A DNA stretch of 59,523 bases, filler included. It is 4 parts of 4 records of this genome, joined end to end, with 100 filler letters (N's around TTAATTAATTAA, not from the genome) between each part and the next. Parts side by side here need not be neighbours in the genome. Positions count along the whole stretch, not along the records: positions 14,347 to 33,075 come from SRR31156797_14236; 3 more parts are not named here. One strand, 5' to 3'. The position numbers and the translations under genes were made by a program. The notes below the pieces were generated by a model. It was not told the DNA's origin and searched no databases. It saw only the letters and a list, made by a program, of their open reading frames with translations. Shown piece by piece: positions 1-59,523 of the stretch. How positions within the stretch are numbered: the stretch's first letter is position 1; every line of letters begins with the position of its first letter.

Positions 1-345
1 GATAATAAAGCAAATCAAATGTTTATGAAAATCTTATTAAAAAAAATGAATATAGAATTTCATGTAGCAAATGACGGTATCGAAGCAGTATCACTTTTTA
101 AAGAAAACAAATACGATATCATTTTAATGGATGAAAACATGCCAAATATGAATGGAATAGAAGCCACAAAACAGATACTTCAATATGAAAAAGAAAATAA
201 TCTAAACCATACCCCGATCATAGCATTAACAGCAAATGCCTTAAAAGGTGATAGGGAAAGATTCTTAGATATAGGTATGGACGAATACCTTAGTAAACCT
301 TTAGAGAAAGACAAGCTTATTGAAGTACTCAATAAGCTGCTATAG
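1..345 (+). CDS. C-terminal receiver (REC) domain, probably of a hybrid histidine kinase; 5'-truncated by window edge
   Basis: Open frame from base 1 (DNKANQMFM...); REC motifs DIILMDENMPNMNG, IIALTANA, YLSKP. Confidence 0.85.
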   Translation, partial: DNKANQMFMKILLKKMNIEFHVANDGIEAVSLFKENKYDIILMDENMPNMNGIEATKQILQYEKENNLNHTPIIALTANALKGDRERFLDIGMDEYLSKPLEKDKLIEVLNKLL

Positions 346-354
346 TTTTTCTCA

Positions 355-795
355 CTATTTTCCTAAAAGCCCTGCCCCATCAATCTTTGCACTTCTATCC
401 AGTGCATATTCTCTTTTGCCATTTATCAAATCATATTTCCAAATAGGAGCAGAGGCTTTAAAATCTTCTACAAACTCATCGATAAGCTCTAATGCCACTC
501 TTCTTTTAGGTGAACAAACAGCTGCTATGTAAGAGCTTTCATGGTTTGGTACATCTCCAATACTATGAGCCATAAGCACTACTGCATTTTGTTCACTTGC
601 TTTTTTTTGCCAAGCATCAAACCATGAATTTAATATAGGTTCATAAATATCAAAGCTAAGTCCATCAATATTATCTTCATCTCTAACAACCCCTACAAAA
701 GTGATAATAGCTCCATAGTTTGAAAGTTTATATTTTTGGTACCAGCTATTGGTGATATTTTCTACTTGAAGTGAACCTTGATGTAATTCTAACAT
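355..795 (-). CDS. moaE: Molybdopterin synthase catalytic subunit
   Basis: GAIITFVGVVR, FKASAPIWKY motifs; follows moaD; ATG at 795 chosen over the upstream track start. Confidence 0.9.
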   Translation of the reverse strand: MLELHQGSLQVENITNSWYQKYKLSNYGAIITFVGVVRDEDNIDGLSFDIYEPILNSWFDAWQKKASEQNAVVLMAHSIGDVPNHESSYIAAVCSPKRRVALELIDEFVEDFKASAPIWKYDLINGKREYALDRSAKIDGAGLLGK

Positions 796-796
796 C

Positions 797-1018
797 TCAA
801 CCACCACACACTGGAGGGAGTAAAGATACTTTATCTCCATCATTTAAAGCGATGTTTTTATCTTTTACCAAAACATCATTTATAGCCACTGCACTATTTT
901 CAAGCCAAGGGTGTAGACTCTCATCTTCTTTTAATACAATACTTAATTCATCTAAACTTTTTATATCAAGCTCCATAGGCTCTTTCCCAATTGGTCCTAA
1001 AAATTCAACTTTTACCAT
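797..1018 (-). CDS. moaD: Molybdopterin synthase sulfur carrier
   Basis: 73 aa ubiquitin-like protein ending LLPPVCGG; between moaC and moaE. Confidence 0.92.
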   Translation of the reverse strand: MVKVEFLGPIGKEPMELDIKSLDELSIVLKEDESLHPWLENSAVAINDVLVKDKNIALNDGDKVSLLPPVCGG

Positions 1019-1497
1019 TAATTTTTCTCCCTTTGAAAGTCTCCAGTTTTTCCACCACTTTTATGTTCAAGTTGCACATCTGAGATGATCATCCCTTTAT
1101 CTATAGCTTTTACCATATCATAAATTGTAAGAAGTCCAATGCTCACTCCTGTTAAAGCTTCCATCTCTACTCCCGTTTGTCCAGCAAGTTTAGTAGTGAC
1201 CGTTAGTTTAAACCCTGGAAGTTCTGGTAACTCTTCCACATCACAGTTAATTCCACTAAGAAGTAGTGGATGACACATTGGGATAAGTTCCGGTGTTTTT
1301 TTAGTTCCCATAATTGCAGCAATTACTGCTGTTTGAAGCACTGGTCCTTTTTTATTTTGATTTGAAATTACATTATTATATGCTTCATTGCTCATAGAGA
1401 TAACTCCACTAGCCACTGCTACTCTAGTTGTAGTATCTTTCTCAGATACATCTACCATCTTTGGTCTATTATTTTCATCTAAATGTGTTAAATCCAT
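1018..1497 (-). CDS. moaC: Cyclic pyranopterin monophosphate synthase
   Basis: [43 protein letters not shown] motifs. Confidence 0.96.
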
Positions 1498-1503
1498 TTT
1501 TAT

Positions 1504-2013
1504 TTAAACCTTTTTTCCATTTTTATCTATCCATGCAATAATACCCAAAGGCTCATTTAAATCTAAACATTCACACCCTTTAGGAATATCCGTGCAATCT
1601 ATTGTTTCATCTGTAGCTATTGCATCACTTACATCAAAATAATCACTATTTAAACTCTCTCTTTGTACAGCAATTCTAGGAAGTGGTATAGTTTTAAGCC
1701 CCTCAACTAAAAGATAATCAAACTCTCCAAACATCTTTACGATCTGATCTATCCCAGAAGTTTGTTGTTTAAAAAGAGTTGTTCTCATTGGAGAGACTAC
1801 TGCTACATCTGCTCCTGTTGAAGAAAACTTATGACTATCTTTTCCCTCTTTATCAAAGATTGCTTTATCTTTTGGATCATGCTTTACTATACAAACTTTA
1901 AAACCTTGTTCTTGTAATAGCTTTGATAAGGTTACTATTAAGGTGGTTTTTCCACTATTTGAAGGGCCTGTAAAAGCTGCTGCTATTCTTTTCATACTTT
2001 TCCTATCAATCAA
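1504..2013 (-). CDS. mobB: Molybdopterin-guanine dinucleotide biosynthesis protein B
   Basis: P-loop GPSNSGKTT, IVKHDP..D..GKDS, LVEGLK; start may be the downstream ATG (MKRIAA). Confidence 0.9.
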   Translation of the reverse strand: MIDRKSMKRIAAAFTGPSNSGKTTLIVTLSKLLQEQGFKVCIVKHDPKDKAIFDKEGKDSHKFSSTGADVAVVSPMRTTLFKQQTSGIDQIVKMFGEFDYLLVEGLKTIPLPRIAVQRESLNSDYFDVSDAIATDETIDCTDIPKGCECLDLNEPLGIIAWIDKNGKKV

Positions 2014-2051
2014 TTTTAATAAAAGTATACTATAACTTATACTAGAGAGTA

Positions 2052-2065
2052 TTGATATATGTCAA
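2052..2065 (-). promoter_or_regulatory. Crp/Fnr (Nss-type) box for the mobB-moaCDE promoter
   Basis: TTGATATATGTCAA; minus-strand -10 TATACT at 2029-2024, 22 nt from the box. Confidence 0.75.
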
Positions 2066-2067
2066 AT

Positions 2068-2081
2068 TTGACTTAGGTCAT
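2068..2081 (+). promoter_or_regulatory. Crp/Fnr (Nss-type) box for a plus-strand promoter with no downstream CDS
   Basis: TTGACTTAGGTCAT (one mismatch to TTGA-N6-TCAA); -10 TACAAT at 2104-2109, 22 nt downstream. Confidence 0.65.
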
Positions 2082-2114
2082 ATTTTTTTTGAGTAAATTA
2101 AGTTACAATCATTT

Positions 2115-2201
2115 AATTAAAAACCGATACCAAATACCTACGAAGTATTGCATCTTCTCCTTCTTCATAATACCAAAGCAACTTATCGGTTTTTAATTTT
2201 T
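2115..2201 (+). ncRNA. Putative Crp/Fnr-activated small RNA with CU-rich (anti-SD) loop
   Basis: Starts at the expected TSS after box and -10; perfect 15-bp arms AATTAAAAACCGATA (2115-2129) / TATCGGTTTTTAATT (2184-2198) enclosing 54 nt with CTTCTCCTTCTTC; T-run at the 3' end; no ORF. Confidence 0.5.
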
Positions 2202-2756
2202 ATATATAATCACAATTTTACAACTTGGTTTATCCAAATCTTTTAATTGAATATTTAAAATTTGCTCTGTTTTTATACTATTATCTTTTAAAAAATTAGC
2301 AAGAGTTTGATTCATTTGTTTTTCATTATTTATGGAATTAAGAATTTTTATTACTATTATACTTAAGCTACTCTCTTCATATTTAAAATTATCACTTTCA
2401 TAAGGATTAAACTCTTGTGCATTCACCTTATAATTAAAAAGATTTTTATAGGTAGTTCCTCTATCATTTTTCAGTATTTTTGCAATAATTGGATGAGATT
2501 TATCATTCCATTGACCATCATAAAACTCAAAAAGAGATTTTATCTCATACTCATCTTCTAGTATTATAAGATCATTATTTTTCGCTTCTAAAGGAAGTTC
2601 TGTTTCACTTTCAATGATTTTTACCCCATCAATAACTTTATTCAAAGTACTCAGATCGTTATTTTGAAGAAGTGTATCAATATTTGATTGTGAGTGTAGA
2701 TTGCATATTATACAAGTGACAAAAAATATCACTTGTATAGTTTTTTTATAGATCAT
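2193..2756 (-). CDS. Hypothetical exported protein, last gene of the hao-like cluster
   Basis: 187 aa ORF, signal-peptide-like N-terminus, TAATG overlap with the upstream gene. Confidence 0.7.
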   Translation of the reverse strand: MIYKKTIQVIFFVTCIICNLHSQSNIDTLLQNNDLSTLNKVIDGVKIIESETELPLEAKNNDLIILEDEYEIKSLFEFYDGQWNDKSHPIIAKILKNDRGTTYKNLFNYKVNAQEFNPYESDNFKYEESSLSIIVIKILNSINNEKQMNQTLANFLKDNSIKTEQILNIQLKDLDKPSCKIVIIYKN

Positions 2757-3406
2757 TATCTTTTGATTGTTGTTGTCTCTGTGATAAGTTTATCTGAAGA
2801 GATCATTAAATATACATTGGCTAATTTTGGTTCTTTTTGTTTTGTCATCATAGGCTGATCAGAACTCAATTTTACAGAGATATATGGATTAAATTTTACC
2901 TCTTGAGCTTTTGTTGTACTTTGAGGTTTTTGTAAAAAATCAGCTAAACTTGTACTTTTTTGAGTATTTTTATCTTTTAAAGAATCTTTCCATTTTTTAA
3001 TATCATCTTCACTAAACTTTGTCCCTGTATGGTCATAAATCCAATAGATCATTTTATCATGAGCCATAGCTGTTGGTTCATCATGATCATGAATCATATT
3101 CCCTATCAAGCCTTTTATCTTTTCTTGCTTCATTTGTTGAAATCTTTTATTGATAGCAAGAACTTTTAGATTTTCAGAATTTACTGCTATAAGTAGATTA
3201 TCATTTGCAAGAAACTTTCTCACATTTGGATTATCACTTCGTAAACCATTATTTTCTAGAAGCTTTTTTTGATCTTCACTCAGAGTTTTTCCTATGATAT
3301 ATCCATCAATCCCTTTATTGATAGAAGCCACATCTTCAAATATACCAGCTTGTAGATTGATACTACAAACAATAAAAGCCATTACAACTGTAAGTTTCTT
3401 CAACAT
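2756..3406 (-). CDS. Hypothetical periplasmic protein downstream of the octaheme cytochrome
   Basis: 216 aa, Sec signal (MLKKLTVVMAFIVCSINLQA), AGGAGA RBS. Confidence 0.8.
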   Translation of the reverse strand: MLKKLTVVMAFIVCSINLQAGIFEDVASINKGIDGYIIGKTLSEDQKKLLENNGLRSDNPNVRKFLANDNLLIAVNSENLKVLAINKRFQQMKQEKIKGLIGNMIHDHDEPTAMAHDKMIYWIYDHTGTKFSEDDIKKWKDSLKDKNTQKSTSLADFLQKPQSTTKAQEVKFNPYISVKLSSDQPMMTKQKEPKLANVYLMISSDKLITETTTIKR

Positions 3407-3437
3407 TTTTATCTCCTAAGATTTAAATTATTCACTA

Positions 3438-3507
3438 TTAAGATGATCACTTTGATCATCTTAAGCCTAAATAATATGACCAAAGGGGTATTCCCCCTTT
3501 ATGGTCA
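3438..3507 (-). terminator. Two stem-loops after the octaheme gene (terminator or mRNA stabiliser)
   Basis: Perfect 12-bp IR TTAAGATGATCA-ctt-TGATCATCTTAA (3438-3464) and imperfect TGACCAAAGGGG..CCCCTTtaTGGTCA (3477-3507). Confidence 0.55.
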
Positions 3508-3514
3508 CAAAATA

Positions 3515-5095
3515 TTATTGTTTATATCTTCTTTTGTTTTCTTCCTCAATCATTTTTAATGTTTCAGGATTTCCACCAGTTTTATACCATGCATGTTCTG
3601 GTTTGTTTAAAAGTTCATCAATAAGTTTTTTATACTTATCCCCTTTTCCAGCTTTTTCAGCAAGCTTGATCACTTTTGGTAAAAACTTAGAATAGAAGTG
3701 TCTTGATACTTCATACATACCATGCCAGTGAGTAAAGTCAGGTGCTTGCATAGCAGCTCCATGTCTTGCACGTCTACCTTCATGATGCCAAATTTCAAAC
3801 CAAATATATCCAATATCGTCCTGTTGAAAACCAGATTTTTTCCAGATGCCATCTTGTTTCATCTCTTTTACAAGAGCAACTCCAGGTTTAGCAAACTTAT
3901 CATTATATGTATATACTAAAGAATCAAATTGTTCATAGAAGTTATTTACATGATGATCAGAGTGACAAGATGAACAAACTTGTTTCATATTCTCTCTTCT
4001 ATCTTCCCATGTCATAACAGATTTAACTTTTTTCTTCTTCATTATTTTTTTAAGTTTATCACCTTCACGTACATAATCTTTGAAAGTTTGCATTGAACCA
4101 ACTTTTGGTGCTTTTTCCCCTGGAATATCTTGTACTGTTCCATCTTCAAAAGTAACTCTATTGAGTTTCACAGAAACAGCAGGTCGTAATGTCCAAGAGA
4201 TTCTATCACCAACATTATGAGTTCCTTTTACAATTGAACCATTTGATTTTTTGTAACTTCCCATATGACAAGTAGAACATGTAGGAGCCGCATTATAATC
4301 TTTTCCTAATACCCAAGAACCTTGTTTATGAATATTCATACCACCTTTAACATCACCTTTTGGTGCTGCATAATAAGCAATACCATGTTTAGATTCTTCA
4401 TAGATCTCTTTTTGTGGATGATCTGGTCCAAGGTGACATTTACCACAGTTTTCTGGTTGTCTTGCTCGGCTTGAACTAAAATCATGTCTTGAGTGACAAG
4501 CATTACAAGATCCTCTTGTACCATCATGATTAATTCGTCCAATACCAGAATTTGGCCATGTCATCCAATCCATAACTGGAGCACCTGCTTCGTTATAGAT
4601 AAGTTTTCCATGCTTATCTTTTTTCGGTTTAATTACTGAACCGTGACATTGCCAACATCCATTTACAGCATCTGCTTTACTATCAGGAAATGAAGCAATA
4701 ACTTCTGCCAACATATTATCCAATGATGCCATAATCTGACCAGCCGTAGCATGGTGAGAATTTGTCATCTCTTTCACCTCTCTCTCGTGGCAAAAGTTAC
4801 AATCATTTGGAGTTTGGATCGTTTTGATAAACGCACCCTCATGTTCATATCCTAATGAATCATTTTTATTTGCTGCATGACATGTATAGCATCCAACATC
4901 AGATGCTGCATGTGCAGAGTTTTCATAATGATCCACTAATGATCTATTCTCTTTAAGGTGACAAGTGATACATTTATCATTAAGATCTTTAATGTTCTCA
5001 TGTCTAACTTTAGAAGATTCCTTTGTAGTTGCATACACACTACTACTTAACCCAATAGCTACCAAAGAAGCTATCAACAATTTGTAAAATCTCAT
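3515..5095 (-). CDS. hao: Octaheme cytochrome c of the hydroxylamine oxidoreductase family (epsilon-Hao-like, probably reductive)
   Basis: Signal peptide; eight CxxCH (CITCH, CYTCH, CNFCH, CWQCH, CNACH, CGKCH, CSTCH, CSSCH); HAO-family CHSRHDF, GPDHPQKEIYEESKHG, APTCSTCHM, HHEGRRARHGAAM motifs. Confidence 0.85.
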   Translation of the reverse strand: MRFYKLLIASLVAIGLSSSVYATTKESSKVRHENIKDLNDKCITCHLKENRSLVDHYENSAHAASDVGCYTCHAANKNDSLGYEHEGAFIKTIQTPNDCNFCHEREVKEMTNSHHATAGQIMASLDNMLAEVIASFPDSKADAVNGCWQCHGSVIKPKKDKHGKLIYNEAGAPVMDWMTWPNSGIGRINHDGTRGSCNACHSRHDFSSSRARQPENCGKCHLGPDHPQKEIYEESKHGIAYYAAPKGDVKGGMNIHKQGSWVLGKDYNAAPTCSTCHMGSYKKSNGSIVKGTHNVGDRISWTLRPAVSVKLNRVTFEDGTVQDIPGEKAPKVGSMQTFKDYVREGDKLKKIMKKKKVKSVMTWEDRRENMKQVCSSCHSDHHVNNFYEQFDSLVYTYNDKFAKPGVALVKEMKQDGIWKKSGFQQDDIGYIWFEIWHHEGRRARHGAAMQAPDFTHWHGMYEVSRHFYSKFLPKVIKLAEKAGKGDKYKKLIDELLNKPEHAWYKTGGNPETLKMIEEENKRRYKQ

Positions 5096-5144
5096 GTGTT
5101 CTCTCCTTTACAAACTTTCCGACCAACCAACCACTGAACTTGTA

Positions 5145-6341
5145 CTAGTGTACAGACTCTTTATCGCACTCACTTTCCCAAAGAGGAAAAATTTTACTTA
5201 ATACCCATAAAGTAACTATTGGCGCAACCAGCATAATAACAGTGACCAATATCCCCTCTTTATCAAACCACAATGGATGGTATGTAGCAAATCCTCTTTC
5301 ACTTTTTGCCATCAATTGACCACCTATTACAACATTCCATCTCATAAACAATACTTGTGCTAAAAGCATAAAAGAAACTATTGGTGCAACCACCATCAAT
5401 ACTCCTCGGCTCACTTTTACTAAAGAGAGATACCCAAGGACTAAAAATGGGATCAATGAAAGAATTTTTACTTGCATTGTCCAAAATGACCAATGAAGCG
5501 GCCCATTTAATGCAGCACTAATATGATGCCACCCTGTTGTTCCTCCATACGCATGAACAGAGATCTCTATCATCTCAAATAAAAAGTCAAGAATAAAAAA
5601 TGCCCATAAAAGCTTTACCAAGGTTTTAATAGTTTCAGTTTTTATCTCAGCCATTTTTCCAGTAAATTTTTTTATAAGGATATAAAAAAGTATCATCCCT
5701 GCAATTCCAGAAACAGAAGCTGAAAGTAAGAAAATAATAGGCATAAGTGGAGTAAACCACCAATCAACTGTTTTTACTGCACCAAAAATAAACCCAACAT
5801 ATCCATGTAGTGAACACGCAAGTGGAATACCAATTGCTGCTAATACAAAAGCAACTTTATGATCTATCTCTCTTCCTCTTTGAGATTTATCATTTGTTCC
5901 AAGAGTAAGAATATTATAGATCACTTTTTTAACTCCCCTTGATTTTTCTTTTAAAAGAACCATCTCATATCTATAGATAAACAATATTTCAAAAATAAGA
6001 AGTATTGAATAGGACATATAGATATATCCAAACCCTGCCATCATAGATGGACCAGTAAAGTTTGGGGTAAAGAGCATATTAAGAGCCCTCTCAGGATGCC
6101 CTAAGTGATTCAGTAGTGGTGCTGTTACAAATAAAAGCCAAGAGAGTGCAAAGATCAAAGCGAACTTTGCAATAGGCATTAAAGACTCCACTTTAAATAC
6201 ATGGGCAAGTGCTGAAACAATAAATGCACCTGCAACTACTCCTGTAATATACGGATATATTACAATCATCAAAGTCCAATGAGCATGAGCATCATTTGGA
6301 AAAACATAATTCAATGCTTCACTTACAATTCCAGCATCCAT
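5145..6341 (-). CDS. NrfD/PsrC-family quinol-interacting membrane subunit
   Basis: Multi-TM protein with W..MIVIYPYITGVVAGAF, HLGHPERA, HGYVGFIF, W..PLMPIIFLLSA, MRWNVVIGGQ. Confidence 0.88.
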   Translation of the reverse strand: MDAGIVSEALNYVFPNDAHAHWTLMIVIYPYITGVVAGAFIVSALAHVFKVESLMPIAKFALIFALSWLLFVTAPLLNHLGHPERALNMLFTPNFTGPSMMAGFGYIYMSYSILLIFEILFIYRYEMVLLKEKSRGVKKVIYNILTLGTNDKSQRGREIDHKVAFVLAAIGIPLACSLHGYVGFIFGAVKTVDWWFTPLMPIIFLLSASVSGIAGMILFYILIKKFTGKMAEIKTETIKTLVKLLWAFFILDFLFEMIEISVHAYGGTTGWHHISAALNGPLHWSFWTMQVKILSLIPFLVLGYLSLVKVSRGVLMVVAPIVSFMLLAQVLFMRWNVVIGGQLMAKSERGFATYHPLWFDKEGILVTVIMLVAPIVTLWVLSKIFPLWESECDKESVH

Positions 6342-7171
6342 TACACCACCTCCTCATGTAAATTTACATAATAAAGCTGCGGTTCATTTCCAAGCTCTTT
6401 TTTCAACACTTTTAATCTTGAACGAGAATTAAATATTTTTGCAACTTCACTAGTTTTATCATTAAGGTCACCAAACTTTCTTGCACCTGTTGGGCAAGCA
6501 TTTACACACGCAGGAAGCTTTCCTTTACGTACTCTATGGTAACACCATGTACATTTATCAGCTGTTTTTGTTTCTTCATTGATAAATCGTACACCATAAG
6601 GACAGGCTTGAATACAATATCCACATGCCACACAATGTTCTTTATCAACTACTACAAATCCATCAGGTGTGGTAAAAGTAGCTGCAACTGGACACACTTG
6701 AGTACATGAAGGCTCATCACACATATTACAAAGCTTTGGTACAAAAAATGCTTCTTTTACCTCTTTGATAGTCTCGTGAATTGGTATATTTGAATACCCT
6801 TTTTCTCCCCCATCAGGAGAATCTACATACACTTTATTCATCATATCAATGACATAGCGTTCAACCCATGTACGATATTGTCCCTCTGGCACATTATTTT
6901 CTTTTCTATCAGCAACACAACAATTTCCACATCCAATACATGAAGTAACATCAACCATAAAACAATAGTGTGCCTCCATATTCATAGGATTTATAGAGAT
7001 GTCATTTCCTGATGCTTTCTCTTCCCCTAACACTTTTCCAAAAAGCTCAGAACTCATAGGGATCATTAACATCAAAGAACCACTCACAGAACCTTTGATA
7101 ACTTTTTCAATAAATCCTCTTCTATCTTTATCGATAAAAGACTGTGTAATATTATTTTTATCGTGCATCAT
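6341..7171 (-). CDS. NrfC/DmsB-family 4x[4Fe-4S] protein, Tat-exported
   Basis: DRRGF twin-arginine; CIGCGNC..A, CNMCDEPSC..VCP, CVACGYCIQACP, KCTWC..PACVNACP. Confidence 0.9.
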   Translation of the reverse strand: MMHDKNNITQSFIDKDRRGFIEKVIKGSVSGSLMLMIPMSSELFGKVLGEEKASGNDISINPMNMEAHYCFMVDVTSCIGCGNCCVADRKENNVPEGQYRTWVERYVIDMMNKVYVDSPDGGEKGYSNIPIHETIKEVKEAFFVPKLCNMCDEPSCTQVCPVAATFTTPDGFVVVDKEHCVACGYCIQACPYGVRFINEETKTADKCTWCYHRVRKGKLPACVNACPTGARKFGDLNDKTSEVAKIFNSRSRLKVLKKELGNEPQLYYVNLHEEVV

Positions 7172-7694
7172 CTAAAGCCTCCTTAAGAGTTCTCATCTTT
7201 TTCACATGATTTATATTTTCAAGTGGTGCATGAACTGTATGGCATTGATCACAAGTATGTGTTTGTTTTACATTTTGCTCACTTAAATGTTGTTCTTTAT
7301 CAATCATAGGAAATTTTTCAGGACGACCAATGGCTTTTTGGTGACACTTTAAACACAGATCAATCTGTGCTTCCCCTTTTCTAACAGGCATATCAGCTAT
7401 TTTTTGACCATCTCTTGCATGTTCTGATACGGGTGCATGACAAGATTCACAGGCAAGTCTTTTATGGGAAGAGTGAGATTTTAATTCGATAATTTCAATA
7501 TGGCAACTTGTACATGATGTATTCTCACCATGAACTAAAGGCTTATTTGCTTCTTGATCAATATAAGCACCTCTAAAATAACCATACTCCCCCCAACTTT
7601 CAGGAAGTACTATTACTCTTGCAAGTAAAACCAGCACTATAATTGAAATAAAGACAATTACAGAACGTATCCAAAACTGATTTGGTTCATCCAT
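7158..7694 (-). CDS. Membrane-anchored tetraheme cytochrome c
   Basis: N-terminal TM; CTSCH, CESCH, CLKCH, CDQCH; ATG 7694 with AAGGAGA RBS. Confidence 0.85.
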   Translation of the reverse strand: MDEPNQFWIRSVIVFISIIVLVLLARVIVLPESWGEYGYFRGAYIDQEANKPLVHGENTSCTSCHIEIIELKSHSSHKRLACESCHAPVSEHARDGQKIADMPVRKGEAQIDLCLKCHQKAIGRPEKFPMIDKEQHLSEQNVKQTHTCDQCHTVHAPLENINHVKKMRTLKEALDDAR

Positions 7695-7773
7695 AGTCAA
7701 TCTCCTTTCTTGAATCAAAATTCAATTCAGCAAACTATAAAAAATATTTTATAGTTTTTTAAGGAGAAAAAAA

Positions 7774-7787
7774 TTGACCTAGGTCAA
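7774..7787 (-). promoter_or_regulatory. Crp/Fnr (Nss-type) box for the cytochrome-nrfCD-hao operon
   Basis: Perfect palindrome TTGACCTAGGTCAA; minus-strand -10 TAAAAT at 7751-7746, 22 nt away. Confidence 0.85.
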
Positions 7788-7878
7788 GAAAAAATTCATA
7801 TTTGGGATTAAAATATATATGATAGTTATATTTTATAACAAGTTACTATTTTGAAAAAATTAATTGTGCTGTAAAACT

Positions 7879-8874
7879 CTATCGAGATTCTTGAGTTTTA
7901 CAACTTTGTAAAAGCTTATCCAATTCATTTTTTAAACTTTGTAGTTTTTTTGTTGATTTTAAAAGTTCTTCATTGGACTCTATAACGATATCTTCACTTT
8001 TATCAATCTGTTTCATCACTTCTGATTTATTTTCAATCTCATTGATAATGGTATCAAACTCATCCGTTAAACTAGCCAGCTTATCTGAAGCTAATTTTGA
8101 TTGCTCCAAAGCATTTTGAGAATAGTTCACTGCACTTGAAACTTTTGAGATAAAACAGTTAAAGTTATCAGCGATCTCAACAAACTCTTTCTCCCCTTGT
8201 ACATCCATAGGTTGCAGAGTATCAATATCATTATGAATCATCTGTTTTGATTTTTCTATAAACTCTTTTGCATGAGCCTCGATCTGTTTTAATTGAACCA
8301 AGGAATAGATCGCAAAGATCAGTAAAAAAGCAAATGAGGTATACTGAAAGTTTTTAATAAACGCTGTTTTTTCTTCTATATGTTTAGTATATAAAGATAC
8401 TATCTGATCCACCTCATCAAGTAATTCATCATTGGTATTATTAAAATATATTAAAAGAGAGTTTAACTTTTGGATATCATCCAAAAGAAATGCCTCTTTA
8501 AACTCATTGGAGTTTTTTTCAAAACTATTCCATAAAACTTGTACTTTTTCTATTTGTAGTTTGATATCTTCCGTTGGAGCATGTGCAATCCCTAAGTTTT
8601 TATTTCCATTTTTTAAAGTTGCCAATCCATATCGAAACTCTGAGATCGCTTGATCCATCTGTGTAAAATCAGATTTTTTTGTCTGATAAATTAGATAGAT
8701 ATTTTTTGTGATCTTTTGGGTAAGCATACGCTGTTTCCCTGCCATATTGACTATTAGCGCATCTTTTATATTTTTCTCATTTAAATAGATAGTAACTGAG
8801 ATAACCGTAAAAATAGTTAAAATCAGTAATGCACCTAATAGTTTAACTGTTCTACTTACACTTAAACCTTTCAT
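7879..8874 (-). CDS. Membrane protein with NarX/PilJ-type nitrate/nitrite-sensing domain, HAMP-like linker and coiled coil; no kinase domain
   Basis: TM1, P-box-like IVNMAGKQRMLTQK, TM2, EFVEIADNFN HAMP-like segment, heptad tail; ATGA overlap with the Crp gene. Confidence 0.8.
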   Translation of the reverse strand: MKGLSVSRTVKLLGALLILTIFTVISVTIYLNEKNIKDALIVNMAGKQRMLTQKITKNIYLIYQTKKSDFTQMDQAISEFRYGLATLKNGNKNLGIAHAPTEDIKLQIEKVQVLWNSFEKNSNEFKEAFLLDDIQKLNSLLIYFNNTNDELLDEVDQIVSLYTKHIEEKTAFIKNFQYTSFAFLLIFAIYSLVQLKQIEAHAKEFIEKSKQMIHNDIDTLQPMDVQGEKEFVEIADNFNCFISKVSSAVNYSQNALEQSKLASDKLASLTDEFDTIINEIENKSEVMKQIDKSEDIVIESNEELLKSTKKLQSLKNELDKLLQSCKTQESR

Positions 8875-9539
8875 ACCCCTACTCCCATATAGATCGATCG
8901 AAGTTCATCTTCATTTATTATAATAATTGTCCCTCTGTCAATCTCAATCACTCCACTTCTTTCAAGCCTTTTTAAAACTCGGGAGAGTGTTTCAGGTTGA
9001 ATATGTAAAAGTAACGAAACTTCTGTTCTTTTTAATTGATTAAACATTGATAGATCATTTATAAGCATAAATGCCACCTTCGATGTAGCATCAAAAACAA
9101 GCTCACGATTAATAATACATTGTAATTGTTGATTTTTATAAATAAGCTCTTGAATAAATTTTAAAACCAATTCATTGTGATATAAAAACTTCTCTTTAAA
9201 CTTACTAAAATCGATACAAAGTAAAGTGCTATCTTTAATAAACTCTGTATTGGAAAAACAATGTACTCTATTATCTTCTAGGTTTGACAATTCAGATATC
9301 ATAGTTGATGGATAGACATAATAAAGAAATATCTCATTATCATACTTATCAACCTTATAAACTTTTAACTGCCCATCAAGTAAGAAGAGAAGCTGATCTG
9401 TAGTATCTGCTTCATAAAACAACACTGAATCTTTTTCAAACTTTTCAGTATGGCTTATCTCTTGTAACACTTTTAGTTCATCTTCACTAACATGTGAAAA
9501 AAGGGTAATACTTCTTATTGCCTCTTCTAATTTGATCAT
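8871..9539 (-). CDS. Crp/Fnr-family transcriptional regulator (Nss-like)
   Basis: cNMP-binding fold (LFYE..LLDGQLKVYK) and HTH IQPETLSRVLKRL. Confidence 0.92.
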   Translation of the reverse strand: MIKLEEAIRSITLFSHVSEDELKVLQEISHTEKFEKDSVLFYEADTTDQLLFLLDGQLKVYKVDKYDNEIFLYYVYPSTMISELSNLEDNRVHCFSNTEFIKDSTLLCIDFSKFKEKFLYHNELVLKFIQELIYKNQQLQCIINRELVFDATSKVAFMLINDLSMFNQLKRTEVSLLLHIQPETLSRVLKRLERSGVIEIDRGTIIIINEDELRSIYMGVGV

Positions 9540-9594
9540 CGAACCTCTTTTTCCTAAATTAGATATATTTTATATCAATCTTACTTGCAAAATA

Positions 9595-9608
9595 TTGATA
9601 TAGGTCAA
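9595..9608 (-). promoter_or_regulatory. Crp/Fnr box between the divergent regulators
   Basis: TTGATATAGGTCAA; minus-strand -10 TAAAAT at 9572-9567, 22 nt away. Confidence 0.75.
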
Positions 9609-9650
9609 GTTTTAAAATATATTTTAAGCTACAAGGCTATACACTTTTGC

Positions 9651-10292
9651 ATGAATATCACAGAAGAACTACCAAAGCACCATATATTTTCAGATCTCAG
9701 TGATAAAGAACTAGAAGCTATTCAAGCTATCTGTAAAATTGAAACTTTTGAAAAAAACCAAATCGTTTTTTATGAAGGGGAAGAACCAAACTATTTTTAC
9801 CTGCTTCATAGTGGGTTTGCAAAAATCTATAAAGTCGATCAAAAAGGTAATGAGATAGTCTTACATAATTTTATTGCTCCCTCACTTATTGCAGAGATGG
9901 CTTCCATTGAAAGTCTTAAGTTCCCTGCAACGTGTGTAGCCACTGATAGATGTAGTTTTTTATTGATACAAAAAGATCAGTTCATACAACTCTTACGTCA
10001 AAATACCGACATCTCCTTTAATGTTATCAAATCTTTAACAAAAAAAATTAAAAGTATGGATAATATCTTAAATCGAAGTCTTATCTTTGATGCGACCACA
10101 AAAGTAGCCCACTATATCAATACAAATCCAAGTGAATTTAAAAATAAAAAAAACAAGATCATAGCAACAGAGCTTCATATCACCCCAGAGACTCTCTCTA
10201 GAGTATTAAAAAAACTCAAAGAGCTTTCAATTATAGATAATGAACATACTCTTGTAGACCAACAAAAACTACAGATGTTTTTAAGCTTTTAA
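9651..10292 (+). CDS. Crp/Fnr-family transcriptional regulator (NssR-like)
   Basis: VFYEGEE..GFAKIYK..IAEMA..FPAT; HTH ITPETLSRVLKKL; ATG 9651 preferred to the track start. Confidence 0.9.
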   Translation: MNITEELPKHHIFSDLSDKELEAIQAICKIETFEKNQIVFYEGEEPNYFYLLHSGFAKIYKVDQKGNEIVLHNFIAPSLIAEMASIESLKFPATCVATDRCSFLLIQKDQFIQLLRQNTDISFNVIKSLTKKIKSMDNILNRSLIFDATTKVAHYINTNPSEFKNKKNKIIATELHITPETLSRVLKKLKELSIIDNEHTLVDQQKLQMFLSF

Positions 10293-11002
10293 CGTATCAC
10301 GATAGGGAATTTATACCTTTGAGGATACTCTTTAATATCTTCATTTGTGATTGAACTTGATCTTGGAATATTCTGATCGATATAATTTTTATCGTTTAAA
10401 AAATTTTGTAATATATATGTTTTATCATAATCCAACTTTTCAAGTGTTTGAAGTATCTCTTGTATATCTTCAAGACTTAGAAGTTTACTATGATATGTAG
10501 TTCTAACCTCAAAATCTCTATTCTTTGCTATCAACAGTTTGAGTGTTTGGAAAAACTTTTCATACTCTTTGTTTTTTGTGATCTTTTGAAATTTTTCTTT
10601 TGGAGCTTTAAAGTCAAGTGCAATAAAATCGATATCTTTAATAAGTTTTTCGATCATCTTAGGGTTAGAGCCGTTGGTATCTAACTTGACTTTAAAACCC
10701 ATAGCTTTTATACGGGTGATAATCTCGATAAGTTCTTTATGGATCGTGGGCTCTCCACCACACAAAACCACCCCTTGCAAAAGCCCTTTTCTTGATTCTA
10801 AAAACTTTGTTATATCGTAAAAATCAAGCTTCCCTTTTCCAAAAACAAGCTCAGGGTTATAACAATAATCACACCGCATATTACAGCCGTTTAACCATAC
10901 TATTGCCGAGGGATATTTTGCAAAATCCAATAAGCTAAAAGGGGTGATCGAATCAAAGATCTTTTTGTGTTTCCAAGAAATAGGTTCTTTGTTTATGCTC
11001 AC
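10289..11002 (-). CDS. nrdG: Anaerobic ribonucleotide reductase activating radical SAM enzyme
   Basis: CNMRCDYCYN, GGEPT, KLDTNGS; likely GTG start at 11002 after AAAGGA. Confidence 0.9.
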   Translation of the reverse strand: MSINKEPISWKHKKIFDSITPFSLLDFAKYPSAIVWLNGCNMRCDYCYNPELVFGKGKLDFYDITKFLESRKGLLQGVVLCGGEPTIHKELIEIITRIKAMGFKVKLDTNGSNPKMIEKLIKDIDFIALDFKAPKEKFQKITKNKEYEKFFQTLKLLIAKNRDFEVRTTYHSKLLSLEDIQEILQTLEKLDYDKTYILQNFLNDKNYIDQNIPRSSSITNEDIKEYPQRYKFPIVIR

Positions 11003-11123
11003 CCACTTTTCCTTTATTAAAACTCTCAACCGGTCGATGGTATCCCATCACTCTTGTATAAACTATACACTTTGTTCTTTTATGATTATTTTGCTCTAAA
11101 ACTTCACTGTCTTGTTTTTTCAT
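10953..11123 (-). CDS. nrdD: Stand-alone glycyl-radical domain of class III RNR (56 aa, not in the ORF track)
   Basis: MKKQDSEVLEQNNHKRTKCIVYTRVMGYHRPVESFNKGKVGEHKQRTYFLETQKDL contains YTRVMGY; ATGA overlap with the large nrdD stop. Confidence 0.88.
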   Translation of the reverse strand: MKKQDSEVLEQNNHKRTKCIVYTRVMGYHRPVESFNKGKVGEHKQRTYFLETQKDL

Positions 11124-13216
11124 GCTACTTCCTTTTGTTGTAATATCTCTTCGTCACATTTTGGACAAAACTCATGTTCTCCATTGATATATCCATGTTT
11201 TGGACATATAGAAAAAATCGGAGTAAGGGTAATATACGGTAATCTAAAATTCTCTAAAACCGTCTTTAAAAAGAGTTTCGTAGAATCGGTGCTTTTTAAT
11301 CTTTCATTCATATATAAATGCAATACGGTACCTCCTGTGTATTTGGTTTGTAAACTATCTTGTTTTAAAAGAGCCTCAAAAGGATCTCTTGTAAAATCAA
11401 CAGGGAGTTGTGAAGAGTTGGTATAATATATATTTTCATCAAAGCCTGCTTGAAGGATATCGGGATATCTTTTTTTATCCTCTTTGGCAAACCTGTAGGT
11501 AGTTCCCTCCGCAGGTGTTGCTTCAAGATTAAAAAGATTCCCGCTTATCTCTTGATAGTGTTTGATATTGTCTCGTATATATTCCAATACCTCTAGGGCA
11601 AACTGCTCTCCAAACTCCGAGGTGATATCCTCTTTATCATCTGTAAAATTACGGATCATCTCATTGATACCGTTTACTCCAATAGTTGAAAAATGATTAT
11701 CAAATCCTTTTAAATACCTTTGTGTATAAGGATAAAGCCCATCTTGAAAGAGTTGATTGATGATCGTTCTTTTTTTCTCTAAAGTATTATAAGCAATATC
11801 AAGAAGCTCTTTTAATCTATTCAATAGCTTTGATTGATCATTCTTATAAAGATATCCAAGACGTGCCGTATTTATAGTAACTACTCCTATACTTCCCGTC
11901 ATCTCCGCACTTCCAAAAAGACCGTTTCCTCTTTTTAAAAGCTCTCGTAGATCAAGTTGCAATCTGCAGCACATACTTCTTACTGCATTTGGTTTATAGG
12001 CTTCTTGGTTCTCTACTTTTTGACCGTTTTCATCAATAATATACTGGCTTCCAATAAAGTTTTGAAAATAACTCGAACCGATCTTGGCACTGTTTTCCAA
12101 TAAAATATCTACATTTTCACCCTCCCAATCAAACTCTTCGGTGATATTTACCGTCGGGATCGGGAAAGTAAAAGGTTGTCCTGTTTTATCCCCCTCTGTC
12201 ATGATCTCGTAATAGGCTTTATTTATTTGATCCATCTCAGGTTTAAAATCTTTAAAGGTAAGCTCTTCTAAACTATTTACGCCTCTTTTTTGGGCCTTTT
12301 TTAGTAAACTCTGATCTTCTATATTTTTTAAAAGGTGAGTATCGTATCTTGTGGGAAATTGATCTTTTAGATCATCTGGTACCGTCCAATCAATAGTGAT
12401 ATTGGTAAAAGGGCTTTGTCCCCAGCGTGACGGGACATTGAGATTATACACAAAACTACGAACCGCTTTTTTTATCTCTTTGTAGTCTAACTGATCTATA
12501 AAAATATATGGAGCAAGATAGGTATCAAATGAGCTAAAAGCTTGAGCTCCCGCCCATTCACTTTGCAAGATCCCTAAAAAGTTTGCCATCTGCCCTAAAG
12601 CTTCTCTAAAATGTTTTGGTGCGGAACTTTCCACTCTTCCTCTAACCCCGTTAAAACCGTCATTAAGTAACTGTCGTAAACTCCACCCTGCACAATATCC
12701 CGTCAAACAATCAAGATCATGGATATGGATATCTCCGTTTCTATGGGCATACCCTTCCTCTTTGGTATACACCTTATCAAGCCAATAGTTCGCGATCACT
12801 TTTCCTGCTAAATTATTCACTAATCCAGAATTTGAATATCCGGTATTGGCATTTGCTTTAATTCTCCAATCACTTTTATGGATATACTCCTCTACGCTTT
12901 GTGTTGAATTGATATAGGTAGTATCTTTATGAAGTCCAAGGATCTGCTCACGCTGCATTTTATGTAAAAAACGGTAGGTAATAAAAGATTTTAAAACGCT
13001 AAAATATTTATAATCAAAAAGAACTTTTTCAATTAAGTCTTGAATATCTTCTACACTGTTTAGGTTATCCCAATATATCTGTTTGATCACACGTGTAAAT
13101 ACATATTTATTATATGATACACCGACACTTTTAAAAGCTTTTTTAATAGCGTCTTCTATTTTATATTGCTTAAACTCCTCTTTTGAACCATCCCTTTTAT
13201 AAACTAAAGTTTCCAT
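11120..13216 (-). CDS. nrdD: Anaerobic (class III) ribonucleoside-triphosphate reductase, catalytic part
   Basis: ATP-cone start VYKRDG, HIHDLD, SMCCRL, EATPAEGTTYRFA, Zn-site CPKHG..CPKC; lacks the terminal RxxGY. Confidence 0.93.
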   Translation of the reverse strand: METLVYKRDGSKEEFKQYKIEDAIKKAFKSVGVSYNKYVFTRVIKQIYWDNLNSVEDIQDLIEKVLFDYKYFSVLKSFITYRFLHKMQREQILGLHKDTTYINSTQSVEEYIHKSDWRIKANANTGYSNSGLVNNLAGKVIANYWLDKVYTKEEGYAHRNGDIHIHDLDCLTGYCAGWSLRQLLNDGFNGVRGRVESSAPKHFREALGQMANFLGILQSEWAGAQAFSSFDTYLAPYIFIDQLDYKEIKKAVRSFVYNLNVPSRWGQSPFTNITIDWTVPDDLKDQFPTRYDTHLLKNIEDQSLLKKAQKRGVNSLEELTFKDFKPEMDQINKAYYEIMTEGDKTGQPFTFPIPTVNITEEFDWEGENVDILLENSAKIGSSYFQNFIGSQYIIDENGQKVENQEAYKPNAVRSMCCRLQLDLRELLKRGNGLFGSAEMTGSIGVVTINTARLGYLYKNDQSKLLNRLKELLDIAYNTLEKKRTIINQLFQDGLYPYTQRYLKGFDNHFSTIGVNGINEMIRNFTDDKEDITSEFGEQFALEVLEYIRDNIKHYQEISGNLFNLEATPAEGTTYRFAKEDKKRYPDILQAGFDENIYYTNSSQLPVDFTRDPFEALLKQDSLQTKYTGGTVLHLYMNERLKSTDSTKLFLKTVLENFRLPYITLTPIFSICPKHGYINGEHEFCPKCDEEILQQKEVA

Positions 13217-13271
13217 ATATATCCTTGTGAAGTGATTTGTAAAATTGTACTTCTATTTTTTAAAAAAAAGA

Positions 13272-13285
13272 TTGACCTTGATCAA
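13272..13285 (-). promoter_or_regulatory. Crp/Fnr box for nrdD
   Basis: TTGACCTTGATCAA; minus-strand -10 TACAAT at 13249-13244, 22 nt away. Confidence 0.8.
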
Positions 13286-13314
13286 ATACTATAACAAATT
13301 GTATAAGTATTCTT

Positions 13315-13328
13315 TTGACCTAAGTCAA
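13315..13328 (+). promoter_or_regulatory. Crp/Fnr box for cytochrome c553
   Basis: TTGACCTAAGTCAA; -10 TATACT at 13351-13356, 22 nt away. Confidence 0.8.
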
Positions 13329-13384
13329 ATAAAAAATATTTTTTTTCATATATACTTTGATTACAAATAAAAAAAGGACAACAA

Positions 13385-13675
13385 ATGAAAAAAATCACTT
13401 CTATAACTTTGATTATGGGGATCTTAGCAACTGCGTCATTTGCAAATGTAAAAGCATATAATAAATGTATCGCATGTCATGGGGCAAATGGAGAAAAAGT
13501 AGCGCTTGGGAAAAGCAAGATCATGAAAGATATGACAAAACAAGAGATCGTTGATTCACTTAAAGGGTATCAAAACGGAACATACGGTGGAGCGATGAAA
13601 GCTCTTATGGCAGGACAAGTAAAAGGACTAAGCAACGAGGATATCCAAGCAATTGCAAACCATATAGGAAAATAG
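13385..13675 (+). CDS. Monoheme cytochrome c553
   Basis: Signal peptide, CIACHG, YGGAMKALM, 96 aa. Confidence 0.92.
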   Translation: MKKITSITLIMGILATASFANVKAYNKCIACHGANGEKVALGKSKIMKDMTKQEIVDSLKGYQNGTYGGAMKALMAGQVKGLSNEDIQAIANHIGK

Positions 13676-13741
13676 TCTTTTATGGATAGATTATACATAA
13701 GCTTGTTATAATCTATCCTCACAATACTTATAGGAACTATT

Positions 13742-13999
13742 ATGAAAATTTTTTACTTTTTTATACTACTATTTACACTTACTTTTGCACAGGATTCACA
13801 CAAAAATTCAAACTCACTTCATGAAAAAAACCTTCAAAAACAGATGGAAAAAGAAAAAAAGTTTGCACAAGAACAAAAATTCTACCAAGGGCAGAACTAT
13901 GATCTTGATAGTTTTGAAGTAGATGACAAATCCCTAAAAAACATCCCAGATCAACCTGATTACAATGATGATTTTGATATGAATAATGTTTATGACTAA
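13742..13999 (+). CDS. Small exported hypothetical protein
   Basis: 85 aa, signal peptide, AGGA RBS, acidic C-terminus. Confidence 0.75.
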   Translation: MKIFYFFILLFTLTFAQDSHKNSNSLHEKNLQKQMEKEKKFAQEQKFYQGQNYDLDSFEVDDKSLKNIPDQPDYNDDFDMNNVYD

Positions 14000-14006
14000 A
14001 TTATCA

Positions 14007-14031
14007 ATGAGAAAGTAAAATACTTTCTCAT
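14007..14031. terminator. Probable bidirectional terminator
   Basis: 11-bp IR ATGAGAAAGTA-aaa-TACTTTCTCAT between convergent genes. Confidence 0.6.
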
Positions 14032-14038
14032 AATTTTT

Positions 14039-14246
14039 CTATGCTGCTTTTTCAATCAAAAGTTTTTCGAGATCCTCTTTAGCATCACCTGTAAGATGAA
14101 GATTAAAATTTTCAGCTAAAAAGTTAAAAATATCTTCATTGACAAACTGTGGTGGTTTTGGTCCAAGATAGATATTTTGAACTCCAAGACTAAATAATGC
14201 CAATAAAATTATTACCGCTTTTTGCTCCATCCAAGAAAGAACAATA
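14039..14246 (-). CDS. hcp: Hybrid cluster protein, C-terminal fragment (contig end)
   Basis: IVLSWMEQKAVIILLALFSLGVQNIYLGPKPPQF is the conserved Hcp C-terminus. Confidence 0.88.
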
Positions 14247-14346
14247 NNNNNNNNNNNNNNNNNNNNNNNNNNNNNNNNNNNNNNNNNNNNTTAATTAATT
14301 AANNNNNNNNNNNNNNNNNNNNNNNNNNNNNNNNNNNNNNNNNNNN
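14247..14346. other. Artificial contig linker
   Basis: 100 nt of N flanking TTAATTAATTAA (stops in all six frames); composition changes across it. Confidence 0.97.
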
Positions 14347-14580
14347 CATGTAGATCATGTTATCCACACCATTGATCTGTTGCTCAAGTGGAGTTGCAAC
14401 AGATTGTTCGACGCTCACGGCATTCGCCCCTGTGTACGTGGCTCTCACTTCGACAATGGGGGGGGTGATGTCCGGGTATTGCTCCATGGGTAAGCCACTG
14501 AGAAATACGACCCCTATGATGACCATAAAAATGGCCATTACCATGGCCACAATGGGCCTTCTTACGAAAAAATCACCCAT
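14347..14580 (-). CDS. HAE1 RND permease, N-terminal fragment (contig end)
   Basis: FFVRRPIVA..LPMEQYPDITPP..ATYTGANA..VATPLEQQINGVDNMIYM. Confidence 0.9.
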
Positions 14581-14586
14581 GGCTAA

Positions 14587-15738
14587 TCACTTCTTATCCT
14601 GGTCTGTTAATTTGACATCTGCGACAGAGGGGCTAACGGTGATGCCGTCTTTGACTTTTTGCAAGCCTTCAAAAACCACTTTTTCCCCGGACTTGAGTCC
14701 TTCGCTTATCAGCCACTGGGAACCAACCTGAGGGCCAACTGTAATTTCCCTGGTTTCAACTTTATTACTCTCATCGACAACGAACACGTTGAACAACCCC
14801 TGCAATTCCATGACACAACGTTGGGGAATTAAAATGGCATCTTTAAGATCGGTAACCTTGATTTTCACTATGGCAAATTGACCAGGACGGAGCAGCTTCT
14901 CAGGGTTAGGGAAGGATGCCTGAACGAGCATGGAGCCGGTCGTGCTATCTACTTCCCTGTCGATGAAATCGGCTTGCCCTTTGTGGTTATAAGTTTCGCC
15001 GTTGATTAAGATAAGCTCAAAATTCCCCTCACGGCTTTGCCTTTGCTCTTCTTCTAGGTGTTCATAATACTTAGCCACTTCCAAGTACTGGGTCTCAGTG
15101 ATGAAAAAGTTGACAAGAATAGTATCCACCTGGGATACAGTGTTCAGGATAACTGGATTGGGGTCTTTACCTACAAAATCGCCAACTTTGGCTTTTGTTC
15201 GGCCAATGATGCCATTAATGGGAGAGTAAATTTTGGTATAACTCAGTTCAATCTTCGCTGATCTTAAAGTGGCGTTGGCAGCATCCAGAGATGATAGGGT
15301 TGCTTCATAGGCTGCAACGGCAGCGTCCAGATCACTTTGACTGACGGCATTTATGGCCGCAAGGGGCTTGATGCGGTCCAAATCACCTTTGGTTTTCGCC
15401 AGCATGGTTTTCACTTCAGCGACCTGACTCATTCTGGTGGCTACCTTTTCTTCAAAAGGCTGGCTTTCCAGGGTGTACAATAATGCTCCTTTTTTCACTT
15501 CTGAGCCTTCCTGGAAATGTATTCCCTCGAGAAAACCTTCCAGTCTGGCACGGATAGCTATGTCCTTTAATCCAGCAGTCTGGCCGACAAACTCTTGGAA
15601 TAGCGGGATTTCCTGAGCTTTGGTTTCGATGACCGACACATCAGGCGGTGGTGGAGCTGGAGGATCTTTTTTCTCCCCACTACAGGCAAATAACAAAGAA
15701 GTCAAGCAGGCAATCAAACCGATGGTTTTCAATCTCAT
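14587..15738 (-). CDS. RND efflux periplasmic adaptor (AcrA/MexA-like lipoprotein)
   Basis: Lipobox LFAC, IRARLEG, IYSPINGIIG, FPNPEKLLRPGQF. Confidence 0.92.
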   Translation of the reverse strand: MRLKTIGLIACLTSLLFACSGEKKDPPAPPPPDVSVIETKAQEIPLFQEFVGQTAGLKDIAIRARLEGFLEGIHFQEGSEVKKGALLYTLESQPFEEKVATRMSQVAEVKTMLAKTKGDLDRIKPLAAINAVSQSDLDAAVAAYEATLSSLDAANATLRSAKIELSYTKIYSPINGIIGRTKAKVGDFVGKDPNPVILNTVSQVDTILVNFFITETQYLEVAKYYEHLEEEQRQSREGNFELILINGETYNHKGQADFIDREVDSTTGSMLVQASFPNPEKLLRPGQFAIVKIKVTDLKDAILIPQRCVMELQGLFNVFVVDESNKVETREITVGPQVGSQWLISEGLKSGEKVVFEGLQKVKDGITVSPSVADVKLTDQDKK

Positions 15739-16097
15739 GGTGCATTCTCTGCAGGTTAATGTTTTTCAAAGAATAACTTCGATTGGAATGAGTCAGAGTA
15801 CGATTTTAATAGAGACTGCAATACTGTCTCATAAATTTATAAACGATACCACATAAATAAAGGCTACGATAGCTTCTTGCCTTATAATTATGGAAACATC
15901 CGTTAATAACTTTTTCCCTGATTGGTAGGCTGAAACAGTGGTTCGATGCATCTTCACAAGCAAGCATGTGGCGTTTCTCACTGTGAGCCGGTTCAACCAT
16001 GATTTTTTGTCGTCGGGGTGCATTTTTACTTTTCTAAGGTGGTAACTTGGTTTTTTTAATGCTATTTTAGTACTTTAAGGGTTGTTGTTCATAATCA

Positions 16098-17330
16098 ATG
16101 AAGAAGTCTACTATTTTTATAGGAGTCCCTGCCATGATTCTGGAGAAAAATGTCTCTGCCCGTTCTGAAAGGATACATATTTTGGGCTGCATAATTCTTA
16201 CTGTACTTGGTCTTATTGGGTGCAAGCAAGAGGAGGCTACGGTACAGCCTCCGCCTGCTGAGGTGAACACAATGATGGTCACTCCAAAAACTATCTCTGT
16301 TGAAGCCTCTTTCGTGGCCCAGGTTGAGAGTGCTCATCAGGTGGAGATCGTGGCTCGGGTTAACGGCTTTTTAGAAAAGATTCTCTATACTGAAGGGGAT
16401 GTGGTCGAGCAGGGACAGAAAATGTTTCTGATGGATCAAAAACCGTTTAATGCCCAGGTCGAAGCAGCACGAGGCTCTTTGGCTAATACTAAGGCGCAGC
16501 TCTGGACAGCGCAGGCTAACCTGAACCGGGTTCGACCTTTAACTGAGTTAGATGCTGCCAGTAAGAGTGACCTGGACAATGCTATTGGCTCAGTGCAGGC
16601 AGCCGAAGCGGCAGTACATCAGGCGCAGGCTCGTCTTGAGCAGGCCGAGCTCGACTTGAGTTATACTGTGATTAAATCACCTGTAACGGGCGTGAGCGGT
16701 GAAGCTAAAGCCCGTGAAGGAGCCTATCTGAGCGTCGGGACTGGCGGCGATCTGAGTTATGTTGCTCAGCTTGATCCGGTCTGGGTTAATTTTAGCGTTT
16801 CACAGAATCAGATGGCTAAAAACAGGAAAGAAATAGATGCCGGTCGGATAGTCCCTCCACCTGATCACGAATATAGTGTTGATGTGTTTCTTTCTGATGG
16901 CAGCCAGTACCCCCATAGTGGCAAGATGAGTTTTGTTGATCCCACCTTCAACAGAGAAACCGGTACCTTTCTTATCAAGGCTGAATTGCCTAATCCGGAC
17001 GCCTTGCTGCGGCCAGGGATGTTCGTAAAAGCAGTCCTCAAGGGTGCCCAGCGCCCTAAAGCCCTCACAGTTCCGCAACGGGCAGTACAGCAAACCTCCA
17101 ATGGGCACGTGTTATTTATGGTGAACAGCGAAGGTAAAGCAGAGGTTCGCCCTGTAATCGTCGGTACCTGGGTCGAAAAGGATTGGGTGATTGAAAAAGG
17201 CTTACAACCCGACGAGCAGGTCATAACTGATGGCTTCATGCGTCTTGCTCCTGGTATGCAGGTGAAGGTGGTCACCACGCCTGTGAAGGATTCGCAAGAG
17301 GTAACACCTTCCCAGTCTGCAAAGAAATAG
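16098..17330 (+). CDS. RND efflux periplasmic adaptor
   Basis: LIGC lipobox, VEIVARVNG, IKSPVTG, LPNPDALLRPGMF; start uncertain. Confidence 0.9.
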   Translation: MKKSTIFIGVPAMILEKNVSARSERIHILGCIILTVLGLIGCKQEEATVQPPPAEVNTMMVTPKTISVEASFVAQVESAHQVEIVARVNGFLEKILYTEGDVVEQGQKMFLMDQKPFNAQVEAARGSLANTKAQLWTAQANLNRVRPLTELDAASKSDLDNAIGSVQAAEAAVHQAQARLEQAELDLSYTVIKSPVTGVSGEAKAREGAYLSVGTGGDLSYVAQLDPVWVNFSVSQNQMAKNRKEIDAGRIVPPPDHEYSVDVFLSDGSQYPHSGKMSFVDPTFNRETGTFLIKAELPNPDALLRPGMFVKAVLKGAQRPKALTVPQRAVQQTSNGHVLFMVNSEGKAEVRPVIVGTWVEKDWVIEKGLQPDEQVITDGFMRLAPGMQVKVVTTPVKDSQEVTPSQSAKK

Positions 17331-17341
17331 ACGAGGTCATT

Positions 17342-20300
17342 ATGGCAAAGTTTTTCATCGATCGACCAGTCTTCGCAATGGTCATTTCGATCATTATTGT
17401 CCTGGGCGGCTTAGTCTCTATGAAGGCAACACCGATCGCTCAATATCCGGACATCGCCCCACCAACAGTGCAGGTCACTGCCTTGTATCCTGGAGCTACA
17501 GCCGAGGTTATAGCCAACACCGTCGCCGCTCCTCTCGAGGCGCAGATTAACGGTGTTGAGGATATGAGCTATATGCTCTCCACTAGTTCGTCGAGCGGCA
17601 ACATGACGCTGACGGTAACCTTTGAACCCGGAACCGACCCTAACCAGGCCCAGGTGAACGTGCAGAATCGAGTCAGCCAGGCCAGTGCCAAGTTGCCGGA
17701 AGTGGTCGCCAAGCAGGGGGTAACCGTTGAGACGCGGTCCCAGGCATTTATGATGGTCGCTGCATTTTATACAGAAGATGATCGTTATGACCAGACATAC
17801 CTCTCCAACTACGTTAACCTTTATATTCTTGATCCTATTAAGCGCCTTCCAGGTGCAAACCTTTCCAGCATGTTTCCCGTACCCGACATTGCCATGCGCA
17901 TCTGGCTTAAACCTGATCGCCTTGCCCAACTGGGGTTAACATCTACGGATGTCAGCAATGCCATCCAACGGCAGAATCAGGCTTTCGGTGTTGGTCAGGT
18001 CGGTCAGGCACCCGCGACTCCCGGTATTCAACAGAGCTTCGTGGTTACCACCAAAGGAATGCTCACAGATCCGGCTGAATTTGATGAGATCATTATCCGT
18101 GCTGAAGCTGATGGATCGGCCATTGTGCATTTAAAAGATGTAGGTCATGCTGAACTTGGTTCTAAAGACTATTCTATGACGACCAAGATCGATGGTAAAA
18201 AAGCCGCGGCTGTTATTGTCTATCAACAGCCTGGAGCCAATGCCATTGCGACTTCAGAGAAAGTGCGGGCACTGATTGAAGAATTGAAACCGGGGTTTCC
18301 AGATGGCCTTGAATTTAAATACGTCATTGATACCAGTAAATTTACCGAAGCATCCATCGAAAAGGTGGTGCACACATTTTTTGAGGCGGTAGTGCTGGTC
18401 GTACTGGTTGTTCTCTTATTCCTTCAGAGTCTCCGTGCTACGTTTATTCCAATCCTGGCGGTACCGATTTGTATTATCGGAACCTATACCGGTATTTATT
18501 TTCTTGGATTTTCGACCAATATGCTCACCCTTTTTGGCATGATTCTGGCCATTGGTCTGGTGGTCGATGATGCGATTATCGTGGTTGAGAGCGTCGAACA
18601 CAATATGGCGACCTTAAAACTTTCCCCAATCGATGCTGCTCGTAAGGCCATGGACGAGTTGTCCGGGGCGTTAGTTGCCATCGTGTTGGTTTTGGTTTCC
18701 GTCTTTTTACCGGTTGCATTCCTGGGTGGATTGACTGGTACGCTTTATAAACAGTTTGCCATCACCATCGCCATCTCCATGGTTATTTCCGGAGTTGTTG
18801 CCTTGACACTTTCTCCTGCATTGGCAGCCCGTATCCTGAAACCTGGGGTACATGAGAAAAAGGGCTTTGGGAAGTGGTTTGATAACGGTTTTAACCGACT
18901 CACTGATGGTTACGTGGTTGGGGTGCGTTTTTTAATCAACCATAAACTGATTGGCCTTAGCCTCTTTGGCGGTGTGGTGGTTGCAACTCTTTTCTTATTT
19001 CGGATATTACCGGGAAGTTTTGTACCTGCAGAAGATCAGGGGTATCTCTTTGGTATTAACATGATGCCAGATGCAGCAAGCCTGGAACGAACCACTTCTG
19101 CTGCTGATCAAGCCATCAAGATTCTGCATGAAAATGGTGCAGTCAGTTCAGCATTCCAGGTTGACGGATATAGTTTAATTGACAGCCAGAATAAAACGAA
19201 TGCTTCCGTATTGTTTACTGCATTGAAGCCTTATGATGAACGCGAAGGTGAAGAATCAGGGGCTTTTGCAGTGCTTGATAATCTTCGGCGTAATTTTTCA
19301 GCTATTAAGGAGAGTGTTGTTATTCCATTGAACCCTCCATCCATCCCTGGGCTTGGAACCACTGGAGGTTTTGAATTCTACATCCAGAATATGGGCAGTG
19401 GCAGTTCTCAGGAACTTGAGAAAATAGCCAAAAAATTTATTGCTAAAGCCAAAGAGCGAGTTGATCTTGCGGGTGTTGCCACAACCTTTTCGGCGTCGCA
19501 GCAGCAGCTCTATTTTGATCTCGATCGCAACCGTGCTGAACTCCTTGGGGTGCCTGTTTCAGACATCTACGAGACACTGCAGGCATATTTTGGTTCCTCC
19601 TACGTTGCACAGTACGTTCAGTTCGGTAGGATTTGGCAGGTTATCATCCAGGCTCAGGCGAAATACCGTGATGAGCCTGCTGATTTCGATCAGATCTATG
19701 TGCGATCAGCCAATAGCGGTAAAATGATTCCGCTCTCAGCTTTGGCAACAGTGCGCTATGAGCCAGGTGCCGGGCTGATGCCGCGTTTTAATGGTTTTCC
19801 TGCAGCAAAACTGACCGGTAGTCAATCTGCTGGATATAGTACTGGGCAGGCGATTACTGCGATGGAGGAGATTGCAGCTGAGGTTCTTCCAGATGGATAC
19901 GGGTTTTCATGGTCTGGTCAGGCTTATGAGGAAAAGAAATCAGGTGGTACCTCCAGTTCTGCCTTTATATTTGGTCTTATCATGGTTTTTCTTATTCTGG
20001 CTGCCCAGTACGAAAAATGGTCGTTGCCGATAGGGGTAATGATGGCGGTTCCTTTTGCAATCTGTGGTGCGCTCTTGGCAACATGGGGACGGGGGCTGGA
20101 AAATGATGTTTACTTCCAGGTTGGGCTGGTGACCCTGATTGGTCTTTCTGCCAAAAACGCTATTTTGATCATCGAGTTTGCGGTTGAAAACTTGCACGGC
20201 GGGATGTCAGTGGTGGATGCAGCCGTCGAAGCAGCTCGTCTACGTTTACGACCAATTGTTATGACTTCGCTGGCTTTCATTCTTGGTTGTGTACCGATGG

Positions 20301-20500
20301 CTATTGCAACTGGAGCTGGTGCTAACAGTCTGCATGCCATCGGCACAGGGGTCATTGGGGGCATGTTGTTTTCCACTCTGATTGCCTCGTTTTTTGTACC
20401 GCTGTTTTTTGTTTTTATAGAAAACTCATCGGGGCTTTTTAGCCGCAAGAAGAAAGCTCCACCAAAAGCGGCTCCTCAAGGAGGTGACCATCATGCATAA
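17342..20500 (+). CDS. HAE1-family multidrug RND permease (AcrB/MexB-like)
   Basis: 1052 aa; FFIDRPVFA, GLVVDDAIIVVE, AKNAILIIEFA, RLRPIVMTS. Confidence 0.95.
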   Translation: MAKFFIDRPVFAMVISIIIVLGGLVSMKATPIAQYPDIAPPTVQVTALYPGATAEVIANTVAAPLEAQINGVEDMSYMLSTSSSSGNMTLTVTFEPGTDPNQAQVNVQNRVSQASAKLPEVVAKQGVTVETRSQAFMMVAAFYTEDDRYDQTYLSNYVNLYILDPIKRLPGANLSSMFPVPDIAMRIWLKPDRLAQLGLTSTDVSNAIQRQNQAFGVGQVGQAPATPGIQQSFVVTTKGMLTDPAEFDEIIIRAEADGSAIVHLKDVGHAELGSKDYSMTTKIDGKKAAAVIVYQQPGANAIATSEKVRALIEELKPGFPDGLEFKYVIDTSKFTEASIEKVVHTFFEAVVLVVLVVLLFLQSLRATFIPILAVPICIIGTYTGIYFLGFSTNMLTLFGMILAIGLVVDDAIIVVESVEHNMATLKLSPIDAARKAMDELSGALVAIVLVLVSVFLPVAFLGGLTGTLYKQFAITIAISMVISGVVALTLSPALAARILKPGVHEKKGFGKWFDNGFNRLTDGYVVGVRFLINHKLIGLSLFGGVVVATLFLFRILPGSFVPAEDQGYLFGINMMPDAASLERTTSAADQAIKILHENGAVSSAFQVDGYSLIDSQNKTNASVLFTALKPYDEREGEESGAFAVLDNLRRNFSAIKESVVIPLNPPSIPGLGTTGGFEFYIQNMGSGSSQELEKIAKKFIAKAKERVDLAGVATTFSASQQQLYFDLDRNRAELLGVPVSDIYETLQAYFGSSYVAQYVQFGRIWQVIIQAQAKYRDEPADFDQIYVRSANSGKMIPLSALATVRYEPGAGLMPRFNGFPAAKLTGSQSAGYSTGQAITAMEEIAAEVLPDGYGFSWSGQAYEEKKSGGTSSSAFIFGLIMVFLILAAQYEKWSLPIGVMMAVPFAICGALLATWGRGLENDVYFQVGLVTLIGLSAKNAILIIEFAVENLHGGMSVVDAAVEAARLRLRPIVMTSLAFILGCVPMAIATGAGANSLHAIGTGVIGGMLFSTLIASFFVPLFFVFIENSSGLFSRKKKAPPKAAPQGGDHHA

Positions 20501-21932
20501 ATGGCTAATTGGCACTCTTTTCCTTTTAGTGGTCAATGGTTGCACTCTTGGTCCGGATTATGTGCGGCCGCCGGTTGAAACGCCGTCTGCGTGGACAGTC
20601 TCCTACGATGCGGCTGCAGATTTAACTGATACTGCCTGGTGGAGGCAGTTCGAAGATCCTGTCCTTGATGAATTGATCGCTTTGGCACTGGTCAATAATC
20701 TTGATCTTAAGGCTGCTATGGCAAGAGTTGATCAATTTCTTGGTCAACTACAGACAACCCGGTCCGAATTCTTTCCGCAGATAGGTGTCTCGGCAAGTGC
20801 CTACCGACAAGATGATACAGATACAGGTTTAAGCTCCGCCACGAGTCCTTACAGTATTTACCAGGGGGCATTGAATGCCACTTGGGAGATCGATCTTTGG
20901 GGACGTGTTCGCCGTTTAAGTGAAGCTGCTCAGGCCGAATTGCTGGCCAGTGAAGCCGGACGCCGCAGCATATTGCTCACTCTGGTGAGTAATGTTGCCA
21001 GCAATTATCTCGTTTTACGTGGACTTGACAGGCAGCTGGAGATCTCCCGAGAGACTGAACAGGCATATGCCGACTCTCTGCGTATTTTTCGCCAGCGGCA
21101 TAAATATGGCACAGTTTCTCTGGTTGAGGTGAGCCAGGTCGAATCTGAATATGAAAATGCCCGGCAAACGATTCCTCAACTGGAATCCAGGATAGCTCAA
21201 CAGCAGAACCTTATCACTTTATTGCTTGGCAGAAGCCCTGGGGCGATACCGCGTGGAAAGGTTCTTGACGACCTTGTTGCCCCTGAGATACCAGCTGACC
21301 TGCCTGCGGAAATCCTTGAGCAGCGACCTGATATCATTCAGGCCGAACAACTGTTAATAGCTGCAAACGCCCGTATTGGTGTAGCACGTGCACTTTATTT
21401 CCCGCGTTTTTCCCTGACAGGTGCCCTTGGCACTGCCAGCATTGACTCAGATCTCTTGTTTGATGGATCTTCAGGGGCCTGGCAGATAGGTGCTGATGTA
21501 CTTGGGCCAATTTTTACTTTTGGATCTATCGAGGGGCAGGTCATGGCTAGTGAAGCCGCTCAGCAGGAAGCTGTTTTCAGTTATCAGCAGTCAATTTTAG
21601 CTGCCTTGCGCGATGTTGAAGACGCCTTGATAGCGACCACTAAGGGGCGTGAACGTCAGCTTTTTCAGGGGCGCCGAACCAGTGCTCTTGAAACCTACGC
21701 ACGTTTGGCCAGGCAACAGTATGACAATGGAACAACAGGCTACCTGCAGGTCCTTGATGCCAATCGGAGCCTTTTTTCCAGCCAGCTTGATTACGTGCAA
21801 ACTCAGATAGGAGTGTTGACAAGCCTTGTTGATGTCTATCGGTCTTTAGGTGGTGGTTGGGTGGACGAGGCTGATCGTATGAGTCAGCCCGTTGCATCAG
21901 TTGAGGGGGGCGGGAAAGACACAGATCAGTAG
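20493..21932 (+). CDS. Outer-membrane efflux lipoprotein (OprM/NodT family)
   Basis: VNGCTLGPDY lipobox, WEIDLWG, QRPDI..AE, YRSLGGGW; ATG 20493 after GGAGGTG. Confidence 0.93.
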   Translation: MHKWLIGTLFLLVVNGCTLGPDYVRPPVETPSAWTVSYDAAADLTDTAWWRQFEDPVLDELIALALVNNLDLKAAMARVDQFLGQLQTTRSEFFPQIGVSASAYRQDDTDTGLSSATSPYSIYQGALNATWEIDLWGRVRRLSEAAQAELLASEAGRRSILLTLVSNVASNYLVLRGLDRQLEISRETEQAYADSLRIFRQRHKYGTVSLVEVSQVESEYENARQTIPQLESRIAQQQNLITLLLGRSPGAIPRGKVLDDLVAPEIPADLPAEILEQRPDIIQAEQLLIAANARIGVARALYFPRFSLTGALGTASIDSDLLFDGSSGAWQIGADVLGPIFTFGSIEGQVMASEAAQQEAVFSYQQSILAALRDVEDALIATTKGRERQLFQGRRTSALETYARLARQQYDNGTTGYLQVLDANRSLFSSQLDYVQTQIGVLTSLVDVYRSLGGGWVDEADRMSQPVASVEGGGKDTDQ

Positions 21933-21998
21933 CAGAATATGCTTTTGGGTTTACGGCGTCGCCAGTCACCTTATGTCGGTAAAGGGGACTCAATGGAC

Positions 21999-22916
21999 TT
22001 ATTTGAACTTCTTTCTTCTTCGCCTCTCTGGTGCATGCGTATGGTTTGCTAAAAATACCGCAAAAATGACTATTCCGGCTCCACTAAGTTGGGTCATGGT
22101 CAATGACTCACCAAGCAGTACCCACGCACCAAATGCGGTTACCAAGGGGATAGCGTTAATACAGACCGATGCCTTGGCCGCAGGGATTTTGGTAAGGGCG
22201 TAATTATAGCATAGAAAAGCTCCAATAGTGGCGAAAAGAGTGAGCCCGATCACGGCGAGGATAGCTTCATTGGTTACAGCCTGAGGGTTGAAGTTCGGTA
22301 GATCATAAATAAAGGCTGGGAAAAAGATCATTGCCCCAAAAATAATCTGCATGCCGGTAATTTGCCTTGAAGGTATGTTTGCCCCTAAACGTCTGGTCAT
22401 GATCATATAGACAGAGGCGGACAGTACCGCTCCAAATATGAGAAGATCTCCAATTAACATGCCCCCCAGTTCCTCTTTCTTGCCAGTGCCAAACACCAGT
22501 AGAGATACCCCGACTAGAGAGAGTATTATTCCAAGAAAGTTAATGGTCCTGATCCGTTCTTTCAGCAGAAGGGCAGAGAGGGACAAAACGACTACCGGTA
22601 TGGTTGCAATGATTAACGAGGTCTTGGTGGCAGAGGTATATTGGAGGCCAAAGGTCTCAAAGGTAAAGTAAAGTCCAGGTTGCATCACTGCAAGTAACAA
22701 CAAGGATTTCAGGTCTTTTTTGCTGAGTGTTTGAAAACCTGTTCGCCAGAAAAGGATCACGAAAAAAAGTGATGCCGTGAAAAAGCGGATAAAGATAAGA
22801 CAAAAAGGCGTAAAGCTCTGCAGTGCGACCTTGGTGGCTACAAAAGAGAGACCCCAAAAGAGAACTGCCAGCATGAGGGCTATATAGGTGTACAAGGGGT
22901 TTTCTGATTGTATCAT
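21999..22916 (-). CDS. EamA/DMT-family transporter
   Basis: ~10 TM; FWGLSFVATK, GLQYTSAT, LLKERI, LLGE. Confidence 0.92.
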   Translation of the reverse strand: MIQSENPLYTYIALMLAVLFWGLSFVATKVALQSFTPFCLIFIRFFTASLFFVILFWRTGFQTLSKKDLKSLLLLAVMQPGLYFTFETFGLQYTSATKTSLIIATIPVVVLSLSALLLKERIRTINFLGIILSLVGVSLLVFGTGKKEELGGMLIGDLLIFGAVLSASVYMIMTRRLGANIPSRQITGMQIIFGAMIFFPAFIYDLPNFNPQAVTNEAILAVIGLTLFATIGAFLCYNYALTKIPAAKASVCINAIPLVTAFGAWVLLGESLTMTQLSGAGIVIFAVFLANHTHAPERRRRKKFK

Positions 22917-23437
22917 TTGCAGATAGCTCGTTGAGAAAGAGAGAGTGTTCTTTTCATTGTTGGTGAATTTCAGGCAGCGAGCTTACTCTAAATAGGCTTG
23001 AAAATCCCGCACGGAATACAGGAAAAGGCGTAGTATGCAGGTATTTGGATGAGCTGTTAAATGCTACCCTGCAAATAGTTTTTTTCCTGTCAGCTGTGAA
23101 GTGAGCAATTATGTCTTGGATGACTCTTGGCGAGCACTTTGCACGATTGTGTATTTTTTTCTGTCCCTTCTCCTTATTCTTCATGCTCGTGTACCCATCA
23201 ATTAGTTAATGAACATGGGATTCATGTCCCCCAAATGCATATTAATTATTATTGGCGGAAATTCCAGGGTACGTGTGATTTAGGTAGTATATAAAAAGCA
23301 CTATACATCGGCAAAGCCTATTCTTGGTATCGGATTAATTAATTTTTAGTATTGTACATTTAAAATGAATACATGTACCTTCTCATTTTTGATACATTTT
23401 ATCAGGGTTGAGGAATTCGGAAAGAAAGGAGAGAAAC

Positions 23438-24451
23438 ATGAAAAGAAGATTAGTATTGGCCGCAATTTTGTTTTGTTTGTTTATGCCGTTTTCAACAATG
23501 GCAGCACAAAAAGCATCCGGAACAATATCAATGAAGTTTGACCTTACTGATCAGCCGGCTGATAAAGAGGCAAAGATTTGGATTCCCTATCCAATATCTG
23601 ACAATGATCAGCTCATCACGAATATCTCGATTAATGGTGATTATGCAGAAGCGGCTGTCTATTCGGACCAGACATATTCAACGCCGATGCTTTACGCCCG
23701 TTGGGACAAAGATGCAACAAGTCGTAAACTGGTTTTCAGTTTTCATGCAATTCGCAACGAGGTTGTGAAAAAAGATTTCCCTGCAAAAGAGGGAGCTTGG
23801 GACCCGGCAGACTATCAACTCTATTTAAGCCCAACTAGCATGGGGCCAATTGACGGGGTGGTAAAAGAGTTGTCAGACAATATTGTGGCCGACAAAACTT
23901 CTGTTCACGATAAAGCAAAGGCTATCTATGACTGGATCTGTGACAATATGTACAGAGATCCGAAAACCAACGGTTGTGGACCGGGGGATGTATGTTCTCT
24001 GCTGTTAAAACCGGGTGGGAAATGCACTGATATTCATTCGGTTTTTGTAGCACTTGCTCGTGCCGCTGGTGTTCCTGCCAGGGAGGTTTTTGGTATTCGT
24101 CAAGGAAAAGACAGCGTGGTAGACATAACCAAATGGCAGCATTGTTGGGCTGAATTCTTCCTGCCTGGATACGGCTGGGTACCTATTGATCCTGCAGATG
24201 TTCGTAAAATGATGCTCAAACATGACCTGAAACTTGGAGATAAGAAAACCAAAGAGTACCGAGATTATTTCTGGGGCGCCTGGGATCAGTATCGCGTAAA
24301 ATTGGCGGTCGGCCGTGACCTTCTCTTAAATCCACCACAGGCTGGGAAACCACTCAATACCTTCGGCTACCCCTATGCTGAGGTCGGTGGCGAGACCATC
24401 GATTGGCTTGAGCCTTCCACATTCAAATACACTATCACCTATACCAAGTAG
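23438..24451 (+). CDS. Exported transglutaminase-like (Cys-His-Asp) protein
   Basis: Signal peptide; GGKCTD..FVALARAAGVPAR, HCWAEF, WVPIDP; ATG 23438 after AAGGAG. Confidence 0.9.
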   Translation: MKRRLVLAAILFCLFMPFSTMAAQKASGTISMKFDLTDQPADKEAKIWIPYPISDNDQLITNISINGDYAEAAVYSDQTYSTPMLYARWDKDATSRKLVFSFHAIRNEVVKKDFPAKEGAWDPADYQLYLSPTSMGPIDGVVKELSDNIVADKTSVHDKAKAIYDWICDNMYRDPKTNGCGPGDVCSLLLKPGGKCTDIHSVFVALARAAGVPAREVFGIRQGKDSVVDITKWQHCWAEFFLPGYGWVPIDPADVRKMMLKHDLKLGDKKTKEYRDYFWGAWDQYRVKLAVGRDLLLNPPQAGKPLNTFGYPYAEVGGETIDWLEPSTFKYTITYTK

Positions 24452-24475
24452 GTTGAAGTAATTCTTTATTTTTCT

Positions 24476-24511
24476 CTATGGGGCCGTCAATCGATGGTCC
24501 CATAGTTTTTT
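24476..24511 (+). terminator. Rho-independent terminator
   Basis: CTATGGGGCCGTC-aatc-GATGGTCCCATAG followed by a T-run. Confidence 0.7.
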
Positions 24512-25314
24512 GTTCTGAAACCATAAGTATGGCAAATGAAATCTGTAATCAGCAATTTGAGATACTTCCTAAGTATTTTTCAGTACGGACATGCCAGGTG
24601 ACGGATACTGCCTGTTTAGCAAGCGTTGGTATTGGCCGTGCGAATCTCCAGAAAGTCCATTTTCACCTAAGATATATATATTTCCTGTGTCTGGCCGATC
24701 TTAACACTAATAATCCCGGGCGAAAACTGTTATGCGGATCTGACTTGAGAAAAAAAGGCAGGAAATGTGGTCAAAATAATACTTCGGCCACACGACCTCC
24801 GTTGCCATGCAGCTACATATGCCTCAAGGTATGGAAATCCAATCGAAATTGTGAGAAAGGTCATCCCACGTCATGCCGACTTTTCAACGACTCAGCGGTA
24901 CCTGGGAGAGGTCAAGTAACCTGAAGCAATTGGTTGAATCAAAACGCTTTATTGATAGATACTCCACAACGGGCGGTAAAAGGCTCACACTCATCAATGG
25001 ACAAGAAAAATCTTCCCATCGCATCAGCGACCGAAATATGGTAGTGCCAAGAATAATCTTCTCATCAGAACTGAAGGGCTGCATTGTACCTTGAGAGTTC
25101 TCGTCCCAAACTGCATCGAAAATAGATTGTCTTGACCTCACCGAAAACGGTGTGTATAAATTCTGGCCATGAAAACCTACTAGTCCACCATAACTGCAAT
25201 CAGCAGTTCTCTATTCTGAATCGTTTGCTTTGGTAAATATACGAACAGCGAATCAGTCCGTGCATCCTGCGCAATTAGGATGTTTGTATCTTTTTGATAA
25301 CAAAAGAGGTTTTC

Positions 25315-26151
25315 ATGAAACTCAACGACTATATAAAATCCGCCTCTCGCCCTCCAGTTTACACACCCGGAACTGCAACCATGTGGGACGATAAGCATAT
25401 TTCAAAACAACTTCTGGCCGTTCATCTCAATCCGGACATTGACCTTGCCAGCAGAAAACCGGCTACTATCCTCACTACAATTGAATGGTTGGAAAAAGTT
25501 TTTCTGAAACCAGGGGCAGCAATACTTGATATGGGATGCGGGCCTGGCCTGTACAGCGAACAGCTTGCCGAGAGAGGGTATAGAGTTACAGGGGTAGATA
25601 TCTCTGCTAACTCCATCCACTATGCATATGAGTCTGCCAAAAAGAACGGGTTGGATATAGACTATCGCAACCTGGATTACGTGAATTTGGACGACAGGGA
25701 AGGCTTTGACCTTATCCTCATGATATTCACCGATTTTGGAGTACTGGTTCCGGAAGTCCGCAAGAAAGTACTGACTAATATATACAGAGCCCTAAAGCCC
25801 GGCGGGGCATTTTGTTTCGATTTTCTCAACAACTCGTACCCTATTGCCGAAACTGGAAATAGGGAGTGGGAAATATGTAATGGGGGATTCTGGAGAAAAG
25901 GGCCTTACCTTGCTCTACAGGAAAAACTCTATTATCCTGAGCAGAATGTTTGCCTTAATCAACATGTTGTAACGGGCGACAACGGGAAAACGAGTATTTA
26001 CAGGTTTTGGACCCATGCGTTCAATCACGACCAAATCAATGAGCTAATTGGAGTGCATGGTTTTGTAAGTTGCAGCTTCTATGAGGGTATTCTTCCCGAC
26101 AGTGAATTTTACAATTCCGGTGATATAAGTTTCTGCATTGCTTATAAGTGA
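25315..26151 (+). CDS. Class I SAM-dependent methyltransferase
   Basis: ILDMGCGPGLY, VTGVDIS, LKPGGAFCFD; ATG 25315 after AGAGG. Confidence 0.9.
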   Translation: MKLNDYIKSASRPPVYTPGTATMWDDKHISKQLLAVHLNPDIDLASRKPATILTTIEWLEKVFLKPGAAILDMGCGPGLYSEQLAERGYRVTGVDISANSIHYAYESAKKNGLDIDYRNLDYVNLDDREGFDLILMIFTDFGVLVPEVRKKVLTNIYRALKPGGAFCFDFLNNSYPIAETGNREWEICNGGFWRKGPYLALQEKLYYPEQNVCLNQHVVTGDNGKTSIYRFWTHAFNHDQINELIGVHGFVSCSFYEGILPDSEFYNSGDISFCIAYK

Positions 26152-26362
26152 GTGCTAAGAGAAATTAGTACCTGAAATAATCCAGCATAAAGAAGATTTG
26201 GATCGTTGGGTGAGTCTTTCCTGAAAGATACATCATTCATCGGTCCATATCTGGCAATCTGCTCTCAATAGCTAAAGAGGGACAAGCTAAGCCTGGTCAG
26301 GAACCTGCTTATGTTAAGATTTATGGTAGAAAGGAGATGGTTAGATTAACTGAAGGGGGGGC

Positions 26363-26530
26363 ATGACAATGCTAATGAATCCACACACAGGATCAGTGGC
26401 AACCGAAGAAGAGTGGCGTGAAGTGTTTGCAAACTCATCCCCCGAAGAGTGGGGTGGCGAGAACTTTGAAGATGCAGATTTAAGTCCCGTCATCTTCAAC
26501 AGCGTTGGGGTTTGGGTGGAAGTGGATTGA
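26363..26530 (+). CDS. Small acidic Trp-containing hypothetical protein (55 aa, not in the ORF track)
   Basis: MTMLMNPHTGSVATEEEWREVFANSSPEEWGGENFEDADLSPVIFNSVGVWVEVD; G-rich RBS directly upstream. Confidence 0.6.
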   Translation: MTMLMNPHTGSVATEEEWREVFANSSPEEWGGENFEDADLSPVIFNSVGVWVEVD

Positions 26531-26778
26531 TATATGCAAGGGACAAGCCCATTAATACAACAAGTAGGTTGTTGATCACCCCGAGGTTATAAACACTACG
26601 CCACGCAGGATGCTGTGCAGTTCCCATTGTACGCAAGCGATTGATAATAATGCATTGAGACTTGCTGAGGTCAGCAAAGATATATTATTAAGGGCTTTTA
26701 TTGAGCATCCTAACAGCATGTCAGACACGTCAGCTTGTGCTTATTCCTGTAACCTCCCCCACCCACACACGAACGTCC

Positions 26779-27072
26779 CTACTCGCCGATGATTTTTACC
26801 AGCACTCTCTTTTTGCGGCGACCGTCAAATTCACCGTAAAAGATCTGCTCCCAGGTGCCGAAATCAAGCTGACCGTTGGTGATGGCAACTACAACTTCAC
26901 GACCCATGATCTGGCGTTTCATATGAGCGTCAGCATTGTCCTCATAGCCGTTGTGCCGGTATTGACTGACCGGTTCATGGGGAGCCAGCTTTTCAAGCCA
27001 TACTTCGTAGTCATGATGAAGTCCGGACTCATCATCATTGATAAAAATAGAGGCTGTTATGTGCATCGCGTT
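26779..27072 (-). pseudogene. yjbQ: Displaced 3' part of yjbQ (intact frame, no own 5' end)
   Basis: 95 aa match the C-terminal 95 aa of 28686-29102 except 3 residues; similarity stops abruptly at 27072. Confidence 0.85.
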
Positions 27073-28678
27073 TGCTAAACAAATCTTGTTTAACAGCAGG
27101 GTCGTCTAAGTCTATTTCTAAAAGATCCAGAACCTCATGCTTTGTCATTGGCAGAAAACCACATATTTGTTTGTCCGGTTCAACCAACCCTCTAACTTCA
27201 TAGAACCAATTACCTAAGTGATCTTTTGTAACATATATCCCTGCACGGTCACCATCAGGTGTAACACCAGAGAAAAAGAATTCGCATAAGTTGCGCCTTT
27301 CTTCCCATGTCATTTTTAGAAAATGCTCACCTCGGCCCAATCGGTTTTTGGCAGCCCTTTCTAACACTTTTTGTATGAAGTTGCCTTGTGCCTTTATCTT
27401 TGCAGGTGAAGGGACATTTTCTATTTTTTTCTCACTAATGGCGATTTCTTTTTCAATCTTGTCTTGTCGAACTTGAAGTTTGTCCCTTTCTATTTTAATA
27501 TCTTCTTGCTTAAGAACATCCTTAGCTACAGCTCTCACTAAATTGGTTAATTCTTTTTCAATTGATTTTAGATCATTCCGAAAAAACTCAATCTCTTTAC
27601 GAATTTTCTCAGAGTCACCATACTTATCAACTGATCTATTGATTGCTTTTTCAATCGATAAATGATCGCCATAAAGACTATACAATTTAACAAATACAGC
27701 CTGCTCAATTTCATCAGCCGAAATCCATAATCCTATATCACATTCCTTTTTTCTGCCACGTGCATGTCTATAATACCTACGCTTACCATGATTTGTTTGT
27801 CCAAACATGGCATATCCACAACGAGCACAAAATATCATTCTGCTAAACAAGTATTTGTTCTTAATATTCCCATGCTCATAAGTTTTGTTACTCTCAGATT
27901 TTCTCCAAATAGCATCGATTGTCTCTTGAGGCAACAACGGTGGAATGGTTAGAGTTACTGTTTCTGATATATTTAACCGTTTATTATCAAATTCTATAAC
28001 CCACTCAGTACCTGAACGATTCTTTAAGATTTTCCATAGATTAGAGTGATTCATCCCTAAAGTTTTGGCAATTTCACTCATTGATTTGCCGTTGAGATAC
28101 TGATCTGCCGCCCAAACAATTTTCCTCTGCTTTTCAGTATCAACACCCCACTCATGCTTCTTTCTATCGTAAGTACGACCATAAGGAGGCTTTCCTGCAC
28201 TTGGAATATTATTTTTAGCCCTAGCTATTCGACTTAGTAAACTTTTTCTAGCTTGTTCCAGAGCGAAGTACTCATTCATCTCAGTACTCATACCAAGGAA
28301 CAATGTGGCCTGAGGATCAAATAGATTGTATTCAGTGGCACCACAGAAAAATCTTATACCGTTTTCTTTCAGTATACTTAATCCCTCTTTGCTGAGCCTG
28401 TTATCCCTTGACCACCTGCTTGGATCGAACACGATAACTGCGTCAAATTGATCTTTACTCGCATCCGAGAGTAATTGAGTAAACATTTGTCTTTCATAGT
28501 CAGGAGTTGCATGCTCTTGCCCTGTGTATTTCCAACAGTGATCAGGGACATAACCACCTTCAATGTTTGCGATAGATTTTAGAATTGCTTCCTTCTGTGT
28601 GTCTAAAGATGATCCCTGATCTTCCTGTTTTTCTGTACTGACCCGTATCAGAGGAGCAAATCGGATTGATTCCCTCAT
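27035..28678 (-). CDS. Large serine recombinase (resolvase + recombinase + Zn-ribbon + coiled coil)
   Basis: IRVSTEKQ catalytic motif, [32 protein letters not shown], long coiled coil; 547 aa. Confidence 0.93.
27049..27072. repeat. Direct repeat / att junction (recombinase side)
   Basis: AGAGGCTGTTATGTGCATCGCGTT; extends to 35 bp with one mismatch. Confidence 0.85.
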
Positions 28679-28685
28679 AATTTTT

Positions 28686-29102
28686 CTATTCCCCGATGAT
28701 TTTTACCAACACTCTCTTCTTGCGCCTACCATCAAACTCACCGTAGAAAATTTGTTCCCATGTGCCAAAGTCAAGTTGACCATCGGTAATGGCAACAACA
28801 ACCTCCCTGCCCATGACCTGCCTTTTCATATGGGCGTCAGCGTTGTCCTCGTAGCCGTTGTGCCGGTACTGGCTAACCGGCTCATGGGGCGCTAGTTTTT
28901 CAAGCCATACTTCGTAGTCATGGTGCAGACCCGATTCGTCATCGTTGATAAAAACAGAGGCTGTTATGTGCATCGCGTTACAGAGTAGAAGCCCGTCAGA
29001 GATCTGGCTTTCTCGTAAACACTCTTCTACTTGCGGTGTGATATTGATGAAGCCTCTTCTTGATGGCACTTCAAACCATAGTTCTCTTCGATAACTTTTC
29101 AT
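28686..29102 (-). CDS. yjbQ: YjbQ/UPF0047 family protein (secondary thiamine-phosphate synthase family)
   Basis: [37 protein letters not shown] 29102 after GAGG. Confidence 0.92.
28956..28979. repeat. Direct repeat / att junction inside intact yjbQ
   Basis: AGAGGCTGTTATGTGCATCGCGTT, identical to 27049-27072. Confidence 0.85.
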
Positions 29103-29636
29103 TTGTTGCCTCAATATGATGTGGTTGGTTTATCATTTATAATGATAGTAAAATCGGACATTAAAGAAAAATCAAGAAAAGATAAAACTAGGCTCTGCTG
29201 CTATTTTTGGCTTGGAACGATGAAGTGTATACAGACGGTGCAAGGAAAGCGTTGTCGCTCGATTATCGCTGTTTTAGAGTTGGTTGCCAGCGAATGCCTG
29301 TGTAGGCCACTTGTTGTTGATGGCAAGTTAATTTGGAAAATTTGCGAAGGTGAAAATATTTTCGTGGAGACAACTGGAGCTAATATGCAGGTGCCGACGC
29401 ATTTAGAAAAAATCATACCGTAAACGTCAAAAGAGTTTCCAGGCATGGCTACCGATTGATAGCAATCAGCAAAAAAATCATAAAATGCACACTATAAGAA
29501 ATAGGCGTAGAAGAATTCTTTCTTATCGGAAAAGTTGCATGGTTAGGACATGAGGTAACGTGAATCAATTGCAGTGACAGGCTTTTTGTAAATTGGAAAA
29601 TTTAACAACAACCACATTGTGTGCTGTCTTAAGTCG

Positions 29637-29684
29637 AGAGGGCAAATTACCTATGAAAATTGGGTAGTTTGCTCTTTTTTTTTT
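29637..29684 (+). terminator. Strong Rho-independent terminator with no obvious upstream CDS
   Basis: AGAGGGCAAATTACCTA-tgaaaat-TGGGTAGTTTGCTCTTT followed by a T-run. Confidence 0.7.
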
Positions 29685-29971
29685 AATGGAGAGGCGTATA
29701 ATACTCGATCACTTTGGCTTAAATTTTCATCTATCGACGAGTTATACAGGAAAGAACTTGAAGAGAAGAGAGCCACTTCAAAAGAAGCAATTACATGAAT
29801 TGTAGGTAAATCTGCTATCACTATACCACCTGAGACAATGGCAGCAGTTCAAAACATGTCGATATTTTGCTAAAATATATAAATATGATGTGATTTATAT
29901 ATTTGCATAAAATTATATGGGGCTTTGTCATAGTTGCAGAACAAACCTACATCTGAGAAATATGCCTTTCC

Positions 29972-30033
29972 AGCTTTTCTCCCCACTCAATCCTTATGCC
30001 TAATACAGAAGGGTTTGAGTGGGGAGAAAAGCT
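29972..30033. repeat. Perfect 19-bp inverted repeat upstream of the SSS-CDPS operon
   Basis: AGCTTTTCTCCCCACTCAA (29972-29990) / TTGAGTGGGGAGAAAAGCT (30015-30033). Confidence 0.9.
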
Positions 30034-30193
30034 TTGTGGGGCTTGGTTGCCAAACAAATTTGCCATTTACTCAAGCCTTAGTCGAGTTTCCAATTGGTTA
30101 TAATTACGTTTGAAAAATCACGTCCAACAACGACATCTTCTGCAAAACTGACAAAGAACCAATTATATACAATATATTCTTAGGAGGAGCAAT

Positions 30194-31783
30194 ATGCCAG
30201 CACATGTATCAATTTTTTCCTTTTGGTTTGCGATGATATTAGCCCTAGGATCTCTTCTATTTTATTTAGCATCTGCGTTTTGGTTTAGGACATTGTCCAA
30301 GGAAATTGGAGATAACATTGAAGATTTTAATCTAGGTATACCAAGTTCTTCTAATAACAATAATATTTTTTCCATATCACTTATTGCCGCTGGCACATCT
30401 CTTTCTACAGTATTTGTTTTTTTCCTAACTGCTGGCTCTATATTTGGTTGGTGGATGATTCTGTCACCAATCATGTTTGCTGCTGGCAACGCTATAATGT
30501 TCAAAGTTTATAATCGCATCAAAGCAAATGGTTATTTTGTTGAAAATAATCTCCAAACTCATGGGGTAACTGGACTAATACCGTACATAGGAAAAGCAGT
30601 TACAGGTAATAATTCTGTAGGGTGGATTTTATTATTTTTATCAGTTTTCAACCTTTTATCTGTACTTTCTTTAGAGCTTATTGTTGGCGTAGAAGTATTT
30701 GGCTATTTATCTTCAAATACATTCGGAACAACTTCATCTTCTATTGGTGAATTTTTAGTATTCATATTTTCAATTATATTATTACTGGGCTATGTGTATG
30801 TAGGGGGATTTAGAGCTGTTGTTTCTTCTGACATATGGCAGATGAAGGCTATGAAATGGGCAATATTCATAACCATTGCTAGTTTAGTGATTTTTGCTTT
30901 TAGTGCTAACAATAAAGGTGTTAGCTTAAGTTTGCTGAATAGAACTCCACCTACTATAGTGCTAGTAGGTTTTATTCTAAACGTAATTTTGGCAAACTGC
31001 TTTGCTCCAATGAGTCAAGAGGCATCATGGCAACGATTCAGGGCATTCTCCAATGCAAAAGGAATTATTCTTGACAAAGCAATGTTGTTGGCAATAGGTC
31101 AATCGCTGCTTCTTTGGATAGGGTTGATAGTATTGTCCTTTAGTTTATTGCTCGTGATTCCTCCTGGATCAGGAGTCGAGCTAACCTCAATGTCAAATGT
31201 TTTAGAAGTGTTAAGAACTCTTAATAATTGGTGGTTTCCACTTTTTATTTTCCCTGTACTGACTGTAGCCGCGCTATCAGCAATGTATTCTACTGCAGAC
31301 ACTTCAGTTTCAGCCTTGCTGTATTTAATAGAGTATTTTCGTTATACTCATAATAAACCTATGGATAAGATCCAAACTGAGAGAATAAAAAACGGTTACA
31401 CATTCTCAATGGTATTAATTTTTCTTGTATGTACTGGTTCTTACTTCTTTGTTCGCATTTGGTTTAACCCTACAATTCTACAACTTGTTTTCTCTGTGTT
31501 TAGCAATTTGGTAGTTATAGCGCCCACAATTCTGACTGCAGCAGTAATTGCTCCAGTGTCATCGGATAAAGACCAATCTCAAAAACGCACACCATTCATA
31601 ATTACTTCTATATTGCTAGGATTTGTTTCTTATTGGTCCAGCACTATTTTGGCATTGATTTTGGGAGGTGAATATCTTTGGCTTAGTCAATTATCTATAG
31701 TAATTGGTCTTATAGGTGCAATAATTCCTGTCATACCTCTCTGGGTGTCAGTAAATAAAAAACAAACTTTAGAGGTGAAATAA
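30194..31783 (+). CDS. Sodium:solute symporter (SSS/SLC5)-like membrane protein
   Basis: ~13 TM; YVYVGGFRAVVSSDIWQ, WQRFRA, ALSAMYSTADTS motifs; AGGAGG RBS. Confidence 0.82.
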   Translation: MPAHVSIFSFWFAMILALGSLLFYLASAFWFRTLSKEIGDNIEDFNLGIPSSSNNNNIFSISLIAAGTSLSTVFVFFLTAGSIFGWWMILSPIMFAAGNAIMFKVYNRIKANGYFVENNLQTHGVTGLIPYIGKAVTGNNSVGWILLFLSVFNLLSVLSLELIVGVEVFGYLSSNTFGTTSSSIGEFLVFIFSIILLLGYVYVGGFRAVVSSDIWQMKAMKWAIFITIASLVIFAFSANNKGVSLSLLNRTPPTIVLVGFILNVILANCFAPMSQEASWQRFRAFSNAKGIILDKAMLLAIGQSLLLWIGLIVLSFSLLLVIPPGSGVELTSMSNVLEVLRTLNNWWFPLFIFPVLTVAALSAMYSTADTSVSALLYLIEYFRYTHNKPMDKIQTERIKNGYTFSMVLIFLVCTGSYFFVRIWFNPTILQLVFSVFSNLVVIAPTILTAAVIAPVSSDKDQSQKRTPFIITSILLGFVSYWSSTILALILGGEYLWLSQLSIVIGLIGAIIPVIPLWVSVNKKQTLEVK

Positions 31784-31784
31784 T

Positions 31785-32237
31785 ATGACTGGATTAAAAG
31801 ACATAATAAATTTTTTAATCCCTATCCCTCCTGCCATTCTTGTAAGAAAGGGGGAAATGCCTAATTGCACAGATATATTTGAAAAGATTTCCAACAGCCC
31901 TCCTAACCCTCGCCCTTTAGGTAGACTGTTTTCATGGTTGTGTAGTATATTATTTCTTTCTTGGATAGTCTTCTCTGTTAATGGTATTATTTTTTCAACA
32001 TGTATAATATTGGCTTTAAGAAACTGGGGTAACAATATACCACTATCAACTCCTTGTTATTTTAATTTATACTCATGCCAAATGATACTATCAATACTTG
32101 CATCACTTCTATTCTTTGGTCAACTATTCTTCTACATTATTGGTATAATTGCATCTCAAGTTTCAGATCGCTGTGTAGAACATGCAACGTGCCAAATTGA
32201 TGGAAAAACAGAAAAGACGAGTGAAAAAGATGGATGA
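31785..32237 (+). CDS. Hypothetical Cys-rich two-TM membrane protein
   Basis: 150 aa; two hydrophobic segments; starts 1 nt after the SSS stop with GAGGTG RBS; stop overlaps the next ATG. Confidence 0.7.
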   Translation: MTGLKDIINFLIPIPPAILVRKGEMPNCTDIFEKISNSPPNPRPLGRLFSWLCSILFLSWIVFSVNGIIFSTCIILALRNWGNNIPLSTPCYFNLYSCQMILSILASLLFFGQLFFYIIGIIASQVSDRCVEHATCQIDGKTEKTSEKDG

Positions 32238-32904
32238 TATCGTAAAGTTTAAAGGTAATGCCTTCATAGGAATTAGCTTAGGGAATAAAGTATTCACAAA
32301 ATCTTTTCTGCAGAGATCATTGAATTTTTTATTGAATAAACACGAAACGATTCTTTTATTGATAGCTGATGACCTCCTGAAATATACGAGAACAATTACA
32401 AACATTAATGGCTTTAATATACTTGATATTAGAGGGGTCTCAACTAAAGTTTCTATTAGGTCTGAAGAATTTTATCGCTTCATACATTCAACAATTGAAA
32501 AAATCGACCCAAAATGTCGGCCTAGAATCCTAGTTAGACGTTGGGCCTCTTTTGCAGATGCAGAATACGTCAACATAGCAAGATCCTTACAGATAGGTTA
32601 CGCATCAATTAAAGACTTTAAAGACTTGGTGAACAATGTAGCCAGACAACACATTGACAAATCAGAGACCATTAAAAATATACCTGGCATCATGGAATTA
32701 TGTTCCCAATACCTTATAGATGAGGTTGCAATGAACCTTAGAGTAACTGAAATAGAAAAATACTCATTTGAGTATTACCCGGGTGAAGAAATTGATGTTG
32801 TCAAAAAACTATACAATAATGAATTCGAGAAATATGGCTTATCTATTGAAAATATTACCAACAAAACTAACTTAAAGAGATCTTTTAATTCCTTAGAAAT
32901 ATAA
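32230..32904 (+). CDS. tRNA-dependent cyclodipeptide synthase (CDPS), XYP-like
   Basis: GISLGNKVF (catalytic Ser, Asn), LLIAD, YLIDE (catalytic Tyr/Glu), YYPG; ~224 aa from ATG 32230. Confidence 0.8.
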   Translation: MDDIVKFKGNAFIGISLGNKVFTKSFLQRSLNFLLNKHETILLLIADDLLKYTRTITNINGFNILDIRGVSTKVSIRSEEFYRFIHSTIEKIDPKCRPRILVRRWASFADAEYVNIARSLQIGYASIKDFKDLVNNVARQHIDKSETIKNIPGIMELCSQYLIDEVAMNLRVTEIEKYSFEYYPGEEIDVVKKLYNNEFEKYGLSIENITNKTNLKRSFNSLEI

Positions 32905-33075
32905 ATCTGAAGTTTCCTGTAAACTATACGACAGGGAGGAATGAAAACAGGAGTCAGGTCTTCGCTTGACTCTTTTCAAGATCTATCGGGGCTAGATCAC
33001 GATGAGGGCGAAGGCTTGGGGCATGCGTGGTGACGGCTTTAGCTTAGTTCCATGTGCTTTTAACGTAAATCCTGC

Positions 33076-33175
33076 NNNNNNNNNNNNNNNNNNNNNNNNN
33101 NNNNNNNNNNNNNNNNNNNTTAATTAATTAANNNNNNNNNNNNNNNNNNNNNNNNNNNNNNNNNNNNNNNNNNNN
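33076..33175. other. Artificial contig linker
   Basis: N-run/TTAATTAATTAA/N-run, 100 nt. Confidence 0.97.
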
Positions 33176-33497
33176 AGAGATTAAAGACTTAGTTGAAAAT
33201 GCAACAGTAAAAGCAAATGAAGGTAAAAATGTAAGTGCATCAATGATTGAAGGGTTTACTGAACTTGAATCAAAAATCACTCATACAAGTAATCTAATTG
33301 ATGATGTTACAAATGCCGCTAGAGAACAAACTCTAGGTATGACTCAAATTAGCGATGCTATTAATCAACTTGATAGATTTACTCAAGAAAATGCTTCAAT
33401 TGCAGATAAAACAAATGTAATTGCACAAGAAACAAACCAAGTTTCTCTTGACATTGTTCATAATGTAAATATGAACAACTTTGAAGGAAAAGTTTAG
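33176..33497 (+). CDS. Methyl-accepting chemotaxis protein, C-terminal fragment
   Basis: EIKDLVENA..EQTLGMTQISDAINQLDRFTQENA. Confidence 0.85.
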
Positions 33498-33510
33498 TAA
33501 ACTTTCCTTC

Positions 33511-34176
33511 ATGGAACTACTTGACCCAACTCATAAAATATATTTATTAGATAACAATAATTTTTTATTTCCAACTTTAGAGATGATGAATGATGACCTA
33601 GTAGCTGTAGGTGGAGACTTTCATCCCCAAAGAATCATTAATGCTTATGAAAATGGTATTTTCCCTTGGTTTATAGACGAATATAATCATATTCATTGGT
33701 TTAGTCCACAAAATAGAATGGTTTTATATCCTGATGAATTTAAACTTTCTAAAAGCTTGAAAAGAACTCTAAACAATAAAGGTTATGTGGTAAAAACAAA
33801 TGAAAATTTTGAAGAGGTTATTAAAAACTGTTCAACTATCAAAAGAAAACATGAAGATGAGACTTGGATTGATGATAATTTTATTATTGCATATACAAAT
33901 CTTTTCAAACTAGGATATGCTTATTCAATTGAGTGTTATTTGGATGGAAAACTTGTTGGTGGATTGTATGGACTTCTTATAAACGGTGTATTTTGTGGAG
34001 AGAGTATGTTTGCAAAACAAAGAGATGCATCTAAAATTGCTTTTTACCATCTTTGTAAACAAGCAAAAGAAAATGATATAAAAATAATTGACTGCCAAGT
34101 GTATAATGACCACTTAGCAAGTCTAGGAGCAAAAGAGATACCAAGAGAGGAGTATTTTAAAATACTCAAAAGCTAA
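33511..34176 (+). CDS. aat: Leucyl/phenylalanyl-tRNA-protein transferase
   Basis: LVAVGGD, AYENGIFPW, LVGGLYG..FCGESMF, DCQVYNDHLASLGA. Confidence 0.95.
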   Translation: MELLDPTHKIYLLDNNNFLFPTLEMMNDDLVAVGGDFHPQRIINAYENGIFPWFIDEYNHIHWFSPQNRMVLYPDEFKLSKSLKRTLNNKGYVVKTNENFEEVIKNCSTIKRKHEDETWIDDNFIIAYTNLFKLGYAYSIECYLDGKLVGGLYGLLINGVFCGESMFAKQRDASKIAFYHLCKQAKENDIKIIDCQVYNDHLASLGAKEIPREEYFKILKS

Positions 34177-35480
34177 GCAATCACCTTTTGTTTTATAAGC
34201 CAAGATTTTAATAATCTTGCTTTTTGTTCATCAATATTTATACAAAATTTTTCAACAAATTCAATAGACTTTTCTCTACTATTTTTAAGACAATATTTTA
34301 CTAAATCTAAAATCTCTATATTCTCAAAAAAATATAAACCAAGAGGGTTATCATTTGTAACTATTACCTCTTTAGGTTCAATAAAAGAGTTTTTCACTAT
34401 TCCATAATTTTTTATTTGAATTTTATTAGAAATTTTTCTTTCTATATTTGGCCAGTTTTGTCTTTTTTGCCAAAATTCTGAATCAAATCGTTGCTCTAAC
34501 ATATAAAAATCTTTACCAACTCTTGAAAACTTCTCAAAGATATATTCAACTCTTTTTTTATAAAAATTTTTTGCTAATTCTTTGTTCTCTTTTTTATTCA
34601 AAATTGTATTTATTACATATGGGGCAATACTTGACATACTCATAGCCTGAAAAGCTCCATTTCCAGAAAGTGGGTCGATACTTGAAGCACTATCTCCAAC
34701 AAGTATCATCTTATCATCAATTATTGTATTATGGATTTTACTGTAAGAATCTCTTTTTACTATTTTTTTACTTGACTTCGCATCTTTTAAGCTCCATAAA
34801 TCAATACCTGATTCTTCCAAATAGGGTTTTAAATCTTCAAAAGATTTTATTGAATGAGCAATAGTTTCATCACAAGTAAACTGGATATAGCCTTTGTTAT
34901 TTCCAACATATGCTTGCCAAATCCAACCATTTTTTACTGAATCAATTGATGTTTTATTTTCACTATTAGAATCTAAATACAACTCTTGTAATAATGAAAA
35001 ACTCTTTGGTCCATGTAAATATTGGTTTTTAAAAGGCGTAAATCTCCCTCTTGTATCAACAAGGTAATCAACCTCCATATTCACTTCCATAGTTTTTTTG
35101 TATCTTACAGTTGGTTTATTCTTAAAATCAACAGTTCCCAATATTTTTGCATCTATTAATTTTATATCATACTTTTTTGCATCTTTTAGTAAAGCTTTAT
35201 CAAATTCATCTCTTGAAACTACATATTCATAATTTGCATTACTTTGTAAATTTGCCCAATTTGAGTTTCTCTTTGACTTAGTATTTAAAAGTTTTGAACT
35301 AATCTCACAGCCAATTAGTTTTAAACCCTCTTTTGTTTTTTCACTAAACCCTTCATAAGCTGTAAATGCTCTTTTTTTATAGATTATTGTTACATCAAAA
35401 TCTAATTTTTTTAATCCTATCGCAGTTGTAACACCAGCAATTCCTGCACCCAATACTGCAATCTTTTTATCTTGGTTCAT
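34173..35480 (-). CDS. qhpG: FAD-dependent monooxygenase for CTQ biogenesis
   Basis: VLGAGIAG, GWIW, VGDSASSIDPLSGNG; last gene of the qhp cluster. Confidence 0.85.
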   Translation of the reverse strand: MNQDKKIAVLGAGIAGVTTAIGLKKLDFDVTIIYKKRAFTAYEGFSEKTKEGLKLIGCEISSKLLNTKSKRNSNWANLQSNANYEYVVSRDEFDKALLKDAKKYDIKLIDAKILGTVDFKNKPTVRYKKTMEVNMEVDYLVDTRGRFTPFKNQYLHGPKSFSLLQELYLDSNSENKTSIDSVKNGWIWQAYVGNNKGYIQFTCDETIAHSIKSFEDLKPYLEESGIDLWSLKDAKSSKKIVKRDSYSKIHNTIIDDKMILVGDSASSIDPLSGNGAFQAMSMSSIAPYVINTILNKKENKELAKNFYKKRVEYIFEKFSRVGKDFYMLEQRFDSEFWQKRQNWPNIERKISNKIQIKNYGIVKNSFIEPKEVIVTNDNPLGLYFFENIEILDLVKYCLKNSREKSIEFVEKFCINIDEQKARLLKSWLIKQKVIA

Positions 35481-36108
35481 CTACTCTCCTTTTTGAAAAC
35501 TCATTTAATATTTCATCTTTTGAAAACCCTTTCTGTAAAAAGGTACAAAATTCTTTTGTAAACTTTGCAACAGCTACACTTGAACCTGCTATCTCTTTTT
35601 GACTAGAGAAAGGGTTTGCTCCAAAATATTTTCCCTCATCATCCAAAGAAACTACTTTTTCATCTTTACACATCCATTCAGATGTAACTTTTATAACACC
35701 TTCATAAGATGCAGGGAAAACTTGTAAGTTTGCACGTCTTGGATATGAAGAGATTATTGTTGTTCCCTTTGACATAAGTTTTTTACAAATCTCTTCTATT
35801 TCTGTATAGTTTTGAGACAAACCTAAACTCAAATTTATAACATCAATCTCTTTTTCTAAAAGATACTCTAAGGCATAATATACATGAAGAGGTGTTGTTT
35901 TAAGTTCTTCATTAAAAACTTGAATCTCATAAATATCAATATTTTTACTATTGATTATTGAAGTAATAACCTCTCCATGCTTGAACTTTAAATCTTTTTG
36001 CTTTTCTATTTTATGATTAAAGTTCTCATCAAAACTAATAGCTATTTTTTCATATGTTTCAAAACTACTTCCACTATCTAAAATAGCAACTTTTATGTTT
36101 TTACTCAT
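35467..36108 (-). CDS. qhpE: Subtilisin-like leader peptidase
   Basis: Short subtilase triad ILDSG, KHG, INLSLG, GSSVA; cluster context. Confidence 0.85.
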   Translation of the reverse strand: MSKNIKVAILDSGSSFETYEKIAISFDENFNHKIEKQKDLKFKHGEVITSIINSKNIDIYEIQVFNEELKTTPLHVYYALEYLLEKEIDVINLSLGLSQNYTEIEEICKKLMSKGTTIISSYPRRANLQVFPASYEGVIKVTSEWMCKDEKVVSLDDEGKYFGANPFSSQKEIAGSSVAVAKFTKEFCTFLQKGFSKDEILNEFSKRRVDEPR

Positions 36109-37750
36109 GCTTATACTCTTTTATTTGTTTCTCTTCTATTTTTAAATACCTTGCATTTTTATAACAATCCAGATGTGAAATTATAATCTTAGTTGAATCT
36201 TTGAAGTTTTCATCTATCAAAGAATCTATAAGTTTTATAAAATCTTTATCTAAAGCAGAAGTTGGTTCATCCATAATAAGTATTGATGGTTTTTGTAAAA
36301 CTAATCTTGCTATAGCTAATCTTTGTTTTTGACCACCAGATAAGTTTTGTCCATCTTCACTTAAAATAGTATTCAAACCATTTTCAAGATTTTCATACCA
36401 AGATAAAAGTCCAACTTTATCTAATACATCAATCAAAATATCCTTATCAGAATCTTTTTTTGCTATCAAAAGATTCTCTTTTAAACTTGCATTCAGTACA
36501 ACTGGATTTTGCTCAACTAAACCAATATAGTTTTGAAATGTTTCATTTTCAATTTGATTTATATTTATTCCGCCTAATAAAATTTCACCTTTGTTTAGTG
36601 CTAAATTATTTGTAAGAAGTTCTATCAAAGTAGTTTTTCCAATACCATTTTTACCCAATAAAACAACTTTCTCTTTTGCTTTTATTTTTAAGTTCAAATC
36701 TTCAAAAATATTTGCTAAATGAGGGTATGAAAAAGTGATATTTTTCAATTCTAAATCTAAGTTTTTTTCTAAAAATTTTATATCTTTTTTAGATGCCTCT
36801 TTAGGAGTTATCTCTTCTAATCTTTGCATACTAACTTTTAGTTTAGGAATATTATTTAAAATCCCTAAAATAGTATGAACAGGAGATAAAACCATAGAAA
36901 AGTAACTTAAAAATGCAATCAACTCACCAACTGTTATTTCACCTGCTATAACTTTTAATCCACCAAAAATGATTAATGAAACTCTTGCAAGTAAAGCTAC
37001 AATAACTGGTATTTGAGTAAACTTTATTTGTAAAACTTGTTGTTCTAAAATCTTTTGTTTGTTTATATCTTGCAAAGAAACTAAACTATCTTTTCTACTC
37101 TTAACTGCATTTGTTTTTTTCAAAAAATTTACATATCGTAAAGACTCAATTATAAAGCTTCCCATTATTGCGCTACTTTGTCTTACATCTTTTGTGATAT
37201 CATGCATTTTTGAATACATTGGTTTTAATAAAAAAAACTCTAAAGGAAATAATACAAGAGCAAAAATAGCAAGAGTTATATCAAAAAAGAACATTATAAT
37301 AAGAGCACCTATTAAACCCAAAAGTGCAGAAAACAATGCAAAGATAGAATCTATTCCAAACCTCTGAAGTTCACTAATATCACCTTCAATCCTTGATAAT
37401 AAATCCCCTACTCGATATTTTTGAAAAAAAAGTTTTTTGTTTAAAAATATCTTTTCAAAAATATCTATTCTAAGGCTATACAAAACTTTTATTGAAAGCT
37501 TTGTATAGTTGTATTGTAAAAAGACAGAAAAAACTATTGAAAATATAGAAACAATTATAATCAGGGAAACAAAATAATAAAAATTGTCAATATTTTTTAA
37601 AAGCAATGCACTATCTATAAACTTTTGCATCAAAAGAGGTTGTATCACTGCTATACCACTTGATATCATTGAGATACCAAGTAGTAAAAAAATAGTGTTT
37701 TTTTCTTTTAAGATATAGTATTTTAAGCTATTTACAACACTATTTTTCAT
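36101..37750 (-). CDS. qhpF: ABC exporter (fused TM + ATPase)
   Basis: TM domain, GKNGIGKTT, LSGGQKQR, DEPTSALD; cluster context. Confidence 0.85.
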   Translation of the reverse strand: MKNSVVNSLKYYILKEKNTIFLLLGISMISSGIAVIQPLLMQKFIDSALLLKNIDNFYYFVSLIIIVSIFSIVFSVFLQYNYTKLSIKVLYSLRIDIFEKIFLNKKLFFQKYRVGDLLSRIEGDISELQRFGIDSIFALFSALLGLIGALIIMFFFDITLAIFALVLFPLEFFLLKPMYSKMHDITKDVRQSSAIMGSFIIESLRYVNFLKKTNAVKSRKDSLVSLQDINKQKILEQQVLQIKFTQIPVIVALLARVSLIIFGGLKVIAGEITVGELIAFLSYFSMVLSPVHTILGILNNIPKLKVSMQRLEEITPKEASKKDIKFLEKNLDLELKNITFSYPHLANIFEDLNLKIKAKEKVVLLGKNGIGKTTLIELLTNNLALNKGEILLGGININQIENETFQNYIGLVEQNPVVLNASLKENLLIAKKDSDKDILIDVLDKVGLLSWYENLENGLNTILSEDGQNLSGGQKQRLAIARLVLQKPSILIMDEPTSALDKDFIKLIDSLIDENFKDSTKIIISHLDCYKNARYLKIEEKQIKEYKHE

Positions 37751-37751
37751 C

Positions 37752-38891
37752 TTATTTTACTCTAAATACTTGAAGTGTACTTGCTGCTGTGTCACCTCTT
37801 GGTAAGTCTATATTACCAATTTTTTCTAATGTTTCAGGGTCATAAATAGCGATATCATTAAATGTACCACCTAAATAGATTTTAGAACCATCAGTTGAGA
37901 AGTTTATACAATAATAAGAGTGGTCAAGATAAACTCTTTTTATAACCTCTTGTTTTTTTCTATCAAACTTAGTTAAATCAGTTAAAACTCCATAAAGTAA
38001 GTTCGAGTTGTTTGGATGAGTCATTCCTGTGAACATAATAGTTTCTATTGGTGCAAAATCTTCTTGCTCAACTTTTCCAGTTTCTAAATCAACTCTTGTT
38101 GCACCCCAAACATAATCTGCTGTATCTAAGTTTTGAGTATCATCCTTAAATTTAGCTGCTGTATACATAAGTAAAAACTCATTTGATACATTTCCAATAG
38201 GCCAAATAGCTAAAACATCAGGATTTGAATAGTTTTTTCTCTCCCAGTTTCTAAGTTTTGCCGCTACTGTTATCTCATGAGTTTTAGGATTAATTTTATA
38301 AATTTGTGGACCAGAAGCATAAATTGAACCATCTTTTGCTGTAGCCATTATTGTGATTTGTCTTGGTGCTTTAAAACTATCAACTGGCTTTGCATTTAAA
38401 CCATCTGCTACATTAAAAGTTTTAAATACTGGGTCTAAAACTTTATATCTGTCATTTAGCATCTCTGTTGGATTTGAGATTGTATAGATTTGTTTTCCAT
38501 CGTTACTAATATTAAAAGAGAAAATTGACATTGCTCTAATATTATCGTGTGAAAGATTTGCTTTGAATGTATTTTCACAAGTGTTTAAATCATATCCATA
38601 AACAGTTTGAAAACTCTCTTGTAAAACATATGCTTTTGTTCCATCAGGAGAAACAACTAAACCACCTGAAACTGTTCCACCTTGTAGTTTACAAGTTTTA
38701 ATTAGTTTGTCTTCTTTTCCATCTATAATATGAAGTTGCTGTCCTCTTGCAACCTCAATTAAATAATCTCTGTCTTTTTTTAGTTTTATATTATCTGTAG
38801 ATATTTGCGCAGGTGTAGCTTGATTTGTAATACTACATCCTGTCATAAATATTGCAACTATTAATGATGATAATATTGATATCTTTTTCAT
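37752..38891 (-). CDS. qhpB: Quinohemoprotein amine dehydrogenase beta subunit
   Basis: Beta-propeller; APRQIT, LDHSYYCINFSTDGSKIYLGGT..DIAIYD; follows the gamma subunit. Confidence 0.9.
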   Translation of the reverse strand: MKKISILSSLIVAIFMTGCSITNQATPAQISTDNIKLKKDRDYLIEVARGQQLHIIDGKEDKLIKTCKLQGGTVSGGLVVSPDGTKAYVLQESFQTVYGYDLNTCENTFKANLSHDNIRAMSIFSFNISNDGKQIYTISNPTEMLNDRYKVLDPVFKTFNVADGLNAKPVDSFKAPRQITIMATAKDGSIYASGPQIYKINPKTHEITVAAKLRNWERKNYSNPDVLAIWPIGNVSNEFLLMYTAAKFKDDTQNLDTADYVWGATRVDLETGKVEQEDFAPIETIMFTGMTHPNNSNLLYGVLTDLTKFDRKKQEVIKRVYLDHSYYCINFSTDGSKIYLGGTFNDIAIYDPETLEKIGNIDLPRGDTAASTLQVFRVK

Positions 38892-38903
38892 TGTTAACCT
38901 TTC

Positions 38904-39227
38904 CTATTTCTTTTCTTGTGGATAAACACTTGTATATTTTCTCCAATCATCTTGTGTTGAAGAATAATTAGAACTCCATTTAGAATTGTTCATAGTATCA
39001 GGAACCTGAGTAGGCCACCAGCAAGGGTCAGCACAACCATATAAGTCAGACTCCATAGGTTGGCATAATCCTGCAACTCCACCAAAGGCATCAACTTCCC
39101 AACCTGGGTCAAAAGTTGAAGTACAACCTACAATACTTTGCATTGCCATAACTTCTTTTTCAGTCCCATCTTTTATTGATTTATTTAATAAATCAGCTTT
39201 TGGATTTAAAGGTTTAAATAAGCCCAT
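38904..39227 (-). CDS. qhpC: Quinohemoprotein amine dehydrogenase gamma subunit precursor
   Basis: 28-aa leader then [40 protein letters not shown] with C7/E16, C27/D33, C41/D49, C37/W43 at canonical positions; ATG 39227 after AAGGAG. Confidence 0.96.
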
Positions 39228-40617
39228 TTGTATCTCCTTTTTCTTCGTTAAAATATTTGTCAAAAAATGCTGGATTGTTTTTTCTTATTTCAGAATATGC
39301 ATACAATCCATAATCAATCCAATCTCTCATAATATCGCAGTAATGAAGTACTGCTTTTGAGGGGTCGTTATATCTAATATAACTCTCGTGATAACATCCA
39401 CCTGCGCATAAATTTCTTATATGACAAGTTGAACAATCTCCATCATTTGTGTTTAATCTTTTTTCAATAAAATTTGATAATTTTGGTTTATCAAGACCAG
39501 TTTTTACATTTCCAAAATTTGGGAAATCGCTTCCTGTAAATCTATGGCAAAGGTCAAAGTTACCTTCATAACTTACAGATAAAAGCCCTACTCCAGCTCC
39601 ACATGGAAGTTTTTTCTTTCTTCCTGCATGGATATCTCCAATAAGTCTGTGAAGATTTGAAAATCCATTAAATACGCCATTACTAGCAGCTTTAATATAT
39701 GATTCTCCCATTTGTTTAAAACCTTCAAAAACAGAAAGCAATTCCTCTTCACTTAAATTAAATACTGCATTATCACTTGCTGTTGCCGGAGCAAATCCAA
39801 CTTCACTAAATTTTAGTTCATTAAATAAATGATCCCAAATCTCTTCAACTTGAGTAATACCTCTTGTTAAAGTAACTCTAGCTCCAATTGGTCGACTTTT
39901 GTCATACATACTTAAAAGAAGTTCTACTTTTTTTCGAACCATATCATAACTTCCACTTCCACTATTTGTTAGTCTAGTTTTGTTATGAATTGCTTTTGGA
40001 CCATCCATACTAATTGTGATTCCAAATTGATATTTATCTAAAAAAGATATAATCTCTTTTGTAAGAAGTGTTGCATTTGTAGTGATAGTAAAATCAACTT
40101 GAGCATCTCTTTGTTTGAAAAACTCTCTTGCATACATAGTTACATCTTTTATCAACTCAAAATTACTAAGTGGCTCTCCACCAAAAAAAGTCACATTGTA
40201 AACTTTTTGGTTTGGTGCTCCATCATATAGATGTTTTATAGCTTCCATAGCTGTTTCAAAAGTCATATTTCCACTATTTTTAAGTGTTTCCAAATCTGCT
40301 TTATAACAATATGTACAACTTAAATTACACCCTGAAGCGATATTTAGAATTAATGTTGTTGCAGGAAAGTTTTTAACCTCTGTATACTCTTTTGGTTCTT
40401 CATTTCCTACAACATTTAGTTGCTCTAACATCTGAAGATCATCACTATAAATATCCTCTTTTGTTAGCTTTCTATTTTCTAATCTAGTTATTAACTCGGC
40501 ACCATCTTTATCTAGTTCATATAATGCACTTGATGGCACATGAAATAACAAACTATTGCTATCATGGTTTATTATTCTATAATTGTGCTTGTTTACTTTA
40601 AATTCGTTATTACTCAT
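39214..40617 (-). CDS. qhpD: Radical SAM/SPASM thioether-forming maturase
   Basis: [11 protein letters not shown]-terminus, [42 protein letters not shown]. Confidence 0.93.
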
Positions 40618-40628
40618 AATTTCTCTCC

Positions 40629-42215
40629 TTAGTTAATTGGAGAATTCACCCATTTTTGAACTGTAACAATTAAGTGAGAATCAGCTTTTAAAGTCTCATT
40701 TTCATCTTTATAAGTTGCAAAAACTTTTAGGTTTCCAGCATTGTTAGTTCCAAATCTTCTTTTTGGATTTGGTCCAGCAAATGAAGGAGTGAATCTTCCA
40801 CTAAATGAATCCATTGTTCCTGTATATTTAACATCTTCATCTTCTTTAGCTCTCTCATCAAAAGGAGCAACACTCCATTTTGCATCAATTTTTCCTAAAG
40901 AGATATCATCAGATGTACCAATTTTCCCATCTTTCCCAGCTAAATAACCATAAGCTTCAAAAATAGCATGTTGTTTTGGCATCTTTCCACCACCATCACC
41001 AACTCTTGCTATCGCATATGATGGATAAACTTTTAGGCCTTCAACTTTTTTATAAACAACTAATTCATTATCAAGTTTTAAAGAACCAATTGATAAGTCT
41101 ATTTGTTTAGAATCATATTTAGAAGATGCAGTTACATCTAAAACAATTTTTGACGCTGTTTTTTCTAAAATTTTATTTACTTTTAATCCTGATGAAAGTT
41201 TAATATCACCTTTTAGATTAACACCACTTATTGTTACAACAGAAGATGTACCAGCTTTAATTGAAGTTGGATAAACTCCTAAAACAAGAGATTTTGAATC
41301 AATTTTTACACCCTTTACAAAAGAATGTTCTTCTGAGTGTAATATTTCAAACATACTTCCTTCTAAAGTATTTGTTTTTGGATCCATTTTGAATACTTGA
41401 TTAACTGTAATACCATCAAAGTTTAAAGTCGCTCTCCACTCATAACCTGAATACACAATAGCTTCACCAGTTGCACTCAATTCTCTTCCATCAAGATATT
41501 CACCTTTTAAAGTTAAACTGTATACATCATTAGAAGTTTTTTCAGCTTTCATAGTTGCAGTAAAATCACCATCACCTAACTTGTGACCATATAAAGTCCA
41601 AGTTCCACCATAGTTTGCTTCAATTTTTTCAAATTTAGTATCATTTCCAAATTTTTCAGTTAAGAGGGGAACAATTTCATTTTTAGCAATTTTAAACCAT
41701 TCTCTATCTCTAGATAATGATTGATACTCTAAAGTAGGAAATTGACCTAAATGGAACTCAATCAAATTATTCCACTCTCCGGCTGTTCTTCTTTGAAGAC
41801 CGATTCTTGCTTCACTGTGACATCTTGCACATGCTTCAGTTGTACTTGCATCAAAGGTAGGGTTCTCTTGATAATTAGGCGTTTTTTCTAAGATATATCT
41901 ATAAGGTTCACTTTCACTTGGATTTAAACCTTGCGTATCAGCTAAATACTTAACAACACTTTTTCTCTCAATATCACTTAAAACCAAACCATGACTATTT
42001 TCCATTCTAGAAACAGTCATATACCAACCTTCAGGTGTTTTTCTTTGGTCAGAAATTCTGCTTAAATGTGAATCTAAATTTCCAGTGTGACACGCTGTAC
42101 ATTTAGTATCAATAACATTTTTAGCTTCAATAAAATCTGTAGCATATAAACTTGCAGATGAAACTAAAAAACCAATACCTAACTTAAGTACTGAATTTAA
42201 ATAAGTAGTTTTCAA
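40629..42215 (-). CDS. qhpA: Quinohemoprotein amine dehydrogenase alpha subunit (diheme)
   Basis: CTACH..SRISDQRKTPEGWYMT, CARCHS, HLGQFPTLEYQ, YSGYEWR, HLIVTVQKW; TTG start 42215 after AGGAG. Confidence 0.95.
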   Translation of the reverse strand: MKTTYLNSVLKLGIGFLVSSASLYATDFIEAKNVIDTKCTACHTGNLDSHLSRISDQRKTPEGWYMTVSRMENSHGLVLSDIERKSVVKYLADTQGLNPSESEPYRYILEKTPNYQENPTFDASTTEACARCHSEARIGLQRRTAGEWNNLIEFHLGQFPTLEYQSLSRDREWFKIAKNEIVPLLTEKFGNDTKFEKIEANYGGTWTLYGHKLGDGDFTATMKAEKTSNDVYSLTLKGEYLDGRELSATGEAIVYSGYEWRATLNFDGITVNQVFKMDPKTNTLEGSMFEILHSEEHSFVKGVKIDSKSLVLGVYPTSIKAGTSSVVTISGVNLKGDIKLSSGLKVNKILEKTASKIVLDVTASSKYDSKQIDLSIGSLKLDNELVVYKKVEGLKVYPSYAIARVGDGGGKMPKQHAIFEAYGYLAGKDGKIGTSDDISLGKIDAKWSVAPFDERAKEDEDVKYTGTMDSFSGRFTPSFAGPNPKRRFGTNNAGNLKVFATYKDENETLKADSHLIVTVQKWVNSPIN

Positions 42216-42284
42216 CTTTACTCCTTTTATTCTTTTCAATCAAAATTGATCAAACGAATTATAAAAATAAAGAAAAAAAATGTA

Positions 42285-42380
42285 TAGAAAAAAAACGACA
42301 TTTTTGAATAAAAAATATACAAGAAATCTGTATATAATATTTTCAATTATAAAAGTGCCATTTTAGAAAAAAAACGACAT
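42285..42380. promoter_or_regulatory. Two identical 17-bp direct repeats, candidate AraC-family operators
   Basis: TAGAAAAAAAACGACAT at 42285-42301 and 42364-42380 in the qhpA/porin divergent region. Confidence 0.5.
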
Positions 42381-42497
42381 ATTTCATAATTTTTTTATAG
42401 TTTTTCTATTTTTTATGGCTTATTTTTACACATTTTGAATCATCCTTATTACTTATTTCAAGGTTATACTTTCAATATCTCAAATACAAGGATTAAA

Positions 42498-43175
42498 ATG
42501 AAAAGAACAAAAAGTATATTACTTAGCTTAGTTGTTGCATCTTCAATCGCGACATGTGCACAAGCAGATGAATTTGGAATAACAACTAGTCTAACTGCTA
42601 CAAATAACTATGTTTCAAGAGGTTTAACTCAATCAAATGACAAAGGGGCAATCTTTGGTGAAGTTACACTATCTTATGGGAATTTTTACACAGGTGTATG
42701 GGCTTCAAATGTAGAATTTGAAGGAGTAGATGCTGATAGTGAGTATGATATTTATGCAGGTTATGCAACTTCTATTGGAAATTTTAATATTGATACACAT
42801 TATGTAAGATATTTATATCCAAACTCTTCAGATATTTTAAACTATGATGAAGCAGTTTTTGATTTAAGCTATACATATAATAAATTAACAGTTGGTGGAG
42901 CATATTATTGGGGAACTTATACAGAAGATGATGGTGTAGAACTTGACTATGTAGAAGGGTATGCTTCTTATGATTTTGATCTTGTGACATTTCATACAAG
43001 TTATGGAGACTATGAAGATATTGGAGACAACTATTCAGTTGGTCTTACAAAAAACTTTAGTCTAAATGATGATAATTTATCTCTTGACCTTAGTTATTCT
43101 AAATTTGATGCAGATTTAGACAGTGGGTATGAAGATGAAAACAATCTTTATGCTACAATCACCTATACATTTTAA
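42498..43175 (+). CDS. TorF-like putative outer-membrane porin
   Basis: Signal peptide, NYVSRGLTQS, FYTGVWASNV, EYDIYAGY, C-terminal YTF. Confidence 0.85.
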   Translation: MKRTKSILLSLVVASSIATCAQADEFGITTSLTATNNYVSRGLTQSNDKGAIFGEVTLSYGNFYTGVWASNVEFEGVDADSEYDIYAGYATSIGNFNIDTHYVRYLYPNSSDILNYDEAVFDLSYTYNKLTVGGAYYWGTYTEDDGVELDYVEGYASYDFDLVTFHTSYGDYEDIGDNYSVGLTKNFSLNDDNLSLDLSYSKFDADLDSGYEDENNLYATITYTF

Positions 43176-43184
43176 GGAATAAGA

Positions 43185-44027
43185 TTGTTTACATCAAAGA
43201 TGTTTTTGCCAGATAATAGACTCAAAGAGTGGATAAAAGTCTACTGGTTTTTCAAAGGCAATGGAGTTGGTTACAACTCCACTGTTAGACATATTTTACC
43301 AGATGGTTGTGCAACTATAGTTTTTGTTTTAGATGGAACAATGGATTTGACTATATATGAAGAGGGAACTCTTCAAAGAGGGATTTACATTGCTCCTCCT
43401 GTTATCAAATCTCATTTTGACACAATAAGTGACGATATTCATATGATTGATATTCAACTTAATCCAAGTGTCTTTTATAAACTATTTAATACACCTATTA
43501 ATAGGCTAGAAAATAAACTTTATACATTTGAAGAACTTTCTATAAATTTTGACAGTTGCATTTTGGAAGAGATAGAAGAGATAAAAGAGGATGACTATAA
43601 AATTTATGAACTTATAAATAAGTTTTTCTTAAAACTTTTCAACCAAAGAAACTTTTTTGCAGATGAAATCATCTACAATATTAATGAGTTATATAAGTTT
43701 GGAGATCTAAATAAGTTTTTTAATGAACAAAAACTTTCCATAAGACAACTTGAACGAAAAGTAAAAGACTACACAGGACTCACGCCAAAGAATTTAAGCC
43801 GTATGGGAAGATTTTATTCTGTTTTAGAATATATGAAATTTAGACAATTTGATATTGAATTCACAGAAGTTGCTTTTGAACACAAATTTTCAGATCAATC
43901 ACATTTCATAAGAGAATTTAAATACTTTTCAGAACAAACCCCAACAAAATTTTTGAAAGATATGAACAATTTTCCTCAATTTAGTGGCTTATGTAACTTA
44001 ACAAAAACATTCAATGATATTAGATAG
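43185..44027 (+). CDS. AraC-family regulator (candidate qhp activator)
   Basis: ILPDGC N-domain; SIRQLERK..GLTPK..FSDQSHFIREFK. Confidence 0.9.
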   Translation: MFTSKMFLPDNRLKEWIKVYWFFKGNGVGYNSTVRHILPDGCATIVFVLDGTMDLTIYEEGTLQRGIYIAPPVIKSHFDTISDDIHMIDIQLNPSVFYKLFNTPINRLENKLYTFEELSINFDSCILEEIEEIKEDDYKIYELINKFFLKLFNQRNFFADEIIYNINELYKFGDLNKFFNEQKLSIRQLERKVKDYTGLTPKNLSRMGRFYSVLEYMKFRQFDIEFTEVAFEHKFSDQSHFIREFKYFSEQTPTKFLKDMNNFPQFSGLCNLTKTFNDIR

Positions 44028-44108
44028 ATTACTTATTAAAGTATCTATTTAATACCATCAAAAATATTTTTTGCTTACTTTTTGTATAATAAAATAAAAA
44101 GAGCAAAA

Positions 44109-44681
44109 ATGGCAGAGAAAGATAAAATTAAATGGAATAACAAATACAAAGAGTTGCCAAAACTCTTAGAGAAAAGAGACCCTTGTGAAAAGCTTGTAAA
44201 ATTTATTGAAAAAGCATCAAAAGGAAAAGCTCTTGATGTTGCTTGTGGTTCTGGAAGAAATACTATTTTTATGGCAAACAATGGCTTTGAAGTTGATGCT
44301 TTGGATATCTCTTCAGTTGCACTTGAAAACCTTTCTAAACTAAATAATCCAAATATTAATACTCTTCTTGTTGATTTAGATGAATATAGCTTTGAAGATG
44401 AAACTTATAATCTAATCACTAAAACAAATTTTCTTGATAGACAAATTATTCAAAAACTAAAAAAAGCATTGAAAAAAGATGGAATAATAGTTATTGAAAC
44501 ATATATGGAAGATAAAGAAAATGAAAAAAAAGATTCTAACCCTGCATATCTTTTAAAACAAGGTGAATTAAAAACTTACTTTCAAGAAGGATTTGAGATA
44601 TTAGATTATGATGAGTTTTTTAATGAAACTTATGAGCTTTATAGGATGAAAAAACAAGCAATTGTTGCAAGAAAAATCTAA
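44109..44681 (+). CDS. SAM-dependent methyltransferase (TehB-like)
   Basis: KWNNKY, ALDVACGSGRN, DALDIS, YLLKQGEL. Confidence 0.85.
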   Translation: MAEKDKIKWNNKYKELPKLLEKRDPCEKLVKFIEKASKGKALDVACGSGRNTIFMANNGFEVDALDISSVALENLSKLNNPNINTLLVDLDEYSFEDETYNLITKTNFLDRQIIQKLKKALKKDGIIVIETYMEDKENEKKDSNPAYLLKQGELKTYFQEGFEILDYDEFFNETYELYRMKKQAIVARKI

Positions 44682-44698
44682 GCTAATAAAATATTAGC

Positions 44699-45226
44699 TT
44701 AGAAACTTTCCCACTCATCATCATCTGTATTTGATGGCTTTATCTCTTTTGGTTCTGAAACTTTTGTAGTTTTTTTCTCTATATAAACCTCATCTGTTTT
44801 TTTTGAAACTTTTTTTGATTCTTTAGTATCATACTTTCCTACAAACTCTTTTTGATTTGCTTCATCAATAATTTTATCTGCTATTGTTGATGTAACATTT
44901 GCTATCTCTTGTGTTTCATTTGCAATTCCTGCATTCTCTTGGGTTTGTTGGTCTAAAGAGTTGATTGCATCATTTATTTGTTTTATTCCTCTTAACTGCT
45001 CTTTACTAGCTGTCTCTACATTTGAAATCAATTCTAAAGTTTTTGATACATTTGCATTTAGACTCTCATATCCACTAATCATAGAATCAGCAATAGTTTT
45101 ACCACTATTTGCTTTTTGTGTAGCTTCACTTACTATATCTTTAATCTCTTTAGCAGCTTCAGCAGATCTGCTTGCAAGATTCCTAACTTCTTGCGCAACA
45201 ACAGCAAAACCTTTTCCTGCTTCACC
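44699..45226 (-). CDS. Methyl-accepting chemotaxis protein, C-terminal fragment
   Basis: GEAGKGFAVVAQEVRNLASRSAEAAKEIK; terminal pentapeptide EWESF. Confidence 0.92.
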   Translation of the reverse strand, partial: GEAGKGFAVVAQEVRNLASRSAEAAKEIKDIVSEATQKANSGKTIADSMISGYESLNANVSKTLELISNVETASKEQLRGIKQINDAINSLDQQTQENAGIANETQEIANVTSTIADKIIDEANQKEFVGKYDTKESKKVSKKTDEVYIEKKTTKVSEPKEIKPSNTDDDEWESF

Positions 45227-45326
45227 NNNNNNNNNNNNNNNNNNNNNNNNNNNNNNNNNNNNNNNNNNNNTTAATTAATTAANNNNNNNNNNNNNNNNNN
45301 NNNNNNNNNNNNNNNNNNNNNNNNNN
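45227..45326. other. Artificial contig linker
   Basis: N-run/TTAATTAATTAA/N-run, 100 nt. Confidence 0.97.
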
Positions 45327-46181
45327 ATCAAAAATATTCATTGTTTTACAAATATATAAATATGATAGAGGGTCAAATATTTTTGGAAAGTTATATGCAT
45401 TGTATTCCAAGTATCTTTCAACTTCAAATCTACCAAAAAGTTCATATAAACCGTCAGTTCTTGAATAATCTCTACCAAACTTTTTATTGAAAAGTTGAGG
45501 ACTTAGATAAGCTATCAATCCTGCCATTCTTCCTATTGCAAGTCCAGGTAATCCATTTGCAGCTAAATCATCTTTTTTATAAAAACCATCTTTAAATGCT
45601 GGGTCGTGTCTAATAGCTTCAATTGCAAGTTTATTTATAGCAATCGCCCAAGGTCTGGTATAAGCTGTTGTTGCTAAAGCGAAAACTTGCTCTGCAAAAT
45701 CTGGATGGTCAATAGAGTAGCAAAGCGCTTGCATTCCACCCATACTTCCACCTACAACTGCTTTTGCTTTTTGGATTCCTAGTTTTTTGTAAAGTCTCAT
45801 TTGTGCTTTTACAATATCAGAAATCGTTAATATTGGAAATTTTAATCTATACTCTTTTTTTGTAGCTGGGTCAATACTTAAGGCATTTGTTGAACCAAAA
45901 GTACTACCGATATTATTTGAACAAATTACAAAATATTTGCTAGTATCAATTGCTTTTCCATCACCAATAAACTTATCCCACCATCCAGCTTTTGCTTCAT
46001 CTGCATATCTTCCAGCTGCGTGGTGGTTTCCTGCTAAGGCGTGACATATTACTATTACATTTGATTTATCTTCATTTAATTCACCATAAGTTTCATAAAC
46101 GATTTCAAATTCTTCTAAAATCCGCCCACTTTCTAAGTGTAAAGGCTCTTTAAATATCTCTTTTTTAGTCTCAATCTTCAT
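45327..46181 (-). CDS. metX: Homoserine O-acetyltransferase, 3'-truncated
   Basis: YETYGELN, ICHALAG, GWWD..IG, GGSMGGMQA. Confidence 0.93.
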
Positions 46182-46259
46182 TTATTTTAAGTTATTTTCC
46201 AAATATATTTGTTTTAAAGTTGATTATTTTATCGAAAAGTTACTAAATTTGCGGTGTTT

Positions 46260-46709
46260 TTAAGTTAAGTCTAACTCTTCAAAACTTGATTTCATAATGT
46301 TTTGCCAAGACTCATCTGGTGCCCACTCTTCAAACATAGATAAATTGATATCATCAAAAGGTGTGTTTAGTATATGTTTATGATACAAATACATGAAAGC
46401 TGTAACTCTATAATTTTTTGCACAATGAACCCACACTTTTCTATTTTGTAAGGATACTAAAGTATGAAGAAATAAAGAAGCATCTTCTGTTGTAGGATTT
46501 TCAAAATCAACAGGAATATGAAAGTATGCTAAACCCAAATCTGTTACTATTTTATCTTCATCTTTTAATACATTTGATGATGCAGATGTAGCAAGATTTA
46601 TTACAACATCAAACCCTTCGTCTTTGATTTTCTCAAGTTGATGTTTTGTTGGTTGCCCTGAAGTTGAAATTTTCTCGTCAATCTTAATGTAGTTTAGAAT
46701 ATCTTCCAT
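46260..46709 (-). CDS. Tyrosine-phosphatase-like / sulfur-transferase-like (DUF442-type) protein
   Basis: TSGQP, VINLA, HIPV, VWVHCAKNYR. Confidence 0.75.
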   Translation of the reverse strand: MEDILNYIKIDEKISTSGQPTKHQLEKIKDEGFDVVINLATSASSNVLKDEDKIVTDLGLAYFHIPVDFENPTTEDASLFLHTLVSLQNRKVWVHCAKNYRVTAFMYLYHKHILNTPFDDINLSMFEEWAPDESWQNIMKSSFEELDLT

Positions 46710-46723
46710 AACAATCCTTTTTG

Positions 46724-47722
46724 TTAATTTGTTATTTCATCTACTCTTCTTAAATACTCTTTTTTTAACTCTTCGTCTATAAAAGAAGCATTAAATGAAT
46801 TTTTTACTAACTTGATTATATCCTCTTTTGTTAAAAAAAGGTTTTCATAGATATTAATAAAATTTTGATTTAAATACCCTTTAAAGTATGCAGGGTCGTC
46901 AGAGTTTACTGTTACATTTAATCCCAAGTCTAAAAGTTGTTTAATATTGTGCTGTTTATAGTCTTCGAATACTTTTAATTCAATATTTGAATTTGGGCAA
47001 ACAGTTAAGGGTATTTGCTCTTTTTTTAATCTTTCAACTAACTCATTTGAGTTTATTGCTTGAACTCCATGGTCTATTCTATCTACTTCCAATAAATCTA
47101 AAGCTTCAAAGATATATGAAACATCTGCTTCTTCACCTGCATGAGCAACTATTTTATAACCTTGTTTTTTTGCTTCTTTAAAAAGATTTTCAAATTTTGA
47201 TGGTGGGTTTCCAACTTCCGAAGAATCCAAACCAACACCAATAATATCATCTTTAAAAGGTTTTGCTTCTTCTAAAGTTTTGAACCCCTCTTCTTCACTT
47301 AGGTGTCTTAAAAAACAAAGAATTATATTTGAAGTGATTCCAAAGTTTTTCTTTGCATCATCTAAAGCTTTTTTGATTCCTGTGATTACAGTTTCAAAAG
47401 CGATTCCTCTTTGAGTGTGTGTTTGTGGGTCAAAAAATATTTCTGTATGTATAATATTATCCTCAACACATCTTAAAATATATTCATATGTTAAATCATA
47501 AAAATCACTTTGAGATTGAAGTACATTTGCGCCTGCATAGTAAATATCTAAAAAACTTTGAAGATTTGTAAAGTTGTATGCATCTTTGATTTCTTGTATA
47601 TTTTGGTAAGGTATATTTATTGAGTTTTTCTTTGCAAGTTTAAACATAAGTTCTGGTTCTAGTGAACCTTCAATATGTAAGTGTAATTCTGCTTTTGGTA
47701 ATTTTTTAATAAGTTCTGTCAT
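46724..47722 (-). CDS. Adenosine/adenine deaminase
   Basis: LPKAELHLHIEGSLEPE, AHAGEE, RIDHG, LTVCPNSN, NSDDPAYF. Confidence 0.93.
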   Translation of the reverse strand: MTELIKKLPKAELHLHIEGSLEPELMFKLAKKNSINIPYQNIQEIKDAYNFTNLQSFLDIYYAGANVLQSQSDFYDLTYEYILRCVEDNIIHTEIFFDPQTHTQRGIAFETVITGIKKALDDAKKNFGITSNIILCFLRHLSEEEGFKTLEEAKPFKDDIIGVGLDSSEVGNPPSKFENLFKEAKKQGYKIVAHAGEEADVSYIFEALDLLEVDRIDHGVQAINSNELVERLKKEQIPLTVCPNSNIELKVFEDYKQHNIKQLLDLGLNVTVNSDDPAYFKGYLNQNFINIYENLFLTKEDIIKLVKNSFNASFIDEELKKEYLRRVDEITN

Positions 47723-47855
47723 ATATTATTCCAATCATTTATTTATGTTATTATACTATTTTGAAGTGTTAAAATAGTGTTTAATTTTATTTAAAACTTA
47801 TAAAAACATTTATTTTGATACAATACCACTTTTCAAATTTTAGGAGATATTAAAA

Positions 47856-48116
47856 ATGGATTATATTAAACAGTTAGAAACACTAGTGAGAACTGATGTT
47901 TTAGTTGAAGTTAATAAAGATGTTGAAGAGTTAGAAAAAGAGTATAAACAAAAGAAAAAGAAAGCTATTAAAGAAGAATTAGAATATATGTTGCAAGTTA
48001 AATTATACTTTGATGAAGTTATTATGGATATTGAAAATAATTCTATCACTCAAGAGCAAGCTTTGGATATTTTAGAAGGTCTCGAAGATATGAAAGCAGA
48101 TAATCAAGAGGTATAA
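47856..48116 (+). CDS. Hypothetical acidic coiled-coil protein
   Basis: 86 aa ORF with AGGAG RBS. Confidence 0.75.
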   Translation: MDYIKQLETLVRTDVLVEVNKDVEELEKEYKQKKKKAIKEELEYMLQVKLYFDEVIMDIENNSITQEQALDILEGLEDMKADNQEV

Positions 48117-48248
48117 AATACCTGACTAATTTAATCATATATGTTGTAGCTTAATTTAAATTCTTAATAAAATCTACCAATAGTAGTTTTATTAATTAAT
48201 AAGTAGAATACAAAAATAAAATACCATAACAATCTAGTAAGGTTTAAA

Positions 48249-49331
48249 ATGTTTGAATTTGAGATTTATGAAATAATAAATATACTTGGTTTCTTTTTAG
48301 GATTAGCATTCGGAGCAGTTGCACAAAAAAAACAGTTCTGTTTTAGTGGTTCAATAAAAGACTATATACTAACAAAATCTACAATGAGAGGTTCTTCTGT
48401 TGTAGTGGCTATGATTGTAGCTATTGTTTCAACATTTGTTATCTCTACAATTTATGAATTAGATTTAACACAAACAAGTTATTACAAAGAAAACATAAAC
48501 TATTTTGCAATAATAATTGGTGGTTTACTATTTGGTGTAGGTATGATGTTATCTGATGGATGTAGTAACAGACACCTAATCAAATTTGCACAAGGTGATA
48601 TCAACTCTCTTATTGTTTTAGTTTTTATTGCTATCTTTGGATATTCAACTGCAAAAGGTATGATGGGAGAGGTTTTAAATCCACTTATCATAAACAATGA
48701 AACTTTAGTAAATTGGTCTTCATATATTGGAAATGTTACTATGAACTTTTACTTTATAAGTGCAGTACTTTTAATCTTACTTTATATTCTAGTTAAAAAA
48801 ATCAAAAGACTTCCATCTTTATGGGATGGTGTTATTATAGGTCTTTTTGTTGGAGCCTCTTGGTACATAACAGGAGTGATGGGAGAAGAGAGTATGGAAA
48901 GAATTATTGAACTTACAGGTATTACTTTTGTTTATCCAGCTGCAAAAACAATGGAGTTTTTTACATATTATCAAATCTCTCAATTATCATTTGCTATTAG
49001 TTTAGTATTTGGTGTTCTTGCAGGAGCTTTTTTAATGTCGAAAATTAATAGAAGATATAGCTTTGGTTGTACTGCTTCAAAAGGTCAACACAAATTGAAA
49101 TACAATATTATTGGTGGAAGCTTAATGGGTACAGGTGGAATTATGGCAATTGGTTGTACTGTTGGACAAGGTTTAACAGGTATGTCAACACTTGCTTTAT
49201 CATCACTTGTTGCAATTGTTTCAATCTTTATATCTGCAACTATAACAGCAATTATAATGAACAAAAAAAGCAAACTTCCAATGTGCTTTATCTTTGAGTG
49301 GAAAGACAACACTCCAGATTACCAAATCTAA
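48249..49331 (+). CDS. YeeE/YedE-family sulfur-compound transporter
   Basis: QFCF, GGLLFGVGMMLSDGC, GGSLMGTGGIMAIGCTVGQGLTG. Confidence 0.9.
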   Translation: MFEFEIYEIINILGFFLGLAFGAVAQKKQFCFSGSIKDYILTKSTMRGSSVVVAMIVAIVSTFVISTIYELDLTQTSYYKENINYFAIIIGGLLFGVGMMLSDGCSNRHLIKFAQGDINSLIVLVFIAIFGYSTAKGMMGEVLNPLIINNETLVNWSSYIGNVTMNFYFISAVLLILLYILVKKIKRLPSLWDGVIIGLFVGASWYITGVMGEESMERIIELTGITFVYPAAKTMEFFTYYQISQLSFAISLVFGVLAGAFLMSKINRRYSFGCTASKGQHKLKYNIIGGSLMGTGGIMAIGCTVGQGLTGMSTLALSSLVAIVSIFISATITAIIMNKKSKLPMCFIFEWKDNTPDYQI

Positions 49332-49343
49332 AAACTTACTTTA

Positions 49344-49374
49344 AAAAGTTTACTTGAAGTTCAAGTAAACTTTT
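49344..49374 (+). terminator. Stem-loop after the yeeE-like gene
   Basis: 15-bp IR AAAAGTTTACTTGAA-g-TTCAAGTAAACTTTT. Confidence 0.55.
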
Positions 49375-49387
49375 GTACTCTAAAACA

Positions 49388-50002
49388 ATGAACTGGATTG
49401 CCCATATTTTTTTATCAGAACAAAACACTTACTTTCAAATAGCAAACTATCTTGCTGACCCAATGAAAGGTAAAGCCTGGGAAAATGCAAACACTCAAGT
49501 AATAAAAGGTATGTATGTTCATAAAATAATAGATTCTTTTACAGATAAGCATGAACTTTTTATCAAAAGTAAAAAAAGACTTGGAAAATCTGGATTATTA
49601 AAAGCAGTAGTTATAGATTTGACTTATGACTATTTACTTACAAAAAACTGGGATAAGTTTTCAAACACTCCTATGGATATATTTTTGAATAACTTCTATG
49701 AAAACAGTATAAATATTCTAGATAAAATTCCAAGAACTGCTCAAACTCACCTTTCTAGACTTATTTACAATGATATTTTAAATCAATACCAAACACTAAA
49801 TGACTTAGAAAAAGCTTTTAAAAGAATAGACAATAAACTCTCACAAAGACTTCTAAATAGAGATAATGCAAGTAGATATATCGATGTGGTAAGTTCAAAT
49901 ATAGATGAAATTGAAAAAGATTTTCTTGAGTTTTTTCCACACTTACAAAGTGAAGTAAAAAAACACATTGATACAAAAAATATTTCTCATTGGAAATTAT
50001 AA
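49388..50002 (+). CDS. acpH: ACP phosphodiesterase (AcpH/DUF479 family)
   Basis: MNWIAHIFLS, LADPMKG, HKIIDSFTDKH, DLTYDYLL. Confidence 0.8.
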   Translation: MNWIAHIFLSEQNTYFQIANYLADPMKGKAWENANTQVIKGMYVHKIIDSFTDKHELFIKSKKRLGKSGLLKAVVIDLTYDYLLTKNWDKFSNTPMDIFLNNFYENSINILDKIPRTAQTHLSRLIYNDILNQYQTLNDLEKAFKRIDNKLSQRLLNRDNASRYIDVVSSNIDEIEKDFLEFFPHLQSEVKKHIDTKNISHWKL

Positions 50003-50083
50003 AATTTCTTTTTTCTTTTTGATATTTATTATCAATATTAAGTTCTAAGTATGTATAATTCTTTATTTTTTTGAAGGAATTAT

Positions 50084-51907
50084 ATGAAACTAGGAATAAA
50101 AGTACTTATTTTTATTTCAACAATCTTTTTTGTTGCCTCTTTATTTATCTATTCTATAATAAATGATAACTACAAAAATATTATTAATTTTGAAAATAAA
50201 CTTGTAGACAGCAATATGAAAAAGCTACTTGATAATATCTATCTAAGTAGTGAAACACTTAATAAAACTCTAGAAGTTTATAGTTATGCTCCACACATAT
50301 TAAATCTTTTGAACAACAGTTCAAGTTACGAATTTCAAGGTTTATTTGAAAGAGATGGTTTTACTCATCTATTTTTACTAGATGAAAACAAAAAAATCAT
50401 AAAAGGGGGAGTTTATAATAGAAGCTCAGAAGAGTTTTATGATATAGAAAAAAATTCCAAACTTTTTAAAACAAAGAAAAATTTTCTAATAAAAGATCAT
50501 ATATACTTTACAACTTATGATTTTGAAAAGATTATCTTTTCTGCAATCAAAATTGAAAACCCTAACCTAAAATATAAGTATATTGTTTTAGGAAAAGCAT
50601 TAGATTCAAAATTTTTATCTTTGATTACTAGACTTTCAGATAGTTATGTTTCTATATTCTTTGATTATGATTTTAAAAAAACACATAAAATTAGTAACTT
50701 AAACTATGAATATTTTTATGACATAAATAGAAAAGATTCAAATACACTTTTTACATATATTGGCTTACAAGATTATTTAACAGGTCAGGATTTTTATCTA
50801 TCTATGAAGATTGATAGATTGTATTTTTCTAAAATTATGAATAATAACAAAACAATATTTTATATATTTATAACAGCTTTAATACTTCTTCTTATCTCTT
50901 CATACATTTTTATCACAAAGTTTTTTACAAATAGAATTGAAGTAATTACAAACAATGTAAAAGAAGTATCAAAAAACAGACAGTTAAAAACAAAAATAAA
51001 AATGGATTATAATGATGAAATTACATATTTAGCAAATAAAATAAATGATATGTTAATCTCTATTGATATTTCACAGCATGAAAACTTAAAAAAAGAAAGA
51101 GACTTCTTACAATCTGTAATAGATGCCCAACAAAGCATCATTTTAATAACTGATGGAAATGATATTAAAAGTACAAATAAAAGATTTAATGAACACTTTG
51201 ATTCAACAGAGTTATTTATGACAAATATTGCGCTTCTTGATAAAAAAGTTCATGCAAACTTTATTGAAATAATTAAAAACTATAACTCTTATGATAAACC
51301 AGCAAAAATAAAAGTTAGCGACAACAAAGATGGATACTTTATTTTTGACATCAAAAAAATAGATTTCAAAAACTATATTATAAATATGAATGATGTATCA
51401 AGGATTAGCAAACAACTAAACTCTTTAAAACAAAAAGCAACCTATGACCAACTTACAGATGTTTATAATAAAAGTACAATATTATCAATAGGAAATGAAT
51501 GGTACAAATACAAAGAGTTTGCAACAATTATTTTAGATATTGATTTCTTCAAAAAAATAAATGACACATACGGACATATTTATGGAGATTATATTCTAAA
51601 AGATACAAGTAAAATTCTAAAAGAAAATATTAGACAATTTGATATTGTAGGAAGATTCGGAGGAGAAGAATTTATTATCTTAGTAGAAAATAGCAATATA
51701 GAAAATATTAAACAAATTTGTGAAAATCTAAGGGAAAAGATTCAAAATCATAAATTCCTTTATGATGATATGGCTATTCAAATCACAGCAAGTTTTGGTT
51801 TTGCACTAGCTTCCCAAAGTAAAAGTTTTGAAGAATCATTTAAACTAGCTGATGAAGCTCTTTATTCAGCAAAAAAAACTGGTAGAAATAAAGTTTGCAA
51901 TTTTTAA
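50084..51907 (+). CDS. Membrane-bound diguanylate cyclase (periplasmic sensor, HAMP, GGDEF)
   Basis: Two TMs, DEITYLA HAMP, DQLTDVYN, DIDFFKKINDTYGH..GD, GRFGGEEF. Confidence 0.9.
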   Translation: MKLGIKVLIFISTIFFVASLFIYSIINDNYKNIINFENKLVDSNMKKLLDNIYLSSETLNKTLEVYSYAPHILNLLNNSSSYEFQGLFERDGFTHLFLLDENKKIIKGGVYNRSSEEFYDIEKNSKLFKTKKNFLIKDHIYFTTYDFEKIIFSAIKIENPNLKYKYIVLGKALDSKFLSLITRLSDSYVSIFFDYDFKKTHKISNLNYEYFYDINRKDSNTLFTYIGLQDYLTGQDFYLSMKIDRLYFSKIMNNNKTIFYIFITALILLLISSYIFITKFFTNRIEVITNNVKEVSKNRQLKTKIKMDYNDEITYLANKINDMLISIDISQHENLKKERDFLQSVIDAQQSIILITDGNDIKSTNKRFNEHFDSTELFMTNIALLDKKVHANFIEIIKNYNSYDKPAKIKVSDNKDGYFIFDIKKIDFKNYIINMNDVSRISKQLNSLKQKATYDQLTDVYNKSTILSIGNEWYKYKEFATIILDIDFFKKINDTYGHIYGDYILKDTSKILKENIRQFDIVGRFGGEEFIILVENSNIENIKQICENLREKIQNHKFLYDDMAIQITASFGFALASQSKSFEESFKLADEALYSAKKTGRNKVCNF

Positions 51908-52332
51908 AGAGTTTTTATTAAATATTTTGGTGATTCTTCATAACCTTGCCTAAAATAGAATTTATGTGCATTTTCTCTTCTAGAATGACAATGCACTTCT
52001 ATTCTGTCACACTTTCTTTGTTTTGCAAGTTTTACAGCATGAGATTCTAGTAAATTCCCTATTCCATTACTTCGTAAATCTTTATTTATACAAAAATAGC
52101 TTATTCGGCAAAAGTCACCCTCTAATGCAATTTGAGGAATAAAATGCAAAGAGATAAAACCTACTACTTTCTCTTCAAGTGTTGCTACTAATAATATGTC
52201 ATTTTCACTTTTCAATAATTGCTCAACTCTATTTTCAATGTACTCAGAGCTTCCTTCATAACCTAAAGAATCAAGTAATAAAATCAACTCTTTATAATCC
52301 TTTTTTCGAACTTCTCTAATATCTATATTCAT
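51904..52332 (-). CDS. GNAT acetyltransferase
   Basis: VVGFI, RSNGIG, AHKFYFRQGY. Confidence 0.88.
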   Translation of the reverse strand: MNIDIREVRKKDYKELILLLDSLGYEGSSEYIENRVEQLLKSENDILLVATLEEKVVGFISLHFIPQIALEGDFCRISYFCINKDLRSNGIGNLLESHAVKLAKQRKCDRIEVHCHSRRENAHKFYFRQGYEESPKYLIKTL

Positions 52333-52340
52333 AATAACTC

Positions 52341-53243
52341 CTAAAAATACTTATTAAAAAGTTTTATATCTTCATTTGTTAAAGATAAATTTTCTATTTG
52401 TTGCTTTTGAAGAATAGGATTCATCAAAGCACCATTCTTTTCAATATGAGGAATTCCAACTAAATGTGCAATTTCATGGGCTAAAATAGCTTTTAGTTCA
52501 GACAAACTATTAAACCCATAAATCTCAATTTTATTCATAGAGAGTGTTTGTGTTTTCTCAGTAATAGTTTTAAGACCTAAAGTTTTTCCTCTAACTTTTT
52601 TAAATCCTCTATTTAATTCTTCTAAATTTCTAGCTAAACGATTATATTCTCTAATATAATAATTATATGTAGATACTTTACCATTATATTTTGTAATTTC
52701 TCTTCTTAAACTTGATTGTTTTTTATCAAATCTTTTTATCTCTTTTTGTAGTTTTAATTTTTGGCTTTCAAAATATTTTTTTGCTTTTTCATACTCTTTT
52801 TTATCTAAAGATTTTTTTGAGTTTACATCTTTTATATAAGTATTGAATTGATTTATTTTTTTGTTTAAGATATCTTGCTCTTTTGTTATCTTATCTTTTA
52901 ATCTATTTATAGTTGAATTGTTTTGAGTGAAATATTTTTCTGAAGATTCTATTTGAGAACGCTTTCTTTCAATATTTTTTAATACTCTTTCTATTCTTTT
53001 TTCTAAGCGTGAAGGTGCTAAATAAAGGATATCAATAGTTTTTCCCTCACTTGAATAATCAAAGATATTTTTGCCCAATGTAGTTTCAAATTTATTTTCT
53101 ATATCAATTATTATTTTATATAGCTGTTGAGCAGTAATCTTATCTTTATAAATAGGATCTATTTTTCCAATAGCAATTTTTTCATAAGCTGCGAAAGAAA
53201 GATTATAAAATAAAGTTATTATAAATAATAGTTTTAAAATCAT
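52341..53243 (-). CDS. Matrixin-like zinc metalloprotease with coiled coil
   Basis: HEIAHLVGIPH..ALMNP; signal peptide from ATG 53243. Confidence 0.82.
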   Translation of the reverse strand: MILKLLFIITLFYNLSFAAYEKIAIGKIDPIYKDKITAQQLYKIIIDIENKFETTLGKNIFDYSSEGKTIDILYLAPSRLEKRIERVLKNIERKRSQIESSEKYFTQNNSTINRLKDKITKEQDILNKKINQFNTYIKDVNSKKSLDKKEYEKAKKYFESQKLKLQKEIKRFDKKQSSLRREITKYNGKVSTYNYYIREYNRLARNLEELNRGFKKVRGKTLGLKTITEKTQTLSMNKIEIYGFNSLSELKAILAHEIAHLVGIPHIEKNGALMNPILQKQQIENLSLTNEDIKLFNKYF

Positions 53244-53418
53244 ACTTGATTCTATATAAACTGATATTTGTAGAAGCTTATTTTTACTATTTAACTTTAA
53301 TAAAAAAAGTAGAACTTTTTGTAGCAATTTATATTTTGACAAAAAATTAAACTCCCATATCACAGAAATGTCATCATTTTTTGATATAGTTACGAATAAT
53401 TTAAATATAAGGGTAAAA

Positions 53419-53838
53419 ATGTCAATAAAGAAAAATCAAATAGTTGTTATGAATTATGAAGCAAAAATAAATGATGAAGTAATTGATAGCAATTTAGATG
53501 ATAAACCTATTGAATTTGTTTATGGACTAGGGCAAATAGTACCAGGACTTGAAAGTAAGATTGAAGATTTTGAAATTGGAAAACTTTATAATGTAAAAGT
53601 TCCAGCAATAGATGCTTATGGTGAGTATGATGAGAGTTTAACTCAAACACTTCCAATAAATGATTTCGAAGGAATTGATTTAGAAATTGGTCTAGTTTTA
53701 GAGGGGGAAGAAGAAAACAAAGAAGTTGTAAAAGCAACAGTAATTGATGTTACAAAAGAAAATGTAACTCTAGACTACAACCATCCACTTGCAGGTTGTG
53801 AAATAGACTTTAAAGTTATTATAAAAGCAATAGTATAA
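53419..53838 (+). CDS. FKBP-type PPIase (SlyD-like)
   Basis: GQIVPGLE, DAYG, LDYNHPLAG. Confidence 0.9.
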   Translation: MSIKKNQIVVMNYEAKINDEVIDSNLDDKPIEFVYGLGQIVPGLESKIEDFEIGKLYNVKVPAIDAYGEYDESLTQTLPINDFEGIDLEIGLVLEGEEENKEVVKATVIDVTKENVTLDYNHPLAGCEIDFKVIIKAIV

Positions 53839-54291
53839 TCAACTATTAAGAGTTGTTTGCTTTGTTTGCTCAACTCTTTTTATTAACTCTTTAATAATAG
53901 GGTTTGATGAAAATAAATTATGTTTTAACAAAGGTGAAAATGTAATTTTATTTTCATTTTGAGTATAAATAGTAACTCTCTCTGGATGTAAAAATTGTCT
54001 TTGAGCAACATTTATTATATCTTTAAAATAAACTTTTTTTTCTTTTTTTCCATTTTTAAATAATAAAAAATCTCCACAATCATATACATTATCACAAAGA
54101 TTCCAAATAAGTTTTCTAAATATTATAAAACCTAAACTCGCGATAATCAAAGGTGACACCAGAAAAATAGTGGAATTTTGAAAGGGTTCAGAGATAAATC
54201 CAATAACAATTAATGAAAATATAAAAACTAAAAAATACAAAGGTAAAATTTTTTTATAAAAAAATGTAAGATTTGAAGAGATTTTTTTCAT
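53839..54291 (-). CDS. Hypothetical two-TM membrane protein
   Basis: 150 aa ORF with two hydrophobic segments. Confidence 0.7.
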   Translation of the reverse strand: MKKISSNLTFFYKKILPLYFLVFIFSLIVIGFISEPFQNSTIFLVSPLIIASLGFIIFRKLIWNLCDNVYDCGDFLLFKNGKKEKKVYFKDIINVAQRQFLHPERVTIYTQNENKITFSPLLKHNLFSSNPIIKELIKRVEQTKQTTLNS

Positions 54292-54414
54292 AATAGCCCT
54301 TTGAATTATAATTATTCACTATATAATAGTTTCAATTATTAATGTATAAAACATGTAAACTAATTTTTACCATTAAAATATATATAATAATTATTTATCA
54401 AAGGACTTTTTTTG

Positions 54415-54816
54415 TTATGCTTTGAATTTATCTTTGTAAATCAATATTCCAACTAATATAAAAACAACATTTTTTAGAATATATTGTCCAACAAGTGTGA
54501 AAGCATAAGGGGCTTTTGTAAAACATAATTCAGGTAACACAAAAAATGGTGTAAAAGTTAAAGTCATATGTATAAAAAACAACAAAAATGCATATCTTAA
54601 ATAGAAACCAAAAATTAAACCAAATCCAACTACTACTTCCCAAGTTGCCAAAAGCTTTATAGAAATATCTGCTGGAATCATACCCATAAATAAAACATCA
54701 ATAGTTTTTGTAGCAAGCACCTCTGCAGGGCTCAATTCTGGGAAAAACTTTAATATCCCATACCAAAAAAAGATAATACCTAGTGCAATTCGACTAAGTA
54801 ATAAAATATTTTTCAT
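54415..54816 (-). CDS. DoxX-like membrane protein
   Basis: RIALGIIFFWYGILKFF, GQYILKN. Confidence 0.8.
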   Translation of the reverse strand: MKNILLLSRIALGIIFFWYGILKFFPELSPAEVLATKTIDVLFMGMIPADISIKLLATWEVVVGFGLIFGFYLRYAFLLFFIHMTLTFTPFFVLPELCFTKAPYAFTLVGQYILKNVVFILVGILIYKDKFKA

Positions 54817-54888
54817 AAACTCTCCTTCATTTGAAAGAGAGATTATACTCTTATCTTGCTTATTATTGATAATAGTTATTAATATTAA

Positions 54889-55830
54889 CTATCTATTCTT
54901 GTATTCTAGTATATTTTCAAATGCAATTTTAAAATACAATTCATAATTGTTCTTTTCAACATAACCTAAATGGGGAGTAGCAAGTAGATTTGAAAGTTTT
55001 AGAAGTTTATTTTCTTTTGGAGTTATTGGTTCAATCTCAAAAACATCTAATGCAGCTTTTTTATTTTTGTTTTCTTTTAACACTTCAAATAATGCATTTT
55101 CCTCTACAAGTTCTGCTCTACTGATATTTACAAACAAAGATTCATCTTTCATAAGTTTTAAATCTTCTTTTTTTACTATATGTTTTGTATCTTCATTTAG
55201 CTTTAAATGTAAAGTGATAATATCACATTCAGAAAAAAACTCTTCTTTTGAACTTGCAACTTTAAATCCATTTTCTAATGCCTGTTTTCTAGAAGTTCCA
55301 CTTCCCCAAACTATTACATTCATATCAAAAGCATCTGCAAATCTTGCTATTTTTTTACCAATCTTTCCATATCCCCATATTCCTATAGAGTAGCCATTTA
55401 AAACTTTTCCTAAACCCTTTTCTCCTGAGTCTTGCCAAGAATTATTTTTGAGTTTTTCAATATAATCAAATGTATTTCGCCAAGAAGTCATAATCAAGTT
55501 CCAACAAAGTTCAGCAGGAGCAATTGGGGAACCTTTCCCTTCCATCACTTCTACATTATATTTTTGGCATAACTCTACATTTACATTACTACTTAATTTA
55601 CCAGTTTGACTTATCAACTTTAAGTTAGGTAATCGTTTTAATAACTCTTCAGTGATAACCGTTCTTTCTCGAATTAAAACTAAAACTTCAACATCTACTA
55701 ATTTATCTGCTAATTCAACTACATCTTTATATGTTTTGTTAAGAATAACCGTTTCAAAATCATTTAACAATTTGAAACAGTCCAAGTCTTTTACTACATC
55801 TTGATAATCATCCAAAATGGCAATTTTCAT
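54889..55830 (-). CDS. D-2-hydroxyacid dehydrogenase family protein
   Basis: ILDDYQ, IRERT, GIWGYGKIG, NISRAELV, DVFEIEP, TPHLGY. Confidence 0.92.
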   Translation of the reverse strand: MKIAILDDYQDVVKDLDCFKLLNDFETVILNKTYKDVVELADKLVDVEVLVLIRERTVITEELLKRLPNLKLISQTGKLSSNVNVELCQKYNVEVMEGKGSPIAPAELCWNLIMTSWRNTFDYIEKLKNNSWQDSGEKGLGKVLNGYSIGIWGYGKIGKKIARFADAFDMNVIVWGSGTSRKQALENGFKVASSKEEFFSECDIITLHLKLNEDTKHIVKKEDLKLMKDESLFVNISRAELVEENALFEVLKENKNKKAALDVFEIEPITPKENKLLKLSNLLATPHLGYVEKNNYELYFKIAFENILEYKNR

Positions 55831-56032
55831 CAGTTCTCCTATTATTTGAATATACTAAGTTTATGCTAGAAAAACAAATATATATTTTTTTATATTATGA
55901 TTATATATTTTTAACTTTAAATAAAACACTTAAGAAGATAATTAAATAAAATGATTTAAAAAATATTTTTTATAATGATTTAACTTTCAAATGTTACATT
56001 TCATTTTTAATAATTACAAAGAAGGATTTTTT

Positions 56033-56527
56033 ATGGATAAAATTGGTTTATTTTTTGGTAGTGATACAGGAACAACTGAAGAGATTGTAGAAAAAATCAA
56101 AAACAATTTTTCAAAAGAGATTGAACTACATAATATTGCACAAACTTCAAAAGAGGAGATTGAACAATATGACAAACTGATTTTGGCTTGCCCTACTTGG
56201 GGTGATGGAGATATGCAAGCAGATTGGGAAGATTTTGAAAGCAATCTAGATGATATAGACTTTAGTGATAAAACTATTGCATTAGTTGGCTTAGGTGACC
56301 AAGAAGGTTATGAAGACACTTTTTGTAATGCCTTAGGTCACCTTTACGCTTATGTAAAGGATGGAAATATTATAGGAAAAACATCAACAGATGGTTATGA
56401 ATTTGAAGAATCAACAGCAGTAATAGATGGTGAATTCATTGGTTTAGTTTTAGATGAAGATAATCAAAGTGAACTAACAGATGAAAGAATAAAAAATTGG
56501 GTAAAAGATATAGAGAATTTATTTTAA
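56033..56527 (+). CDS. fldA: Long-chain flavodoxin
   Basis: IGLFFGSDTGTT, PTWGDG, GLGDQEGY..F, GLVLDEDNQ. Confidence 0.92.
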   Translation: MDKIGLFFGSDTGTTEEIVEKIKNNFSKEIELHNIAQTSKEEIEQYDKLILACPTWGDGDMQADWEDFESNLDDIDFSDKTIALVGLGDQEGYEDTFCNALGHLYAYVKDGNIIGKTSTDGYEFEESTAVIDGEFIGLVLDEDNQSELTDERIKNWVKDIENLF

Positions 56528-56612
56528 TAATTAGTAAAAATACTTTTTATTTATCTCTATATAAAAAAAATTTGTTATAGTGTAAGCTATCACAAATAAA
56601 AAAGGAGTCAAT

Positions 56613-57032
56613 ATGGCTATAGAAAACAACCAACAAGTATCAATTCACTATGAACTAAAAGTAGAAGGGGAAATTGTAGATAGTAATATTGGCAAAGATG
56701 CACTTGAATTTACATTTGGTTCAGGTCAAATTATTCCAGGATTAGAAGCAAGAATTGCAGATATGAATGAAAATGATACTAAAGAAGTTAGTGTTCCTGC
56801 GGAAGAAGCTTATGGGGAGTATAACCCAGAAGCAAAACAACTAGTTCCTAGAGAGCAATTTGGTGACTTAGAACTACAAGTAGGAATGCCTCTACAAGGG
56901 CAAGGAGAAGGTGGACAACCTATCCAAGTAATTGTTACAAATATTTTAGAAAACCAAGTTGAAGTAGATTTTAATCACCCACTAGCTGGGAAAAATCTAG
57001 ACTTTACAGTAACAATACAAAATATTAAATAA
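56613..57032 (+). CDS. slyD: FKBP-type PPIase SlyD (no His-rich tail)
   Basis: GQIIPGLE, EEAYGEY, VDFNHPLAGKNL. Confidence 0.85.
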   Translation: MAIENNQQVSIHYELKVEGEIVDSNIGKDALEFTFGSGQIIPGLEARIADMNENDTKEVSVPAEEAYGEYNPEAKQLVPREQFGDLELQVGMPLQGQGEGGQPIQVIVTNILENQVEVDFNHPLAGKNLDFTVTIQNIK

Positions 57033-57056
57033 TTCATTGGGGTTTTCCCCTTTGAA

Positions 57057-57371
57057 CTATTTATAAAAAATAGCTAACCAAATAGTTGTTTCATCTTTTG
57101 AAGTATAATCAACTCTATGTTTTACTTTTGAAGAGATATTAATATAATCACCCTCTTTTAATGAAACTTTTTTGTCTTTGAACTCTATTATTGCAGAGCC
57201 TTTTAAAACAATAACAAATTCATTTTCGTCTTGCTCGTACCAAAAATCTTTTGGTGAATTTTGTCCATTTGATACTATTTTTTCTATTCTTACATTTTTT
57301 GAATTTATCAAATCAATAAATTGTTCATTTTCTTTATCAACTTTTATATTATCAAAAATATTTTCTAACAT
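57057..57371 (-). CDS. Cupin-domain protein
   Basis: VRIEKIVSNGQ..FWYEQDENEFV..G..KHRV..TIWLAIF. Confidence 0.88.
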   Translation of the reverse strand: MLENIFDNIKVDKENEQFIDLINSKNVRIEKIVSNGQNSPKDFWYEQDENEFVIVLKGSAIIEFKDKKVSLKEGDYINISSKVKHRVDYTSKDETTIWLAIFYK

Positions 57372-57376
57372 CTACC

Positions 57377-57778
57377 CTACTCTTTATCAAAACCATCAAC
57401 AATAATTGCTCCCATAGAAGCTGGCATAGATATTACAATCATTCTTTTTATTGCTAATATGGTTTCATCTATCAAGGGAAGTTTATTTATAGAAAGCAGG
57501 ATTAAAAAAACCACAACTAGTGCAATCAAATATGCAATAATCACCCTAAAAATAAATGCGAATTTTCTTTGTTTTATATCTCCTTGGAAAATACTTTGAT
57601 AAGTATAAAAACCCAAAAAACAAAAAGATAAGAGAAGAAGTAAAGAAAGATTGAAAAATGGTAGTGTTTCACTCAATCTCCATGCTTCTTCTGAAAAAGA
57701 AATTGGTATTGCCAATGCAAAAGAACCAATTATTATTTGGCTGACATCTTCTAAGTTAAATCTCAAACTTCTAGACAT
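57377..57778 (-). CDS. DUF2391-like membrane protein
   Basis: EDVSQIIIG..PISFSEEAW, PASMGAIIVD. Confidence 0.75.
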   Translation of the reverse strand: MSRSLRFNLEDVSQIIIGSFALAIPISFSEEAWRLSETLPFFNLSLLLLLSFCFLGFYTYQSIFQGDIKQRKFAFIFRVIIAYLIALVVVFLILLSINKLPLIDETILAIKRMIVISMPASMGAIIVDGFDKE

Positions 57779-57864
57779 AGTTTATTCTCTTTAATTATTT
57801 ATTTTAAAGATATAATTATCTTGATTAAACTATGCTTTTAAAGCTTGATAAACCAAAAGGTATA

Positions 57865-58206
57865 TTACTTGTTTTGTTCTGCAATGTAATCATTTTTGAT
57901 ACAAAACTCACACTGCGTAATATCCTCATAATTAATCTTTGAGAGTTCTAAATCCTTGAACTCTTCTTGTATTATTTTAATAGCTTCCTCATCTGCAGAA
58001 TAAATAATTGACTTCCCGTCAATATTTCCAACTACAACATTTTTGGTTTTTGATAGTACTCTATTAAGACTATCTTCCCAATATTTTAGAATCTCCTCAT
58101 TATCTTCTAGTTCATCATATCTAATATCATACCGAAGACATAAATCTGGTAAAAGACTACATGTTCTTTTATCATAAAAATCAATTGTTATTCCTTGAAG
58201 TTCCAT
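57865..58206 (-). CDS. Hypothetical protein
   Basis: 113 aa, AAGGAG RBS, C-terminal CEFC. Confidence 0.75.
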   Translation of the reverse strand: MELQGITIDFYDKRTCSLLPDLCLRYDIRYDELEDNEEILKYWEDSLNRVLSKTKNVVVGNIDGKSIIYSADEEAIKIIQEEFKDLELSKINYEDITQCEFCIKNDYIAEQNK

Positions 58207-58317
58207 AATAAACTCCTTTTTTGAATTGCTTATTCTAAATTTTATTACTAGAAATCTTAATAATATAATTTATTACAAACTAGTCAATTATTTTAAGTTT
58301 TACAATCACTTATAATA

Positions 58318-58617
58318 TTAATTATTTTCTTTTATATCTTCTATTTTCTCTTCAGCTTTTTCTGATGTCTCTTCAACAACATCTTCACCTTTGTCTACAA
58401 CATCTTCTGCTTTATCTTCAACTTCATCAGTGATACTATCATTTACACCTACAACATCTTCTGCTTCATCAACTACATCCTCTGCATTATCTGAAACATC
58501 CTCTACTTTATCACTAACAGTCTCTTTTACACTATTTATATTTTCTTTAACTTCTGAACTTTCGCATCCTTGAAAAATAAAAAAAACAAATGGAATTAGT
58601 AGTAATAATTTTTTCAA
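58318..58617 (-). CDS. Small acidic lipoprotein with heptad repeats
   Basis: Lipobox FQGC; repeated AEDVV/VEDK units; AAGGAG RBS. Confidence 0.8.
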   Translation of the reverse strand: MKKLLLLIPFVFFIFQGCESSEVKENINSVKETVSDKVEDVSDNAEDVVDEAEDVVGVNDSITDEVEDKAEDVVDKGEDVVEETSEKAEEKIEDIKENN

Positions 58618-58800
58618 AACGACTCCTTTTTTTGTAAGATTACTCTAAAGTAACATAATTATCTTAAGTGACAATTAAAAAAATAACCACCATATATATT
58701 AAAATAAATAATAAATTTTTAGTAAGTAAAATTAGCAAAAAATGACTTGGTGTATTAAAGTTTTATTTTAATATAATTCAATAAAAATTTAGGAAATATA

Positions 58801-59091
58801 ATGGCTAACAATAACAGTGGATTTTTAATAAGAGCTGACCAACACATAGCTTTAGCAAATGATCAAATGGATGAAACAACTACACAAGGTGAAGTAAGTG
58901 CCTCATTGATGTATGCTGCTGCTAGATTTAATGCATGGATGGCATCAACATCTTTCGAATCAAAAGAGGCAATGCAAGAAGAAAAAGCAAAGATTTTAGA
59001 ATACTTTACAGAGCAATACAAACTTGCACTTAGTGAAAACATTGATAATCATATAGAAAGTTACGACTTTAGTAAAAACGACATAAAATAA
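58801..59091 (+). CDS. DUF3144-like protein
   Basis: RADQHIALAN..VSASLMYAAARFNAW. Confidence 0.8.
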   Translation: MANNNSGFLIRADQHIALANDQMDETTTQGEVSASLMYAAARFNAWMASTSFESKEAMQEEKAKILEYFTEQYKLALSENIDNHIESYDFSKNDIK

Positions 59092-59126
59092 TTTTAAAAA
59101 AAGTGTTATAAAAGCAATAACACTTT

Positions 59127-59501
59127 TTAAATCAAAGATGAAGTATTTGCTTTTTGATTGTTTTTTACAAGAGAATACAAAATATTTTGTTCTTGTTTTG
59201 TAATAACTTCACTTTTAAATAACTCACCTAAAATTGCAGTTGGCGTTCGTTCAAGTTTAGTTGCAATAGCTTGGATATTTGTACCCTTTTTAAATAAGCT
59301 TTTTAGTTTGATTTTATCTTCTAAACTCCACTTTAAACCACTTTTTTTGGCTTTACCTTTTTCTAGGTTTTTAGTTTCTCGTATTTGTTCTATCTCATCT
59401 TTATCCATTTTTGATAAAACAACTTTATCATCACTATCTTCAAACTCATCTTTTATAGAAGCTATTTTATTATCAATGATTTTTTCAGTTTTAGAACTCA
59501 T
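59127..59501 (-). CDS. Hypothetical protein with HTH-like segment
   Basis: KWSLEDKIKL..IATKLERTPTAI. Confidence 0.65.
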   Translation of the reverse strand: MSSKTEKIIDNKIASIKDEFEDSDDKVVLSKMDKDEIEQIRETKNLEKGKAKKSGLKWSLEDKIKLKSLFKKGTNIQAIATKLERTPTAILGELFKSEVITKQEQNILYSLVKNNQKANTSSLI

Positions 59502-59523
59502 AAGATAATGGAAGTTTTCACTA

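Follow-up and report, generated by a model that had tools for sequence, protein, structure and literature searches.

A yjbQ gene that stands complete on one side of a large serine recombinase gene, and recurs as a 3′ part on the other, raises the question of which copy belongs to the host, which to a mobile element, and where that element ends. We addressed this for a locus in a 59,523-nucleotide stretch of DNA (the window), which consists of four contigs joined by N44-TTAATTAATTAA-N44 linkers at 14247-14346, 33076-33175 and 45227-45326 and is not one molecule; the yjbQ/recombinase module sits on the 18.7-kb contig 14347-33075. A first-pass annotation had proposed a cargo-less 1.9-kb element that repairs the gene it enters. 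We instead consider it probable, at roughly 0.8, that this region represents attR, one end of a genomic island inserted by its serine integrase in a host yjbQ at the AA of codon N42. The features of the contig are as follows.

28686..29102, minus strand: complete yjbQ (UPF0047, 138 aa; PF01894, E=1.8e-36; TIGR00149, E=4.1e-33), interpreted as belonging to the island and called yjbQ_e
27035..28678, minus strand: large serine recombinase (integrase), 547 aa (PF00239, E=5.3e-13; PF13408, E=2.2e-12; phrog_95 integrase, E=1.1e-52)
27073..27088, minus strand: putative P-arm half-site of attR, caagatttgtttagca, within the integrase 3′ end (16 nt compared with locus L001)
27071..27072, minus strand: putative crossover dinucleotide AA, the first two bases of yjbQ codon N42 (from junction comparison in relatives)
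26779..27072, minus strand: second yjbQ 3′ part (codons 42-138 and stop) in open frame, 85% identical to the complete copy and read as the host side of attR
29103..33075, no strand assigned: presumed island cargo, to the contig end (from composition and analogy)
14347..26778, no strand assigned: host flank on the same contig, with RND efflux genes, EamA, a transglutaminase-like gene, a methyltransferase and a tyrosine-recombinase remnant (Pfam matches; GC 0.44-0.48)

ORF calls and domain matches confirmed the order first described for this locus: the complete yjbQ, a gap of 7 nt, the integrase gene downstream, and a yjbQ 3′ part. The integrase ORF crosses the junction, and its last 12 codons overlap the distal yjbQ copy in a different frame. 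On its domain matches and predicted structure, the recombinase is a large serine integrase, with an N-terminal catalytic domain and a C-terminal recombinase/zinc-ribbon domain in which a coiled coil is predicted to be embedded. The PF00239 match covers residues 11-155, a resolvase-type catalytic domain with a nucleophilic serine, and R12, S14, T15, E16 and Q18 are invariant in 32 relatives. The PF13408 match covers residues 277-330, and a Pfam search gave no match to PF07508 at E≤0.001. An AlphaFold model (pLDDT 78) places long helices across residues 321-444, and Foldseek aligned about 575 columns of this model to the full-length integrase 9y66_A (E=6e-16), with PhiC31, Bxb1 and 4kis as further matches. 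By sequence, the closest solved integrase was TP901-1 only, at a remote E=2.2e-4. No relative was matched in E. coli genomes and just one was found among viral contigs, the latter suggesting that the element is not a typical phage. Relatives are also patchy: of 121 genomes drawn from the order to which genome G010 belongs, 2 have one and 75 have yjbQ, mostly as a single intact copy.

Within the window the two yjbQ copies form a direct repeat of 294 nt with a start-to-start spacing of 1907. Their 45 mismatches fall 7, 0 and 38 times at first, second and third codon positions and change three amino acids (V50I, V96I and D107N), giving a dN of 0.026 and a dS of 1.54. The alignment thus bears out the initial description of ~294-bp copies with about 45 differences and three substitutions (V/I, V/I, D/N), and a dS of 1.5 agrees with the claim that both copies are old and under purifying selection. 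As to which copy in the window is foreign, similarity of the 5′ parts does not separate an island from a host origin. GC3 in the 3′ part of yjbQ_e is 0.58, above both island and host genes and ~1.7 SD past the usual 5′/3′ difference.

We next considered relatives of the integrase. Scans returned 113 related loci with 78 non-redundant recombinases, a sample biased by searching with two peptide patterns. In 44 of the 78, the 3′ end of the recombinase borders directly on a yjbQ fragment (a 3′ part in the same orientation in 18, an inverted 5′ part in 26), in line with the expectation that homologous recombinases would be linked to yjbQ at the NAMH codons; 14 have no such fragment in a downstream sequence of 400 nt or more, and in the other 20 the contig ends too soon. 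Hosts of the family include Thermodesulfobacteriota, Bacteroidota, Planctomycetota, Spirochaetota, Lentisphaerota and others. For serine integrases, the polarity of a site is determined by its central dinucleotide alone, and the family's two orientation classes fit this rule: islands with an AA centre on the integrase strand are co-oriented with host yjbQ, and those with TT are opposed. Opposed islands measure 7.4-18.8 kb in G002, G003, G005, G014 and G015, where a single contig carries the two host halves, and G008 has a co-oriented island of 9.9 kb. We rejected the idea that loci with an inverted 5′ fragment are inversion switches, as the matching 3′ fragments lie 7-19 kb away. The arrangement seen in the window occupies nine rows in two exclusive clades of a recombinase tree built by quick search with SH-aLRT support only (six rows, SH-aLRT 99; three rows, SH-aLRT 98), and the module label needs two changes on that tree, a number reached in none of 500 shuffles. 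Occupied yjbQ sites are biased towards AAT at codon 42. A proposed ‘self-immunity’ of the island copy through AAC at this codon was dropped, since unoccupied genes are also mostly AAC (24/30). Comparing the flanks in the window for synteny with the first 113 related loci and with 30 unoccupied yjbQ loci gave no useful result.

If the complete yjbQ is island-borne, the 5′ end of the split host gene should lie elsewhere. Whole genomes were available, and searched, for five of the eight other loci with the same module, and every one contains a single orphan yjbQ 5′ fragment, which spans aa 1-43 to 1-51. In G010 and G013 this fragment and the 3′ fragment share a strand, 9.2 and 10.9 kb apart, and in the remaining three it is on other contigs. 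At these attL junctions the host yjbQ 5′ part runs to the AA of codon N42 and then into an inverted recombinase-tail half-site, which in L116 reads tgccaaacaaatctag. Around the AA, the P arm and the reverse complement of P′ match at 14, 13, 10, 8 and 8 of 16 positions in the five genomes; the inverted arms with 14/16 and 13/16 matches are those at the other island end in the L001 and L002 genomes. In the window, the 16-nt P arm and three further nucleotides upstream (19 in total) are identical to L001. At all tabulated junctions the AA is the symmetry centre of the two arms, with yjbQ homology beginning there at attR and ending there at attL, and on this comparison the AA of codon N42 is the putative crossover dinucleotide. 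Joining the host yjbQ halves in silico restored a 138-aa ORF in all five genomes; the window shows the 3′ half alone.

The orphan host 5′ half in each of the five genomes indicates that the complete yjbQ beside the recombinase is island-borne and that the island is much larger than 1.9 kb. Consistent with this, the yjbQ_e halves in L002 have GC3 values of 0.34/0.41 vs 0.80/0.78 for the host halves, placing the composition boundary at attR and not within yjbQ. By analogy with these relatives, the 27072-26779 copy in the window is most likely the displaced 3′ half of a split host yjbQ. The relatives thereby tell against two parts of the original proposal: that the element is a 1.9-kb unit, and that integration or excision swaps ~95 codons, since the complete gene reads as wholly island-borne. 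An element that supplies only the displaced end of its target would leave no orphan other end, and both ends of a 1.9-kb unit would lie within it; the relatives have the orphan, and their attL is 9.2 or 10.9 kb from attR or on another contig. The fallback offered with that proposal, the remnant of a larger island, comes close to the result reached here, and its headline of a minimal, cargo-less element is not supported.

The contig ends 3,973 nt upstream of yjbQ, which explains why attL of the window is unseen. A tblastn search over the whole window found the two known yjbQ copies and no third piece, the predicted attL arm (P′) had no match in the window with up to 3 mismatches allowed, and the window's other three contigs likewise held neither a yjbQ 5′ fragment nor a P′ arm. 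What precedes yjbQ_e on the contig (29103..33075) is a 1.1-kb stretch without an ORF of at least 110 aa, followed by ORFs of 529 (membrane-like), 150 and 240 aa. The 240-aa ORF is weakly like a cyclodipeptide synthase (TIGR04539, E=1.2e-9, below the model cut-off), and the other two matched no Pfam or PHROG family. This region has a GC of 0.355 and a GC3 of 0.25-0.32, close to the integrase GC3 of 0.31, and host-side genes left of 26779 have a GC3 of 0.44-0.49. No similarity to the upstream regions of L001, L002 and L003 was detectable, so the label ‘cargo’ follows from composition and analogy. A scan for promoters and terminators was uninformative (9 promoter-like sites vs 9.8 expected).

Taken together, we propose that the integrase would insert the island into host yjbQ by cutting at the AA of codon N42, and that the island in the window would extend upstream as in relatives. 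On the minus strand the predicted order is cargo (29103 to at least 33075), yjbQ_e, integrase, tail half-site, AA, host yjbQ 3′ fragment and host DNA, with the host yjbQ 5′ fragment fused to the other half-site (attL) expected beyond the contig end. With 7 nt between them, yjbQ_e and the integrase gene are probably co-transcribed, and integrase expression would ride on yjbQ_e, which would itself make up for the split host gene.

The alternative that fares best, though we consider it unlikely, is that the locus is an immobile leftover of a full island: the host 5′ fragment and the island yjbQ would have undergone homologous recombination with loss of attL and the cargo, and only the integrase, the host 3′ fragment and a chimeric yjbQ would have stayed behind. 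Mechanically this is an easy route, given direct repeats of about 125 nt. G002 shows what serial replacement would produce, namely three 3′ fragments in tandem on the downstream side of a single site, and the window lacks the small tyrosine recombinase that is usual upstream of the integrase in relatives, whether or not yjbQ_e stands between the two genes. Against such a deletion, the 4 kb upstream of yjbQ keeps its island-like GC3, the integrase is intact, and none of the five relatives checked is in this state.

A lower probability still attaches to the self-contained 1.9-kb element as first proposed, in which a yjbQ 3′ copy and the recombinase would move at a 24-bp repeat and exchange the last 97 host codons. 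The anatomy of the window agrees with it, as does an attL that is not visible there, and the identical 24-bp repeats, 1907 bp apart, are present as described. When mismatches were permuted within codon-position classes of the 294-nt repeat, an identical run of at least 24 nt arose anywhere in 36% of shuffles but at the very start, where the window has it, in only 0.9%. This exact-start identity (p about 0.009) is unexplained by the island model; gene conversion or chance are our guesses. It is, however, absent from other loci with the module, where the same 24 nt carry 2-7 mismatches, and it is no conserved trait of the site. The host 5′ half lies elsewhere and is joined to the true P′ arm in all five searchable module genomes, and the P arm is only weakly dyad-symmetric with the yjbQ site, at 6-9/16 compared with up to 14/16 for the true P′. 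No excision factor is present either. Many relatives do lie on contigs of 1.7-2.4 kb, but these short contigs are cut within the repeated yjbQ parts. We rejected their reading as excised circles: L035 (1906 nt) begins and ends inside yjbQ parts, and closure would need about 1969 nt.

An equally slim chance goes to a variant in which the cargo is lost or irrelevant in this organism and the 1.9-kb unit of yjbQ 3′ part and integrase itself cycles. The island yjbQ and attR would then form a direct repeat, the former acting like an attB; with product and substrate sites alike, an excision factor would be unneeded. If true, this would make the unit a recombinase-only selfish gene, harmless because yjbQ is whole in both states.

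We regard as very improbable a domesticated switch, in which the host would retain the recombinase as a means of alternating between yjbQ 3′ ends. Reading frames are open in both copies and the module is stable within two recombinase clades; yet only 2 of the 121 genomes sampled in a single order carry the recombinase, the copies differ by three conservative residues only, and direct repeats would permit one-way deletion only. Least credible of all is an assembly artefact or strain chimera that misjoined two yjbQ alleles and a recombinase at the repeat: the source is a draft or binned assembly, the window is stitched from contigs and GC is unequal on the two sides of the module, but such a GC step is what an island border gives, and the same order, with a spacing of 1884-1907 nt, recurs in five independent genome assemblies, the complete chromosome of Desulfosarcina widdelii (L009) among them, and in further metagenome contigs, which argues against the misassembly named at the outset as a way the first proposal could fail.

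Returning to the island that we favour, its arrangement can be set beside known systems. In icd of E. coli, phage 21 has the same arrangement as e14; e14 supplies only the 3′ end of icd at the crossover, and its integrase is of the tyrosine type. For e14, the element shows an intact target followed, beyond the element, by the displaced 3′ pseudogene icdC with mostly synonymous differences (PMC13626634), much as an intact yjbQ is followed here by a displaced 3′ fragment that differs mostly at synonymous sites. Unlike e14 in icd, the whole yjbQ is element-borne, and in relatives the host 5′ fragment remains at the other end. Among gene-splitting serine-integrase elements, SPβ (SprA, spsM), skin (SpoIVCA, sigK) and gin (GirC, gerE) likewise have a large serine recombinase at the element edge and insert inside a protein-coding gene whose halves rejoin in frame on excision (PMC5595907; PMC5499854; PMC4191935). 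In contrast to those elements, an island of this clade comes with a second, complete version of the gene that it splits, placed immediately upstream of the integrase, so that function need not wait for excision, and such islands have hosts in Desulfobacterota and other phyla that do not sporulate. For the yjbQ islands, no directionality factor was identified. yjbQ has been listed among the insertion sites of mobile elements and defence islands in Vibrio cholerae (bioRxiv 10.1101/2024.07.25.605194), a likeness that, in the portion cited, extends to yjbQ as a named site, without integrase type or position in or beside yjbQ. Our literature search found no paper connecting yjbQ or UPF0047 with any serine recombinase, and the new feature is an island that carries the integrase's target gene in full.

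The reading of a single locus as a tiny self-repairing element falls once the other junction is known from relatives. In its place stands a widespread, sequence-remote serine-integrase family with one conserved protein-gene target, for which attB can be read and attP inferred from both junctions in relatives; genome-engineering toolkits can draw on these yjbQ sites and integrases as starting material. Some lineages have an island that brings along the whole of the gene it destroys, which would be a means of making insertion into a coding gene cost-free, and through such an island-borne yjbQ a foreign copy could come to replace a host gene in place.

The module lies on the minus strand of the contig at 14347-33075 and consists of three parts.

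29102-28686, minus: complete yjbQ/UPF0047 gene (ORF)
28678-27035, minus: recombinase of 547 aa (ORF, 7 nt after yjbQ)
27072-26779, minus: second copy of yjbQ codons 42-138 (direct repeat)

The first-pass annotation had described this arrangement at 29102-26779, and re-measurement of the ORFs, the 7-nt gap, the repeat, its spacing and its mismatches bore out every detail. The yjbQ copies form a direct repeat of 294 nt with 85% identity and a spacing of 1907 nt; their 45 mismatches (7 at first, 0 at second and 38 at third codon positions) produce 3 conservative amino-acid changes (dN 0.026, dS 1.54). The leading 24 nt of the repeat are identical in both copies. A 24-nt identical run occurring anywhere was unremarkable (36% of shuffles), and one at the very start of the repeat was unusual (0.9%). 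The recombinase ORF runs 12 codons past the junction into the distal yjbQ copy, in another frame. The annotation had interpreted these features as a 1.9-kb cargo-less element between 24-bp repeats that swaps the yjbQ 3′ two-thirds, a reading that was not supported: in 5/5 searched genomes with the module an orphan host yjbQ 5′ fragment lies elsewhere, and the complete gene is island-borne.

Whole-genome searches with the window yjbQ covered five of the eight other module loci, and each of the five genomes held exactly one additional yjbQ 5′ fragment. Two genomes, G010 (the complete Desulfosarcina widdelii chromosome) and G013, have this fragment on the same strand as the 3′ fragment, 9.2 and 10.9 kb from it, and in Desulfopila aestuarii (G009), G011 and G012 it is on a separate contig. 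Fused at AA, the orphan 5′ fragment and the distal 3′ fragment formed a 138-aa ORF in 5/5. It follows from the orphan fragments and the restored ORFs that it is the host gene which is split, that the complete yjbQ beside the recombinase is island-borne, and that the 294-nt ‘repeat’ begins on the left where the host fragment starts, at the crossover. Composition at the related locus L002 agrees with this arrangement, as GC3 is 0.34 and 0.41 (island-like) in the halves of the complete gene versus 0.80 and 0.78 in the host halves.

Read in the yjbQ direction, the far junction, attL, in G009 and G011 consists of host codons to 41, AA, and the reverse complement of the arm in the recombinase tail; the junction at locus L116 reads ...ctctgc AA tgccaaacaaatctag. 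The tail arm caagatttgtttagca, then AA, is common to the window and its relative L001. Symmetry of the arms was 14/16 in G009 and 13/16 in G011, weaker in G012 (10/16) and in G010 and G013 (8/16 each); between the recombinase-tail arm and the yjbQ side it was just 6-9 of 16. Codon N42 is AAT in 15/19 host 3′ fragments at occupied sites and AAC in 24/30 unoccupied yjbQ genes (from one order) and 15/20 island copies, which suggests a preference for T right after AA at occupied sites, the taxa differing between the compared sets. The host fragment of the window has AAC.

In the most likely mechanism, the integrase would recombine a roughly palindromic attP, overlapping its own stop-codon region, with an attB in yjbQ at codon N42, strand exchange probably occurring at AA. 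Insertion would leave the host yjbQ in two pieces and the island yjbQ as the sole intact copy. In every case checked, 3-12 nt separate the latter from the integrase downstream, which it probably drives. Since the integrase ORF extends across attP, the protein should end differently in the integrated and excised states, with predicted lengths of 545/640, 548/638, 538/558 and 543/557 aa in four relatives (L001/L116, L002/L117, L114 and L115). Such a state-dependent length may bear on directionality.

The first-pass annotation had also proposed checking recombinase homologues for flanking yjbQ, and this link was borne out. A scan with an alignment of 32 relatives as query yielded 33 genome loci and 80 metagenome loci, which clustered at 97% identity into 78 recombinases of 480-640 aa, the window included. 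A yjbQ fragment adjoins the recombinase 3′ end in 44/78: 18 of the 44 have the 3′ part, beginning around codon 38-45 and oriented like the recombinase, and the other 26 have the 5′ part on the opposite strand, spanning codon 1 to about codon 43-53. In 14/78 with at least 400 nt downstream, no yjbQ fragment was detectable with the yjbQ query used. In 20/78 the contig ends too soon to tell. Fewer than 400 nt follow the recombinase stop in 19/78 contigs, and in most of these no more than about 150 nt (metagenome loci L050, L053, L069, L075, L082 and L097 among the 19), a pattern compatible with assemblies breaking where the junction is repeated or varies within the population. In 18 rows the recombinase is immediately preceded by a complete yjbQ, and nine of these rows hold the full module (the window, L001, L002, L003, L008, L009, L034, L035 and L058). 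A quick maximum-likelihood tree places the nine in two exclusive clades, one of 6 rows (SH-aLRT 99) and one of 3 (SH-aLRT 98), and the module label requires 2 changes, a number matched by 0/500 shuffles; the module is therefore inherited rather than sporadic debris.

For the loci with an inverted 5′ fragment, an inversion switch was considered and dropped, as the matching 3′ fragments lie 7.4-18.8 kb away in proper orientation (G002, G003, G005, G014, G015). The polarity of serine-integrase sites is set by the central dinucleotide alone, and the centre read on the recombinase strand, AA in islands co-oriented with the host yjbQ and TT in opposed islands, matches this rule. G008 holds a co-oriented island of 9.9 kb with its own yjbQ at its other end, and at locus L014 a tail-like arm before AA recurs at the island’s far end.

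The window recombinase has a resolvase catalytic domain and a recombinase zinc ribbon and matches integrase PHROG 95. Its sequence is remote from every solved serine integrase; its AlphaFold model (input of 32 relatives, pLDDT 78) aligns full-length to 9y66_A (E=6e-16) and also to PhiC31, Bxb1 and 4kis. Homologues number more than 500, most in uncultured Desulfobacterota and other phyla, and only one relative lies in a viral collection.

For the window itself, the island model is not proven, because attL would lie beyond the contig end. Three observations support it: the window arm in the recombinase 3′ end is identical to that of L001, attL is distant in 3/3 genome-searched members of the window’s clade, and the 4 kb upstream of yjbQ are island-like in composition. 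GC3 is 0.31 in the recombinase and 0.25-0.32 in three ORFs upstream of yjbQ (30194-32904), and 0.44-0.49 in genes left of 26779. The model leaves unexplained the 24-nt identity at the repeat start (p about 0.009) and the high GC3 (0.58) of the island-copy 3′ part. Its main competitor is a remnant model: the host 5′ fragment and the island yjbQ copy would have undergone homologous recombination, with loss of attL and the cargo. That serial replacement of this kind happens is suggested by G002, where three tandem yjbQ 3′ fragments lie downstream of one occupied site (G002:C9 526324-529285), a pattern that repeated exchange of one island for another would leave.

In the presumed cargo of the island model, a 529-aa membrane-like ORF without family (30194-31783, plus) lies 398 nt upstream of a 240-aa ORF (32182-32904, plus) with weak likeness to tRNA-dependent cyclodipeptide synthases, seen in sub-threshold hits to TIGR04539 (E=1.2e-9) and PF16715 (E=2.6e-5); a 150-aa ORF sits between them, overlapping the latter. 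On the host side, 1.9 kb from the recombinase-side junction, 24767-24919 (plus) encodes a remnant of a tyrosine recombinase C-terminus, matching positions 127-166 of the 172 in the PF00589 profile (E=0.0011). The frames upstream of it are broken, and an earlier element may have left it behind. Linkers N44-TTAATTAATTAA-N44 at 14247-14346, 33076-33175 and 45227-45326 join four contigs into a pseudo-molecule. GC in 2-kb windows is 0.23-0.36 in the other three contigs versus 0.44-0.48 in the host part of 14347-33075, and the three may derive from another organism through a binning mix. The third contig, of low GC, carries a quinohemoprotein amine dehydrogenase cluster (36101-42239, minus; alpha and gamma subunits, radical SAM maturase, ABC transporter).

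The window and the relatives closest to it have no cargo in common. The D. widdelii island encodes a head-maturation-protease-like protein (DUF2213, phrog_530), several ORFs without family and, immediately upstream of its yjbQ, a 229-aa tyrosine-recombinase-like protein; that of D. aestuarii, of at least 20 kb, encodes an AAA_25 protein and LRR and Sel1 proteins, together with a small tyrosine recombinase like that of D. widdelii. This small recombinase has homologues near the serine recombinase in 30/113 loci, nearly always upstream on the same strand, as at two related loci:

L114, 3266-3955: small tyrosine-recombinase-like gene
L005, 4978-5568: small tyrosine-recombinase-like gene

These genes encode 196-231 aa, sometimes with the island yjbQ between them and the serine recombinase, and are candidates for an accessory or directionality factor; none was found upstream of yjbQ in the window. 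In a sample of 121 genomes from the order to which G010 belongs, the recombinase was found in 2 and yjbQ in 75, the latter nearly always as one intact copy, so the element is patchy and horizontally acquired.

Literature searches for yjbQ with ‘serine recombinase’ and UPF0047 with attB found no paper, and one for yjbQ with ‘integrase’ found none on yjbQ-splitting integrase islands, judged by titles; the excerpts of one preprint list yjbQ as an island hotspot in V. cholerae (bioRxiv 10.1101/2024.07.25.605194). As described in excerpts of the source papers, the closest systems are SPbeta, skin and gin, serine-integrase elements that split genes (PMC5595907, PMC5499854, PMC4191935), and e14, which sits in icd and is accompanied by the icdC fragment (PMC13626634). 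Unlike e14, on that description, the yjbQ element does more than supply a new gene end, and the complete spare gene that travels with it sets it apart from SPbeta and skin. Where the island has its own yjbQ, this copy would compensate for the split host gene; yjbQ is probably dispensable, because other islands of the family (G003, G005 and G014) carry no copy. The underlying event is of an ordinary kind, insertion of an integrase island into a coding gene, apart from one uncommon feature.
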